The notes under the pieces were generated by a model. The model was not told where the DNA came from. It made no database searches and worked only from the letters and a program-made list of their open reading frames with translations. A stretch of DNA of 64,000 nt. It comes from Dehalococcoidia bacterium. Lineage in GTDB: Bacteria; Chloroflexota; Dehalococcoidia; Lucifugimonadales; UBA2985. The stretch is from positions 2,589,057 to 2,653,056 of the forward strand of contig OZ253466.1 of assembly GCA_965261605.1 (NCBI GenBank). The letters are read 5' to 3'. Shown here piece by piece: positions 1-64,000 of the stretch. Numbering within the stretch: position 1 is the first letter of the stretch; each line of letters opens with the position of its first letter. The position numbers and the translations under genes were made by a program.

Positions 1-466
1 CTTTACGTTGAGCTGCGTCCTGAACCTATAGTGGGACCTTGATTCACCCTCGTTTCGGGCAATGATTGCCGCGAGCGGCGAAGGAAGGTCCGGCGTTTGG
101 GGCTCCGCCCGTCCGAAGTTTGCCTTCACTCTCCCATGGCCGACCAGAGCCTTCGCCGTGTCGCTCTTGCGCCATAGTATCCTGGGTTGGGGAATGGGGA
201 GTCTTAACGACAGTCTCCGGCAGTGTATACTGAGGTGGCCTGGGATTCTTCATCGCAGTCCCATTATCGCTGACGGCCTACAAAGGCCACAGCGCCAGTT
301 CGCTGAGAGGCTTAGACATGGCCTTGAATGCCACGGGATTGATGTTGAAATGGCTCACATTGCCGATATGGCTACCCATCCCTTGGGGGCTAAAGCAGAG
401 AAGGAAGTGTAAGTAACGAGGGTCATTAACAACTGATCCACCCAACAGCCTATTATAGCAAAGGAG

Positions 467-1810
467 GTGATGGTATTGAGATCAAGCAGAATTCGGTTTT
501 GGACTCTAGGGCTGGTCAGCGGCGTAACGCTAGCGCTGATCTTGGCTGGGTGTGAAGGATCGCCGACTCCCACGTCCACTCCACCTCCGACGTCCACAGC
601 TGTTCCAACATTGACAGCTGCTCCGACAGCAACACCAGTCCCTACGCCCACACCCACCTCGTTTACTCCACCTCCGACGTCCACAGCTATTCCAACGCTG
701 ACACCTGCTCCGACAGCGACACCAGTCCCTACGTCCACACCAACCTCCACTTTGGAGCCCAGCGCCGGTCTCTTGGACAAGCTGTCTCTGATACCAGCGC
801 AATTCAAAGACCAAGGGGTGTGGTATGGCGATATGGGTCGCGCACTGGAGATAGCCGGCGTTCAAGCGCCGCGTAACCAAGATGACTTAAGGCAATCAAT
901 CAGTGCCCGGGATGCATACAGTGACGCGCGCCGTGGAATCGTCCTGGCCCCAGGATTCCTGAGCGGCGTGTTCGGCGAACAAGAGTGGGAGGAGGTCTTT
1001 GGATTCAATGGTTACGAAGTAGCTCAGGCCGTGAGCTTCGGCGAGACGAGTTCACGGCCACTCTCCGCGGCGTATTTGGAAGGTGACTTTGACGATAATG
1101 CAATTCGGCAGAAGCTCGTGGACCTTGGGTATGAGGAGAAAGAGGCCTTCGGCCGGACCTACTTCTCGATAAGGGATGACTATACGTGGGGTTCCTTTGC
1201 AAGGCCGGATGCGTTTGCTCATGGCGCAATGAACCGCGTTTACGTGAGCGGCACTGCTCTGATCGCCTCTCCGGCTACCGAGTATGTCACCGGCATACTG
1301 GCGGCCTGGGCGAACGAATCGCCATCACTGGCAGATGACTCAGCCTTCTCCAGCATAGCACTCGCACTGGGTGACCCACTTTCGGCCGGGCTCCTCACCA
1401 GGGAGGCTATCCTGGACTATGAGTTTGGCGACTCGGTAGCCCTATCGCAGTACGAGAAGCCGGCGGAGTGGGGCACGCTTCACGAGTGGTCCGACATGGG
1501 AGCTAGCTACGGACGAGGCGAGGAAGGCCAATGGTGGGTCTTATCCCTCTTCTACTCCGAGCCTGACGCAGCGGTTGCCGACGCAGATGAGCTCATCCAG
1601 CGCATGCGAGGGTACGATACTTCCTTGGCGTGGCTCGTCGAGCGGGGTTGGCTACAGCAGCCCATTGACCAATCATGCAGTCAACTTACGGCGGACACCC
1701 GGCAACATGAGGATGGGTCGACCTTGAGCATTCGTTGCACAATGACAGAGGACGGGACAACGGCATTGCATCTGGTGGACCTCCGAGACCTGGGTTTTCT
1801 GCTACCATAA
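467..1810 (+). CDS. Lipoprotein with Pro/Thr-rich stalk and unknown C-terminal domain
   Basis: 447-aa ORF; hydrophobic signal ending in lipobox LAGC; duplicated PT-rich segment (~578-647 and ~665-733); AAGGAGG at 461-467; exact start uncertain. Confidence 0.8.
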   Translation: MMVLRSSRIRFWTLGLVSGVTLALILAGCEGSPTPTSTPPPTSTAVPTLTAAPTATPVPTPTPTSFTPPPTSTAIPTLTPAPTATPVPTSTPTSTLEPSAGLLDKLSLIPAQFKDQGVWYGDMGRALEIAGVQAPRNQDDLRQSISARDAYSDARRGIVLAPGFLSGVFGEQEWEEVFGFNGYEVAQAVSFGETSSRPLSAAYLEGDFDDNAIRQKLVDLGYEEKEAFGRTYFSIRDDYTWGSFARPDAFAHGAMNRVYVSGTALIASPATEYVTGILAAWANESPSLADDSAFSSIALALGDPLSAGLLTREAILDYEFGDSVALSQYEKPAEWGTLHEWSDMGASYGRGEEGQWWVLSLFYSEPDAAVADADELIQRMRGYDTSLAWLVERGWLQQPIDQSCSQLTADTRQHEDGSTLSIRCTMTEDGTTALHLVDLRDLGFLLP

Positions 1811-2161
1811 CGTCGAAAGTACCCTCCAACGAAATTGGAGGAGAGAAACGGACCTGTGTCGATGTCCAGGGAGAATGTCCATTTATCTGGACAGTATCAG
1901 GAACGTTCACGCCAACGTTGACTTTAGCGGTGCAGCCGGCCATACATTCGCCCCACCCTATGCATGAATGCCCAAGCCCTTGCAGACGGCGCAGGGGCTT
2001 GAGGGGGTGAGCCAACTGCTGGCCAGGCTCTCCGCTTGAACGCCTACAGGCAACGCCTCGGTGAGGTATTCGCCATGCACCCGCTAGGGCTTCCTAGCAT
2101 AGTACTTGTACAGGTAACCGCCCACGATGCCCAGGAATAGGCCGACCACGACTCCAACTAG

Positions 2162-2975
2162 GGCCTGTTCACACAAAGCAGCCTGAATTTGATACAATAC
2201 AGGTATGGAAATTACAGAAGCTCAGTACGAACGCATAGCTCCAGTCTTCCCTGTTCAGCGTGGCAACGTGAGTTTGTCCAACCTGCAAGTGCTGAACGCC
2301 ATGCTGTATGTCGCCGAGCTGGGGTGCAAGTGGCGGGGGTTGCCCAGCCGGTTTGGCAACTGGCACACTGTATACACTCGAATGAACCGGTGGTCGAAGA
2401 ACGGGGTGCTCGACAGGGTGTTCGAATACCTGCAACGAGAACAGATAGTGCGCATCAAACTGGAGGCGGTCTCGATGGACAGCACCATTGTCAAGGTGCG
2501 TCCTGATGGCACTGGTGCGTTAAAAAAAACGGGCCGCAGTCCATCGGCAAGTCCCGGGGCGGCTGGACCACCAAGATTCATATGGTTGCCTCGGATGCTC
2601 GAACAGCCATAACCTTTTCCCTCTCTCCGGGCCAAGCCCACGATGCGCCGGAGGGGCGCAAGTTGCTCAACCGGCTGGGATCGCAGGTTCAGAACCCGTA
2701 CCTGTTAATGGACCGGGCATACGAGGGCAATGAGACCCGCCAGCTTGCGTTGGCTCTGGGGTTCACTCCCGTTGTTCCGCCCCTCAGCACCAGGGTTCAT
2801 CCGTGGGAGTACGACCGAGAGATGTACAAGAGACGCAACGAAATAGAGAGGCTGTTCCGGCGGTTGAAGGGGTTTCGTCGCATCTTCTCACGTTTTGAGA
2901 AGCTCGATGTGATCTTCCTTGGATTCATCTCATTTGCACTCATCTTCGATGCACTCCGCTTTGTGTGAACACGCC
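2162..2975 (+). mobile_element. IS5 family (IS427-type) insertion sequence
   Basis: 18-bp TIRs GGCCTGTTCACACAAAGC / GCTTTGTGTGAACACGCC (1 mismatch); flanked by CTAG at 2158-2161 and 2976-2979; two overlapping transposase ORFs. Confidence 0.92.
2205..2968 (+). CDS. IS5/IS427 transposase, orfA+orfB joined by probable -1 programmed frameshift
   Basis: orfA has WRGLPSRFGNWHTVYTR and MDST; orfB has MDRAY and YKRRNEIERLFRRLKGFRRI; A8 run at 2522-2529 near the frame switch. Confidence 0.88.
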
Positions 2976-3046
2976 CTAGTGGAAACTAGGCCTCCCGATA
3001 GCCGTCTCTTCTCACGTTGCGAAGCAGGGCAACCCACAAAGCATTA

Positions 3047-4486
3047 CTATCTGGCGTTGAGCATTGTCGCGATCTCGTCCGGCAATCTCACTTTGTGCTT
3101 GTCTTCATAGTTTGTAATGCTTCCGAAGTCACGATCGAACTGAAACCCAATGTCGAGTCCAAGGTCTTTCGCAGCAGAAAAGTCCGATTGTGCATTTTCC
3201 CAACTGTGCGTTATCATAAAGTTCGCCCCCCGACCATAGTAAGCATTCGCATCGTTGGGATTCAAATCGATTGCCCTGCTGAAGTCGCGAATTGCGTTAG
3301 CATAGTCACCCTTCCCCCAGTAAGAAAGACCACGACCATAGTAGATAGCAGCATTGTCCGGGTCTAACTCTATTGCCCTAGTGAAATCCTCGATACTCTG
3401 ATCAAAGTCCTCCATTCGCCAGTAAGCAATCCCTCGACCGTAATAGGCGAGGACGTGGGATGCATCCAGTTCTATTGCCGTATTGAAGTCATGGATTCCA
3501 CGACTATAGTCACCTGTGTCCACGTAAGAGAGCCCGCGGTTGCTGTATGCCTCCACATCGTTCGGATTCAATTCGATTGCCCTGCTGAAGTCGCGAATGC
3601 CATGAGCATAGTCACCTCCAGCTGAGCGAGCAATACCGCGGTTAATGTGAGCTTCCGCGTAGTCCGGGTCCAACTCTATTGCCCTGGTAAAGTCTCGAAT
3701 TGCGCGATCGAACTCTCCCTTCCTTCCGTATGACAATCCACGGTTGTAGTAACTTCCGGGCTGGTGTTAATTGAGTTCAATAGACCTGCTGTAGCGTTCA
3801 ATGGCTTTGTCGTAATCCCCTGCTTCGGCATCAGCTATGCCATAGTGAAACTCTGTATAGGCATCTTTGTGAAGCTTCTGAACCTTAATGAAACCGTGGA
3901 TATCGTTGTAAATGGTCGAGTCCATCACCCCATGGCATGTCCGCAGGTATTCCAAGATAGGGTTCTTCAAATCCCAAGGGATAACAACAGTACCCTCCGG
4001 TTCGACGTATCCCTTCGGAGATTGCACGAATACACTCTTCTGAGCGATGATGCGGTTCTCTGGGGCCTTAGGCTCCATCAGCTTATAGGTTCCTTTGTCC
4101 AGTAAGATAACTCGTCCGTTTTTCCCTGGTTCGCCATCGCAGGCGAAAAATAGGGCAATATGGAAGTCTGTAGTGAAGTCGATAAAGTTAGTCGGATAAC
4201 CGTAGTGCTGCAGCTCAGTCAGGGTTTCAGAGTCATCAGCCTGTTCTTTGACAAATCTCTTGGCTATCTGCAGGTGCTCACTCTGTACAACATTTAGATC
4301 AAATTGATTGGGATCAATCTTTGCGTATGCGCGGCGAAGACCAGACGATACTTCTGGATAATGGTCGTTCTCTCCGCGATATAGGTAATTGCCGGCGGCC
4401 GCTTTCGAGGCAAGCTCGTTAATCTTTGCCAACACACCTTGGAGATGCTCTTCGCCCGAGGAGTCGTTTGCGTTTTGATCTGTCAT
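3047..4486 (-). pseudogene. FRG-domain + TPR-repeat protein split by one in-frame TAA
   Basis: ORFs 3767..4501 (YLYRGE, LQHYGYPTNFIDFT, NRIIAQKSVF = FRG motifs) and 3047..3736 (TPRs) are in the same frame; reads ...SIELN*HQPGSYYNRGLSYG... through the stop at 3767-3769. Confidence 0.85.
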
Positions 4487-4984
4487 AGCCCCGCCTTCCA
4501 CTCTTGTAACTCTTGGGTATTATACACGCTGGTATCATACACGCTTTTACCTAGGAAGGTGGGAGAAATGCGGGATGCTTTGTAAGGAGAGATGGCGCGA
4601 ACTTAACCTTTGCATCCCACCCCGACGCGCTCTTGTGCCGCTCGGGCCGATCCTCTCATCTCTGCCCATTCCGAGTCCACGGGGAATTAGGCTCTAGTGG
4701 TAGCCCAGCATTGATAAGTGTAGATTGTCAGCAAGAGTGGGACTACGATAACCTCATCTGGGCCTCTTCGGTCCAGGCCTCACAGTAAGCGTGACCGGAA
4801 CGATACCCCAGGACATGTTCTGGAATCGGTTCACCAAAGCCCTCCAGACTCAATAAAGTCAATAACTCTTGCGTTGACCGTCGTTTTGGATCTCTAGGCT
4901 GAACCGGGTTCTCGCCCCGACGGACGAGAGCCCGCCACGCGGGGTGAGGGAAGGCTTCGACCTCACCCCGCTTCCAGTTGATGC

Positions 4985-5265
4985 TATTCCCCCTCGGCAT
5001 CCGGTGGCCGACGCGGGGCTAGTTGAAGATGTAGGTAGGGTTGTCCCCATCTTCGCTCAGCTTGCACCACAGATTCTTCACGACCGCCTCGGTGCAGTTG
5101 GAGTGCACCGGACCCAATACTCGTTGAAAGAGCTCAGTGTGAGTCAGCACCCGACCAGTGTAGACCGAAAACTTGAAGAGCATACGGTGCTCGATGTCCG
5201 TCATCTGCACGGGGCGAACCGCGAGATAGACGCGGCATTCGACTTAGTTGATCGACAGGGTTCTC
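4985..5265 (-). pseudogene. Degenerate OmpR-type winged-helix (Trans_reg_C) fragment
   Basis: RPVQMTDIEHRML...GRVLTHTELFQRV...KNLWCKLSEDGDNPTYIFN*PRVGHRM resembles the C-terminus of the hybrid kinase at 37669; contains stops; ends approximate. Confidence 0.7.
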
Positions 5266-5377
5266 GCCACTAACTCCAACGGTTAGTGGACCTTGACAAC
5301 GCAGTCATCAGTCTCCACGGCTAGACAACCCACCGAGCCACGGATCGAACCCTTACGGGCAGTTCCAGCTATGACGT

Positions 5378-5611
5378 TCACTGTATGGAGTTCCATTCCG
5401 ACTCGAATGAGAAGAGATCAGCAGTGTCTAAGTCCATGGCCTTGGCAATGGCGCGGATGTTTCTCAGCGACGGATTCCGGAGGCCTCTCTCTATGCCTGA
5501 GATGTAGGTAACGTGGACACCGGCACGATGAGCCACCTCTTCTTGAATGATACCCCTTGATGTTCGTACATGGCGTATGTGTCGGCCAAATGCCGTTTGA
5601 TATGCGTCCAA
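5378..5611 (-). CDS. XRE-family HTH regulator resembling restriction-modification controller (C) proteins
   Basis: FGRHIRHVR..QEEVAHRAGVHVTYISGIERGLRNPSLRNIRAIA; C-box-like operator immediately upstream. Confidence 0.85.
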   Translation of the reverse strand: MDAYQTAFGRHIRHVRTSRGIIQEEVAHRAGVHVTYISGIERGLRNPSLRNIRAIAKAMDLDTADLFSFESEWNSIQ

Positions 5612-5631
5612 CTTGACGAGGACGCTGACAA

Positions 5632-5669
5632 CACATAGACTATTCGTCCTTAGACTATAAGTCTATGTG
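5632..5669 (-). promoter_or_regulatory. C-box-like double operator
   Basis: Minus strand CACATA-GACTTATAGTC-TAAG-GACGAATAGTC-TATGTG: two GAC-N5-GTC operators 4 bp apart inside an outer palindrome. Confidence 0.75.
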
Positions 5670-5817
5670 GCTGATGCCATTAGAGAATGCGGTACGGGTG
5701 GACGTGCTGCGGCAGTAGCTATGGCCCAGTCATCCTGTGAAATTGCTACGGGCTTTCCGGCGAATCGATCTATGCAATTCTGAGGGAAGTGTGGTGAAAT
5801 ACCACTGGGGGAAAAGA

Positions 5818-8800
5818 ATGGATTGCCCAAAATGTGGTAACGAGATTAGTGAGGGGGCAGCCTTTTGTACTCAGTGCGGCATGTCGCTTACAAAAGGACG
5901 CAATAGGACTAGGAGCATCCTCAAGTGGGGAGGACTCGGGTGTGGCGGTTTGCTAGTGATGTTCATAGTGGTCGTTATCATTGCCGTATTAGCGACCGAC
6001 TCCCCTTCATTGGAAGGGCAGGAGACGCCCACTCAAACCTTGTCGTCAGGGACGTCTTCACCCACACTCCAGACAGTGAGGGAAGCTTTCCTTGCGGGTA
6101 GTGAAACTGGTGACAACTTGAGAGCCGCGGACCACAAGTTCAACGATGATTTCGTCCAGGAAGCAGCATCCAGAGCGGACTCTGAGAGTCTTGGGGTCTC
6201 GGGCAAGTGGATAGTCTCCAACAGCGACCTGACTGCTGTATGCGATGTCTATTTCCAAGTAGGTGATGCTCGCGAAAGAGGTGATGACCTTTCCACTACC
6301 GAGTTTGAGGACCTCCTACGAGAGGAACTAGGGTTGAAAGGGTCGTTCCTCATGGGTGCGATCCAGAGTGGCATTAGCGATGATGCCGAGGCGATAGTCG
6401 ATTTCTGTGCCCCAATCCACGCCTACGGCATCGGATTTAGCGCCGCATTCGAGTTCACTGCCGAACTTTATGAACTTGATCCCAGTGAGACTGACGCTCA
6501 GTCTATACTAGACAGCGCTATTGACGAGGTCCTGAGGATAGAGCTGAGGACTGACCGTCAGACGGCATACCACAAGGGTTTTGTTGCGGGTATGTATGCT
6601 GCCAATGAGATCGGGCCTCAGCGCGATACTCTATTGGCGCCTGGTTTATCAGAGCTAGACATCCGCTTTGTTGGTACCTCTGATCTCTCTGAACAGAGCA
6701 AGAATTCGCTCGCGGAGGTCATCGAACGCATTCAAGAGGGCGTGGTACAGGTAACGGCCGGCAGTAGTAGCGGATCGGGCTTCGTCATTGATGAAAGTGG
6801 TGTGGTCATAACCAACGAACATGTCGTGCGTGGTCAGCGTACAGTAGGTATCTGGCTCACCAACGGACGCCGCTATAGCGGCGAGGTACTTGCGCGCGAC
6901 TCAACATCTGACCTTGCTTTGGTCCAGATTGAGAGCAACGATCGATTCCATACTATCGCCGTGGGAAACCCGGCTGTTGCACGCGTGGGAGACGAGGTTC
7001 TTGCGCTTGGCTTTCCGATAGCTGGGGAGATCGGCAATAGCCTAACCGTAACCCGAGGCATCATCTCCTCTACAAGGACAGCTAATGGAGTCAACCTATT
7101 GCAAACTGATGCGGCGATAAACCCAGGCAATAGTGGAGGCCCCTTGATCAATGAGCATGGTCAGGTAATTGGCGTCAACGCCTTCAGAATAGAGGAAACG
7201 ACCAGCGGCAGGCCCGTGAACAGCATTGGCTTTGCCGTTTCCGCCATTGAGCTTCAACGCATGGTCCCTTCTCTGAGTGAACAGCCAGCACGAACTCCTA
7301 GCACATCTGTAAATGAGCCCGCGATAACCCCCACACCTTCATCGCCAACAACACTTGCGCCCTCGACCAATACTGCGATCGCCATCAAATCCGTATATGC
7401 GGAGTCCCCTAACATCAGCAGCGGCTTGGAACATACCTGTATGCTTGGCTCGGATGGTACTCCCGTGTGCTGGGGTAATCGTCCGTTCGAACATGCATCA
7501 CCGCCTCCGGGCGAATTACTCACATCCATCAGTAGTGGGAGAAAACACATCTGCGGCCTTCGGGAAGACAGATCTGCCGTATGCTGGGGCTGGAACGATA
7601 ATCGAGTACAGACACCCCCGGAAGATAGGTTTGTGTCCGTCAGTGCCGGAGATTCGCACGTTTGCGGTCTTAGAGAAGATGGAAATGCCGTGTGCTGGGG
7701 CACTAGCGGTATGGCATCAGTGCGTGACGGACCGCTAGCGACCATCAGCAGCGGAAGTAATCACGTGTGTGCCCTCCGCCCCGATGGTACTCCAGTGTGC
7801 TGGGGTTCAAACAACCTCGGTCGAGCGTCTCCACCGCCTGGAGAGCGGTTCATTACTATTAGCAGCGGTGAAGCTCATACCTGTGCCCTACGCCATGACG
7901 GCACCCCAGTGTGTTGGGGTTCCGGCATCTATGGCCAATCCTCGCCGCCGATAGGGAAATTCACGTCCATTAGTAGCGGCGGCGGCCATACTTGCGCTCT
8001 TCGCGCCGATGGCACTCCAATATGCTGGGGAGCTTATGGGTTCGGCCAATCGTCGCCGCCGCCCAATGAGACGTTTATTGCCATCGGCAGTGGCAATTCC
8101 CATACTTGCGCCCTCCGATCCGATCATACCCCTGTATGTTGGGGAAGTGATACTGTGGGCCAGGCTTCTCCGCCCTTGTTGGGTCAACGATTCTCGGCCA
8201 TCAGTAGCGGTGGGTTCCACACTTGTGCCCTCATTCTGGATGGCACGGCCGTGTGCTGGGGGCTCAATGACGGTGGTCAAGTTCCGGTGATCGAGCAGTT
8301 CTCTTCCATAAGCAGTGGTGGATCTCACACCTGTGCGCTCAGCCCCGACGGGAGCCCCTCTTGTTGGGGCTCGGATTACGACATTGGTAGAGTATCACCA
8401 CCCGAAGAGCAATTTATTGCCATAAGCAGCGGAGCCGATCATGTATGCGCGCTCCGCATAAATGGTGCCCCCTTGTGCTGGGGAAATGACACTGACGGTC
8501 AGGTATCGCCACCTATAGGCGAACGATTCGCATCTCTCAGCAGCGGCGGGTTGCATACCTGCGCCCTTCGCAGCGACGGCACCGCCGTTTGCTGGGGGAG
8601 AGACTACTGGGGTCAAGCATCGCCACCACCGGAGGAACGGTTTACATACATCAGCAGTGGGGGAGGGCAGACATGTGCCCTACGTCTCGACGGCACCGCC
8701 GTATGCTGGGGTGGGAACCGATATACCGGAGCGCCGCCCATTGATGAACATTTCCTATCCATCAGCAGCGGAGCGTCCCATACCTGTGCTCTCCACTTGG

Positions 8801-8976
8801 ATGGTGCGCCCGAATGCTGGGGCGATACCGGCTATGGTAAGTCATCGCCACCATCGGGGGAACGATTCGCATCCATCAGCAGCGGTCAAGATCATACCTG
8901 CGCTATCCGTTTCGACGGCACTATCCTATGCTGGGGTGATAGAAGCTGGGGTAAGCTGACCCCAACAAGTCAGTGA
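5818..8976 (+). CDS. Membrane-anchored trypsin-like (HtrA/S1C-type) serine protease with N-terminal zinc ribbon and C-terminal RCC1/BLIP-II-like repeats
   Basis: CPKC..CTQC ribbon; one TM; GSGF, TNEHVV, DLA, QTDAAINPGNSGGP motifs; ~14 repeats of SISSGxxHTCALRxDGTxxCWG. Confidence 0.9.
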   Translation: MDCPKCGNEISEGAAFCTQCGMSLTKGRNRTRSILKWGGLGCGGLLVMFIVVVIIAVLATDSPSLEGQETPTQTLSSGTSSPTLQTVREAFLAGSETGDNLRAADHKFNDDFVQEAASRADSESLGVSGKWIVSNSDLTAVCDVYFQVGDARERGDDLSTTEFEDLLREELGLKGSFLMGAIQSGISDDAEAIVDFCAPIHAYGIGFSAAFEFTAELYELDPSETDAQSILDSAIDEVLRIELRTDRQTAYHKGFVAGMYAANEIGPQRDTLLAPGLSELDIRFVGTSDLSEQSKNSLAEVIERIQEGVVQVTAGSSSGSGFVIDESGVVITNEHVVRGQRTVGIWLTNGRRYSGEVLARDSTSDLALVQIESNDRFHTIAVGNPAVARVGDEVLALGFPIAGEIGNSLTVTRGIISSTRTANGVNLLQTDAAINPGNSGGPLINEHGQVIGVNAFRIEETTSGRPVNSIGFAVSAIELQRMVPSLSEQPARTPSTSVNEPAITPTPSSPTTLAPSTNTAIAIKSVYAESPNISSGLEHTCMLGSDGTPVCWGNRPFEHASPPPGELLTSISSGRKHICGLREDRSAVCWGWNDNRVQTPPEDRFVSVSAGDSHVCGLREDGNAVCWGTSGMASVRDGPLATISSGSNHVCALRPDGTPVCWGSNNLGRASPPPGERFITISSGEAHTCALRHDGTPVCWGSGIYGQSSPPIGKFTSISSGGGHTCALRADGTPICWGAYGFGQSSPPPNETFIAIGSGNSHTCALRSDHTPVCWGSDTVGQASPPLLGQRFSAISSGGFHTCALILDGTAVCWGLNDGGQVPVIEQFSSISSGGSHTCALSPDGSPSCWGSDYDIGRVSPPEEQFIAISSGADHVCALRINGAPLCWGNDTDGQVSPPIGERFASLSSGGLHTCALRSDGTAVCWGRDYWGQASPPPEERFTYISSGGGQTCALRLDGTAVCWGGNRYTGAPPIDEHFLSISSGASHTCALHLDGAPECWGDTGYGKSSPPSGERFASISSGQDHTCAIRFDGTILCWGDRSWGKLTPTSQ

Positions 8977-8994
8977 GCATGAAGCATCCTGCCC

Positions 8995-9140
8995 TAGTGA
9001 GTTAAAGTGCCGACCTTTGTTTGAGGGGGTCATTTACCGCGTTGGGACGCCTCGTTTGGGTGGGCAGCAATGTCCCCTAAAGTACGCTGGCAGAAGCGGG
9101 CCACGCTGGCCAGGATTTGGTCATCGGTCTTGGTCCATAC
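8995..9140 (-). mobile_element. IS630-family 3' remnant
   Basis: Minus strand encodes VWTKTDDQILASVARFCQRT, typical of IS630 transposase C-termini; truncated at the IS3 end; possible terminus at CTAG ~8994-8997. Confidence 0.6.
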
Positions 9141-10036
9141 TGACCTTACCCCGTTATTAGTATCAGAGGCTAGTAGAGTGCAGCTACCGCTTCATCATAC
9201 TCCTTTGGCGACCTGCCGTTCAACGAGCTGTGGGGTCTGACCTCATTGTAGTCCTGTCGCCAGCTCTCGATGACCTCCCTTGCATGTTTGATGCTCACGA
9301 ACCAGTTGATATTCAGACATTCGTCACGCAGCCGTCCGTTGAAGCTCTCGGCAAAGGCATTCTCCACCGGCTTGCCGGGACGTATGAAGTTTAGCTTGAT
9401 GCCCCTGCGGTACGCCCATTCGTCCAGGGCCTTGCCAGCGAACTCAGGTCCGTTGTCCACAGTAATCACTTCAGGCAGCCCTCTTGTCTCCGCCAACCGC
9501 TCCAGGACGCCGACTACTCTGACGCCGCCCAGGGAGGTATCCACCTCAATGGCAGGACACTCCCGCGAGTAGTCATCCACGATCGTCAAAGCTCGGAAGC
9601 GTCGCCCCGTGACGGTGCTGTCACTAACGAAGTCCATGGACCACTTCTGGTTAGGCCGTTCGGGAGCAGGAATGATCACCCGGGCTCCTGCTGCGCCCTT
9701 ACGACGCCTCTTTCTCCGTAGGCCAAGCCCCTCCTCCCTGTAGATACGCTCGCTCCGCTTGTGGTTGACCACCAATCCCTCCCTCTTGAGCATGATGTGC
9801 AGCCTGGGACTGCCAAATCGCTTCCTTTCCCCAGCCAGCTCACGCATCCTCGTGTGGCATCGCTCATACCATGCTTACGGAACAGGTCGGCTGTCCTCGC
9901 CCCCGCCTCAGCCTCATTCAGCACGGCTATGATCTGTTCCTCTGTGTACCTCTTGCGAACCATGAGTCCGCCTTCAATCCTCTATTCTAGCGGAGAACTC
10001 TACTTGCCTGTGTTACTGTTTCAGGGGGTAAGGTCA
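9141..10036 (-). mobile_element. IS3 family (IS407-like) element with internal deletion
   Basis: TG..CA termini with TGACCTTACCCC inverted repeats; orfA start (MVRKRYTEEQII..GMSDAT, 9963) is fused at ~9850 to orfB; only 896 bp; no TSD. Confidence 0.85.
9170..9847 (-). CDS. IS3 orfB DDE transposase (N-terminally truncated)
   Basis: WSMDF, DNGPEF, PGKPVENAFAESFNG, YNEVRPHSSL motifs. Confidence 0.85.
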   Translation of the reverse strand: MRELAGERKRFGSPRLHIMLKREGLVVNHKRSERIYREEGLGLRRKRRRKGAAGARVIIPAPERPNQKWSMDFVSDSTVTGRRFRALTIVDDYSRECPAIEVDTSLGGVRVVGVLERLAETRGLPEVITVDNGPEFAGKALDEWAYRRGIKLNFIRPGKPVENAFAESFNGRLRDECLNINWFVSIKHAREVIESWRQDYNEVRPHSSLNGRSPKEYDEAVAALY

Positions 10037-10381
10037 GGCGCATCTGTCGTCACCGAGAGCAATTTCTACAGGCAGTTCGACTCAAAGAGAGCAGCCGAAG
10101 TCGCGAACGACGTGAATCCGAGGATCGTGCAAGTTCATTGCACAGCCCCTCCAGAGGTCCTGGTGGAAAGAAATGCGAGTCGCCTTGAACCTTCCAAACT
10201 GCGCCCTGGTCACCATGTTATGCCCTCTGAAGAATTGTTGGGGGGCATCAGGGCTGGCAATTGGGAACCCTTGGATATTCCTTCAAAGGTCATTCGTGTG
10301 GACACTTCCAGCCCCTTTGATTATCCAGACCTCCTACAAGGCATAAGTCAGGATGCACCCCAGTTGAGCCATGGGGGATAG
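10037..10381 (+). pseudogene. C-terminal fragment of a P-loop (AAA_33-like) kinase truncated by IS3
   Basis: SVVTESNFY...IVQVHCTAPPEVLVERNASR..RPGHH..VIRVDTS; N-terminus with Walker A is missing. Confidence 0.55.
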
Positions 10382-10475
10382 CTCATTGACTTTCGGGAGC
10401 TTAAGGGCGTAGTGTACTCGCTCAGGAATCGCCATGAGGCAACGGAGAGTTGCCTGGAACTCGCCCCTGCGTCCC

Positions 10476-11696
10476 TGGTCCTGCCCATTCTTTGTACCAG
10501 TTGTAGTGTTAGTTTCGTGGGTCATTGAACCCCTGCTGTGGCCACGAGGGCAAAGGTCTCCGGGGCGAGGTTGCCCAGGGCACTGTGGGGACGTTAGCCG
10601 TTGTAGCGCCGGCGCCACCGCTCTATTTTCTACCGAGCGTCCTCCAAAGACAAGAACCAACTTTCGTTGAGGCATTCAGCCCGAAGCCTGGCATTGAAGG
10701 CCTCGATCATAGCGTTGTCTGTGGGCTTGCCTGGCCGGCTGAAGTCCAGCTCCACACCGTTCAGGTACGCCCATTGGTCCAGACGCTTGGACGTGAACTC
10801 AGGACCGTTGTCCATGGATATGGTCTTTGGCTTCCTACCCCCCAGTGCCATGCGTGCCAGCACCTCCACCACACGCTGGCCTCCCAGACTGCCATCCACC
10901 TCGATGGCCAGACTCTCACGGGTAAAGTGGTCCACTATCGTTAACATACGAATCCGCCGTCCGTCGAAGAGATCGTCGCTCATGAAGTCCATTGCCCACC
11001 GCTCATCGAGTCTCGACGCCAGAGGCCTGATCTCTCTCCGCCGACTGGATACGTGGCGCCTGGGTCTCTTGGGCCGCATCCGGAGCCCCTCCAAACAGTA
11101 GAGCCTGTAAACACGCTTGTGGTTCACCTGCCATCCCTCCCGTTTCAACAGCACGTGGATACGTCGGTACCCATAGCTCACTCGCGCTGCCGCCAGGCCC
11201 CTGATCCTCACCCTTAGAGCTGCCTGCCCATCTGCCACGCTCTCGCACCTGTGGGTTGACCGTCGAAAGGTGACGCCTGGCATGCTCGACGCTCGCTCAC
11301 CACGTAGGCCACCTGTAGATACCAAGCGTGGTCCCGCAGCTGCGCAGGCCCTACGGCTTTTTTCGCAGCACATCCTGGAGCATCTGCTTGTCCAAGCTCA
11401 GGTCTGCCACCAACTGCTTCAGCTTTCGGTTCTCCTCTTCCAGAACCTTGAGCCGTCTTACCTCTGCCACACCCATCCCCAGGAACTTCTTCTTCCACCG
11501 GTAAAAGGTCTGCTCGGCGACCCCCCATCTTCCGACACACCTCCAGGATCGGCGTGCCACCCTCAGCCTGCCTGAGGGCAAGGGCTATCTGCTCCGTTGT
11601 GTACCGGGAACTCTTCATGGAATGATCCTCCTCTCACATGTGTAATCATCCCACAAAACTAACACTCCAGTTGGACCAGCTTTTGGGGTGAGGTCA
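10476..11696 (-). mobile_element. IS3 family (IS407-like) element, inactivated
   Basis: Imperfect TIRs sharing AGTGTTAGTTTyGTGGG; orfA from 11618 has an extra base in a G6 run (11521-11526); orfB (WAMDF, DNGPEF, IEAFNARLR) has in-frame TAG/TAA near 10630 and 10595. Confidence 0.85.
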
Positions 11697-11832
11697 GCTC
11701 AATACCAATGCCCCGGGGAAAAAGGTCTTGCTCGATATCTCTTGGCCCTATACAAACCCTATACAGACATGTGCCCCGCTCTGTACAATGCGCGGGCGCT
11801 CCGTGTTAGGTGAATAATCAGGGGTGGCCGAA

Positions 11833-12491
11833 ATGTCCCACACGACAACATGGCTGAATACCCTGCGCCCTTGCGTACTTGGGCTGATTTTCCTGACTCT
11901 GCTCGCCGCCTGCGACCCGGATGCGCCGCTGGCCACACCTGCCCCTGACAATGCCGCGTCTACGGCTAAAGTCACAACCGCGTCGGCAACTGAAGAGGCC
12001 ACACCCCCTCCGGGCCAGCGATTGCCAAATCATCCGAAGCAGACCGGGAAGCCCTGGTTGCCCTCTACAACGCAACGGACGGCGAAAACTGGAATGGAAG
12101 CCACAACTGGCTGAGCGACGCTCCCCTAGGCGAATGGGACGGCGTTACCGCTGACGACGACGGGCGCGTTACAGCGCTGCGCCTCTACAGCAATGAGTTG
12201 AGCGGGGAGATACCGCCGGAGCTTGGCAGCCTCTCCAACCTGAGATCGCTGGACCTCTACAGCAACGGGTTGATTGGCGAGATACCGCCGGAGCTTGGCA
12301 GCCTCTCCAACCTTGGATCACTGGACCTCGTCAACAACGAGTTGAGCGGGAAGATACCGCCGGAGCTTGGCAGCCTCTCCAACCTGAGAGATCTGTACCT
12401 CGACGACAACGCCTTGAGCGGGTGCGTGCCAAGCAGCCTGGAAGACCAGTTGAGCTCGTCTTTGTCTCACCTTGGCCTGCCCTTCTGCTGA
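11833..12491 (+). pseudogene. Lipoprotein with plant-receptor-type leucine-rich repeats, frameshifted
   Basis: Lipobox LAAC; adding one C to the C5 run at 12004-12008 joins it to DREALVALYNATDG..W..NWLS..LGEW and 24-aa LSGEIPPELGSLSNL repeats. Confidence 0.85.
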
Positions 12492-12881
12492 AGCCACGCG
12501 CCCTCAGCCGGGGACGGACGGCATATCGTCCAGAATGTCTCGCAAGGTATCCTCGGCAAGGATGGGGCCGGGCAACCTCGCTCCACCCGAAGAGGCTCGA
12601 ACTTCCGTATGGTGCGCTGTACCTAGACTCACAGGCCGCCTAGCCACATCTCGAAGACGGTTCTGTCTACCGTACACGTCGGCCCACCATTTCCCCCAAT
12701 TCCCGTCCATTCCCTGCCAGTCTTATCGTGTCTCAGTAACACTCTATTCCGTAGCTGTTTCAGGAATTATTAAGGCCTGAATCGTCAGGTAGAGGCCTCC
12801 CCTGCACTCCCCCGCAATCCCTTGTTGTCTTGCCTCAAGTGTGGTAATAATTGTGGGAGTAGTTTGAGGAGGTCACCTAGG

Positions 12882-13633
12882 GTGAAGTTATCTGCAACAA
12901 GGGTGAAGGCGCTCGGAGAACCGGGACGCTACTCGGACGGCGACGGCCTGCATCTGTTGATTAGCAAGGCGGGTGCCAAGAGCTGGGTGCAGCGAATTAC
13001 CATCGACGGCCGGCGGCGCGATATAGGCCTGGGAGGGTATCCGTCTGTGTCGCTAGCCTAGGCTAGGAAGCGTGCATCCGACAACCGCGAGGTGGTTGGC
13101 AATGGGAGAGACCCGGTGGCGGAGAAACGCAGGCCGGCGATGCCCACTTTCCGAGAGGCCTAGTATGCTGTCCACGAAGCCAATAAACCTCGCTGGCGAA
13201 ACGGGAGCCACACGTCAGCGTGGATTCAAACCCTCCAGCGACATGCCTTCCCCAAGATAGGCAACAAGCATATCGACGCGATAAGCCGCAGCGACCTGCT
13301 GGCGGTCCTTACACCCATATGGTCGACGCGCCCCGAGACCGCCCGGCGTGTGAGGCAGAGAATGCGAACGATTTTCAGATGGGCCATGGCGAATGAACTG
13401 ATCGAAAGCAACCCGGCGGGGGAAGCCATAGACGGGGCCCTGCCGTCAATGCCCAAGGTCAAGGCGCACCTCCGGGCGCTTCCGTATCAGGAGGTGGGTT
13501 CGGCGCTCAGGACCGTTGATGCGTCCCAGACGTCACTTGCCTCGAAACTCTGTCTGAGGTTTCTGGTCTTCACGGCGGCGCGCTCGGGTGAGGCGAGGGG
13601 TGCCACCTGGGACGAAATCGATCTCGAGAGCGC
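12882..13633 (+). pseudogene. P4-type tyrosine integrase (Arm-binding domain), with stops and truncated
   Basis: GRYSDGDGLHL..GAKSWVQR..GRRRDIGLGGYPSVSLA*; second TAG at 13161-13163; TAARSGEARGATWDEIDL then abrupt end. Confidence 0.88.
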
Positions 13634-13890
13634 AGCGAGGACGAACGACGCCCCGAACTTGCCGAACTCGGAGAGCATCGACTCGTAGTCCACGCCGGGC
13701 ATCGACTGCATCTCGTCCACGACGACCAACGCGCCGCGCCGCCGGTCCAACGGCAGGCTCCCCTGCTCCCGGATCACCGCGTCGACGAGGTTGAGGAGGG
13801 ACGCGCCCACCAGGGCGGCCACGTCCCTGCCCACCGTCCCCTGTGAGGTGGAGACCAGCAGCACGCCGCTGCCGGTCTCGCTCCCGGCAA
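13634..13890 (-). pseudogene. Fragment of VirD4/TraG-like type IV coupling ATPase
   Basis: VAALVGASLLNLV..ALVVVDEMQSMPGVDYESMLSEFGKFGASFVLA (Walker B region); abuts the integrase break. Confidence 0.7.
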
Positions 13891-13927
13891 TTCCAACACA
13901 ACATAAGGGTGGACAACCTAAATAGAA

Positions 13928-15562
13928 ATGCCATCTTTTCGTATCCGATGGCTGGCAATACTGACAGCCCTGTCCATCGCCGTCGTTCTAAACGCCTGCA
14001 CCGACAGTCCCGCGCCCACGCCGGAACCAACGGTTACTTCGACCGTCACGTCAATGCCAGAACCGACGCCTGCACCCACTCCCGTAAGCGGCACTGCGCA
14101 GGAGCCGGTGGCAACTCCGACCACGACCCCGGAGAACACCCCAACGCCGGAGCCGACGGCAACAGCGAAACCGACGCCTACACCAACTCCCGTAAGCGGC
14201 ACTGCGCAGGAGCCAGTGGCAACTCCGACCACGACCCCGGGGAACACCCCTACGTCCGTACCCACGGCAACTCCGATTGCTAGCGCCACGCCCACGCCAG
14301 CCGCCCCGCTTACGCCCACACCGACGCCCGCTCCAACGGCCACGCCTACACCTACACCCACCGTGACGCTATCAGGCACCGTCAATCATGGGTGGGGTGG
14401 GTGGACCGACCCCCAGACGAACGGGTTTGGCGACGGAGCGAGCTACCGGCCCGGGAGCAGCAGCGCGGGCGAATCGGGTGTTGGGACGGCAGCGCCCGCG
14501 GTCACGACACCCGACGGTTACGTCATTGGCGCCGTCGTCGAGGTCGTCGATGGCCCTGATGCTGGGCGTCAGGCGACCACCGACGATAGGGGGCGCTACG
14601 CGCTGGAAGGCCTGCAGCAAGGGGAGTTCACCATTCGAGCAATGGCGGAAGGGTTCGCGTCAGTCGGCGGTGTGGTGGACCTAACCGCGGACAGAGTGCT
14701 CGATTTTGCGATCTCCCATGAGCTACCGGCTGAGCCACCGGCCCCGCAGCCTCCGCCCCCCTTCCCTGACACAGACCCGGCATGGCTCCGGGCCCTATCT
14801 TCCGACTACCCACACGTTTATCAAGTGGCCAACGTTCGCGTCTTCTCCGACATCAGCCCAACCTTCAGCAGAGAACACGCAGAGCATCTGAAGCGCGTCT
14901 GGGATTTCTTTAATGCCCTCTACGTCAGAAACAACGGCGACTGGATGGATGTCTACTACACATCAGACCCGACAGTCTATCTGAAGGCAGTGCGCTGTGG
15001 TGTAACTACTGTTTACACCGCAACCAGAAACACAGCGTGGTGTCCTTTCGACTACGCGCGCTGGTTCATCATTCCGTACCAGATCCCCGACTTCGGCACT
15101 CAGTTGCATGAGATAGGCCACGGTTTCCTCTACGCGGTATGGCCACAGGCGTGGGTGGGCTCCTTCCCCTCCCTATGGTTTGTCGAAGGTACTGCGATGT
15201 ACTGGGAGGGTGGTGTGTTTACCGACGACGGCTCGCTCAGAGTCTCAACGCCATTCCCGTGGTGCGTCAATGGCTTCCCGGATCCGGGCGCCCGTCTCAT
15301 ACCGCTTGACGAGCTGCTCCGTCTCGGCGATGCCTTTTATCCTGATCCCAGACCAACGTACCCGCAGTCGTGCATGCTGTTCACCTATCTGGAGAAACGT
15401 GCGCCAGGCGTTCTGTATGCTCTGATCTACCGAATCAACTCAGGTCAGATCGTCTCCAACGACGAACTCATCACGGCGGTGCTTGATCTGACAGGGAAAT
15501 CGATCAGCGAGCTTGATGAAGGCTACCAATCCTATGCACGACAATGGCAAAAGGGAGCGTGA
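13928..15562 (+). CDS. Lipoprotein: PT stalk, carboxypeptidase-regulatory-like domain, HExxH (gluzincin-like) metallopeptidase domain
   Basis: Lipobox LNAC; duplicated PT segment; TTDDRGRYALEGLQQGEFTIRA; QLHEIGH...WFVEGTAMY. Confidence 0.8.
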   Translation: MPSFRIRWLAILTALSIAVVLNACTDSPAPTPEPTVTSTVTSMPEPTPAPTPVSGTAQEPVATPTTTPENTPTPEPTATAKPTPTPTPVSGTAQEPVATPTTTPGNTPTSVPTATPIASATPTPAAPLTPTPTPAPTATPTPTPTVTLSGTVNHGWGGWTDPQTNGFGDGASYRPGSSSAGESGVGTAAPAVTTPDGYVIGAVVEVVDGPDAGRQATTDDRGRYALEGLQQGEFTIRAMAEGFASVGGVVDLTADRVLDFAISHELPAEPPAPQPPPPFPDTDPAWLRALSSDYPHVYQVANVRVFSDISPTFSREHAEHLKRVWDFFNALYVRNNGDWMDVYYTSDPTVYLKAVRCGVTTVYTATRNTAWCPFDYARWFIIPYQIPDFGTQLHEIGHGFLYAVWPQAWVGSFPSLWFVEGTAMYWEGGVFTDDGSLRVSTPFPWCVNGFPDPGARLIPLDELLRLGDAFYPDPRPTYPQSCMLFTYLEKRAPGVLYALIYRINSGQIVSNDELITAVLDLTGKSISELDEGYQSYARQWQKGA

Positions 15563-15830
15563 GCGCAGGGTCCGGCCGCAGGCCCTCCAGATCAATGATG
15601 ATTTCCAGCGTGGCCGCCTCAAGCGCCGCTAGGTTCTTGCCGACGGCGTTCAGGACGGCGGACGGCACGGCGCGTCCCAGATGGCCGCGTTCGAGGAAGC
15701 GCCAGAGGGTGTGACGGGACACGCCGAGGTCCTCGGCTGTCTTCCTCCGTCCATGCCGCCGCTCGTAGGCGCGCACGTAGTTCCGGACCGCCCTCTCGAG
15801 GTCCGGTCTAACCTGCGTCGCGCCGTTCAA
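15563..15830 (-). pseudogene. HTH-containing gene fragment, possibly ICE-derived
   Basis: GRRKTAEDLGVSRHTLWRFLERG HTH; homology appears to end where the convergent lipoprotein gene ends. Confidence 0.5.
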
Positions 15831-16194
15831 CAATCGTGTTCGTGGCTCCGTGCCAATCAATCGACTGCTCCCGTCAGCTATAGCCCCAACATCCCATTGT
15901 GGACGGGAAACACAACGTATGTAATGCCCTGCAAGCCCTTGTGTACGGGGTGGTTTTGTGGTGGAGACGAGGGCCATCGCAACGTGGCCGCCTCGACGCA
16001 GCGGTCGCTGTTCTCTTGGGCGGAGTTCATGGCTGAGAAGCCGGTGAAGCCTATGTCCCGCACCCGCAACCCGCCACCCTCTCGATGTTCGAGTGGGAGC
16101 TCAACATGGAGCAAGAGCGGGAGCCGGTCGGCGCGAGGCCCTTCTTGCGTTTCAGGCCCTGCGGTCGCGGGCCGCTTCACCGGCGCGTCGTTCC

Positions 16195-16440
16195 CTACTC
16201 GGTGAATATGTAGCCGAGGCCCAGGCCTTCGGCCAGCTCCAGCAGCGCCAGCATGTGCTTTACATTGGGCGGTGCCACGCCTTCTGTCCAACGCCATACG
16301 GTGTGGCGATAGGTCCCGATGCGGCGGGCGATCTCCGACCACGACAGGCCGGACTCCTCCTGGAACCGCACGAGCCTCTGTGGGAAATCCTCGGGGAAGT
16401 CGTCGGTTCTTCTTCTGTGGAGGATGCGCTGTCTCGGCAT
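16195..16440 (-). CDS. XRE-family HTH protein
   Basis: FPQRLVRFQEESGLSWSEIARRIGTYRHTVWRWTEG; directly downstream of the giant gene. Confidence 0.75.
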   Translation of the reverse strand: MPRQRILHRRRTDDFPEDFPQRLVRFQEESGLSWSEIARRIGTYRHTVWRWTEGVAPPNVKHMLALLELAEGLGLGYIFTE

Positions 16441-16594
16441 CAAGACGATCCTCAACGGCGCGCAGCCGGAGCCTCTCCAATGCGAGCGCAGGCATTCCCT
16501 TTCCAGTCCGCCTCAGACCTTGACCGCTCCTGTTTCGGGTTCGATACGCCTGCCTCACCCGTCCGTCCATATGTGCTTGCTTTTCTTGTTGCCC

Positions 16595-19500
16595 CTACTG
16601 GCCCGGACCGTCAACGGTCAGCGCCAACTCGTTGGACAGCATCCTGCCGTCTCCCGTGCAGATGGCTTCCTCGGCGTCGCAGTCGGTTGTTGCGGGCAGG
16701 GTGATGGTGACCTGGCCGTCGCCGTCCGGCCTGACCGTGATCCGCCAGCGTATGTTGCTGCCCTGTGTGATCCGCTCAGCCTTCTCCACCGTTCCCCCGG
16801 CCACCGTGAAGGCATGGTCCCGCAGGGTCCTGTAGCTAAGCTGGGGCTCCTCGCTGAACCGCAGTTCAAAGGTGAACACGTTCTCCCCGTCGTGGGTGTC
16901 CGGCGTGTTCTCCAGGCTGGCTGTCAGCGGGACCGTCACTGCCACCGTCACGGCGCTGGTCAGCGTCTCGTCGTTGCCCGCGTCGTCGGTGAAGGACACA
17001 CGCACTTTGACGGTCTTGCCTTGGTCGGCGTCGGTCAGGGTATAGGTTGACGCAGTTGCTCCCTGGATAGCGGAGTCATCGGCCAGCCATTGGTAGATGA
17101 AGGAGGTGTTCGTGAGGCCGTCGGCATCCTCGATCCCCGACGTGTCCGCCGTCAGCGTCTCCCCGACTTGGGCTGTCCCGCTGATGGTCGGTGCTCCCGT
17201 GGCCGGACTGTTGGGAGTGGGCAGTGCGGACACCGCGTCCGTAGCGGCGCTGGTCAGCGTCTCATCATTGCCCGCGTTGTCTATGAAGCTGACCTCCACC
17301 TTGATGGCCTTGCCCTCGTCGGAGTCCACCAGGGTGTAGGTGCTGCCCGTCGCACCGGCGATGGCAGCGTCATCCGCCAGCCATTGGTAGGTGAAGGTGA
17401 CGTTCTCCAACCCGTTCTCGTCGGCGATGCCCGACGTGTCCGCCGTCAGAGTCTGTCCCACCTGGGCAGTTCCGCTGATGGTGGGTTGGCCCGTGGCCTC
17501 ACCCCCCGACCCCACCGTCCCGTTGGTGCTGCGGTCGGCCGTGTGCTGGTCGTCATCGTCCAGAGGGGCGCCCGTTGTAACCACGAACGGCGAAGGCTGG
17601 GTGATGCGTATCCGGCTCACGTGGGTGATGTCGTTGTCCCGGTATGTCGTGATACTCACATAGCCGTCCATGGGTTCGGTCGCGCAATTGCGCAGGTAGA
17701 AGCCCTCGGTGTTGGCTGTCCAGTAGGTCATGGTCTTGTAGGAATCGTCAACGTTGTAGGTGACTGGTTCTCCGTTTCGGTAATGTATTTGTTCGCCGTT
17801 TTCGGTGGGAACGTAACCGTCGACTACTGGCGCGAGCTTCAGGTTGCCGCCTGGGCGCTGGAAGTAAATCGGGCAGTGGGTCTTGGTGTCGGCTCTTCCC
17901 GACAGGATGAAGCCGGTGTTGGTTGTGATCGAGATTCTTTCGTTCCTCGACGCATCGCCGGCGATGTAGTAGGGGTCGGTCACGTCCTCGGAGATGGTCT
18001 CGGGCGGAGACAGGAACCGCACGACCGGCCCGGCCTCGGGCGTCGGTTCCGGAGTCGGCTCAGGCGTGGGTTCAGGAGTGGGGTCGGGCCCCGGCTCCGG
18101 CGTCACGTCGGTCACGCTCAGCGTGTAGCTCCCTACCTCGTCCCGGTCGCCCGACACCCGCGCGTAGTACGTCCCGCTCTCCGTTGCCGTGAACGTCACC
18201 CGGCTGTCGCGGCCGCCGTCGAAGTCGTCGTTGTAGCTGTCCGCCTGGTACTGTCCCTCGCTGTTGTAGATCGCCCGGAAAAAGGTGTCCGGAAGCGTCC
18301 CGCCCCCGCCCGGGCTGCCCGTCAGATCGAACTGGTAGGTCCGCCCTGCCACCAGCTCCACCGCGAACCGGTCCTGATCGCCCGCGGTCCCGATGGCGCC
18401 GGTGGCCGAGCCGCCGACCGCGACCCTGCCGGGGGTGGAGTTGTCGTTGGGCAGGTCCGTGTCCCCCTCCGAGACGCTCGCCGGCTCAGGCGTCGGCTCC
18501 TGGGTGGGCTCTGGCCCCGCCAGGGTGTCGGTGTGGAACCAGCGCGAGCGCTCGCTCGTCCCGTGCGCGTTGATGGCCTTGATCCGGTAGGTATAGGGAG
18601 TCTCGGCCGCCACGGTGTCGTCGGTGTAGGTGGTCGCGGCCGTACCCGTGTCCGGCGCCAACTCGGTGAACTGGCCCTGAGCGTCGGTCTCCCGGTTGCG
18701 GCGCAGGATCACGTAGCCGGTGATGGTGTCGTCGTTGGGGTCGTCCCAAGTGAGGACCACCCGGTCGTGGGACGGCGTGGCGGAAAGGCCGGTGGGCTTG
18801 GCGGGCGGCTCCGGGGCCGCCACTGCGTCCGTTGCCGCGCTGGTCAGCGTCTCGTCATTGCCCGCGTCGTCGGTGAAGGACACCCGCACCTTGACTGTCT
18901 TGCCCTCGTCGCTATCGGTAAGCGTGTAGGTGCTGCCCGTCGTACCGGCGATGGCAGCGTCATCGGCCAGCCATTGGTAGGCGAAGGTGACGTTCTCCAA
19001 CCCGTTCTCGTCGGCGATGCCCGACGTGTCCGCCGTCAGAGTCTCCCCCACCTGCGCCGTGCCGCTGACGATGGGCGCGCCCGTGGACGGGTTGTTGGGA
19101 GTGGGCGCTGCCGTCACCGCATCCGTGGCCGCGCTGGTCAGCGTCTCATCATTGCCCGCGTCGTCGGTGAAGGACACCCGTACCTTTACAGTCTTGCCTG
19201 CGTCGGCTTCGGCCAAGGTGTAGGTGGCATTGGTCGCGCCTCGAATTTCGGTGTCATCGGCCAGCCACTGGTAGATGAAGGAGGTGTTCGTGAGGCCGTC
19301 GGCATCCTCGATCCCCGACGTGTCCGCCGTCAGCGTCTCCCCGACTTGGACTGTGCCGCTGATGGTGGGCACGCCGGTGGCAGGGTTGTTGGGCTGGGTC
19401 GCTTCCGCAACCGGGTCTGTCGCGGCGCTGGTCAACGTCTCCTCGTTGTCCGCGTCGTCGGTGAAGGACACACGCACTTTGACGGTCTTGCCTTGGTCGG

Positions 19501-22207
19501 CGTCGGTCAGGATATAGGTTGACGCAGTTGCTCCCTGGATAGCGGAGTCATCGGCCAGCCACTGGTAGGTGAAGGTGGTGTTCTCCAGCCCGTCGGCGTC
19601 CGCAATGCCAGACGTGTCCGCCGTCAGCGTCTCGCCCACCTGGGCAGTGCCGCTGATGGTCGGTGCGCCGGTGGCAGGAGAGTTCGGCGTTGCCGCTACC
19701 GCATCCGTGGCCTCACTGGTCAGCATCTCTTCGTTGCCTTCGTCGTCGGTGAAACTGACCTCCACCTTGACTGTCTTGCCTTCGTCGTCGTCGGCCAGGG
19801 TGTGGGTGCTGCCCGTCGCGCCCGAAATGTCGGAGTCACCGGCCAGCCACTGGTAGGTGAAGGCGGCGTTCTCCATCCCATCCTCGTCGGCAATGCCGGA
19901 GGTGTCCGCCGTCAGCGTCTCTCCCACCTGGACAGTGCCGCTGACGATGGGCGCGCCCGTAGCGGCGCTGTTGACCGCGGTCTCATCCTCAAACGCACGG
20001 AGTAGCCGGACCTCAACGGCGTCCCCATCCCTCAAGCTTAGGCCCGTTCCTTCCCACCTATAGATGTTGCCGTAGCTGTAGGACCTGAAGGACGCATCGT
20101 TGGAAGCGAACCGCGTCCCGTCCAACTCCACCACGAAGTCGAAGGGAATCTCCCGGTCCACGCCGATGTACATCCACCACCCCTGCGTTTCGACCATCTT
20201 CACGGTGTACGTCGTGCCGTCCACCTCGAATGAGGCCGGAGAGAGAGACCCTGCCTTCTTGGTGTCGGTCGAATAGTACCCGTAGCCCTGGTAGACCCAC
20301 TCCACCGTCATGATCGCCGACCATGCGACAACGTCCTCGCTGGCCAGCGTCTCCTCGTTACCCGCCACCGCCTCCGTGGCCGCGCTGGTCAGAGTCTCGT
20401 CGTTGCCTCCGTCATCGGTGAAGCTCACCCGGACCTTGACTGTCTTGCCTTCGTCGGCGTCGGCCATGGTGTAGGCGCTGCCCGTCGCGCCTGATATGTC
20501 GGAGTCACCGGCAAGCCACTGGTAGCCGAACACGGTGTCATCCAGCCCGTCCTCGTCGGCGACGCCCGAGGTGTCCGCCGTCAGCGTCTCCCCCACCTGA
20601 GCCGTGCCGCTGATGGTTGGCGCGCCCGTGGCAGGGTTGTTGGGCTGGGTAGCTGCCGTCACCGGGTCCGTTGCCGCGCTGGTCAGTGTTTCCTCGTTAC
20701 TCGCGTCGTCGGTAAAGGACACCTGCACTTTGATGGCCTTGCCTTCGTCGGCGTCAGCCAGGGTGTAGGCGCTGCCCGTCGCGCCCGATATGTCGGAGTC
20801 ACCGGCCAGCCACTGGTAGCTGAAGGCGGCGTTGTCCAGCCCATCCTCGTCGGCGACGCCCGAGGTGTCCGCCGTCAGCGTCTCGCCCACCTGGGCCGTT
20901 CCGCTGATGGTCGGTGCGCCGGTGGCAGGAGAGTTCGGCGTTGCCGCCACCGCATCCGTGGCCGCGCTGGTCAGCGTCTCATCATTGCCTCCGTCGTCGG
21001 TGAAGGACACCTGCACTTTGATGGCCTTGCCTTCGTCGGCGTCGGCCAGGGTGTAGGTCGAGTTGGTAGCGCCTACAACTTCGGTGTCGTCGGCAAGCCA
21101 TTGGTAGCTGAACGACACGTTTTCCAACCCATCCTCGTCGACGATGTCCGACGTGTCCGCCGTGAGGGTCTCGCCCACCTGGGCAGTGCCGCTGATGGTT
21201 GGCGCGCCCGTGGACGGGTTGTTGGGAGTGGGCGCTGCCGCCACCGCATCCGTGGCCGCGCTGGTCAGCGTCTCATCATTGCCCGCGTCGTCGGTGAAGG
21301 ACACCTGCACCGTGAAGACCTTGCCTTGGTCGGCGTCGGCCAGGGTGTAGGTGCTGCCCGTCGCGCCCGATATGTCGGAGTCACCGGCAAGCCACTGGTA
21401 GCCGAACACGGCGTCATCCAACCCGTCGGCGTCCTCGATGCCCGACGTGTCCGCTGTCAGCGTCTCGCCCACCTGGACCGTGCCGCTGATGGTGGGTTGG
21501 CCTGTTGCCGGACTGTTGACCGCCGTCTCATCCTCAGACGCACGGAGTAGCCGGACCTCAACGGTGTCCCCATCCCTCAAGCTTAGGCCCGTTCCTTCCC
21601 ACCTATAGATGTTGCCGTAGCTGTAGGACCTGAAGGACGCATCGTTGGAAGCGAACCGCACCCCGTCCAACTCCAGCAGGAAGTCGAAGGGAAGCTCCCG
21701 GTCCACGCCGATGTACATCCACCACCCCTGCGTTTCGACCATCTTCACGGTGTACGTCGTGCCATCCACCTCGAATGAGGCCGGAGAGAGAGACCCTGCC
21801 TTCTTGGCGTCGGTCGAATAGTACCCGTAGCCCTGGTAGACCCACTCCACCGTCATGGTCGCCGACCAGGCGGCAACGTCCTCGCTGGCCACCTGCTCCT
21901 CATCCGGCGCCGCGCTCACCCAGTCCGACGCATCACCCGCCCCGTCCTCGTTGCGGGCGCTGACCCGGTATTCGTACTCCACACCCTTTTCCGCGCTCTG
22001 GTCGGTATAGCCGGTTTCGGAGCTGCCGGTATCCTCCACCAGGGTGTGATTGTCCCTGCGGCTCTCATCAGAGCGGCGCCGGTCGATGCGGTAGCCCGTG
22101 ACCGTGGCGTCGTCGGGGGCCTCCCAGGTCAATTTGACCGATCCCTTCCCGGTGACCGCCTGCATGCAGGTTACTGGGCGGCGGAAGGTCGGACCTGGCC
22201 GCCGCAC
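16595..22207 (-). CDS. Giant gene segment 4: FnIII domains, many 'GAPTISGTAQVGETLTADTSGI' Ig-like repeats, PPC-like domain
   Basis: 1870-aa ORF; domain repeats visible in translation. Confidence 0.8.
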   Translation of the reverse strand: MRRPGPTFRRPVTCMQAVTGKGSVKLTWEAPDDATVTGYRIDRRRSDESRRDNHTLVEDTGSSETGYTDQSAEKGVEYEYRVSARNEDGAGDASDWVSAAPDEEQVASEDVAAWSATMTVEWVYQGYGYYSTDAKKAGSLSPASFEVDGTTYTVKMVETQGWWMYIGVDRELPFDFLLELDGVRFASNDASFRSYSYGNIYRWEGTGLSLRDGDTVEVRLLRASEDETAVNSPATGQPTISGTVQVGETLTADTSGIEDADGLDDAVFGYQWLAGDSDISGATGSTYTLADADQGKVFTVQVSFTDDAGNDETLTSAATDAVAAAPTPNNPSTGAPTISGTAQVGETLTADTSDIVDEDGLENVSFSYQWLADDTEVVGATNSTYTLADADEGKAIKVQVSFTDDGGNDETLTSAATDAVAATPNSPATGAPTISGTAQVGETLTADTSGVADEDGLDNAAFSYQWLAGDSDISGATGSAYTLADADEGKAIKVQVSFTDDASNEETLTSAATDPVTAATQPNNPATGAPTISGTAQVGETLTADTSGVADEDGLDDTVFGYQWLAGDSDISGATGSAYTMADADEGKTVKVRVSFTDDGGNDETLTSAATEAVAGNEETLASEDVVAWSAIMTVEWVYQGYGYYSTDTKKAGSLSPASFEVDGTTYTVKMVETQGWWMYIGVDREIPFDFVVELDGTRFASNDASFRSYSYGNIYRWEGTGLSLRDGDAVEVRLLRAFEDETAVNSAATGAPIVSGTVQVGETLTADTSGIADEDGMENAAFTYQWLAGDSDISGATGSTHTLADDDEGKTVKVEVSFTDDEGNEEMLTSEATDAVAATPNSPATGAPTISGTAQVGETLTADTSGIADADGLENTTFTYQWLADDSAIQGATASTYILTDADQGKTVKVRVSFTDDADNEETLTSAATDPVAEATQPNNPATGVPTISGTVQVGETLTADTSGIEDADGLTNTSFIYQWLADDTEIRGATNATYTLAEADAGKTVKVRVSFTDDAGNDETLTSAATDAVTAAPTPNNPSTGAPIVSGTAQVGETLTADTSGIADENGLENVTFAYQWLADDAAIAGTTGSTYTLTDSDEGKTVKVRVSFTDDAGNDETLTSAATDAVAAPEPPAKPTGLSATPSHDRVVLTWDDPNDDTITGYVILRRNRETDAQGQFTELAPDTGTAATTYTDDTVAAETPYTYRIKAINAHGTSERSRWFHTDTLAGPEPTQEPTPEPASVSEGDTDLPNDNSTPGRVAVGGSATGAIGTAGDQDRFAVELVAGRTYQFDLTGSPGGGGTLPDTFFRAIYNSEGQYQADSYNDDFDGGRDSRVTFTATESGTYYARVSGDRDEVGSYTLSVTDVTPEPGPDPTPEPTPEPTPEPTPEAGPVVRFLSPPETISEDVTDPYYIAGDASRNERISITTNTGFILSGRADTKTHCPIYFQRPGGNLKLAPVVDGYVPTENGEQIHYRNGEPVTYNVDDSYKTMTYWTANTEGFYLRNCATEPMDGYVSITTYRDNDITHVSRIRITQPSPFVVTTGAPLDDDDQHTADRSTNGTVGSGGEATGQPTISGTAQVGQTLTADTSGIADENGLENVTFTYQWLADDAAIAGATGSTYTLVDSDEGKAIKVEVSFIDNAGNDETLTSAATDAVSALPTPNSPATGAPTISGTAQVGETLTADTSGIEDADGLTNTSFIYQWLADDSAIQGATASTYTLTDADQGKTVKVRVSFTDDAGNDETLTSAVTVAVTVPLTASLENTPDTHDGENVFTFELRFSEEPQLSYRTLRDHAFTVAGGTVEKAERITQGSNIRWRITVRPDGDGQVTITLPATTDCDAEEAICTGDGRMLSNELALTVDGPGQ
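19990..21890. repeat. Near-identical ~360-bp domain duplication (~19990-20345 and ~21530-21890)
   Basis: WSAxMTVEWVYQGYGYYSTD..GDxVEVRLLRA encoded twice with few differences. Confidence 0.8.
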
Positions 22208-25200
22208 CCGACGTCACGGATGTATCCGCGGACCACTCGCCGTCGCCGATGCTGTTCGTCGCCCGCACCCGCACGGTGTAATCCGCTCCTGCGGTGAGGC
22301 CGGTGATGGTGTATGACATCGCCGTGGCGTCCAACTCGGCCTCCCGGGCGGGGATGGAGGTCCCGGCCGCCGGCCATGCGTCCGAGGCGGGCTTCCAATG
22401 CACGTCGTAGCCCTTCAGCGGCGCGCCGCCGCTTTCCGGCGCCGTCCACGACACCTCGATGCTTCCTGCCCCGGCGCCCGGCGCGGCCGTAACCGCCGGT
22501 GCGTCCGGCTCGCAGCCGCCGTCGTTCCAGGGGTCGGTGACGTCGCTGTCGTCGTCGAACACGGCCCCGTTGGCGGCCTTGATGGAGCAGAGACCGCCGA
22601 ACTCATCCTGGAGCATGTTCATCACCAGGTAGCGATAGCGCTTGGATCCGATTTCCGACACCGCGGCCCACGCGTCGGCGCTGGCGCCGGTGTAGGTGTC
22701 CGTGAACCACGACGACGTGGTGCCACTGCCTTCGGGGTCGGTGCCCGAAGGGTGCATGGCGTGCAGCGCCACCTCTTTACTGAGCTCGGTCGGCTCGGCA
22801 CGCCCGTCGGAGAAGCAGAGGTCGCCGTAATAGGCCAGGGCGCCGACCTTCTCGACCACATGGGAAAGCGCGTCCGCCAGAGTTTCCACGGCGCACAATT
22901 CCATCCTCGCGGCGTCGCCCGTGTACCCCTCCTGCCCGAAGAAGTACAGGAGGGCGCGGCCCACCGGACCACGCGTATCCTGGTTGTGCAGGTTGTTGAC
23001 CAGCGTCCACGCGTGGGCCAACTCGTGAATGGCAACGTAATCGAACGTCTCCTCCGCCAGGAGGTCCCAGTCCATGTCAATGGTCAGATCGCCGAACGTG
23101 CAGCTGCCAAGGTTATCGGGCGAGTTGGTCGTCACGCAGCTGGCCCCGGTCTGTCCCTCGGTGCCCCGGTCCAGGTCGGCCGCCTCCACCGTCTGGTCGG
23201 AGATATGGCCCCAGGCGGTGCGCAGCCACGGCCAATCGTCGTCGCGGGCATCGACCACCGCTGCCAGCGCGGCTTTAACCGCCGCATGGTCTTCATCCGA
23301 CGCCGTGGCACGGCCCGCGGTGGCGCTCGCCTCTACCCCCTCGCCGAAACCGGACTGAGTGCTACAGCCCATCGTCACCACCGTGTCGCCGGCCTGGAAC
23401 CGGGCCCCGACGGTGAAGCTGTAGATGTCGCCGTTCTGAGGCAACACTACTTCGGCATTGCCGCTCATCGGGACACTCGTAATCTCGAACCAACCGTTCT
23501 TGGCGGTCCCCGCAGCGCTGCAGATGGCCTGATGCTGCGCCAGGTCCGACGACTGGCCCTGCTTTTCCCACGAGATGCGGTACACCAGCACCGGGTTGTC
23601 GTCGGCGTCCTGCAGGAAGCCCTCGCCGCGTTCGTCCGGCGCGTCCCAGCTCACCCGGAAGTCCTGGTCGCGTGGCGCCGCCGTCAGATTTCTCACGGCC
23701 TTCGGAATGCCGACCGTCACCTCGGACGACTCCGCCGTCTCCGCGGCGATGGTGCTGTCGGGGTCGAGCGCCTGCACCTGCACCACGTAGGCGTCGCCGT
23801 TGGTCAGCCCCATGATGGCGTGCTCGGTGGCGTCCGCGGCCACCTCTGCGGAGCGGGTCATGTCGTACGCGGAGTCCGCGGGCGCCTTCCACTGCACCCG
23901 GTAGCCACCATCGGCCCCCGACGCGGGGGCGACCCACTCCACGTCAATGCGCCCGTTGCCCGCGAACGACCGCACCTCCGTCGGCGCCGGGGCCGCGCGG
24001 GTGATGGTGACGGTGTAGGCCTTGGTGGTCCTGTCCTCGGCGGTGACGGTGAACGTCACCGTGGTGTCGCCCACGCTCAGGTCCACCTCGTGGGCCGTCG
24101 TGTTGGTGTCGGCGTCGGCGGGGCTGTACTCCACGATGGCGTTGCTGTCCGACGCAGTGGCCGCCACCGTCACCTGGGTTACCGAGGTCTCGACGTTGTA
24201 GGTGTAGGAGGTGGTACCGGCGGTGAAGCCGGTGACGCCGGTCCCGTCGATGGTCAGGCTGCTGAGGTTTGCGTCGTTGCTGTTCACGATGCTGCCGTCC
24301 ACCAAGTGGTTGAGGTCTTCGTCCACCCTGGGGTACGTCAACTTGGCGCTTCTGCCCAGAGGACCCGTGATGGACTGGCCGGTCTCGAACTTGAACGGAT
24401 CGAATAAGGCGTCGTTGGAGTTGCCGGCCTCGCCGACCCAGATGCCGTCGTCGTCGCTATCGCTGGATACGACGGTGTAGGTGAACACCAGTTGCGTGGC
24501 GCCGTCGCCGCTCGTCAGGCTGGCCTCCCTGCGATCTGAAATGTACTGCACGCCCCCCAGGTAGAAACCGAACGTGAAGCCGCCGGTCACCGTCACCGGG
24601 ACGTCGAATGTGACGGTGATCTCGATGTCCTCGCCCAGCCCATAGGTGTCAGTGCGCGCCTGCGGGGTGGATGTGAATTCGATTCTGGTGAGCCTCGGGA
24701 TCGGGTTCACCTTGAGGTCCTGATCCCAGACGATGCTTCCGGGGTACGCCGCCACCGTCGCGTCGTTCTTGCGGGTGATCGTCGTGCCCGTCGGCACCGC
24801 CAACTCGACCTCGGCGTTGGAGATGCCTTTATTGTCGTCGTGGTCGTCGGTGACGACATGGGAGAACACCAACCGGGTCGCGGTGCTGTCGGTGGACTGG
24901 TACTGCGCCTGGCGGGTGTCGGAGCCGATGGACAGTGGGAAGGTCGGCATGCCGGACACCGAGACCTCCTCGCTGAACGTCACCGCCAGCGTGATCGTGT
25001 CGCCGGTGAAGTACAAGCCGTTGCTCGGAGGCGACACCGCCTCGACGCCGGTCACGTAGGGCGTGTCGGCGGGCGGCGCGACATGCAGCACGAACGACAG
25101 GCCGTACATGCGGTAACTTGTCATGCCGGTGGTGGTGCCGCCGTACAAGAGCTCATTGCCCGCGCCCCGGCCCGGGTCTCCGTAGTTCGCATTTGCGCCG

Positions 25201-28200
25201 CCCAGAGGGTCGGTAGACGCGGTGCCATCGGCATTGGTGCCGGTCCAGACCAGCATGCCCTGGCTCCGATCGAAGTCCACGTCGTCGCCGTCCTCGTTCC
25301 GGCCAGGGTCCCGGTGGTCCCAGGAGCGGTCGTAGAAGTCCTCGTACTGGTCGGCGGCCTTGGGGCCGTTCAGCCAGTAGATGGGCACTCCCTTGTCGGA
25401 GGAAGTGAAGGTGGTGCCGGTGTTGTCGCGAGCGTCGACGTCCTCGGTGCTGGCCAGCGCCCGGAACTGGCCGCTGTAGGACTGGATGTCGTCGTGGCCA
25501 GCTGCCGCGGCACCCTGCACGAACCCGTCGTAGACGGCGATGTCCGTCTGGGTGGCGGTGTGCCTTCCTGACGTGACGAACAGCAGCCGGAACTCGTCGC
25601 CGATGACGGCCCCATCGGGGACCAGGCTTGAAGTAATCCGGATCTCGTTGTCGGTCAGCGCTACCGTGGCGGTGGCCTGCGACCCTCCGGTCACCCCGTC
25701 GGGCAGGGTCCCGAAGCTCAGGGTCAGGCTCTTGCCGGGGTCGGTGTCGTCGGTTGCGGACACGGTGAACGTGGCCGAGGTGTCGCCGCTGTTGAAGGTC
25801 ACTTCCGTGGCCGACAAGGAGTAGTCGGCGCTAACGGTCCCGGCGCCGGCCGTCACCGAGATGGGGATGGTCACGGTGCGCTGCGGGTCGGCGCTCAGGG
25901 TCACCGTTATGGTGGCGGCGCCGAAGCCCTCAGGGGCTGCATATTCGGCCGCGCTGAACTCGGCCGTCACCTGGGCGGGCCCGGAGGCGGCGCGTACGAC
26001 GGTGACCGTATACGTCTTGGTCGTGGTCCCGTCCTCGGCGGTGACGGTGACGGTCACCGGGTTGTCGCCCACGACGAGGTCCACCTGGTGGCCGGTGGTC
26101 CCGCTGTCGGCGTCGGCGGGGCTGTACTCCACGCTCGCGTTGGTGTCGGACGCAGTGGCCGCCACGGTCACCTGTGCTACCGAGTTCCCGACGTCGTGGG
26201 TGTAGGCGGTGGTAGCGGCGGCAAAGCCGGTCACGCTCGTCCCGCCCACCGTCAGGGCGCTGAGGTTTGCGTTGTTGCTGATGACGATCGCCGCACGGGT
26301 GACGATGATGGTGTAGGTGCGCATCGAGCTGCCGTTGGTTGCAGTCACCGTCGCCGTGATGGTGTTCTCGCCCGCGGCCAGCGTCACCTGGTGGTCCGTC
26401 GTGTTGGCGTCGGCGTCGGTGGGGGTGATGACCACGCCGGCGCTGCTCTGGCTGGCCGTGGCCGTGACCGTGGTGGAGGCGATCGCCGTCGAGGCCGTGT
26501 ACGACTCCGTTGTCGCGGCGAAGGTCTGGTCCAGCGTGATCCCGCTGAGCGACAGCGCCGACAGCGTGGCGTCGGCGCCGGTCAGCGAGCCGTCCACCTT
26601 GTGGCCGCCCTGCTGTCCGACTTCATCGTGATCCAGGACGGCGTCGAGGCCTGACTCGGCGCCGACGATGGACTGCCCCGCCTGGAGGGCGAAGGTGGGA
26701 TTGTTGGGGTGGTCGGGGTCTCCGATCCAGATGCCGTTGTTGTCGTCGTCGCCGGTCTGCACGGTGTAGGCGAACACCAGCTCGGTGGCGCCGTTGCCGC
26801 CCACCAGCGACGCCTTGCGCGGCCCGCTGACGGAGAGACCGAAGTCGACGGCACCGTTCACCGTCACCGCCTGGTCGAAGGTGACGGTGATCTCGATGTC
26901 CTCGCCCAGCCCGTAGGTGTCGTTGGCCGAGTCCGCCTGCGGGCTGGAGGTCACCGCCACGCCGTCGTCGACGATGTAGGGCTTCCGGTTCACTGACTGG
27001 TCGACCTCGGCGGCGACCTCGGTATGGGTCAGCGCCGCGTCCACGTCGGCGTCCTTGCGCTTGACGCTGCCGCCGTTCAGCTTCAGCACGAAGGCGTTGA
27101 TGGAGACGCCGTCCTCATCGGAGTCGTCGTCTGTGACGGTGTAGGAGAACGACAGCACAGTGTCGCTGCTGTCCCCGGCCGCGTAGCCGGCGTTGCGCAC
27201 GTTGGCGCCGATGCGCAGCGGCAGCTGCGGAGCGCCCGTCACCGTCACCGCCTCGCTGAAGGTGACCGTGGCCGTGATCGTCTCGCCGTCGCGGTAGTCG
27301 CTGCCGTTGGCCGGGATCGTCGTGATCGCGGCAACGGTCGCATACGGGCTGTCCGGCGCTTCGACCAGGAGCGCCTCGGAGAGGCCGTACAACCCGAGCC
27401 TGGCTTGCAGATCTACGCTGAACCCGGAGCTCCACACAGTGCTTCTCGCGAAGGGCTCAGCGAAACGGGCGACAAGGTTTCCAGCGCCGTCCCGTTGAGT
27501 GGTTCCCAGGTGCCTGCCGCCGGAGCGAACACCGCCCTCCTCGGTGCCTGTCCAGACACCGGTATTGCTGGTAACGGACGAATTGTCGAATGTGAAGGTC
27601 TTGGTGGCGCCCGCCTCGGTTCTGGCCGGGTTGGAGTGGTCCCAGCCGTCGACGTCGTAGAAGTCGGCGTAGTCGTTGGCGGCCCTCGGTCCGTTCAGCC
27701 ACCAGATCTCCTCGCCGGTTCCGTCGCTGCTGGGGTCGGTGCCGGTGTGGCCCTTGGGCGAGGCCCCGTCTTTTGTCCCGGCCAGCGCCTTGAACTGCGG
27801 GCTGTAGTCGATGATGTCGGTGTGACCCTGGTTGGTCACCGCCCACCGCACGTGGCGGTCGTAGTCTGCGATGTCCCCGGACGTGGCCTGGCGCGTCGTG
27901 GACGTGACGATCAGCGCACGGAACGTGTCCCCGATCGCGATGCCCGGCGGCCGCAGGCTCCAGTCGTGGGGGACCAACGCCCGGTTGACAGTCACGGAAT
28001 AGGCCTTGGTGGTGGTCCCGTCCTCGGCGGTCACGGTTACCGTGACGTCGTTCTGCCCCCCGGCCAGGTTCACCTGGTGGCCGGTGGCGGCGTCGGCGTC
28101 GGCCGGGCTGTAGGTTACCGTCGCGTTGCCGTCGGACGCGGCGCCCGCGATAGTCACCTGGTCGACCGTCCCGGCCACGTTCACGCTGTAGGTCGTGGTA

Positions 28201-29813
28201 CCGGCGGCGAAGCCGGTGACGCTCGTCCCGTCGATGGTCAGGTCGCTGAGGTCGGCGTCGCTGCTGGCCGCCGCCCGCTTGAGCGTGACCGTATAAGCCT
28301 TGGTCGTTGTCCCGTCCGCGGCGCTGACGGTGACGGTCACCGGGTTGTCGCCCACGCTCAGGTCCACCTGGTGGCCGTTGGTGTTGGTGTCGGCGTCGGC
28401 GGGGCTGTACTCCACGCTGGCGTTGGTGTCGGACGCGCTGGCGGCTATCGTCACCTGGGTCGTCGCGTACGGAACGTCCACGGTGTAGGAGGTTGTGGCG
28501 GCGGCGAAGCCGCTCACGCTCGTCCCGTCGATGGTCAGCGCGCTCAGGTCGGCGTCGGCGCTGAGCCCGCCGGTGACGGTGATGGTGTAGGTGCGGGTGG
28601 AGCTGCTGTTGGTTGCGGTCACCGTCACCGTGATGGTGTTCTCGCCCGCGGCCAGCGTCACCTGGTGGTCCGTCGTGTTGGCGTCGGCGTCGGTGGGGGT
28701 GATGACCACGCCGGCGCTGCTCTGGCTGGCCGTGGCCGTGACCGTGGTGGAGTCGATCGCCGTCGAGGCCGTGTACGACTCCGTTCCGGCGGCGAAGGTC
28801 TGGTCCAGGGTGATGCCGCTGAGGGACAGGGACGACAGCGTGGCGTCGGCGCCGGTCAGCGTCCCGTCCACCTTGTGGCCGGACCGGGTCTCCAGACGGT
28901 CGTGTTCCAGCACGGCGTCGAGGCCTGAGTCGGCGCCGACGATGGACTGGCCCGTCTGGAGGTCGAAGGTGGGATTGGTGTCGTGGCTGGGGTCTCCGAT
29001 CCAGATGCCGTTGTCGTCGGCGTCGCCGGCTTGCACGGTGTAGGCGAACACCAGCTCGGTGGTGCCGTTGCCGTCCACCAGCGACGCCTCGCGCGCGTCC
29101 CCGCTCAAGGCGATACGGAAGTTGACGGCGCCGTTGACCGTCACCGCCTCGCTGAAGGTGACGGTGATCTCGATGTCCTCGCCGGCCCCGTAGGTGTCGG
29201 TGGCCGCCTGCGGACTGGAGGTGACCGACACGCCGTCGTCGACGATGTAGGGCTTCCGGTTCACTGACTGGTCGACCTCGGCGGCGACCTCGGTATGGGT
29301 CAGCGCCGCGTCCACGTCGGCGTCCTTGCGCTTGACGCTGCCGCCGTTCAGCTTCAGCACGAAGGCGTTGATGGAGACGCCGTCCTCATCGGAGTCGTCG
29401 TCTGTGACGGTGTAGGAGAACGACAGCACAGTGTCGCTGCTGTCCCCGGCCACGTAGTCGGCGTCGCGCACGTTGGCGCCGATGCGCAGCGGCAGCTGCG
29501 GAGCGCCCGTCACCGTCACCGCCTCGCTGAAGGTGACCGTGGCCGTGATCGTCTCGCCGTCGCGGTAGTCGCTGCTGTTGGCCGGGTCCGTCGTGATGGC
29601 GGCGACGGTCGCGTACGGGCTGTCCGGCGCTTCGACCCGGAGGACATCGGAGAGGCCGTACAACCCGAAGCTGTGAGTCACCCGTGTCACGAACCCGGCG
29701 CTCCACACAGTGTCTTTCCCGAAGGGAACACCGAAACGGGCTTTAAGGTTTCCATCGTTATGGACTGTAGTGGTTCCCAGGAACTCTCTGGGGGTGGCGC
29801 GATTACCGCTCAC
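22068..29813 (-). CDS. Giant gene segment 3: cadherin-like beta-sandwich repeats, Calx-beta-like, lectin-like modules, FnIII, HExxH domain
   Basis: 2581-aa ORF; ADLSALTIDG..TKAYTVTI repeats; AIHELAHAW..AVETLAD. Confidence 0.8.
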   Translation of the reverse strand: MSGNRATPREFLGTTTVHNDGNLKARFGVPFGKDTVWSAGFVTRVTHSFGLYGLSDVLRVEAPDSPYATVAAITTDPANSSDYRDGETITATVTFSEAVTVTGAPQLPLRIGANVRDADYVAGDSSDTVLSFSYTVTDDDSDEDGVSINAFVLKLNGGSVKRKDADVDAALTHTEVAAEVDQSVNRKPYIVDDGVSVTSSPQAATDTYGAGEDIEITVTFSEAVTVNGAVNFRIALSGDAREASLVDGNGTTELVFAYTVQAGDADDNGIWIGDPSHDTNPTFDLQTGQSIVGADSGLDAVLEHDRLETRSGHKVDGTLTGADATLSSLSLSGITLDQTFAAGTESYTASTAIDSTTVTATASQSSAGVVITPTDADANTTDHQVTLAAGENTITVTVTATNSSSTRTYTITVTGGLSADADLSALTIDGTSVSGFAAATTSYTVDVPYATTQVTIAASASDTNASVEYSPADADTNTNGHQVDLSVGDNPVTVTVSAADGTTTKAYTVTLKRAAASSDADLSDLTIDGTSVTGFAAGTTTYSVNVAGTVDQVTIAGAASDGNATVTYSPADADAATGHQVNLAGGQNDVTVTVTAEDGTTTKAYSVTVNRALVPHDWSLRPPGIAIGDTFRALIVTSTTRQATSGDIADYDRHVRWAVTNQGHTDIIDYSPQFKALAGTKDGASPKGHTGTDPSSDGTGEEIWWLNGPRAANDYADFYDVDGWDHSNPARTEAGATKTFTFDNSSVTSNTGVWTGTEEGGVRSGGRHLGTTQRDGAGNLVARFAEPFARSTVWSSGFSVDLQARLGLYGLSEALLVEAPDSPYATVAAITTIPANGSDYRDGETITATVTFSEAVTVTGAPQLPLRIGANVRNAGYAAGDSSDTVLSFSYTVTDDDSDEDGVSINAFVLKLNGGSVKRKDADVDAALTHTEVAAEVDQSVNRKPYIVDDGVAVTSSPQADSANDTYGLGEDIEITVTFDQAVTVNGAVDFGLSVSGPRKASLVGGNGATELVFAYTVQTGDDDNNGIWIGDPDHPNNPTFALQAGQSIVGAESGLDAVLDHDEVGQQGGHKVDGSLTGADATLSALSLSGITLDQTFAATTESYTASTAIASTTVTATASQSSAGVVITPTDADANTTDHQVTLAAGENTITATVTATNGSSMRTYTIIVTRAAIVISNNANLSALTVGGTSVTGFAAATTAYTHDVGNSVAQVTVAATASDTNASVEYSPADADSGTTGHQVDLVVGDNPVTVTVTAEDGTTTKTYTVTVVRAASGPAQVTAEFSAAEYAAPEGFGAATITVTLSADPQRTVTIPISVTAGAGTVSADYSLSATEVTFNSGDTSATFTVSATDDTDPGKSLTLSFGTLPDGVTGGSQATATVALTDNEIRITSSLVPDGAVIGDEFRLLFVTSGRHTATQTDIAVYDGFVQGAAAAGHDDIQSYSGQFRALASTEDVDARDNTGTTFTSSDKGVPIYWLNGPKAADQYEDFYDRSWDHRDPGRNEDGDDVDFDRSQGMLVWTGTNADGTASTDPLGGANANYGDPGRGAGNELLYGGTTTGMTSYRMYGLSFVLHVAPPADTPYVTGVEAVSPPSNGLYFTGDTITLAVTFSEEVSVSGMPTFPLSIGSDTRQAQYQSTDSTATRLVFSHVVTDDHDDNKGISNAEVELAVPTGTTITRKNDATVAAYPGSIVWDQDLKVNPIPRLTRIEFTSTPQARTDTYGLGEDIEITVTFDVPVTVTGGFTFGFYLGGVQYISDRREASLTSGDGATQLVFTYTVVSSDSDDDGIWVGEAGNSNDALFDPFKFETGQSITGPLGRSAKLTYPRVDEDLNHLVDGSIVNSNDANLSSLTIDGTGVTGFTAGTTSYTYNVETSVTQVTVAATASDSNAIVEYSPADADTNTTAHEVDLSVGDTTVTFTVTAEDRTTKAYTVTITRAAPAPTEVRSFAGNGRIDVEWVAPASGADGGYRVQWKAPADSAYDMTRSAEVAADATEHAIMGLTNGDAYVVQVQALDPDSTIAAETAESSEVTVGIPKAVRNLTAAPRDQDFRVSWDAPDERGEGFLQDADDNPVLVYRISWEKQGQSSDLAQHQAICSAAGTAKNGWFEITSVPMSGNAEVVLPQNGDIYSFTVGARFQAGDTVVTMGCSTQSGFGEGVEASATAGRATASDEDHAAVKAALAAVVDARDDDWPWLRTAWGHISDQTVEAADLDRGTEGQTGASCVTTNSPDNLGSCTFGDLTIDMDWDLLAEETFDYVAIHELAHAWTLVNNLHNQDTRGPVGRALLYFFGQEGYTGDAARMELCAVETLADALSHVVEKVGALAYYGDLCFSDGRAEPTELSKEVALHAMHPSGTDPEGSGTTSSWFTDTYTGASADAWAAVSEIGSKRYRYLVMNMLQDEFGGLCSIKAANGAVFDDDSDVTDPWNDGGCEPDAPAVTAAPGAGAGSIEVSWTAPESGGAPLKGYDVHWKPASDAWPAAGTSIPAREAELDATAMSYTITGLTAGADYTVRVRATNSIGDGEWSADTSVTSGAAARSDLPPPSNLHAGGHREGIGQIDLGGPRRRHGHGLPHRPAPL

Positions 29814-30310
29814 GGTGGTGCCTGTCCAGACAAGCCGGTCAGCGGCATCGCTGCCGTCGTTGGCTTTGAAGGTCTAGGTGGCGCCCGCCTCGGTTCTGGC
29901 CGGGTTGGAGTGGTCCCAGTCGCCGTCGTAGAAGTCGGCGTAGTCGTTGGCGGCCCTCGGTCCGTTCAGCCACCAGATCTCCTCGCCGGTCCCGTCGCTG
30001 TCGGGGTCGGTGCCGGTGTGGTCCTTGGGCGAGGCCCCGTCTTTTGTCCCGGCCAGCGCCTTGAACAGCGGGCTGTAGTCGCGGATGTCGCTGTGGCCCC
30101 GGTTGTCCAGCGCCCACCGCACGGTGCCGTCGTAGGCGCCGATGCCCGCGGCCGTGGCATCGCGCGTCGAGGTAGTGACGATCAGCACGCGGAACGTGGT
30201 CCCGGTCACGATGCCCGGCGGCCGCAGGCTCCAGTCGTGGGGGACCACCGCCCGGTTGATGGTGACCTTGTAGGCCTTGGTGGCGCCGTCCTCGGCGGTC
30301 ACGGTGGCCG
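26310..30310. repeat. Intragenic tandem duplication with ~2.27-kb period
   Basis: e.g. 27001 aligns to 29272; long identical stretches interrupted by hypervariable patches; ends approximate. Confidence 0.8.
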
Positions 30311-33300
30311 TGATGACGCTCTCCCTCCCGGACAGGTCAACCTGGTACCCGGCGGCAGCGGCGGCGGCGGCGGGAGTGATGACCACGGTGGCTTTGATGT
30401 CGGACTTGGTGGCCTCCACCGTCACCTGGCCCGTCGAGTTCGGAAGGCTCATCGTGTAGGAGACCTTGTCGGCGGCGAAGTCGCTGACACTGGACCCGTC
30501 GATGGTCAGGTCGCTGAGGTCGGCGTTCGTGCCGGCCTCAGCGCGGGTGATGGTGACCGTATAGGCCTTGGTGGTCCCGTCCTCGGCGGTGACGGTGACG
30601 GTGACCGTGTTGCCTGCGCCGCCTAACACGCTCAGGTCCACGTCGTGGGCCGTCGTGCCGGTGTTGGCGTCGGCGGGAGTGATGACCACGTTGGCCTTGG
30701 TGTGGGACTTGGTGGCCGCGACGATCACCTGGGCTGTCGCGAATGGAACATCCAGGGTGTAGGAGGTGGTGTCGGCGGCGAAGGCGGTGACGCTGGTCCC
30801 GTCGATGGTCAGGGCGGTGAGGTCGGCGTCGCTGCTGGGCGGGTCGGCGCGGGTTATGGTGACCGTGTAGGCCTTGGTGGTCGCGTCCTCGGCGGTGACG
30901 GTGACGGTGACCGTGTTGTCGCCCACGATCAGGTCCAGCTGGTGGCCGTTGACCCCGGTGTCGGCGTCGGCGGGGCTGTATGCCACGTTGGCGTTGGTGT
31001 GGGACGCGGTGGCCGCGACCGTCACCTGTGCCGTCACGTTCTCGACGTCCATCGTGTAGGAGGTGGTGTCGGCGGCAAAGCCGGTTACGCTCGTCCCGTC
31101 GATGGTCAGGGCGCTCAGGTCGGCGTTGCCGCTTTGGACCACTCGGAACACGTAGCTCAGGCCGTAGTAGAAATGACGCCGGCCCGGCGCGAAGGTGGCG
31201 GAGCTGTGTATCTCGTTCCCGGCGCCCTGGCCCGGCCTCCCCACCTGGACGTTCGAGCTGCCCATGCCCTGGGAATTGCCCGCGGAGTCCGTCGCCAGGG
31301 TGCCGTCGCTGTTCGAACCGGTCCAGATGAACGTGCCCGTGGTGAAGTTCAGCTCGTCACCGTTGTGGTCGCGGCCCGGGTTGGAGTGGTCCCAGGAGCC
31401 GTCGTAGAAGTCGGCGTAGTCGTCGGCCACCTTGGGGCCGCCCAGCCAGTAGATGGGCACGCCCGGTTCGGCCGACGTGTGGGTGGTGCCGGTGTGGTCC
31501 CGGGCGTTCACGCCCACCGTGCTACCCAGAAACCCTACGTGGTTTATATAGCCGGAGTTAGATATCAGGGTGGACGCCAAATCTTCATTCAGGTAATCGT
31601 TGTAGGTGCTGCTGTAGGGAGAGGATGCCAGCCACGCGTTGGTGTCGACGAATAGCAGCCGGAACTCGTCGCCGACTTCCAGTCCGGAAGGAATCCCGGC
31701 CCAGTCCGATGGCACGTCCTGGACGATGTCACGCAGAAGCACCTCATCGGTGAGTGTTCCCAGTCCCCCGGTCACTCCGGCGGGCAGCGTCCCGAAGGTG
31801 AGGTGGACGTATTCCCCTGTTTCAGTGACGCCGTCCTCGGTGGCAGTGACGGTGAAACCGGCATGGAGCTCGCCGCTGTTGATGGTCACCGAGGTGGCCG
31901 GCAGAGTGAAGTCCGCGCTTCCGGCCCCGTTCCTGGGCGTAACCGTGATCGGAATCTCCACCGTGCGTTCCGGGTCCTTGTCCAGTTGCACCTTCACGAC
32001 GGCCCCGTGGGTCCCCTCGACGGCAACGTAACGCTCTTCGACGAACGTGACCTTCACCGCGACCACGTCGTCGTTCACCAACTCCACCGTGGCGCTGGCC
32101 TGCGCGCCCGCGCTCACCCGGTCCGGGAAGACGCCGAAGCCCAGGGTCACGCTCTCTCCGTCGTCTATGTCATTCTCATCCGTGGCGGTGACGGTGAAGG
32201 TGGCCGAGGTCTGCCCGCTGCTGATGGTCACCGAGTTGGCCGACAGGGAGTAGTCGCCGCTGACCGCGCCGTCGGCGCCTGCGGCGGTGATGGGAATGGT
32301 GACGCTGCGCTCCGGGTCGGCGCTGAGGTTGACGGTGACCGTGGCCGCGGCGCCGCCCTCCGTGGCGGTGTAGCTGGCGGCGCCGAACTGGGCCGTCACG
32401 CGGGGATGGTCGTCGTCGGTCAGCGCTACCGTGGCGGTGGCCTGCGTACCGGCGCTGACGCCGGAGGGCAGGTTCCCGAAGCTCAGCGACACGCTCTCCC
32501 CGTCGTCGTCGTCGTCGTCGCCGTCGTCGGTGGCGGTGACAGTAAAGGTGGCCGAGGTCTGCCCGCTGGCGATGGTCACCGAGCTGGCCGACAGGGAGTA
32601 GTCGCCGCTACCGGCCCCGCCGGCGCCGGAGGCGGTGATGGGGATGGTGACGCTGCGCTCCGGGTCGGCGCTCAGGTTCACCGTGACCGTGGCGGTGGCG
32701 CCATCCTCGGCTGCGGTGTAGCTGGCGGCGCCGAACTGGGCCGTCACGCGGGGATCGTCGTTGTCGGTCAGGCTCACCGTGGCGGTGGCCTGCGTACCGG
32801 CGCTGACGCCCGGCGGCAGGGTCCCCAAGCCCAGGGTCACGCTTTCCCCGTCGTCGTCGCTGTCGTCGCTGGCGGTGACGGTGAAGGTGGCCGAGGTCTG
32901 CCCGCTGTTGATCGTCACCGAGGCGGCGGACAGGGAGTAGTCGCCGCTGACCGCGCCGCCTGCGCCGGAGGCCGTGATCGGTATGGTCACCGTTTCTCCG
33001 GGGTCGGCGCTCAGGTTGACCGTGACGGTGGCGGCGGCGCCGCCCTCGGCGGCGGTGTACGTCGCCGCGCCGAACTGCGCCGTAACCTGGAAGGCGGCCG
33101 CCCGGTAGATAGCGATGCTATAGATCTTGGTGGTCCCGTCCTCGGCGGTGACGGTCACGGTTACCGTGGTGTTACCCACGTCGAGGTCCACCTCGTGGGG
33201 CGTCGTGTTGGTGTCGGCGTCGGCGGGGCTGTAGGACACAACGGCATTGCCGTCGGACGCGGTGGCCGCCACGGTGACCCGGGCCGTCGCGTTCACGACG

Positions 33301-35669
33301 TTCATGGTGTAGGCGGTGGTGTCGGCGGCGAAGCCGGTGACGCTCGTCCCGTCGATGGTCAGGGTGCTGAGGTCGGCGTCGGCGCTGAGCGCCGACAGCC
33401 GGGTGACGGTTACGGTGTAGGTCCGGGTCGACGTGCTGTTGGTCCCGGTCACCGTCACCGTGATGGTGTTCGCGCCCACGTCCAGGTCCACCTGATGGCC
33501 GCTGGCGACGGTGTCGGCGTCGGTGGGGGTGGTGACCACGCCGGCGCTGCTCTGGCTGGGCGTGGCCGTCACCGTGGTGGCGCTCACCGAGTTGTCCACC
33601 GTGGCGGTGTATGACTCAATGCCGGCGGCGAAGGCCGGCGCCAGGGTGATGCCGCTGAGGGACAGCGCCGACAGCCTGGCGTCGGCGCCGGTCATGCTGC
33701 CGTCCACCTTGTGCTTGGACTGGGTGCCCAGAGGCAGGTTCTGGAGGATGGCGTCGGCGCCCGTCTCCACGCCGGTCACGGCGTCGCCGGAGTCCAGCCG
33801 GAAGCTCCGGTTGGTGCTGTTGTCGTGGCCGGGGATCCAGATGCCGTCGGTGTCCGCGTCGCCGGACTGCACCGTGTAGGCGAACACCAGCTGGGTGCTG
33901 CCGCTGCCCGACACCAGGTCCGCCAACTTCCCGCCGCCCACGCTGAGCCAGAACTGCGGGGTCCCGCTGACCACCACCGCCTCGTTGAAGGTGACGGTGA
34001 TCTCGATGTCCTCGCCCGCCCCGTAGGTGTCCGTCCCCGCCTCCGGCGTGGAAGTTACCTCCACACCGTCGCGGACGACGTACGGAATATCCGTATCGGT
34101 GACCCGGAACACGTAGGACAGGCCGTAGAGACGGTAACTATTGCTAGAACTCACGGCCCCATGAGAGATCTCACTGCCTGAACCCTGGCCAGGTGAACCA
34201 TGCCGGACAGTAGAGCGTCCCAAGGCCCGGGAATTGCCAGAGCTGAACCCCTCGGCGCCATTTTCTTGGGAACCGGTCCAAATCCGGTCAGTGGCATTAT
34301 TCCCATCAAAGTCCACTTCCGACCCGTCCTCGTTCCGGCCAGGGTCGCGGTGGTCCCAGGAGTTGTCGTAGAAGTCCTGGTACTGGTCGGCGGCCTTGGG
34401 GCCTTCCAGCCAGTAGATCGGCACGCCCCGGTCGGAAGAGGTGTGAGTGGTGGCGGTGTTGACCCGGGCTTCCACGGCCTCTGTGCTGGCCAGCGCTGCG
34501 AAGTGATCACTATAGTCCTGGAGCTGGGCAAGCCCGCTGGATGCGGCGTCCTGCACGAAGGTGTTGTAGACGGCGATGTCGGAAGAGCTGGCGTTGCGTC
34601 TGCCGGAGGTGGCGAACAGCAGCCGGAACTCGCCGCCGGCGCCCACTCCTTCCGGGACCAGCAGCCAGTGGTCCGGCGCCTCGCGGACCAGGTCTAGCAG
34701 CTCCACGGTGGCGGCGGTCTGCCCGCCGGGGGTCACCCCGGCGGGCAGGGTCCCGAAACTCAGGGAGATGCTCTCGTCGTCGACGTCGCCATCCTGCTCG
34801 GCGGTGACGGTGAAGGTCTCGTAGGGGCGGTCGCTGCCGTCGGTCTGGCTGTCGCCGTCGAAGGTGACGCTGTCCGGCACGCCGGAGTAGTCCCCCGTCC
34901 CGGCGCCGCCCTGCCGCTCCACCTCAATCGGGACGGTCACGGCGCCCTTCGGGTCGGCGCTCAGCTTCACCGTAACGGTCGCCCCGGCCGCCCGCTCCAC
35001 GGCGGTGTAGGAGGAGCTGCCCCAGAAGACCGTAACCGCTGCCCGGACCGGTCCGGTCGGGATGCTGACCCGCGTCTCATCGTTGCCGGCGTCGTCTATG
35101 AAGGTCGCCCGCACCCTGATTGACTTGCCCGCGTCGTCTTCGGTCAGCGTGTAGGTCCGGCTGGTCGCCCCGCTGATCTCGGTGTCGGTGTCGGTGTCCA
35201 CGCGAAGCCACTGGTAAGAGTAGCTGGCGTTGCTGAGGCCGTCGGCGTCCTCGATACCGCTGGTGTCGGCCGTGAGCGTCCGCCCGACCACCGGCGTGCC
35301 GCTGATGCTGAAACCGCTGTACCGCAGCTCCAGGGTGTAGCGGCCGGACCGGTCGAAGCGGCTCGCTGCGGCGATATAGAAGGTCCCGCCCTCCGCCGGA
35401 GCGAAGGAGGCCTGGCTGTTGAACGCATCCAGGTAGCTGACCCGGACCTTGTTCCCGTTGGCGTCGTACACCGACACCACCGGGAACTTCAGCGGCCAGT
35501 CGCTGCGCTGCCGGATCGTTGCGACGTACTGCAACCCCGCTTCCAGGGACGTTTCGAACCAGTCCACGTCGCCCCGGTAGTCAATGGTCGCAGCGACCGA
35601 CGCTCCCGAGGCGATCTCCCCCGGTGTGCTCTCGTTGTCCGGCTGGGTGTCGTCGGGGACCGCCAGCAC
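29874..35669 (-). CDS. Giant gene segment 2: PPC-like, Calx-beta-like, cadherin-like and lectin-like modules
   Basis: 1931-aa ORF; VTAQFGAASYTAAEG repeats; FRLLFxT..PIYWLxGPK..WTG modules. Confidence 0.8.
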   Translation of the reverse strand: MLAVPDDTQPDNESTPGEIASGASVAATIDYRGDVDWFETSLEAGLQYVATIRQRSDWPLKFPVVSVYDANGNKVRVSYLDAFNSQASFAPAEGGTFYIAAASRFDRSGRYTLELRYSGFSISGTPVVGRTLTADTSGIEDADGLSNASYSYQWLRVDTDTDTEISGATSRTYTLTEDDAGKSIRVRATFIDDAGNDETRVSIPTGPVRAAVTVFWGSSSYTAVERAAGATVTVKLSADPKGAVTVPIEVERQGGAGTGDYSGVPDSVTFDGDSQTDGSDRPYETFTVTAEQDGDVDDESISLSFGTLPAGVTPGGQTAATVELLDLVREAPDHWLLVPEGVGAGGEFRLLFATSGRRNASSSDIAVYNTFVQDAASSGLAQLQDYSDHFAALASTEAVEARVNTATTHTSSDRGVPIYWLEGPKAADQYQDFYDNSWDHRDPGRNEDGSEVDFDGNNATDRIWTGSQENGAEGFSSGNSRALGRSTVRHGSPGQGSGSEISHGAVSSSNSYRLYGLSYVFRVTDTDIPYVVRDGVEVTSTPEAGTDTYGAGEDIEITVTFNEAVVVSGTPQFWLSVGGGKLADLVSGSGSTQLVFAYTVQSGDADTDGIWIPGHDNSTNRSFRLDSGDAVTGVETGADAILQNLPLGTQSKHKVDGSMTGADARLSALSLSGITLAPAFAAGIESYTATVDNSVSATTVTATPSQSSAGVVTTPTDADTVASGHQVDLDVGANTITVTVTGTNSTSTRTYTVTVTRLSALSADADLSTLTIDGTSVTGFAADTTAYTMNVVNATARVTVAATASDGNAVVSYSPADADTNTTPHEVDLDVGNTTVTVTVTAEDGTTKIYSIAIYRAAAFQVTAQFGAATYTAAEGGAAATVTVNLSADPGETVTIPITASGAGGAVSGDYSLSAASVTINSGQTSATFTVTASDDSDDDGESVTLGLGTLPPGVSAGTQATATVSLTDNDDPRVTAQFGAASYTAAEDGATATVTVNLSADPERSVTIPITASGAGGAGSGDYSLSASSVTIASGQTSATFTVTATDDGDDDDDDGESVSLSFGNLPSGVSAGTQATATVALTDDDHPRVTAQFGAASYTATEGGAAATVTVNLSADPERSVTIPITAAGADGAVSGDYSLSANSVTISSGQTSATFTVTATDENDIDDGESVTLGFGVFPDRVSAGAQASATVELVNDDVVAVKVTFVEERYVAVEGTHGAVVKVQLDKDPERTVEIPITVTPRNGAGSADFTLPATSVTINSGELHAGFTVTATEDGVTETGEYVHLTFGTLPAGVTGGLGTLTDEVLLRDIVQDVPSDWAGIPSGLEVGDEFRLLFVDTNAWLASSPYSSTYNDYLNEDLASTLISNSGYINHVGFLGSTVGVNARDHTGTTHTSAEPGVPIYWLGGPKVADDYADFYDGSWDHSNPGRDHNGDELNFTTGTFIWTGSNSDGTLATDSAGNSQGMGSSNVQVGRPGQGAGNEIHSSATFAPGRRHFYYGLSYVFRVVQSGNADLSALTIDGTSVTGFAADTTSYTMDVENVTAQVTVAATASHTNANVAYSPADADTGVNGHQLDLIVGDNTVTVTVTAEDATTKAYTVTITRADPPSSDADLTALTIDGTSVTAFAADTTSYTLDVPFATAQVIVAATKSHTKANVVITPADANTGTTAHDVDLSVLGGAGNTVTVTVTAEDGTTKAYTVTITRAEAGTNADLSDLTIDGSSVSDFAADKVSYTMSLPNSTGQVTVEATKSDIKATVVITPAAAAAAAGYQVDLSGRESVITATVTAEDGATKAYKVTINRAVVPHDWSLRPPGIVTGTTFRVLIVTTSTRDATAAGIGAYDGTVRWALDNRGHSDIRDYSPLFKALAGTKDGASPKDHTGTDPDSDGTGEEIWWLNGPRAANDYADFYDGDWDHSNPARTEAGAT

Positions 35670-35679
35670 GCGCAGGGCG

Positions 35680-36450
35680 TTAGGTGCCGATCGGGTTACC
35701 GTAGCCTCGCGCTCTCAGGTAGTAGTCGCCGGAGGCCGACGCCAGGTAGTGCATGCGGGCGTTGCACTCCCCGCTTTGATGGTCGCAGACCGTGCCCACC
35801 TCGGTGGTGCCGCCGATCGCGACGCCGTTCGCGTCGTACAGGCCGGAGATCACCGGTTTTTCCAGAGTCCGCGAGTCGCTTTGGTACGACCCCTTCAGGG
35901 CGAACCGGTACATCTGGCCGGCCTCCAGCCTGATCCGGATCCAGTCCGCTTCGCCGGCCGACCTGACGGACCCCCAGTACTGGACGGACGAGGCGCCGTT
36001 CTGGCCGGTGTCCACGGCGACCAGGGCGGTCGTGCCGACGCCGTCCAGGGCGTCCGCGACGTTGACGGTCACGGTGTAGGTCTTCCTGGTCGAGCCGTTC
36101 TCGGCGGTGACCGTAACGCTTACCGTGTTCCGCCCCTCGTTCAGGGCCACCTGGTGGCCGTCGGTATCGCTGTCGGCGTCCGTGCCCCCGTAGGCGATGC
36201 TGGCGCCCGTGTCCGCCGCCACGGCGGCGACGGTGGCCGGTCCCTCGGGGGCATCCAGGTTCACGGTGTACGAGATCGTGCTGCCGCTGAAGCCGGCAAC
36301 GTCGGTCCCCAGGAGGCTGAGGGAGCTCAGATTCGCGTTGTTGGACAAGGACTGGGCGGCAACGGGAGGCGCCGCCAGCAGCAGGCCGACCACGAGCAGT
36401 GCCAGCGCCGCCGCCAGTAATGGTATGCGGGAAGAGATTGCGGCAGGCAT
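35680..36450 (-). CDS. Giant gene segment 1: signal peptide, cadherin-like and PPC-like domains
   Basis: Sec-type signal then NANLSSLSL..TYTVTVN and GEADWIRIRLEAGQMY. Confidence 0.75.
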   Translation of the reverse strand: MPAAISSRIPLLAAALALLVVGLLLAAPPVAAQSLSNNANLSSLSLLGTDVAGFSGSTISYTVNLDAPEGPATVAAVAADTGASIAYGGTDADSDTDGHQVALNEGRNTVSVTVTAENGSTRKTYTVTVNVADALDGVGTTALVAVDTGQNGASSVQYWGSVRSAGEADWIRIRLEAGQMYRFALKGSYQSDSRTLEKPVISGLYDANGVAIGGTTEVGTVCDHQSGECNARMHYLASASGDYYLRARGYGNPIGT

Positions 36451-36765
36451 ACCGTCAGCCCTGCGCCCGCGGCGCGGCTGGAGTGAAGGTGGGCGCCTGC
36501 CCGGCAGTACCGGAACGGGCGGTTGAGGTTGAGTAGGTAAAACTCGGGGGGAGCGGGGTACGCGACAAGGCGCGGCCATAGGCCGCGCTCCGGGCGATCC
36601 GGGTGGCGATGGACGGCACACAGGTCATGCCGTTGGAACTCCTTTTTCTATTGGCCTGACGGCCCGGTGTGTCGAGCCGGTCAAAAGACAGATTCGCACC
36701 ATCTGATCGATAGACCAGCGCTGCGACCGCCGTCTCCACTCCGACGAGGATTGGGATTCCTCATC

Positions 36766-37248
36766 TACCGGTGCGGGTCATCGCTCCTCTTTCACCTACC
36801 GTCGTATGATTGCCTGGACCTCTCGTCGCCCATGGCGCGACTGGCCGCCTGTATAGTAGCCTGCACCTAACGTAAATCGTAGCCTACGCCTACGTATATC
36901 GTATCGAGCCGCCAAGCCGGATATAAGGATCAAACGCCCTATTTGCATTAGGCATTTGTCTACAGGGCTTGTGTAGTCAAATGAACCTACAAACATAGGC
37001 CTGTGCCCATATTGCGGACGCGCCAGCCCTAGAGGACAATTGGCCGGTATTGGCTCAATGACTATGCAGGACGGGCAGAGGACATCTGAAGCTACAGCAT
37101 CGGCAATGTCAGTCGTGCGAGACGACCAAACGTGTGCCTGTTAGGGACCGACCAGTCCTTAAGTAAGTACGGCGCTGCTTGACGATGTTGAACGTCACAC
37201 CGACTTAGTAACTCGCGGTATTCACGAAACGGGCGCCTTTCTGAGGGC
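36766..37248 (-). promoter_or_regulatory. Conserved promoter/leader module, copy 1 (upstream of the giant gene)
   Basis: Reverse complement aligns to ~45394-45700 and ~53294-53697; boxes at 36996-37009, 36974-36987, 36949-36962; TACGAT -10 candidate. Confidence 0.8.
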
Positions 37249-37314
37249 CGTACCAGACGGCCTGGCCCAACGAGCCACGCACCGGCTACGGGTTTCAAAG
37301 GCCGAGACGCCAGA

Positions 37315-37480
37315 GCCAGGACGGGGGACCCGGTGTCGCTCAACCGGGAGGCGAGACGGATCGTCAAGAGATTGCGCCGCAAGCTGGGCGACGACCCAGG
37401 CAGCCCCACTTACATCCTCACCGAGCCCAGCGTCGGCTATCAGATGGAGGAGGGCGAGGGCCCGGAGACGGGAGGAGTCA
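37315..37480 (+). pseudogene. Internally deleted, inverted remnant of a hybrid-kinase paralog
   Basis: ARTGDPVSLNREARRIV|KRLRRKLGDDPGSPTYILTEPSVGYQMEEGEGPE joins PAS-start to wHTH-end at ATCGTCAA microhomology. Confidence 0.75.
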
Positions 37481-37668
37481 TAGGAAATCTCCTATTCATA
37501 CCCTGGCCATCGTTGCAGCGGCTGCATGCCGCTTTGTGGACGCGCGCCCTGTTGGTAGGATCGTCTTCGTAGACCCAGTAAATCATCGTTCCTCTTCTGT
37601 TTCTCGCCCCGTCATTCAGACGAGGGGAACCTACAGGGCATCAGAGGGTAGAACCTACCCTCTGTGCT

Positions 37669-40107
37669 CTAGGAGACTTCCTGTGCCTCCGACCGCTCCG
37701 GCCCCTCACCCTCCTCCATCCGGTAGCCGACGCTCGGCTCGGTGAGGATGTAGGTGGGGCTGCCTGGGTCGTCGCCCAGCTTGCGGCGCAACCTCTTGAC
37801 GATGTTTCTCACCGGCCCGGAGCCTTCACCCTGGTCCGGACCCCAGACCCGTTGCAGCAACTGGTGGTTGGTCAGTACGCGGCCTGCGTTGGCCGAGAGC
37901 TCGACCAGCATCCGGTACTCAATGCCGGTGAGCGCGACGGGGCGTCCGGCCACCGTCACCCTGCGCCGCGCATAGTCGACGGTCAGGTCTCCCCGCACGT
38001 AGGGATCGGAGGGCTGCGCCACCTCCGGCGCCGCACGCTTGCGCAGGGCGGCCCTGATCCTGGCCGCCAGCTCCGTCGGAGAGAAGGGCTTGACCACGTA
38101 GTCGGCCGCTCCCATGTCGAAGGCCCTGGCCACGACCTCGTCCTGGCCGTAGGCTGACAGGAAGATGACCGGCACGTCGGAGACTTTGCGGATCTCCTTC
38201 ATCAGCTCCATGCCGTCGCTGCCCGGCAGCATCAGGTCCAACAGGACTAGGCGGGGCGATTCCTCCGCCATGAGGCGGGAGACCTCCTCCGGGTCTCCGG
38301 TCACGACGGGCGTGTAGCCCGCCTTGGTGAGCGCGTCCCGGACGTGCCGGAGCGTCTGCGGGTCGTCGTCCACGCAGAGAACGCGGGGCCGCTCCATGGC
38401 CTTCGTCTTGCGCCGGCGTGACGGCCGAGCGGCGAGGGTGACGGCCTCCTCCACCGCCGGAACGGTGAAGGTGAACCGGCTTCCCAGGCCCGGCCCGTCG
38501 CTCTCGGCCCGGATGCGGCCTCCGTGGGCCTCCACGATCCCCTTGCAGATGGCCAGGCCCAGGCCCGACCCTCCGATCTCCCGTCCCCGCTCCTCGCCGT
38601 CGAGCCGCGAGAACTTGCGGAACAGGTGCGGCAGCCGCTCGGCGGGCACGCCCACGCCCACGCCCACGCCCACGCCGTCGTCTGCCACCGAGAAGGCGAC
38701 GTGGACGCCATCCCGCACGGCGGCGACCCGGATGGCGGACAGCTCGTTCGAGTGCCTGGCCGCGTTGGACAGCAGGTTGTTCAGCACCTGGACGATGCGC
38801 CGCCGGTCCGCCATGACCCGGGGCAGGTCCGGCGGCAGGTCGATGACGAGGTTGCTCCTTCCGCCCCCGCTCTGGAACCTGCTCCTGGCCTCGTCCACCA
38901 GGGTCGCCACATCGGCGGGTTCGGGCGCGACCGGCAGGGCGCCCGTCTCGATGCGGGCCACGTCCAGCAGGTCGCTTATCAGGTAGCGCATGCTCTCGGA
39001 CTGGTCGCGAATGATCCGGTGGAACTGCGTCATCTCGGCGGGGTCCAGATCCGGCGATGCCTCCAGCAGGGTGTCCGCCGATCCCTTGATGGCGGCCAGA
39101 GGAGTCCTAAGCTCGTGGCTCACCATGCCCAGGAACTCGGCCCGCAGCCGCTCCAGCTCCTCCACCGGCGTCATGTCCTGCATGGTCACGACCACCGACT
39201 CGACCTCCCCCTCCTCGGAGCGGATGGGGGTGGCGTTGACCAGCGTGGTGACGCTCCGCCCGTCGGGGGCCTGGAGGACGATCTCCTCGGCCCGCACCGT
39301 CTCCCCAGTGCTCAGCCCCTGGGCTAGGGGGAACTCCTCCAGGGAGACCTCCCGCCCGTCGGCCCGCCGAAAGGTCAGCACCTCCAGTAGCTGCTCCGCC
39401 GAGCCGCCGGGGGCGCACAGGTCGTTGACGATCCGTCTCGCCTCCCGGTTGACCGACGTCACGCCGCCCGTCTTCGCGTCGAAGACCAGGACGCCCACGG
39501 GAGTGGTGTTCACCAAGGTCTCCAGGTCGGTCCTGGCCCGCCGCTCCTCCCGGTGCCTGCGGGCGTTGGCGATGACCAGCGCCGCCTGGGAGGCGAACAT
39601 CACCAGGGTTTCCTCGTCCTCGGGGGTGAACTCCACCTCTTTCTCGCCGACGTAGAAGGCGCCGACGCACTCTCCCAGGTGGCGTATGGGCGCGGCCAGG
39701 AAGGTCAGAACGGGGCTGACCGCCATGGGGGGGGGGCGGAACTCGGGAAGGCCCAGCGCCCTGGTGTGGCTGTGGAAGTCCTTGAGCCTGAGCGGCTCGG
39801 TAATCCGGCTGAGGTACTCGAAGAAGATCAGCCCTTCGGGCAGCTCCACAAACCGCCGGTGGTCCTCTGAAGTCAGCCCGGAGGTTACGAAGTCCTGTAT
39901 CCGCCCCGACTCATCCAGGAGGGTGATGACACCGTAGCGGGCGCCGGTCAGGGAGCAGGCGGAGTCCAGCGCCCCCTGCAACACCGTCTCGAAGTCCAAG
40001 CTTTCGTTGATGCGCAGGCTGGCCTCGCTCAGCCTGGAGAGGCGGTCGCGAAGGGCCTCGTTCTCCCGCTCCAGCTCCTCGGCGTTCTTCATCCTCTCGA
40101 CCTCCAT
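37669..40107 (-). CDS. Fused sensor/regulator: GAF-PAS-HisKA-HATPase-REC-OmpR wHTH
   Basis: FLGMVSHELRTPL, QVLNNLLSNAA, GSGLGLAICK, LVLLDLMLP, DYVVKPF, C-terminal TYILTEPSVGYR; no TM segments. Confidence 0.92.
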   Translation of the reverse strand: MEVERMKNAEELERENEALRDRLSRLSEASLRINESLDFETVLQGALDSACSLTGARYGVITLLDESGRIQDFVTSGLTSEDHRRFVELPEGLIFFEYLSRITEPLRLKDFHSHTRALGLPEFRPPPMAVSPVLTFLAAPIRHLGECVGAFYVGEKEVEFTPEDEETLVMFASQAALVIANARRHREERRARTDLETLVNTTPVGVLVFDAKTGGVTSVNREARRIVNDLCAPGGSAEQLLEVLTFRRADGREVSLEEFPLAQGLSTGETVRAEEIVLQAPDGRSVTTLVNATPIRSEEGEVESVVVTMQDMTPVEELERLRAEFLGMVSHELRTPLAAIKGSADTLLEASPDLDPAEMTQFHRIIRDQSESMRYLISDLLDVARIETGALPVAPEPADVATLVDEARSRFQSGGGRSNLVIDLPPDLPRVMADRRRIVQVLNNLLSNAARHSNELSAIRVAAVRDGVHVAFSVADDGVGVGVGVGVPAERLPHLFRKFSRLDGEERGREIGGSGLGLAICKGIVEAHGGRIRAESDGPGLGSRFTFTVPAVEEAVTLAARPSRRRKTKAMERPRVLCVDDDPQTLRHVRDALTKAGYTPVVTGDPEEVSRLMAEESPRLVLLDLMLPGSDGMELMKEIRKVSDVPVIFLSAYGQDEVVARAFDMGAADYVVKPFSPTELAARIRAALRKRAAPEVAQPSDPYVRGDLTVDYARRRVTVAGRPVALTGIEYRMLVELSANAGRVLTNHQLLQRVWGPDQGEGSGPVRNIVKRLRRKLGDDPGSPTYILTEPSVGYRMEEGEGPERSEAQEVS
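38647..38676. repeat. (CACGCC)5 hexanucleotide SSR in the kinase G1 box
   Basis: Encodes DD-GVGVGVGVGV-P. Confidence 0.9.
39727..39736. repeat. G10 homopolymer (C10 on the coding strand) in the kinase GAF domain
   Basis: TTC CGC CCC CCC CCC ATG, currently in frame. Confidence 0.9.
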
Positions 40108-40338
40108 TCAAGTATGGACGGCCCGCGATTCCCCTCGTCCTGGGCGTCCTGGTGGCCTCATTATAGCGGCCATGCGGCCATTTACACAACTCAGATTGGT
40201 CCTGAATTGGTACCGCAATGGTCACAATTCTACTGACTTTACACGGCCTTCTCAGTCATAGTCATGGGCAGTGTGCCCCAACTTTCGGCGGGGGAGGTCC
40301 GATTGTCATCACGAGCGCATGTATTTGGGAGGACAGGT

Positions 40339-42502
40339 ATGGAGCGGATGCACAGCATAAATCGGGCCTTGGGCCTGTTGGGGCTTGCCGGCCATATTGG
40401 CGATGCTCTTGGTAGCATGCGGAGGCGAGGAGAAGCCCACCGCGCCGTCGGCCCAGCGACAGCCGGAGGCGACCCCCACTGTTGAGGCGATGATGGAGGA
40501 AGCAACCGCCACGCCGGTTCCGATCCCAACGGCGACGCCCAGACCGACAGCTACACCACGGCCTACCGCCACTCCAACGCCTACACCTATACCCACCGTG
40601 ACTTCTCTGGAAGTTGCGGAGATGACGCCTCTGACGTCCATCGGCGAGAAGGTGCAGCTTCCTGTGACTGCCAACATGTCGGATGGCTCAAGTCAGGTTG
40701 TTGAAAGCGGGCTGGTGCAGTGGCAGTCCTCCGATCCTTGGGTGGCGTCGGTGTCGGAGGGGATAGTCACTGCCGCCGGGGGTGGAAACGCAGTGATTAC
40801 CGCGGCCTACGAGGGGCGAAACGTGGAAGCGCTTGTGTCCGTGCGAATCTCGACGAGGTCCACGGGCACCGTTCGAGTCATTTACGCAATCCCGGCAGAT
40901 CGCGAGTTCCGGACAGACGCCAGCGAGGCAATTGCCCACGCCATTGTGGATCTGCAATCCTGGTACCGCCGAGAACTCGGCGGGCTGACGTTTTCGCTGT
41001 ACGAGGCCACGCCTGAGGAGTGCCGGATGAGCGAGCCGGCGGATTTCTACGGACGCGGCGACGCCTGGGCCAAAGTAATGGAGGGCGTGCAGCACTGCGC
41101 ACCGGTGCAACACGACCACCCGGATTTCGTGTGGGCTGTCTACGTTGATGTGAAAGAATCATGCGATGAGCCCCATGAGTTGGGCAGAGGAGGGGCTGGC
41201 CTCACCATTATGGGGGATGTCGCGAGTGGCTTCGATCCAGGAGAGTTCTACTACTGTGACGAGGGGCCGTATGAGCGAACACTTGGAGGCGTGATTGGCG
41301 GACTCGGGCACGAGCTAGGCCATACGCTGGGACTTCCGCATCCGCCGGGGTGTGACCCATGGGACCCGGCGACATGCGACGACCTGGAATTCCGGTCACT
41401 CATGCACCTCGGGTTCACATCTTACCCAGACACCTATCTGCTTCCCGACGAGAAGGAGGTCCTGATCCGTTCGTCGTTCATCGTGGGAGGACCTGCGCCT
41501 GCGCGCAATGCGTTCGATGCCTCGAACGCATCGAGGGTTCAGGGCGTAGCGATGGGGCTGGATGGCAATCCAGTGGAAGGTCTCCGGGTCTCGCTGGCAG
41601 CCGAAACCTTCTGGAATTGGGGAGAGGCCGGTCAGGACTGGACATTCGAGATTCCTCTGCCCGAAGGCTCGTCAGGCCCAACTATCCTGAGCATCCACGC
41701 GGGCGACGCTGGGGACTGCGGATGGTTGGGGTACTACGGCCCTGGCGGGATCACGACACTGCGCGCACAGGCGACACGAGTCGAGATAGGCGACGGAAAC
41801 GTGGCTGGCATTGAGATACGGCTCCCTGTTAACGCGGACGATCTGTGCCTTGGGCAAAGGAAGGGAACCGGTATAGTGCTGGGTCCGGACGGTAGGCCAG
41901 TCGAAGGAATCTGGTTAGGAGCAGTTGATGGATGGCTCCGGACCGGGGTGGATGGAACTTTTGAATTCTCTGTCCCTGAAGGCTGGGTAGGCTCTTCTAT
42001 CCTGAGCATCCACGCCGACGAAGTTCCAGACTGCGGGATGGTGGGATACTACGGACCCGGGGGGTTCACAACGCGGCTCGAAGATGCATCGCTTGAGATA
42101 GGCGGTATCGGAGCCACGGGCATCGAGATACGGCTGCCGGCCACCCCGGATGATTTATGCAGCAAACAGTACATGGTGAGCGGAGCAGTGCTGGGGCCGG
42201 ACGGCGAACCGGTTGCAGGGATCTGGATCGAGCTAGCAGCCGAAGCATTCTGGAGTTGGGGAGTGACCGGTCAGGATGGAACCTTCGAGATACGCCTGCT
42301 CGATGGCTGGTCCGGCGCGCCCATTCTGAATATTCACGCTGGCGAAGTTGCAGGCTGCGATTTGGTGGGATACTACGGACCCGGCGGGTTCACGTCGCTA
42401 AGCGAAGAAGCGACGCGGGTCGAGGTCGGCGACGCCGATGTGACCGGAATCGAGATAAGGCTTCCGGCCAGCCCGGATGAATTGTGCAACCGGCAAGGGT
42501 AG
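40339..42502 (+). CDS. Lipoprotein metzincin-like metalloprotease with Big_2 domain and three C-terminal repeats (possible +1 frameshift in the signal peptide)
   Basis: HELGHTLGLPH + SLMH Met-turn; lipobox LVAC; RBS-backed ATG at 40339 joins the 40385 frame if one G of 40380-40383 is removed. Confidence 0.82.
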
Positions 42503-42999
42503 ATGGACGCTTGGAGGCAGGGGCTGTCAGGTAAAAGCGCTGCATCATCTACACCGTCAGCCTGAACCTGGGTATGAAGGTTCTTGATTTTGTCCAGTTT
42601 GGTGGGCCAACGTGGATGGTAGGTGGCGCCATCTTCAAGATGTGGTTGGGCGCTCTCTGAGCCCACCGAGGCCCTCGGCCTGGACATTGTGGTGCGCTGG
42701 GGCGGAGGAACGGAATTGTCTGAGGAGCGCCTCGGTATGGTTCATTCAGCTCTGGCGTCTCGCCTGCGAAACCCGTAGCCGGTGCGTGGCTCGTTGGGCC
42801 AGTCCGTCTGGTGCGGCGCTCCCGGTGGTTGATCTCTCAGTTATCCAAGGTGTCGGTTCCTCGACGGTTGTTCGAGGGAGTGTTGGATCGTCTCGGCCGG
42901 TTATCGTCGGCGCCAAGCTGAGGAGAGTACAACCACTGAGCCTGAAAACTGCCTTTAATTGGTCGTTCTGCCTGATCTGTGAAGAGGCTAGAGACCAAG

Positions 43000-43040
43000 G
43001 TATAGGCATATGCCTATACGCAGTGAGGTTCATATGCCCT
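43000..43040. promoter_or_regulatory. Perfect 20-bp palindrome plus second box upstream of the two-component operon
   Basis: GTATAGGCATATGCCTATAC (43000-43019) and GGTTCA-TA-TGCCCT (43027-43040). Confidence 0.75.
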
Positions 43041-43207
43041 TGATGCCTTCCATTCCTTGGGCTACATTCTAGGATATGAATCAATGCTGGACGGGTATTT
43101 CCACCTAGTCGGTTTGACTTCTTTGACCCTTTCCTCTCGAGGCTGAGCCCACCGCCCCGGGTAGAGGGACACATCTCATTCCAGCCGCAATCTGATGGAG
43201 ACGAGTC

Positions 43208-44425
43208 TTGAATCCAGTTAGCACAGCCGCCAGCGCGTTTCCAGCCTTCCTGCGGAGCCTCGACCTGCCGGAGCCGGGCGAATTGCGCCGTGTGGCCAAG
43301 GTCTATGTCTGGGCACGCTGGTTCGTCTGGGCTCTTTCCACGTTCGCCTGGCTGTACCCACCCGACGCCGCCGATGCGGGATATCCGCCGAACGTAGCCC
43401 TTGCAGCGCTGCTGTTCGCCACCAACGGATACCTGCACTACCGGCTCGCCACGGAAAGGACTGTGACCTGGCGGTGGATGCTTGCGCTAAATGCCCTGGA
43501 CCTGGCGATGCTAAGCGCCGGCGTTGTGGCGCACCGCGGGTTCGAGACCCCCTTCTTCGTGGGGTATTACCCATTCCTCGCCATTTTCGCGGTGGTCTTC
43601 GGATCGGTCAGGCTCACTCTCGTCTGGGTTACAATGACGGCAGTCGTCTACGCAGCGCTCTGCCTCGCGGTCGAGCCCGGGTTGGATTTCTCAGTGGACG
43701 ATGAGGAGGTATTGCTCATAAGGGTTGCCGGAATGTACCTGGTGGTGGTGGTCGTCAACCTGATCTCCAGAGTGGAGCGGATCAGGAGGATGGAGGCGGT
43801 GGATGGCATGAGAGAGCTTCAGAGGGAGCGCATCGAGCTCTCTCATGCCATCCACAACACGATGGCCCAGACCGGCTACATGATCGGGCTGGGCATTGAG
43901 AGGGCGAAGGAGCTTGCCGACCGGTCGAACGAGGGCCTGATGTCTACGCTTGAAGAGACCGCAGCCCTGTCTAGGTCGGCGATGTGGGAGCTCAGGCACC
44001 CGATGGAGATCGGGGAGATCTTCGAGGGCATGGAGCTTGGCGGGGCGCTGGAGTCGCTGGTGGCGACCTTCTCGACCATCTCCTCCATTCCTGCCGACCT
44101 GGCGCAGTCGGGCGTCGAACCGCCCCTGCCCACCGCAACGCGGGGCGCGCTGTTCTCCATCGCTTTCAACGCCCTGACCAACGCGCTCCGCCACTCCAAC
44201 GCAAGTCATGTCCGCGTCGGCCTCGACTTCGAGCGCGACGGTCTGCGGATGTCGATTTCCGACGATGGGACCGGTCTCCCTGATGACTACGAATCACGGG
44301 GCCAGGGCTTCAGGAACATGAGGGAGGACGCTGAGCGCATGGGCGGCAGGCTTGTCGTGGAGACGAGCGGGTCCGAATGGAGAACCACGGTGACCTGCGT
44401 GATTCCCTATGAGCGCATGACATGA
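43208..44425 (+). CDS. Membrane sensor histidine kinase (HisKA_3/NarX-like class)
   Basis: 5-6 TM helices; ERIELSHAIHNTMAQ H-box; NALTNALRHS, ISDDGTG, GQGFRNMRE. Confidence 0.9.
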   Translation: MNPVSTAASAFPAFLRSLDLPEPGELRRVAKVYVWARWFVWALSTFAWLYPPDAADAGYPPNVALAALLFATNGYLHYRLATERTVTWRWMLALNALDLAMLSAGVVAHRGFETPFFVGYYPFLAIFAVVFGSVRLTLVWVTMTAVVYAALCLAVEPGLDFSVDDEEVLLIRVAGMYLVVVVVNLISRVERIRRMEAVDGMRELQRERIELSHAIHNTMAQTGYMIGLGIERAKELADRSNEGLMSTLEETAALSRSAMWELRHPMEIGEIFEGMELGGALESLVATFSTISSIPADLAQSGVEPPLPTATRGALFSIAFNALTNALRHSNASHVRVGLDFERDGLRMSISDDGTGLPDDYESRGQGFRNMREDAERMGGRLVVETSGSEWRTTVTCVIPYERMT

Positions 44426-44440
44426 GAGGAGGGAGCTGAA

Positions 44441-45106
44441 ATGCCTTCAACACCGGTCAGAGTCTTGCTGGTGGATGATCACCCGGTCATCCGGGACGGT
44501 CTCCAGCAACTGCTGGAACGAACAGGCGAGTTCGAGGTGGTGGGACACGCAGGCGACGGAGAGGAGGCGGAGCGGATGGCGAAGGACCTTGTCCCTGACC
44601 TCGTCATCATGGACGTGCTGATGCCGGGCAGGGACGGCATAGATGCGTGCCGTGAAATCATGGACGCGCTGCCGGACGTGAGATTGCTCATACTAACCGC
44701 TTCCACTGAAAAGAACGCCGTCATAGAGGCAGTGGCCGCCGGCGCCGACGGATACCTTCAGAAGTTCACCGGGACGGAGCAGCTGTTGGCTACGGTCAGG
44801 GACGTCGCCAAAGGCGAATACCGGATGCCGCGCGACGCCATGAGACGCGTGTTCGGGCGATTGCGCAACGCCCCGAGGCAGAGTGTGCCTTCAAAGCGGC
44901 GCGGGCTCACAGAGCGGGAGCGGGAGATACTCACACAGTTCGCAAAGGGCATGTCGTACTCCGCCATTGCCGAGTCCAGGGGCAACCGGCCTTCGACAAT
45001 CCGCAACACCATCTACAGCATACAGAACAAGCTGGGATTCGAAAGCAAGCAGGAGGTCGTCGTCTGGGCCGTTCAAAACGGACTGCTGGATTTAGATCCG
45101 AATTAG
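44441..45106 (+). CDS. NarL/LuxR-family response regulator
   Basis: VLLVDDHP, IMDVLMP, GYLQK; LTEREREIL..GMSYSAIAE HTH. Confidence 0.95.
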   Translation: MPSTPVRVLLVDDHPVIRDGLQQLLERTGEFEVVGHAGDGEEAERMAKDLVPDLVIMDVLMPGRDGIDACREIMDALPDVRLLILTASTEKNAVIEAVAAGADGYLQKFTGTEQLLATVRDVAKGEYRMPRDAMRRVFGRLRNAPRQSVPSKRRGLTEREREILTQFAKGMSYSAIAESRGNRPSTIRNTIYSIQNKLGFESKQEVVVWAVQNGLLDLDPN

Positions 45107-45121
45107 CCCCCATCTCAGATT

Positions 45122-45700
45122 CGGCCCATGACCATCATGCGTAAGGAACCCCTGTTCCAGCGCTACCCTCAGCCTCTGCCCTCAATCAGGGACTCGGTCA
45201 GGCGCTGGAGGTTGTCATTCAAGCTCAGCTGAATTTCTTCCACACCAATTCCCCCAAAACTCGACAATGCCTCCACCGCCCGCCCGTCGCCGATAGCAGA
45301 CTTACTCCACGTTCAACACACTCCCGGTCCACCTGTTGTCGTTCTGGGTACAGGTCCAGATGGCGATGAATATCACTTGCGCTACGTTTTCCGCCCTCGG
45401 AAAAGCGCCCGTTTCGTGAATACCGCGAGTTACTAAGTCGGTATGACGTTCTACATCGTCAAGCAGCGCGGTACTTAAGAACCGGTCGGTCCCAAAGCTG
45501 TACCCCCGGATGTCCTCTGCCCGTCCTTAGTCATAGAGCCAATACCGGCCAGTTTCCGGCCAGGGCTAGCGCGGCCGCGATATGGGCATAAGCCTCTGTT
45601 GTAGGTTCATTTGCCCACACATGCCCTATGGACACATGCCTAATGCAAATTGGGCGTTTGATCCTTATATCCGGCTTGGAAGCTCACTACGATTTACGTT
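45122..45700 (+). promoter_or_regulatory. Conserved promoter/leader module, copy 2
   Basis: Near-identical to 53024-53455 then homologous to ~53597; boxes at 45583-45596, 45604-45617, 45629-45642; TGACG-N8-CGTCA at 45444-45461. Confidence 0.82.
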
Positions 45701-45807
45701 GGCAAGGGTTGCTCTATGTAGGGAAGGCAAAAGTCAATTTCGACATACAGTCTGTCAATGAGGCACAGAGCCGTTACGAAGCCCTAAGGAGCGTATGCAA
45801 GAGGGGC

Positions 45808-48438
45808 ATGGAATGTCTAAGGGTTTCGTCTGTCCTAGTTGTTGCCTTCATCGTTGTTGCGTTTGTGATGGTTCTCTCGGTCTCGGCGCAGTCGCCCGAC
45901 CCGGAGCCTGTGCCCACGCCGCCGGATGAGGAACGTGACACGCCAGAGCCGACGGCAGAGCCGAAGGATGACGAGGACGACGATGGCGGCAGCCCCCCAC
46001 CAACGGCCACTCCTTACCTATGTATACCCTGGCCCTATTGTAACTGGCGGCCGACAGCTACGCCTGTGCCTACGGCTACGCCAATACCTACAGCTACGGC
46101 CACACCCTACGAAAGTTGCTGGAGGCCCGGCCCACAATGTACCTATCCGACCAACACTCCAGCGCCTACAGCGACGTCGAGTCCGACCTCCACGCCGACC
46201 CCGGAGCCGACGGATACTCCCAGACCTACGAAGCCGCCGCCCACCCAGAGGCCGACTTGTGACAGGTCGGCGGATCCGGTTTGTCCACCGACCGCAACGC
46301 CCATCGAGGACGACCTTCTTACCCCAACTGCCACTACGAGGCCAAGGCCAACAGCTACCGACGGGTACGACCCAACCCCGATACCACCTACACCTATCCC
46401 GCCTACTGCGATACCGCCTACTGCGATACCACCCACGGCAGTCCCACCTACGCCCGTCCCGCCTCCGGGCCCAACACCGCCACCCACGCCGCTAGTCCTG
46501 TCTCGGGTCGACCCGCCTGCGTTCTTAAAGGGGAGTGTGGGTGACAACAATATGCTTGTACGGTGGACTACTCTGCCACTTAATGCGGTGGACTACCAGC
46601 TGCGTTACCGGAAGAAGAACGGGACTTGGACTTGCCCGGACAACCCACAGCCGGGTCAGTCGTGCATATCTGTGAGCGCGGAGGAACGACGGGAACGCCA
46701 AAAGGATATTGAAGATCTGGACAGCGAGGCTACCTACGAGTTCCAGGTGCAGGCAAAAGGAGATGGGACTAGCTTCTCGGCGGAGTGGGGCGCTTGGTCT
46801 GACTCTTTTGAGACGTTCACGGGGCCACCGCCCAGACCTGCCAAACCAGCACTCGGAAGGAAAACGGACAGGAGCGTGACAATATCGTGGCCTCCTGTAG
46901 AAGGCGCAAGCTTCTATGACCCGGACGTGCGTCAAAGTCGGGTTAACTCCTGGTATAGAGATGAGGACGATGTTGACGTAACCGCAAACAATGAAACCCA
47001 TACAGAGTCTGGACTCAGACCCAATACCGAATATGAGTTCAGGGTACGAGCCAAGGGTGATGGGTCCAGGTATACAAAAACCTTTGGAGACTGGAGTAGA
47101 ACGCTGAGGGTTAGAACAATGCCGCCCCTGTCTTCGGCCGATCCACCTGCACTCACGGCGGGTAGCGTGGGGGACCACTCTGTGACGATAACTTGGGATT
47201 CCGACGATGCGTTAGTTTATGACTTGGAGTACGCGGAGTCCTCGGCGGTTTTAGGGAGTTGGACGGACCGGCTTCTTGGAACGTCAAACTCCGGCCAGGC
47301 GCGTTTTAGTAGCTTGGCGGAAGAAACATCCTACCATTTCAGAATTCGAGCGAGAGGGAAAAAGAACTACACTGGCTCGGCCTACTCTACGGAGTGGAGT
47401 CGGTATAGCTCCACCATTTCGGTGTACACCGGCCCACCGCCCGCCCCACGCTCTCCGGTGGTATCGAGCACAACAGAGACAAGTGTTATTATATCGTACG
47501 GCCCAGTGGGCGGTGCCACCTATCAGGTCCAGTATCGCAAGACCACCACTGATGATTCAGGCAGCTGGGACCCGTATGCGCCAGGCGCACCAGTAACGGG
47601 GTCCCTTTTCCAGGTGGACGGACTCGATTCCGGCACGGAATACGATTTTCAGGTGCGAGCCGTGGGCGACGGCTCTTGGTATAAGGCGGAGGCCGGGGAC
47701 TGGAGCGAGCCGTCGCTGGTAGTCAGGACAGCGGGGTTCACGGCGGCGTTTGATGCACCACCGCGAACGGGCCTCTGCGCTCGGCCCCGGAATGCGACCG
47801 TGGTAGGGCCCTGGGAGGAGCACAGGTCGGCCAACGGCACAATGATTCAAGCGAGAGCCGAGATATGGACGAGGCTCGACGCTAATAATAGGTCAGACAC
47901 CTACACCTTCTATTGCGTTCAGACACGATACACAAGCAAGGCTGAGTCCGGCGCGGACGCTCTCACCTGGTCAGGACGCCCGCTCAAGACCGTGGCGTCA
48001 ATATCGCCGTCGGACGTTACTAATCCAGATAACTTGACTCTGGGGGCAATAGACAGGCTGTACGCCTCCGTACCCAAAACAGAGGGAGCGAGGAGGATAG
48101 GCAATACCAAGTCCTACACCTGTCCGTATCCTTGCAAGGGCGGAACGATTCAGCAGACGCCCGAAGAGATGATTCCTCGAAATTACATCAAGACGATCAC
48201 CATCTACGCGGAGGGAACCCACACATTCACCAAAACCGGCGTCAGCCACACTCTCACGAGCGACGCTTCCTGGGTGATGCCGAATCAGGGGATGTATCTG
48301 CTTTACGGAGAGCTGCCCGAAACTCACGGGGCATTGATGATCAGCAGGTACTGGGCGAATATGGCCCTGGAAATTGCCTCAGACGGGATACCCAATGAAA
48401 CGGTGTCAAGAATGGTTGAGCTGCTGAAAGGACGCTAG
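45808..48438 (+). CDS. Secreted protein: Pro/Thr/Cys-rich stalk, four FnIII domains, unknown C-terminal domain
   Basis: Signal peptide ..VLSVSAQS; (PTAIP)n repeats; LxxxTEYEFxVRAxGDG..W motifs; ORF open from 45628 but that part lies in the leader repeat. Confidence 0.82.
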   Translation: MECLRVSSVLVVAFIVVAFVMVLSVSAQSPDPEPVPTPPDEERDTPEPTAEPKDDEDDDGGSPPPTATPYLCIPWPYCNWRPTATPVPTATPIPTATATPYESCWRPGPQCTYPTNTPAPTATSSPTSTPTPEPTDTPRPTKPPPTQRPTCDRSADPVCPPTATPIEDDLLTPTATTRPRPTATDGYDPTPIPPTPIPPTAIPPTAIPPTAVPPTPVPPPGPTPPPTPLVLSRVDPPAFLKGSVGDNNMLVRWTTLPLNAVDYQLRYRKKNGTWTCPDNPQPGQSCISVSAEERRERQKDIEDLDSEATYEFQVQAKGDGTSFSAEWGAWSDSFETFTGPPPRPAKPALGRKTDRSVTISWPPVEGASFYDPDVRQSRVNSWYRDEDDVDVTANNETHTESGLRPNTEYEFRVRAKGDGSRYTKTFGDWSRTLRVRTMPPLSSADPPALTAGSVGDHSVTITWDSDDALVYDLEYAESSAVLGSWTDRLLGTSNSGQARFSSLAEETSYHFRIRARGKKNYTGSAYSTEWSRYSSTISVYTGPPPAPRSPVVSSTTETSVIISYGPVGGATYQVQYRKTTTDDSGSWDPYAPGAPVTGSLFQVDGLDSGTEYDFQVRAVGDGSWYKAEAGDWSEPSLVVRTAGFTAAFDAPPRTGLCARPRNATVVGPWEEHRSANGTMIQARAEIWTRLDANNRSDTYTFYCVQTRYTSKAESGADALTWSGRPLKTVASISPSDVTNPDNLTLGAIDRLYASVPKTEGARRIGNTKSYTCPYPCKGGTIQQTPEEMIPRNYIKTITIYAEGTHTFTKTGVSHTLTSDASWVMPNQGMYLLYGELPETHGALMISRYWANMALEIASDGIPNETVSRMVELLKGR

Positions 48439-48440
48439 AG

Positions 48441-49163
48441 ATGAGTAAGACAAAGAGCGGAGTCGCTTTCATCGTAATTGCCGCCGCCATCGCCGGCGCA
48501 GTCTACCTGTGGATGGTCGCTAACACTCCAGAGGTTAGCGGCCAATTGGTTCCAAGTGGAGCGTGTGTCGAAACGGACGCTGTGGTCTCCTACGACATCG
48601 ACGTTATCGACACTGAAGTCTCTGACGGACAAACATTTCGCATGAGACGTCAGATCAGCATTTCAGGCAGGGACTTTCACTCAATCACATCAGACTTGGC
48701 TGGAACCTGGAAAACGGAGACCAAGCAGGTAGGTGGAGTCGGGTATATACGCACGGGGGTCGGCACTGAAGAGACCCTCTGGCAACGTCTGGAAAGGCCA
48801 CTTAACGACATTACAAGGAACGATGCAGGACTTGGCTCCAATCCAATGTGCCCTGATGTAAGCCGGTTTCGGAGGATAGGTTCGGAGCGGGCGGCAGATG
48901 GCACCGATCTGAGGCGATACACGGACGCGCCGGAAGACGGTTCAAGGGCCGCAATGCGATCAGCACCAGGGCTACCTAGCGGGCAACGGTCAGTTCAGCA
49001 GGAGGTCCTAGTAGACCAGCAAGGCCAGCTACGTGAGCTTCGGATAGACGAGGAATTGCGCTACATCGAAAATGGGACTCCAGTTCATTCAACATTCCGT
49101 CGGAAAGAGACGTTTTCCGGCATCGGCGAGGCCAACGAGATCACGGCGCCGGTCGTACCTTAG
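48441..49163 (+). CDS. Membrane-anchored protein, LppX/LolA-like fold suspected (cassette 1)
   Basis: N-terminal TM; 2 nt after the upstream stop; C-terminus FSGIGEANEITAPVVP. Confidence 0.7.
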   Translation: MSKTKSGVAFIVIAAAIAGAVYLWMVANTPEVSGQLVPSGACVETDAVVSYDIDVIDTEVSDGQTFRMRRQISISGRDFHSITSDLAGTWKTETKQVGGVGYIRTGVGTEETLWQRLERPLNDITRNDAGLGSNPMCPDVSRFRRIGSERAADGTDLRRYTDAPEDGSRAAMRSAPGLPSGQRSVQQEVLVDQQGQLRELRIDEELRYIENGTPVHSTFRRKETFSGIGEANEITAPVVP

Positions 49164-49283
49164 CTGGATGATGTCAGTCGGTGTCTTGGCATAGAATGGC
49201 AATGGCTAGCAGCCTGTCCGAGAAACACGGTTGGCGAGTGGTTGGGGGTATGATGGGTCCAGTCCAGTAGCGGGGAGTTGTTG

Positions 49284-50750
49284 ATGAGCAAGACCTACCT
49301 TCCCTACGAACCCGACCAGCAGTTGCTGTTGCCGGCGGCGTTGCAGGAGTGGCTGCCTGACGACCATCTGGCCTACTTCATATCCGACGTGGTGGACCAG
49401 TTGGACATGTCGGAGGTCACCGCTCGCTACGAGCGGGAACGGCGTGGCGGGCCTCCGTATCATCCACGGATGATGGTCAAGGCGCTGCTCTACGGCTACT
49501 GCGTCGGGGTGGCGTCCTCACGCCGCATCGCCCAGCGTCTCCACGAGGACATCGCCTTCAGGGTGTTGGCGGCGAACAACACACCGGACTTCCGGACCAT
49601 CTCCGACTTTCGCAAGGATAATCTGGATGCGCTGTCGGGCCTGTTCATACAGGTACTGGCGTTGTGCCAGCAGGCGGGGCTGGTGAAGCTGGGGCACGTG
49701 GCGCTGGACGGCACGAAGGTCAAGGCCAACGCATCGAAGCATAAGGCGATGAGTTATGGACGCATGAAGGAGAGGGAAGCGCAGTTGGCGGCGGAGGTAG
49801 CGGAGTTGTTGCGACAGGCTCAGGCAACGGATGAAGAGGAAGACCGGCGGTACGGCAAAGACAAGCGTGGAGATGAGTTGCCGGAGGAGTTGGCCTTTCG
49901 AGAGGGTCGGTTGGAGAAGATACGGGAAGCCATGGCGGCGCTGGAAGCCGAGGCGCAGGCGGCTGCCGAACAGGCCGAGACCGAAGGTGGTAAGCTCCCG
50001 GGTGTGCCCGATGACAAGGCCCAGCGCAACTTCACCGATACTGAGTCGCGCATCATCCCCGCGCCTGGAGGAAAGGACTTCCTGCAAGGGTACAACTGTC
50101 AGGCGGTGGTGGACAGCGCTCACCAGGTGATCGTGGCGGCGCGGGCCACCAACCAGACTTCGGATAAGCAACAGGCTGCGGCGATGATGGAGGAGACCAT
50201 CGACAACGTCGGCGCAGTCCCCAGGGAAGTATCCGCCGATGCCGGCTACTACTCGGCAAAGGCAGTCGACGAGCTTTATGCTCTGGGCGTGGACCCGTTC
50301 GTCGCGCCGGAGCAGACCCGCCACGGCCGGGTTGTGCCACCCGCGCCCCGAGGTCGCATACCCAGCCATCTGTCCCCCAGGGACCGGATGCGACGGAAGT
50401 TACAGACCAAGCGGGGTCGGCAGCGCTACGCTTTGCGGATGCAAACTGTGGAGCCGGTATTCGGTCAGATCAAGCAGGGCCGGGGATTCCGGCAGTTCCT
50501 GCTGCGGGGACTGGAGAAGGTGAACGGCGAATGGTCGCTGATCTGCACGGGCCACAACCTGCTCAAACTGTTCCGCTTTGGGGTCAATCTGCACAGGAAA
50601 GCACGGGGCGATGGGCCAGCCCAACGCATCAGGAACTTTTGCCGAGGTAGTGAGCACGGCGCTATTCGCAAAGCTATCTGGGGGCTGGCCGGGGCAACCG
50701 GCACAATTAATTGTCGCGATCCATTGTCGCTGACCCGCAAGAACCGCTAG
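49284..50750 (+). CDS. IS1182 transposase
   Basis: YHPRMMVKALLYGY, PDFRTISDFR, ALDGTKVKANAS, ADAGY, VEPVFGQIK. Confidence 0.93.
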   Translation: MSKTYLPYEPDQQLLLPAALQEWLPDDHLAYFISDVVDQLDMSEVTARYERERRGGPPYHPRMMVKALLYGYCVGVASSRRIAQRLHEDIAFRVLAANNTPDFRTISDFRKDNLDALSGLFIQVLALCQQAGLVKLGHVALDGTKVKANASKHKAMSYGRMKEREAQLAAEVAELLRQAQATDEEEDRRYGKDKRGDELPEELAFREGRLEKIREAMAALEAEAQAAAEQAETEGGKLPGVPDDKAQRNFTDTESRIIPAPGGKDFLQGYNCQAVVDSAHQVIVAARATNQTSDKQQAAAMMEETIDNVGAVPREVSADAGYYSAKAVDELYALGVDPFVAPEQTRHGRVVPPAPRGRIPSHLSPRDRMRRKLQTKRGRQRYALRMQTVEPVFGQIKQGRGFRQFLLRGLEKVNGEWSLICTGHNLLKLFRFGVNLHRKARGDGPAQRIRNFCRGSEHGAIRKAIWGLAGATGTINCRDPLSLTRKNR

Positions 50751-51936
50751 GGAATCTCTGAATAACAGGACATCAGCCGGGTTTAAGTTGACTGTGCCTG
50801 TTTTGCGGAAATGTTCCGCCACCGATGGGGCGTCATAGGGACATTGGTGGCCTTGTACCGGCCCCACCAGGGGTCTCCAGCCGGAGTTGAGCCCACTGCT
50901 CCCACTTCAGGCCGCCAATCGGCTCTCGGCGGTCAACAAGTTACCCAATCCCAACAGCAGCGCCAGACGTTGGGTGTTCTTGGCCAGACCCCGGTAGCGG
51001 ACTTTGGCATAACCGAACAGCTGCTTCACCTTCAGGAAGGGATGCTCCACTTTGGCCCTAATGGATGCCTTGCGCTTCTCCGTCAAGGCAGCATTACTCC
51101 CCGGATCCAGTTGCCGCCGCCGCCCCGGCTTCATAGCCACCTGCCAATCCAACGCCAACTCCCGATTCTCCCACCTTTTCTCGACTCCCACGTACCCAGC
51201 ATCCCCCCATACCTGCGACTCTCCGCCGTGCAGCAACCGGTGGGCTTCGGTCACGTCATGCACGTTGGCCGGGGTCGTCGCTAAGCTGTGCACCACACCC
51301 GTATCCGCATCCACCCCAATATGCACTTTCATCCCAAAGTGATATTGGTTCCCCTTCTTGGTCTGGCGCATCTCAGGGTCTCGCGCCCCAGCCCGGTTCT
51401 TGGTGGACGACGGCGCTTCTATGATGGTGGCGTCCACTATGGTCCCTTCCCTCAGCCGCAGTCCCCGGGATTCCAGATAACCTTTGATCTCCTCAAACAG
51501 ACCCTCCCCCAACTCATGCTTCTCCAGGATATGACGGAAGTGCAGTATCGTGCTCTCGTCTGGCAGCGCCTCCGACAGCCGCAGTCCCACGAACCGCCGC
51601 ACCGACTCCGCCTCGTAGAGCAGGTCCTCCATCCCAGGATCGCTGAGATTGTAGAACAACTGCACGCAGTGAACTCTCAGCATCACCGACAAATCATATG
51701 GCTGACGCCCTCGACCAGCTTTAGGGTAATACGGGCGGATACGCTCCTCCAGACGCTGCCAAGGAATCAGACCATCCATCCGTTCCAGAAATACCTCCCG
51801 ACGGGTCCTCCGCTTCTTGCTCTCGTATTCCACGTCTGCAAATGTCGGCTGCTCCATCATCTCTTCACTCCTCCATCACCATTGTTTGCTCACCTCTATT
51901 ATAATGCCTCAACCCACAGACTTATTCAGAGATTCC
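50751..51936 (-). mobile_element. IS5 family (IS5 subgroup) element nested in IS1182
   Basis: TIR GGAATCTCTGAATAA at both ends; CTAG TSD at 50747-50750 and 51937-51940. Confidence 0.93.
50907..51860 (-). CDS. IS5 transposase
   Basis: PDESTILHFRH, IVDATII, YHFGMKVHIGVD, WGDAGY, IRAKVEHPF, RYRGLAKN. Confidence 0.95.
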   Translation of the reverse strand: MMEQPTFADVEYESKKRRTRREVFLERMDGLIPWQRLEERIRPYYPKAGRGRQPYDLSVMLRVHCVQLFYNLSDPGMEDLLYEAESVRRFVGLRLSEALPDESTILHFRHILEKHELGEGLFEEIKGYLESRGLRLREGTIVDATIIEAPSSTKNRAGARDPEMRQTKKGNQYHFGMKVHIGVDADTGVVHSLATTPANVHDVTEAHRLLHGGESQVWGDAGYVGVEKRWENRELALDWQVAMKPGRRRQLDPGSNAALTEKRKASIRAKVEHPFLKVKQLFGYAKVRYRGLAKNTQRLALLLGLGNLLTAESRLAA

Positions 51937-51970
51937 CTAGATAATCCTCGGACGGGCTGCTAGGATAGAG

Positions 51971-52721
51971 ATGCGCGTTCCCATAGCGGTAGGGGTCGTT
52001 ACGCTCCTAACGGCACTGGCGGTCGGCATCGTCTGGTGGCTCGCCCAAGGAGGGGAGACCTCCGAAGCCAGCGCGCAAGAGGTGCTGATAGAGGCTTGCG
52101 AGAAGGCGTCGGCCTCCTCTCACTTCGACATCATCACCACCACCACCGGGCCTGACCATGACGACACGTATTTCGCGGATGAGGGTCGCGAGCAACGCCG
52201 CCTGTATTGACTATCATCTGGTCGCCCACCTCCGCGAGAGGTCTACCTACATTGAGGCCATCTTTGCAGATGGAAAGGCTTACTCCCGCGTGACTGAGCA
52301 ACAGGGAGAAGGCAAGTGGGAAAGGGATACCTCCAAGACGGTCACTGACTCACTGGTAGCGGGGAAGCTGGGCCTTGGGTCCCTGTCGGAAGGCAACATC
52401 GTCTGCCCGGAGCTACACAACACTTCCAAGGTCGGAACCGAAACCATTGAGGGCACGAAGACCACCCGCTACCACGACTCCTATTCGATTGACCAGGCGA
52501 AGTATATCTTTCCAGACGAAAAGGAGAGAGCCGGACGCACCTTCGTCGTTCACCACGCCTGGGATTTCTGGATCGATTCAACAGGCCTGTTGGTGCAGGT
52601 CAAGAAGGTCGATTCATATCCGCCCCTTGAAGGACACAGCGAGCGGCAGGTGTTTGAGGAAGTCACCACAATATCGGGTGTAGGGGAGACCAACACAATC
52701 ACGGCGCCGGTGGTACCGTAG
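51971..52721 (+). pseudogene. Paralog of 48441 gene (cassette 2), frameshifted near 52160-52200
   Basis: TM N-terminus in 51971..52210; remainder in 52158..52721 ending ISGVGETNTITAPVVP. Confidence 0.75.
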
Positions 52722-52774
52722 CCGGATGATGTCAGCCGGTGTCTTAGCATTGAATGGCAATGGCTAGGATAGAG

Positions 52775-53030
52775 ATGCGCGTTCCCATAGCGGTAGGGGT
52801 CGTCGCGGTCGCGGCGCTCGCTGCGGCGGGTGCGGCCTGGTGGCTTGGGGCTTGGCTCAGGAGACGCTCCGACGGAGGCCAGCGGCCAAGCGGTGGTTCA
52901 GAACGCCTGCGAGGTTGCGGAGGGTATGCGCAATTACGACATGCACACGGTTATGGACGGGCCGTTTGACAACGATCAGGGAACCCCAACGCCTCAGCGT
53001 ATAGAGCTGGATACAAGAGTTGCCGGCCCA
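52775..53030 (+). pseudogene. Truncated third paralog (cassette 3)
   Basis: Starts MRVPIAVGVV like cassette 2; frameshifted; cut at the start of leader copy 3. Confidence 0.7.
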
Positions 53031-53700
53031 TGACCATCATGCGTAAGGAACCCCTGTTCCAGCGCTACCCTCAGCCTCTGCTCTCAATCAGGACTCGATC
53101 AGGCGCTGGAGGTTGTCATTCAAGCTCAGCTGAATTTCTTCCACACCAGTTCCCCCAAAACTCGACAATGCCTCCACCGCCCGCCCGTCGCCGATAGCAG
53201 ACTTACTCCACATTCAACACACTCCCGGCCCACCTGTTGTCGTTCCGGGTACAGGTCCAGATGGCGATGAATATCATTTGCGCTACGTTTTCCGCCCTCG
53301 GAAAAGCGCTCGTTTCGTGAATACCGCGAGCTACTAAGTCGGTATGACGTTCTACATCGTCAAGCAGCGCCGTACTTAAGAACCGGTCGGTCCCAAAGCT
53401 GTACCCCCAGATGTCCTCTGCCCGTCCTTAGTCATAGAGGCAATACCGGCCAGTTTGCGGTCATGGCTGGGCGGCGATATGGGCATATGTCCATCTTGCA
53501 GCTTCAGTTGCCCATACGCTCCTGTAGACAAATGCCTAAATGCAAATTGAGCGTTTAAGCCTTATATCCGGCTTGGAGGATCACTACGATTTAAGTTGGT
53601 GAGGGCTAACTTGCAGGCGGCCAGCCTTGCTATGGGCAACGAGAAGTCCAGGCAATCATACGAGGTTAGGTGAGACGAGCGATGACCGGCGCCGGTAAAG
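53024..53700 (+). promoter_or_regulatory. Conserved promoter/leader module, copy 3
   Basis: Boxes at 53480-53493, 53501-53514, 53525-53538; distal ~85 nt shared with copy 1. Confidence 0.82.
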
Positions 53701-53711
53701 GAGGAACAACC

Positions 53712-54905
53712 ATGATGACTCGCATAGATAGACGACGATTCCCCATCCTGATCGCCGCCATAACGGCCTTGGCCCTGGCGGGCGCCGCGCTGGCCCTGCT
53801 CTTCTCCCCGGTGCAGGCGCAGGAGGGTGACGACGCGCCTGTGATAGCGTCGATTGAGATTGTCTCCGACCCCGGAGACGATGACACCTACCGGGCAGCG
53901 GACACCATCGAATTCAAGGTGTCTTTCAATGCCCGCGTTTACAACGTCGGTGGTAGGGCAACCCAGCTCAAATTCGTGATTGGCGATGAGGACAGAGTGG
54001 CCGGGTACAGCTACGGCTCCTCTAGCGAGTACTACTTTCAATACAACGTGAGATGGAACGATCATGACGACAACGGTATCTCGTTCAAGGCTGACGCGCT
54101 CGACCTGAATGGCGGCGCCCTTCAACGCTACGATGGATTGGCCCTGGACCTCTCCAGCGACGCTGTTCCGGACAATCCCGCGCACAAGGTCGATAGCGCT
54201 ATCACAGTGCTCTTGTATGGCGACCAATCCCCAGTGGTGAGCGAGAACACCTACCGCCTCATTGAGCTACGGTACAGCCAGGACAACCTCTTCTATGGAC
54301 AGGAGGACCCGACGTTCGGTTTGACGGGCGTCGACAGCGACGACTTCGTGATCACTGAGGAAGGGCTCCTCTCATTCAAGGTAACGCCCGATTTTGAGAA
54401 CCCTACCGATTCGGACGGCGACAACGTGTACGAATTCACGGTGACGGCATCTGTTCCAGGGCTGAGAGACGGCTCGCTGGACGTCATGTTGACTGTCACC
54501 AACGAGGTGGAGCCAAGCGATCCAGGCGCGCCTCCCATTGTACGCCATGTCGGAATCACTTCCTATCCGGAGAGTGACCAGACCTACCGGTTAGGAGATT
54601 CCATAAGCGTCAGGTTGAGATTCAGCCAGAGTGTCGCGGTAACAGGGACGCCACAGATCGAATTGAACGTCGGCGGCGAAGCCAGGACCGCCAACTACAG
54701 CAGTACCGATGGCGTGGATTTGACCTTCACCTACGTGGTCGCCGGTGGCGACAGGGACAGCAATGGCATAGGCGTAGTCGAGGATACGCTGACCCTGAAC
54801 GGCGGTTCCATCAGGAACCCGGATGGAGGAGCCGATGCTGTCCTGACTCATTACGCTATCTTCAACCAACCAGGGCAAAATGTGGACGCTTCCGGAGGAC
54901 TATAG
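53712..54905 (+). CDS. Secreted protein with Ig-like repeat modules and a cadherin domain
   Basis: AGGAGG RBS; signal MMTRIDRRRF..PVQA; PDFENPTDSDGDNVYEFTVTA cadherin motif; ends GGL. Confidence 0.85.
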   Translation: MMTRIDRRRFPILIAAITALALAGAALALLFSPVQAQEGDDAPVIASIEIVSDPGDDDTYRAADTIEFKVSFNARVYNVGGRATQLKFVIGDEDRVAGYSYGSSSEYYFQYNVRWNDHDDNGISFKADALDLNGGALQRYDGLALDLSSDAVPDNPAHKVDSAITVLLYGDQSPVVSENTYRLIELRYSQDNLFYGQEDPTFGLTGVDSDDFVITEEGLLSFKVTPDFENPTDSDGDNVYEFTVTASVPGLRDGSLDVMLTVTNEVEPSDPGAPPIVRHVGITSYPESDQTYRLGDSISVRLRFSQSVAVTGTPQIELNVGGEARTANYSSTDGVDLTFTYVVAGGDRDSNGIGVVEDTLTLNGGSIRNPDGGADAVLTHYAIFNQPGQNVDASGGL

Positions 54906-54977
54906 GCCTCTACGGAGCGCCCCGCAGCGCCAAGTGTCAAGTAAGGAGAACTCTAAGTGGCTTACGGGAGAAATTGG

Positions 54978-56192
54978 ATGATAACTGACCGGAAGTTGAG
55001 CAAGCTGGCGTTGGCGACGTTGGCCGCGCTGTGCCTCGTTCTCTTTGTCGCCTGCGGAGGAGGAGACGCGGGGCTGTCCCGCGCCGAGGTTGAGGAGATA
55101 GTGCGCGAGGAGCTGACCGAAGCGCCCGCGCCGGAGCCGGGACTCACCGCGGACGACGTGGATGAGGCCATCCGCAGTGCGATGGCGGACATGCCCCAGC
55201 CGCAACCGGGGGTTACCCGGAATGAGGTCGAGGAAATAGTCAAAGCCGCTATCGACGTCACTCCCGCGCCACAGCCGGAGCCGGGACTCACCTCCGCCGA
55301 CGTGGAGGAAGCCATCCGCAGTGCGATGGCGGAGATGCCACAGCCGGAACCCGGACTCACCGCGGACGATGTCCAGCGGATCGCGCGCGGCGTGGCCGCC
55401 TCCATCCCCCCCAGGTCCGCCCCCATCGAGTACACCCAGTTCTTCGTGGAGAAGGCCATCACCCGTTACCAGACCCAGGGACTCGACGCCACCCTCGCCC
55501 ACTACAACCGGGAGGAGGCCGTAGACGGCCAGTGGTACGTGTTCATCGTCGATGAGAACGACCTGGTCATTGGGCACCCCGACCCTAGCCGCATAGGGCT
55601 TGACCTGAAGGGCTGGGTGGGCACCGACGCCAACGGGTACATCTTCGGGCAGGAGATGCTGTCGGCCACAGAGGAAGGCAAGTGGGTGTCCTACGTGTTC
55701 CGGAACCCGGAGAGCGGCGGACTCGGCTCCGACAACACCGGCTCCGTGCAGCTCAAGAACGCCTGGGTGGTGCGGCATGACGGACTGCGGTTCGGCTCCG
55801 GCTGGTATATCAACGCCGACAAGTTCACCAAGTCCCTGGTGTTCGCCGCCGTCAACAAGTTCCGTTCGGCGGGACTGGAAGCGACTATCGCATATTTCAC
55901 CGGCCCCGAGAGCGTCTATTCAGGACTGGCAGCGACCATCGGCTACTACAACAGCGCCGAGACCGTTGAAGGGAAATGGTTCGCGTTCATAGCCGACAGC
56001 AGCGGCGGAATCGTAGACCACTACGACAAAGCGCTGGTGGGAACGGACCTCAAAGATCTGCTCGGCTTTGATATACCCGATGCTCCCGCAGAGGGCAACT
56101 GGGTGACAACGGAGGACGTGCGCGTCTGGGTGGTCGGCTACGACGGGCTGATATTCGGCTCCGGCTGGCGCCATGACGAGTCTGGAAGATGA
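54978..56192 (+). CDS. Lipoprotein with helical repeats and tandem Cache-like domains, no output domain
   Basis: Lipobox FVAC; EPGLTxxDVxEAIRSAMA repeats; WYVFIVDE..GHP..DANG..GKWVSY..K..WV...FGSGWY. Confidence 0.8.
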   Translation: MITDRKLSKLALATLAALCLVLFVACGGGDAGLSRAEVEEIVREELTEAPAPEPGLTADDVDEAIRSAMADMPQPQPGVTRNEVEEIVKAAIDVTPAPQPEPGLTSADVEEAIRSAMAEMPQPEPGLTADDVQRIARGVAASIPPRSAPIEYTQFFVEKAITRYQTQGLDATLAHYNREEAVDGQWYVFIVDENDLVIGHPDPSRIGLDLKGWVGTDANGYIFGQEMLSATEEGKWVSYVFRNPESGGLGSDNTGSVQLKNAWVVRHDGLRFGSGWYINADKFTKSLVFAAVNKFRSAGLEATIAYFTGPESVYSGLAATIGYYNSAETVEGKWFAFIADSSGGIVDHYDKALVGTDLKDLLGFDIPDAPAEGNWVTTEDVRVWVVGYDGLIFGSGWRHDESGR

Positions 56193-59100
56193 GGGGCCGT
56201 TGCCCCACCCGGACTGGGAATTCTTACAAGTTTCAGGACGCCGAACGAGAGGAGAAAGCATGAACATGAAAAGCTTGGTCAACGGATGGATGCTCCGAGT
56301 TGCGGTGGTGGCGGCGGTTGCCTTTGCGGGGCTGCTGTCCCTGCAGGGGGTGGTATTTGCAGGTCACATCGAGTATGACCTTCTCTGTGGTGATGGGATG
56401 GTCACGGAGGGCGATGACCTGAGAGTCAGGGTTCATGAAGAGGTCGGGGAGCAATTCGGTAGGCCGGAAATCTGGTGGTACACAGAGGTCGGGACTGCGG
56501 ACGAATCAGACTACACGCCCCTTCACGGAAAGAAACAGGTATTCTCAGAGGAACAAGACTACAATGACCGGCTGTATCGCAACATACACACTACGGAGGA
56601 TATTTACCCGGAGCTGGATGAGACGTTCAACCTCCGGATAGGCAATCAGCACAACACAAGCAACAAGACCAGTTGCACGGTCACCATAGTGAACGACGAC
56701 GGGGGAGGCGTTTACAAGTCGGAAATTACCTCCACTCCCGCGGACGGCGAAACGTACCGGAGCGGCGAAATCATCGAGGTCACGATGACGACGACCCATC
56801 CGGTAAGTCTCCCAAACAACGTCGTGGCGGTGATTCTCCGGGTAGGGGAAGGGGACGACAACTCCCGATTTGCTACATTCGTCGGCGACGTCACCGTATT
56901 CCACAGTACGATGGTATTCCAATACGAGGTGCAGCTGACCGACATGGACACTGACGGCGTCAGTGTTGATGAGGGCGACGCGGAATCAGGATTCCCCGAC
57001 GCTCTTGGGTTAAGCTCCCAGGTACAGGTGATTATGGGCGGTGACTATCACCCCATCAACAAGGTCTACCGGGGGATTGCCGAATCCTGGAGCCACAGGG
57101 TGGACGGCAGACCCTACGTGAAGGACAGAAGGATAGTCTCTACTCCGGAGGACGGTATTGCCTACCGGGTTGGGGAGAGTATCGACATAGACATGACCTT
57201 CGACCAGGATGTCCAGTTCTCGGGGGGTCCCTCTCCCTCTCTCTATCTCCACTTAGACGGACCATCGTGGAGGCCGTCCGCCGGATTCACTGAGACTGCC
57301 TTCTACGATCCCGACGCGAGCACCGCCTCCCGTTACCGCTTCTCCCACATCGTGCGTGAGAGGGAACAAGACAATAACGGCATCTCCATCAGGGGAGGAT
57401 GGGGCGGCTCGGAGGCTTACGCCGTAGCAAACCCCCTAGTGCGCGCATATCGCGCGTTCAGCCGCCAAGACAACATTCCGGGTCACAACGTGGACGGCGG
57501 CGGCGGGCGCCCCAGTATCACCAGCCTGACGGTGACGTCCAGTCCGAGGGTTGGCGATACCTACGGAGAGGGTGAGTTCATAAAAATAACGATGGAAATC
57601 GACCAACCGGTGGCGCTTCTGAGTTCAGCGCACATAGGCCTGGAGGTGGGGACAGAGCCAAAGAGCGGAATTTACTGGCCCCGTGACCCCGGCACCGACT
57701 CCGACTCCCTCGTGTTCGCTTACAGAGTGTTTACCAACCACGTGGACAACGACGGGATCACTATCAAGGCGAATGGACTATGGGGGGACATCGTCCTGGC
57801 AGCAGACCAGTCCCTGCCGTTGAATAGCGACTACCCAGCGCAGCGGAACCTGTCGGACCACAAGGTGGACGGCTCCTTGACTTCGCGTCCGACAATTGAG
57901 TCCCTGACGTTCGTATCCGATCCCGGGCCGGACGGGTTCTACGGCAGGGGCGACGTAATCCAGTTGCGACTCGACTTCACGGAGAGGGTCACTAGCGCGC
58001 TTTCCGGTGAAGAGGAATGGCGGCTACCCGTGGTGAAGATGCACTTAGGCGGTAATGTTCGGGACGCCAAGTATGATCGGGATGAGGATGGGGCCATCTT
58101 CTTCACCTATACGGTGACCGAGTATGACCGCGACAAGGACGGCATCGCTTTTTACGGGCAATGGCTGGATGACGGGTACGATAGCGAGTTCTTTGCGGAA
58201 GATGGAACTGTGGCCGACACCTCGGGAGATACGGCCATCTGGGCCAATGCCGACCACAAAGTTGACGGCCGTGCAAGAGTGACAGGTGTAGGGGTGGTGT
58301 CTTCGCCGGAACACCAGGCGGGTTATCGCGCCGGCGAGACAATCGAACTTGAAGTCACCTTTGAGACCAAGGTCACGGCAACCAGCGAGGCGGGCCTCAA
58401 ACTGAGTATTGGCAAAAACAACAGGACCGCTCTGTACTCCGGAGAAGCCGATGCGCCGGCAAGTGAAACGATACGCTTTGCCTACGTAGCGCAGCCGGGC
58501 GACATAGACGACAACGGATTGACCATCCCGGCTATGGCGTACGACGGACTGGGCAGCGGCGCCGTTGCCACGTCCAATGGGTCCAATGTGAACCATAGCT
58601 TCGCCGCACAGGAGGACCTGGCCGGCCAGTTGGTGGACGGAAACGCTCACGCCAAATCGGTTGAGGTGGTCAGCAGTCCGGCATCGGACGATGCATACCT
58701 GGAGGGCGAAGTCATCCGGGTCAGGATCCCGTTCGACCAGGAGTTGGGCGTGGAAGGAGAAGTCTCCATCAGCTTACAGGTAGGCGACCAAGTCAGAACA
58801 GCCTGGTTCGACAGCAGCGGCGACCTGATAACGGACAGCCCCGAGTTCACCTATACTGTGCAGGCCGACGACTACGACGGAGGTGGAATAGAGGTACTTG
58901 ACGGATTTGGCGGAGATGGGTTCATCTTTGGACAAGTTACCCTTAGCGTCCTTGGAAGTATTCGGCCCGTTGTTTTCGTGAACCCAACCCCCGGGGCGCT
59001 TCCCGGACACAGGGTGGGCGAACGCCCCTACGCCACCTCCGTGGAAATAACGGCGGGGCCGTCCGATGGCGCCACCTACGGCGCGGGTGAGAATATAGAA

Positions 59101-59381
59101 GTCACGATGACCTTCAGCCAGGAGGTAGATGCCCATAACAACCCGGGCATCCGTCTGCTGGTGGGGCCCAACGGCAGCCAGTGGGTCGAATCGCTCCGGG
59201 TCGCTCGCTACAAGAGCGGGTCCGGCGCCAACTCGATCGTGTTTTCCTACCAGGTCCAGGAGTCGGACAGCGATGCTGATGGAGTAACCCTTGACATAGA
59301 CCAGGCAGAGACTGGCTGGGGTCTTCATGACTTCCGGGGCGGGAAAATTTAGGGAATTATATACAATCCTACCCAAAACCC

Positions 59382-59410
59382 TTGACATCGCCCCGTCTTT
59401 CTAGTACAAT
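59382..59410 (+). promoter_or_regulatory. Sigma70-type transposase promoter
   Basis: TTGACA-N17-TACAAT; -10 overlaps an internal copy of the TIR motif TACAAT(T/C)CTACCCAA. Confidence 0.75.
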
Positions 59411-59431
59411 TCTACCCAACAGGAGGTAGAA

Positions 59432-60388
59432 ATGACGACTAAAGGTAAGGCGCCGGGCAAGCATTTCAGGACGGGGATGACCCTCGTACAGGCAGTCCAA
59501 GTATTCACCGACGAGGAGCAGGTTGAGCGGATGTTCATTGAGGCGCGCTGGCCGGCCGGCGTAGCCTGCCCCTTCTGTGGCTCGCTGAACGTCAAGGCGC
59601 GCCCTACCCGCAAGCCCGCGCCGTTCCGTTGTAACGACTGCCGCAAGGACTTTTCCGTCAAGACGGATACGGTCATGCAGGGTAGCAACTTGCCCCTGTC
59701 CAAGTGGGCGCTCGCCTCCTACCTTCTGTCCACCAGTTTGAAGGGTGTATCCAGCATGAAGCTGCACCGCGACCTGGGCATAACCCAAAAGTCCGCCTGG
59801 CACATGGCGCACCGCTTGCGGGAAGCATGGGCAACCCCGGGCGGGCTGTTCAACGGCCCCGTCGAGGTTGACGAGACCTACGTGGGAGGGAAGGAGCGCA
59901 ACAAGCACGCCAGCAAGAAGCTACGGGCGGGGCGGGGGCCAGTCGGCAAGACTGCCGTAGTTGGCGCACGGGACCGGGAGACGGGCAAGGTAGTTGCCCA
60001 GCCCATAGCTTCTACCGACAAGGCTACCCTTCAAGGCTTCGTGATTGAACACTCCGAGGCGGGCGCGGCCGTCTACACGGACAGCGCCAGCGCATACGAC
60101 TACCTGCCAGACCGGATACACCGCGCCGTCAGCCATTCAACGGGCGAGTACGTCCGGGGCGCTGTGGACACCAACGGGATTGAGTCGCTGTGGGCAATGC
60201 TCAAGCGGGGCATCAACGGCGTCTACCACCACGTTTCCGACAAGCACCTGCACCGCTACACGGCGGAGTTTTCGGGTAGGCACAACGCACGGCCGGCGGA
60301 TACTATCGACCAGGTGCGCGGGCTGATTCAGGGCATGGAGGGCAAGCGCCTCCGCTACCGAGACCTAACACAAGGTAAAAGCTCTTGA
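59432..60388 (+). CDS. IS1595 transposase
   Basis: CPFC..CNDC zinc ribbon; VEVDETYVGG, VYTD, TNGIESLWAMLKRG, HLHRY. Confidence 0.95.
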   Translation: MTTKGKAPGKHFRTGMTLVQAVQVFTDEEQVERMFIEARWPAGVACPFCGSLNVKARPTRKPAPFRCNDCRKDFSVKTDTVMQGSNLPLSKWALASYLLSTSLKGVSSMKLHRDLGITQKSAWHMAHRLREAWATPGGLFNGPVEVDETYVGGKERNKHASKKLRAGRGPVGKTAVVGARDRETGKVVAQPIASTDKATLQGFVIEHSEAGAAVYTDSASAYDYLPDRIHRAVSHSTGEYVRGAVDTNGIESLWAMLKRGINGVYHHVSDKHLHRYTAEFSGRHNARPADTIDQVRGLIQGMEGKRLRYRDLTQGKSS

Positions 60389-60434
60389 CCTACCATAGCG
60401 TAGGGTATAGGTTATGCGGTGAGGCGCGGGTTGC

Positions 60435-60680
60435 TTAGGAACCCTCCTCTTGTTTGTCCTCAATAAGCATGGTCACGAGTCGGTTCGTGCCTTCTACCAA
60501 GGACTTGATATCGGACAATTCTGCCTTAATGATAGTTACGTCCTTTTCATACGCAGACTTTGCGACCATGCTCTCGATGACTTGACCCAACAAATCCACG
60601 ACTTTGCCCAGTGTCTCGTTCATTGGGGTAAGTCGAGCCTCTAGCTCGCCTTTGGTAACGTAATCCTGTGTAGCCATCAT
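60435..60680 (-). CDS. Small coiled-coil passenger protein
   Basis: AAGGAG RBS; amphipathic helical 81-aa product. Confidence 0.65.
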   Translation of the reverse strand: MMATQDYVTKGELEARLTPMNETLGKVVDLLGQVIESMVAKSAYEKDVTIIKAELSDIKSLVEGTNRLVTMLIEDKQEEGS

Positions 60681-60820
60681 GTCTCCTTGTGGTGCAGGGC
60701 ATGTCAAGCGGCCAGGCCAACTACTCCTGCCATTTTCATTCTACACGCACGTTGACAGACCAACGGCAACAATGCAACCAACCTTGCTGGCTAGGCGTCG
60801 GTGTTGGCAGCACCGAGTAA

Positions 60821-60847
60821 GTGGGTTAGATTCCCGCCGCCCGCACC
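60821..60847 (+). other. tRNA-like 3' fragment (T-arm + acceptor strand)
   Basis: GTGGG-TTAGATT-CCCGC-CGCCCGC-A-CC; no canonical 5' half or anticodon arm recognisable. Confidence 0.5.
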
Positions 60848-60866
60848 CGCAGTATATAGAGTCGTG

Positions 60867-60983
60867 TCAATCCTTGCGAGGTTTGAACGGCTTCACCAGT
60901 GCCTTGATTATGTTCTCGAATGTGTCCGGGATACGCTCCGGCTCTGGCTTCGGCGGGCGTCCGCGCGGTTGTTTGTTCTCCAT
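60867..60983 (-). CDS. 38-aa small protein (not in ORF track)
   Basis: AGGAGG RBS; MENKQPRGRPPKPEPERIPDTFENIIKALVKPFKPRKD. Confidence 0.55.
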   Translation of the reverse strand: MENKQPRGRPPKPEPERIPDTFENIIKALVKPFKPRKD

Positions 60984-61064
60984 ACTCGTCCCTCCTATCA
61001 TGTCCATTGTACGCCGAATGCGCGCCTGTCTCAATGCCATGATGTGGCATTCTAGCAGACTCCG

Positions 61065-61093
61065 TTGCCAAATACTAGCGCAAGCGGTATAGT
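61065..61093 (+). promoter_or_regulatory. Sigma70-type promoter for passenger unit
   Basis: TTGCCA-N17-TATAGT. Confidence 0.7.
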
Positions 61094-61237
61094 TTAGGTG
61101 CTCTCCGCAACGAGTTTGGGTTACCTACATAGACGTATGGCAAGGAATGGGCCTCGTGCCCCTTGCGGTCTATGTTTGGGTGCCGGCAACTCGTTGCGGA
61201 GAAGCCTAATCCTTGCCACAAGGGGGCCTCCCATTCC
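61094..61237 (+). ncRNA. Putative structured RNA leader or sRNA (long hairpin)
   Basis: 15-bp perfect stem 61102-61116/61188-61202, inner stems 61127-61134/61168-61175 and 61140-61145/61161-61166. Confidence 0.55.
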
Positions 61238-61250
61238 AGACCCAACGAGG

Positions 61251-61895
61251 TTGAATACGTTGCTGGCAATCGTGGCTCTAATTCTTGTCCTGGCGTGCAC
61301 AGCATCCAACCCAGAGGACAATCCTTTGGCAATCAAGGAGGATGTCTTGTTGGAGGGCTACAAGGCCTGCTTGTCCGCGGGCGGCACGGAAGGCTATTGT
61401 CAGTGCCTAATAGACCGCCATAGGGAGAATATCCCGGAGGCTTGGTTTGTTGGCACGGAAGAGCTTAAAGCAGAGTGGGCAGATCGCGCAAGCGCGGCGT
61501 GTAATCCAATCCGCGCCACGCCAACCCCAACGCACGTGCCGTTTTCCGTTGAGGAATGGGACCCTTATAGTCCTATACCAGAGGGGCTATCGGATGAAGA
61601 TTTCAGCGCCGCGTACGAAAAGTGGGGCGTTGAATACGAACGATTAACCTTACCGTGGAGGCAAGCCTCCGATAGGGTTGTGATGGCCTGGAATAATGCC
61701 AACCCCAACGCCCTGTTGCCCGCGTGTCAACATTGGAATGACGTACAGCGTCAAATATGGACACCTGCATTGACCCGGCTAGCCGAGGCAGTCAATTACC
61801 CTAGTCAACCCCTGAGGATGGATTGTCGCAATATGGCACTGAGTATTTTTGTGCCCGGGGCTGATATGCACGATTTCATTTTTGACGCCCCCTAG
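61251..61895 (+). CDS. Passenger lipoprotein, Cys-rich
   Basis: Lipobox VLAC; C-x9-CxC motif; ends just inside the right TIR; start 61251 or 61260. Confidence 0.7.
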   Translation: MNTLLAIVALILVLACTASNPEDNPLAIKEDVLLEGYKACLSAGGTEGYCQCLIDRHRENIPEAWFVGTEELKAEWADRASAACNPIRATPTPTHVPFSVEEWDPYSPIPEGLSDEDFSAAYEKWGVEYERLTLPWRQASDRVVMAWNNANPNALLPACQHWNDVQRQIWTPALTRLAEAVNYPSQPLRMDCRNMALSIFVPGADMHDFIFDAP

Positions 61896-62920
61896 ACCCT
61901 ACGGGTAGGGTAGAATAGTATATAATTCCCAAAATTTACGCCAGCGGAACTACTACCACGGTTAGCGAACGGTTTCCGGTCGAAATGTATAGCGTTACCA
62001 GCTACAACGTGGAGGGAAGCAGTGTCAGCCCGGCGCCAGTCGCCGATGAGACCGCCCCCACCATCTCGTCCGTCGTCATCACCAGCGACCCCGGCGATGA
62101 CGACGCCTACGGCGTGGGCGACAGCGTAGATGTCACTGTGACCTTCAGCGAGGACGTGACCGTAACCGGCGTCCCGCAGCTGGAACTGGACTTTGACGGC
62201 ACAGCCAAGACCGCGGCCTACAGCAGCGCCAACGGCGCTGAGGTGGTATTCAGCTACACGGTGGCCCTCAGAGATTCCGGCAGCGAAGGCGTCGCCATCG
62301 GCGCCAACAAGCTGAGCTTGAACGGCGGCGCCATACAGGATGAGGCTGCCAACAACGCCACCCTGACCCACGCCGCGGTCGCCGCCGACTCCGGACACAA
62401 GGTGGAGGTGGACAATCCGCTCGCCAACGTGAACCCCGCCACTACGGACATCACCGCTCCCACCATCTCTTCCATCGCCGTGACGAGCGACCCCGGAAAT
62501 GACTATACCTATGGGGCCGGAGACATCATCAGGGTCACGGTGACATTCAGTGAGGACGTGGTGGTCACTGGAATCCCCCAGCTTGAGCTCGAGTTTTATG
62601 ACCCGGGCAGCGCCAACCAGCAGGCCAGCTTTGAGAGCGTTAACGGCGCGGAGATGGTCTTCGTCTATACAGTTGAGGCAAGTGACTCGGCCAGTGACGG
62701 CCTGAGCATTCAGGCCAACAAGCTGACGCTGAATGGCGGCGCCATCCAAGACTCAGCGGGCAATGACGCGGCGCTGACGCATAGCGCGTACGGTCCAGAC
62801 GCGGACCACTTTGTCAGTACCCACGGGGGCCTGTGATGCTGGGTTGATCCACAACTACGGGCCGGCGCTCGGCTCCCTCTGGAGCCGCGACGAGTCCAAC
62901 CGGCGCCGGCAAGTCCCATA

Positions 62921-62958
62921 GCCCGGCCCCCCTCGGCAACCGCCGAGGGGGGCCGGGC
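62921..62958. other. Perfect 17-bp GC-rich hairpin in intergenic region
   Basis: GCCCGGCCCCCCTCGGC-AACC-GCCGAGGGGGGCCGGGC; no U-tract. Confidence 0.7.
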
Positions 62959-62982
62959 CGGAAACCACTCAACGGAGGAACC

Positions 62983-64000
62983 ATGATGACTCACATCGAT
63001 AGACGACGATTCCCCATCCTGCTCGCCGCCATGACGACCCTTGCCCTGGCGGGCGCCGCGCTGGCCTTGCTCTTCTCCACGGTACAGGCGAAGGAGGGCT
63101 CGGCGCCGGCCAAGCCCACAGGGCTGACGGCGACGGCGTCGCACGACTCGGTGACGCTGACCTGGGACGACCCGCAGGACGACAGCATTACCGGCTACGT
63201 CATCCTGCGGCGCAACCGGAATACCAGCGCCGAAGGCCAGTTCAGCGAACTGGTGGCCGACACGGGCAGCGCCGCCACCGGCTACACCGACGACAGCGTG
63301 GCGGCCGGGACTCCCTACACCTACCGCATCAAGGCCATCAACGCGCACGGGTCGAGCGAGCGTTCGCGATGGTTCCACATCGACACCCTGGCGGCGCCGG
63401 AGCCAGAGCCCGACCCGGCGCTGCTGGCCCCCGCCAACCTCATCGCAGCGACCGCGGATGGACAGGTTTTCCTGAGTTGGGACGCCCCCCTGGAGGACGC
63501 TGGTTCGGTCACCGGGTATGAAATCCTGCGGGGCCAGGGAGAGGATGCCCCGACCGCCCTGGTGGCGGACACGGGGAATGCCGACACCACCTACACCGAC
63601 GACTCCGCCGATGAGGCCAGCACAGTCTACGCCTACCGGGTCAGGGCGCTGCGCGACGAGGATAAGAGCCAAGACTCCAACGAAGTCCGGGTGCACCTGG
63701 CGCCGGCGGCTCCGCTTTGGGTGCTGAGTGCGTTGTCCCACGACAGCGTGATGCTCACGTGGCCCGACCCGCAGGACGACACCGTCACGGGATATCGGAT
63801 ACTGCGCGCCGACATCGTAGGTCAGGTGCAGGGAGAGTTCGCCGTCCTCAACCAGGACACCGGCAGCACGGACACCACCCACACCGACGACACGGTGGAG
63901 CCTGAGCGCTCCTACGTGTACCGGGTGTTGGCCGTCAGTCCCCACGGGGTGAGCGCACCGTCCCACGACGCCCAGGCCCACACCCCGGCGGACCCGAACC
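62983..64000 (+). CDS. Secreted FnIII-repeat protein, runs off the window (not in ORF track)
   Basis: GGAGG RBS; MMTHIDRRRFPILLAA..VQA signal; three FnIII domains; open to the window end. Confidence 0.88.
   Translation, partial: MMTHIDRRRFPILLAAMTTLALAGAALALLFSTVQAKEGSAPAKPTGLTATASHDSVTLTWDDPQDDSITGYVILRRNRNTSAEGQFSELVADTGSAATGYTDDSVAAGTPYTYRIKAINAHGSSERSRWFHIDTLAAPEPEPDPALLAPANLIAATADGQVFLSWDAPLEDAGSVTGYEILRGQGEDAPTALVADTGNADTTYTDDSADEASTVYAYRVRALRDEDKSQDSNEVRVHLAPAAPLWVLSALSHDSVMLTWPDPQDDTVTGYRILRADIVGQVQGEFAVLNQDTGSTDTTHTDDTVEPERSYVYRVLAVSPHGVSAPSHDAQAHTPADPN

Follow-up and report, generated by a model that had tools for sequence, protein, structure and literature searches.

A putative autoregulated NarL-family two-component system and a copied promoter module at surface-protein genes of a Dehalococcoidia bacterium

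The window analyzed here is a 64,000-nt stretch of contig OZ253466.1 (assembly GCA_965261605.1) from a Dehalococcoidia bacterium, whose 2.79-Mb genome is designated G000. It contains genes for a sensor histidine kinase and an adjacent response regulator, a promoter region with palindromic boxes ahead of them, and three copies (A, B, and C) of a promoter-leader module, each located before a gene for a predicted secreted protein. The features are listed below, with the boxes of each module given in the order in which it is read.

43003-43016, plus strand: box a, core of a 20-bp perfect palindrome (43000-43019)
43027-43040, plus strand: box b, GGTTCATATGCCCT, 24 bp after box a and overlapping the first base of the -35 element
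43040-43068, plus strand: putative kinase-operon promoter, TTGATG-17 bp-TACATT, recognized by inspection of the sequence; alignments show it to be conserved
43208-44425, plus strand: sensor histidine kinase, about six hydrophobic N-terminal segments, no evident external domain
44441-45106, plus strand: NarL/FixJ-family response regulator, receiver domain plus GerE-type HTH
36776-37248, minus strand: module A, located by repeat search and alignment; boxes 36996-37009, 36975-36988, 36949-36962, and 36927-36940; -35 at 36921-36926; -10 at 36898-36903
45122-45713, plus strand: module B, the native gap 3' of the regulator gene; boxes 45583-45596, 45604-45617, 45629-45642, and 45651-45664; -35 at 45665-45670; -10 at 45688-45693
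53024-53700, plus strand: module C, with a conserved leader running to an ATG at 53683; boxes 53480-53493, 53501-53514, 53525-53538, and 53548-53561; -35 at 53562-53567; -10 at 53585-53590
29874-36450, minus strand: target genes A (35680-36450 and 29874-35669)
45808-48438, plus strand: target gene B, N-terminus resembling a signal peptide; four fn3 domains (3.6e-28, 4 stretches)
53683-54905, plus strand: target gene C, about 400 aa with an RRRF-type signal-peptide-like N-terminus

The kinase carries an HATPase_c domain (43.6 bits, cutoff 26.4) and a HisKA_3 match scoring just below its cutoff (21.4 bits versus 24), and no NCBIfam equivalog reached its own cutoff with this protein, the best (MctS, MadS, UhpB, NarX, and LiaS) all falling far below. 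The regulator combines a receiver domain (Response_reg, 97.2 bits versus a cutoff of 30.2), in which an acidic pocket (DD at 12-13) and a phospho-acceptor (D58) were read from the translation, with a C-terminal GerE domain (38.2 bits, cutoff 23.5). Judged by its 155 bits against the NCBIfam NarL equivalog NF007935 (cutoff 250), it is a member of the NarL/FixJ family and not a NarL ortholog; its best full-length sequence matches among solved structures were DevR (2.1e-34), VraR (4.7e-33), and NarL (1.5e-31).

The proteins encoded downstream of the modules differ widely. On the minus strand beyond module A, 35680-36450 (probable start 36450) encodes a signal-peptide-like N-terminus with a cadherin-like domain, followed by a 1,931-aa product (29874-35669) with five cadherin-like and four Calx-beta domains. 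The start of gene B at 45808 is probable and was picked by eye at MECLRV..., while that of gene C is probably 53683 or 53713. No Pfam or NCBIfam domain was found in gene C, 3' of which lie 54957-56192 (Cache-like) and then 56173-59352. Thus, the description of the targets as large modular genes in the first-pass annotation suits A and B but not the small, Pfam-less C. Taken together, the Pfam domains of module-linked genes comprise fn3, cadherin-like, Calx-beta, PPC, LRR, RCC1, subtilase, and serpin domains.

Three copies of the module lie in the window, and the rest of the 2,786,707-bp genome has none (blastn, query 45122-45800), so that repeat search, alignment, and whole-genome search agree with the earlier description of a module of about 0.5 kb repeated three times, each time before a secreted-protein gene. 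In alignment, the identity of B to C was 97-99% over 45122-45489 and 79-88% across the box/promoter part, while copy A has sequence in common with B only from about 45393 onward (82-94% identity), contains a 42-nt insertion, and is oriented opposite to B and C. In addition, the -10 region of A is tandemly duplicated (23 nt), and codon 7 of its leader is an in-frame TGA. The modules are mosaics, C combining an upstream part that resembles B (97%) with a leader that resembles A. The portion kept in other genomes corresponds to 45574-45713 of module B. IS elements are present at the locus. Metagenome contigs from four runs (two samples) placed on 36000-54500 cover A, B, and C exactly; contig joints in the same runs have short sides (20-43 letters), and none convincingly joins two modules. 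No RNA run was listed as covering the locus.

The 3' end of the module is a conserved ATG, which begins a signal peptide in some copies from other genomes, so that the module cannot be called purely noncoding, as it first was. The ORF of about 40 codons that follows this ATG is probably not a selected gene, with differences spread evenly over the codon positions (66/70/67) and 31 synonymous versus 104 nonsynonymous differences among five copies. A structured leader RNA was likewise unsupported: RNAalifold on 38 leaders gave 14 pairs, 0 with compensatory change, and an Rfam scan of 36000-54500 (E up to 1) returned only a chance miRNA-like match.

Each module copy contains four boxes, the box being a phased 14-bp palindrome, TAGRCA-NN-TGYCTA. 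The first three boxes start at 45583, 45604, and 45629 in B (spacings of 21 and 25 bp), at 53480, 53501, and 53525 in C (21 and 24 bp), and at 37009, 36988, and 36962 on the minus strand in A (21 and 26 bp); the longer spacings, 24-26 bp, do not correspond to an integral number of helical turns. These three had been recognized from the start, but a fourth, degenerate box 22-23 bp beyond the third had been overlooked. It abuts a weak -35, TTATAT, followed after 17 bp by TACGAT, which bears out the poor -35 and conserved TACGAT reported in the first-pass annotation, and the perfect palindrome and second box that it placed upstream of the kinase/regulator operon were both located there (43000-43019 and 43027-43040). 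The boxes of the kinase promoter and of the modules have the same geometry in unrelated flanks, and in all four promoters (kinase and modules A, B, and C) a box abuts or overlaps the -35. Ahead of the kinase/regulator operon and of its putative targets alike, the motif keeps a constant position with respect to the core promoter elements.

We consider it probable that the adjacent regulator (44441-45106) uses TAGRCA-NN-TGYCTA as its operator, that the kinase/regulator pair activates its own operon and the three modules, and that operator, kinase, regulator, box array, promoter, and leader behave as a cassette that is duplicated and exchanged. The same regulator might instead bind the boxes mainly as a repressor or with dual effect, its proximal box occluding the -35 until a signal relieves repression, given that none of the four promoters has a gap between this box and the -35 and that the sign of regulation is not given by sequence alone. 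We regard repression as unlikely, because the poor -35 (TTATAT in the modules), together with the absence of any site in a strict sigma-70 consensus scan of 42800-45850, where even the putative kinase promoter fell below the threshold, is typical of activator-dependent promoters, and because the layout is like that of BvgA-activated promoters, in which the proximal site abuts an imperfect -35, according to the part of that study available (PMC7250471).

Conservation across the 33 distinct kinase promoters is sharply focused on the box: the upstream flank averages 0.58 bits, the box a half-sites 1.88, their central NN 0.97, the spacer 1.06, box b 1.54, the -35 to -10 region 1.34, and the downstream sequence 0.68. 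Within the modules, the corresponding values are 1.43-1.80 for boxes, 0.96-1.35 for spacers, 1.58 for the promoter, 1.31 for the leader, and 1.47 for the upstream part; since the entire stretch of about 250 nt is conserved, module conservation alone does not pick out the boxes. Boxes no better conserved than their flanks, an outcome that the first-pass annotation had held to speak against a regulon, are therefore approached inside the modules, where the excess is modest, but not at the kinase promoter with its sharp footprint.

We then compared the boxes with chance expectation in G000. The weight matrix used for scoring was derived from 126 boxes found in other genomes, so that G000 itself contributed none. 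The top three matches in the 2.79-Mb genome were 43003 (box a, 22.9 of 23.2 bits), 53525, and 36949 (the third boxes of modules C and A, 22.8 bits each), and five of the eight best matches fell within the locus. Boxes 1, 2, and 4 are weak in this genome; in copy B, for example, the scores are 8.5 bits for box 2, 5.3 for box 4, and only 16.3 even for box 3. Matches of at least 16 bits numbered 10, versus 0-7 in 10 simulations, and those of at least 19 bits numbered 4, versus 0-2. The string TAGGCANNTGCCTA occurs genome-wide once exactly, 4 times with one mismatch, and 64 times with two, the corresponding figures from ten simulations under an order-3 Markov model being 0, 1-4, and 42-66. Single boxes genome-wide are thus not above chance, but the sites themselves are. 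The suggested matrix scan accordingly ranked sites of the locus first but revealed no box enrichment above background in G000 beyond the 17-kb locus, either by pattern counts or by the weight matrix against simulations, and the predicted regulon here therefore amounts to four promoters. The first-pass annotation had named such a lack of genome-wide enrichment as evidence against a regulon, and in G000 this objection applies in part.

To follow the box in relatives, 44 ortholog loci of the kinase/regulator pair in 31 other Dehalococcoidia genomes were examined at a threshold of at least 16 bits. A box was found at the kinase-promoter position in 35 of the 44 loci, after the regulator gene in 34, and at either place in 43, although co-occurrence of box and regulator is not independent of their physical linkage; by comparison, none was detected anywhere in about 8.6 kb at 23 paralog loci (53-64% identity), whose kinase genes have a different conserved promoter without the box. 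The Fisher p value for orthologs versus paralogs (4.5e-17) overstates the support because the loci are related. The module core is present only in G000, G001, G002, and G026 (4 of 31 related genomes, G000 included), exactly the genomes that encode the regulator at an identity of at least 81%. Exact occurrences of the pattern numbered 3 in G000, 21 in G001, 2 in G002, 4 in G026, and 2 in G004, and the reversed pattern had none in any of these five; in G001, all 21 sites belong either to one of 12 modules or to one of 4 kinase promoters, which are scattered along the chromosome. G004 encodes a distant pair (regulator 54% and kinase 50% identical), yet its kinase gene is preceded by a perfect 16-bp palindrome with a second box 24 bp later and TTGACC. 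Moreover, the recognition helix reads ST(I/V)RNTI in orthologs and VT(I/V)RNAI in most box-less paralogs, and RNT is also kept in the G004 regulator, although it is not exclusive to orthologs, being carried by some box-less paralogs (L083).

The modules could also be merely the inherited 5' regions of a duplicated surface-protein family, with the palindromes as passengers or as sites of an unlinked factor; conservation of the entire module rather than the boxes alone, the mosaic structure (as in C), and the signal-peptide start that ends some copies would fit such descent. Recurrence of the palindrome in the kinase promoter with unrelated flanks and a sharp footprint, its persistence in G004 at 50-54% protein identity, and its absence from the 23 paralog loci make this quite improbable. 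Nor does the second regulator nearby (37669-40107) favor an unlinked factor, having an OmpR-type domain and relatives in G001 that are not located beside cassettes.

Returning to the regulator-operator pair, its distribution points to a unit that moves. G001 holds 12 modules and four copies of the two-component system, arranged as four complete cassettes and eight solo modules, and 3' fragments of the regulator gene lie upstream of 2 of the 8 solo modules. The cassette DNA is 89% identical to that of G026 and 86-90% identical to those of G001 and G002, while rpoB is 73% identical to that of G026 and 97% identical to those of G001 and G002; this conflict suggests that the cassette was horizontally transferred. 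These results support the view that operator, kinase, regulator, box array, promoter, and leader together may behave as a mobile, multicopy cassette. Transfer and duplication, the opposite orientation of module A, and the IS elements and mosaic modules of the locus might also be expected if the palindromes and modules were recombination substrates that swap or invert surface genes behind one expression site, generating surface variation. Such a role appears very improbable, as the loci examined revealed no recombinase gene that consistently accompanies the cassette, every module has promoter elements of its own, and the distance between the box array and the -35 is constant; no phase-variation repeat or invertase was seen at the cassette.

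Overall, the data support an autoregulated NarL-family pair that would, by means of a copied promoter module, drive genes for surface proteins. The membrane-embedded HisKA_3-type kinase (43208-44425) would phosphorylate the regulator (44441-45106), dimers of which would bind a strong palindrome, box a at the kinase promoter and box 3 in the modules. Further dimers would fill the weaker neighboring boxes down to the one abutting the poor -35, and since dimers at that proximal box are proposed to recruit RNA polymerase in a class II manner, the pair would activate its own operon and the three promoter-leader modules ahead of secreted repeat proteins. Duplication of the cassette within genomes and exchange among lineages would leave solo modules before further surface-protein genes. 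What the analysis establishes directly is the sequences with their positions, conservation, and co-occurrence; from these we infer binding by the regulator, activation rather than repression, the transcription starts, and the signal.

Regulators of the NarL, DevR, and VraR type bind inverted repeats as dimers, and NarL, DevR (DosR), and VraR/LiaR share the domain order, receiver plus GerE, of the regulator described here, which lacks their nitrate, hypoxia, or cell wall stress gene context. In Mycoplasma vsp/vlp systems, surface proteins with diverse bodies share a conserved 5' part comprising promoter, leader, and signal-peptide start; a conserved 5' cassette likewise precedes varied surface proteins here, but it includes an array of putative operators and moves together with a two-component system of its own. 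The bvgAS system of Bordetella is autoregulated and adjoins fhaB. BvgA, another NarL/FixJ-family member, has at fhaB a strong site formed by a 14-bp inverted heptad, further dimers at steps of about 22 bp, and large surface adhesins as targets, as the accessible portion of that report describes (PMC7250471). Within that portion, the fhaB (Pfha) and ptx promoters of BvgAS match the present locus in regulator family, predicted 14-bp strong site, further sites in steps near 22 bp, proximal site at the -35, and surface targets, but the half-site sequence is different here, the spacings vary between 21 and 26 bp where those of BvgA stay at 22, the kinase is a small multipass membrane protein of the HisKA_3 type rather than a hybrid kinase like BvgS, and the promoter module and two-component system reach up to 12 and 4 copies per genome. 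In the same class, the partial accounts available of Dehalococcoides reductive dehalogenase loci describe regulator genes paired locally with presumed accessory targets, as here, but the present targets are surface proteins instead of rdhA, and one operator is common to many promoters.

To our knowledge, gene regulation is almost unexplored in uncultured Dehalococcoidia. Our literature search found no report on two-component control of surface-protein promoters in Dehalococcoidia and, for the half-site strings with a response regulator, no relevant title among the matches listed. The kind of circuit is ordinary, but it is new for this little-known group, for which it provides a concrete candidate regulator-operator pair, with a 14-bp site and four predicted promoters here and up to sixteen in a related genome, tied to large secreted repeat proteins. 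More tentatively, a self-contained cassette that includes a signal-peptide start could seed a regulon by moving between Dehalococcoidia lineages and multiplying within a genome, placing a changing set of eukaryote-like repeat proteins (fn3, cadherin-like, LRR, RCC1, Calx-beta, and serpin) under one membrane-sensed signal. LRR, fn3, cadherin, and Calx-beta are listed among the eukaryote-like proteins enriched in sponge microbiomes in the part of the source available (PMC9531527), which is a lead and implies no claim on the habitat of this organism. If this proposal is true and these bacteria are host associated, it would offer a first handle on how such surface proteins are regulated. The locus may also represent a regulon growing by promoter-module copying, with a whole sensor-regulator-promoter cassette spreading across lineages.

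The locus lies in a single-contig genome of 2.79 Mb with 59.5% G+C (G000), and its genes were mapped between 29.8 and 59.4 kb of the window.

Genes of the locus (window coordinates)
29874-35669, minus: cadherin-like and Calx-beta protein, 1931 aa
35680-36450: smaller cadherin-like gene, preceding the 29874-35669 gene
37669-40107, minus: hybrid GAF-PAS-kinase-receiver-OmpR protein
40385-42502: Ig-like protein
43208-44425: sensor kinase
44441-45106: response regulator, receiver and GerE
45808-48438: protein with four fn3 domains
49278-50750: IS element
53683-54905: ~400-aa protein, no family match
54957-56192: Cache-like protein
56173-59352: 1059-aa protein, no family match

The first-pass annotation had described three copies of a promoter-leader module, and these were borne out by a repeat search and a three-way alignment: A (36776-37248, minus), B (45122-45713), and C (53024-53700). 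No fourth copy was found by blastn against the whole G000 genome. The boxes (14-bp palindromes, TAGRCA-NN-TGYCTA), the TACGAT motif, and the palindrome at 43000-43019 likewise lay where they had been placed. All three boxes assigned to each module are present, but the count was incomplete: alignment of 18 copies from four genomes, and then of 48 distinct copies, revealed a fourth, degenerate in G000, that runs right up to the -35 (TTATAT); 17 bp further on is a -10 of TACGAT or TACTAT. The kinase/regulator operon promoter, with boxes a and b, has the same layout, box b ending at TTGATG, 17 bp before TACATT or TAAATT. For a transcription start ~7 nt past the -10, the centre of the proximal box would fall at about -42 to -44 in each of the four promoters. 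In one account of BvgA (PMC7250471), its strong site is a 14-bp inverted heptad, further dimers follow at ~22-bp steps, and the last site abuts an imperfect -35; the box-array geometry here matches in its 14-bp site, stepped boxes, and last site at the -35.

Single-box counts across the G000 genome were at background and carried little information. With a weight matrix trained on 126 boxes, all from other genomes, the best three sites in the 2.79-Mb genome were those at window positions 43003, 53525, and 36949, five of the best eight fell in this locus, and matches of at least 16 bits numbered 10, versus 0 to 7 in ten simulations. Across 33 distinct kinase promoters, the boxes were better conserved than their flanks (box a half-sites, 1.88 bits; box a two central bases, 0.97; spacer, 1.06; box b, 1.54; upstream flank, 0.58; downstream of the -10, 0.68), and the palindrome and the -35 persist even in the most distant orthologs, whose flanks can no longer be aligned. 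Inside the modules this distinction was weaker, as conservation covers the whole module. Outside the window, a 19.9-bit single box (G000:C1:2778761; L021:11762) adjoins an IS-sized ORF and is 3 kb downstream of a paralogous NarL-type gene, and a weaker pair, 25 bp apart (12.7 and 10.1 bits), occurs at G000:C1:632612-632650; these may be extra sites or chance.

Of 31 related genomes, 4 have the module core, and the same four, and no others, encode a regulator of at least 81% identity. Among loci drawn across the species collection, a box of at least 16 bits occurred at 43 of 44 ortholog loci from 31 genomes (35 at the kinase-promoter position, 34 after the regulator gene) and at none of 23 paralog loci, a difference whose nominal p-value overstates the support because the loci share ancestry and box and genes are in physical linkage. 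All 21 occurrences of the exact pattern in the related genome G001 were in a module or kinase promoter, and the reversed pattern, used as a control, did not occur in five genomes. Even for the more distant pair of G004 (regulator 54% and kinase 50% identical), the sequence before the kinase gene contains a perfect 16-bp palindrome, another box 24 bp further on, and TTGACC. This G004 promoter, palindrome included, is duplicated over ~330 nt some 4.4 kb away (L126:7694), and on the strand of the copy no ORF of at least 150 aa begins directly behind it. In G026, a lone perfect box (22.8 bits; L128:1966, G026:C5:753465) adjoins transposase-like ORFs outside any module.

A GerE-type dimer fits an inverted repeat, and the box was always adjoined by the regulator gene, whose product is a member of the NarL/FixJ family and not a NarL ortholog. 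In box-bearing loci the recognition helix of this regulator is ST(I/V)RNTI, whereas box-less paralogs mostly have VT(I/V)RNAI; the G004 regulator retains RNT, and one locus (L083) breaks the pattern by having RNT without a box. The neighbouring hybrid protein (37669-40107) has an OmpR-type domain, and its G001 relatives are not near cassettes (operator, kinase, regulator, box array, promoter, and leader).

The three-way alignment showed the module copies to be mosaics. Module B is the native gap 3' of the regulator gene; its sequence recurs in C, beginning 16 nt past the regulator stop codon (97 to 99% identity over 45122-45489), while the leader of C, unlike this B-like upstream part, resembles that of A, which has only the proximal ~300 nt in common with the others. 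In module A the -10 region is also duplicated in tandem (23 nt; 36875-36903, minus), so that it has two TACGAT motifs. Just beyond module A (37250-37500), the repeat search of the window found inverted duplicates of hybrid kinase gene pieces (37696-37813, 118 nt at 91%; 39425-39477, 53 nt at 83%), which look like debris of a paralog. A 60-nt repeat (92%) is shared by the module A edge (37243-37302) and 42599-42821, ~200 bp upstream of the kinase promoter; metagenome contigs at 42170-43403 reach 10 to 30 times the depth of adjacent sequence, many loose ends fall at 42608 and 42804, and this may be a widespread repeated element. The IS element is flanked by a small-gene duplication comprising the 3' ends of two genes and downstream sequence (49116-49209/52674-52767; 51959-52006/52763-52810).

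The G000 cassette shares 89% DNA identity with that of G026, a different family with rpoB at 73%, and only 86 to 90% with those of G001 and G002, although their rpoB identity is 97%. G001 holds four copies of the kinase/regulator pair (L015-L018), 93 to 96% identical to each other, which invites asking why a genome would retain redundant sensors that share one operator. It also has eight solo modules, and a piece of the 3' end of the regulator gene lies upstream of two of these.

The genes that follow each of the 18 modules in G000 and three other genomes were examined. Most of their products have a hydrophobic N-terminus that, judged by eye, resembles a signal peptide; among the domains present are fn3, cadherin-like, Calx-beta, PPC, LRR, RCC1, subtilase plus serpin, and Cache-like. 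The exceptions are G001 module d, with a truncated leader and followed by a flavin oxidoreductase, and module g, after which a transposase-like ORF is inserted. In certain copies (G001 f and j) a conserved module ATG is the signal-peptide start, and in G000 module C it sits 10 codons upstream of that start, in the same frame; in other copies it opens a ~40-codon stretch in which no codon-position bias was detected, and in module A codon 7 of this stretch is an in-frame TGA. The gene C signal-peptide region (53703-53827) recurs with 90% identity at 62974-63098, as the start of a gene beginning at 62983, in front of which the genome-wide blastn placed no module.

The comparative evidence from these sequences supports the annotation's reading, in which a NarL-family pair would activate a surface-protein programme through a promoter copied as a module. 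The putative circuit is of an ordinary kind, new for this group, and what makes it more interesting is that the promoter module has been copied and that the cassette is mobile.
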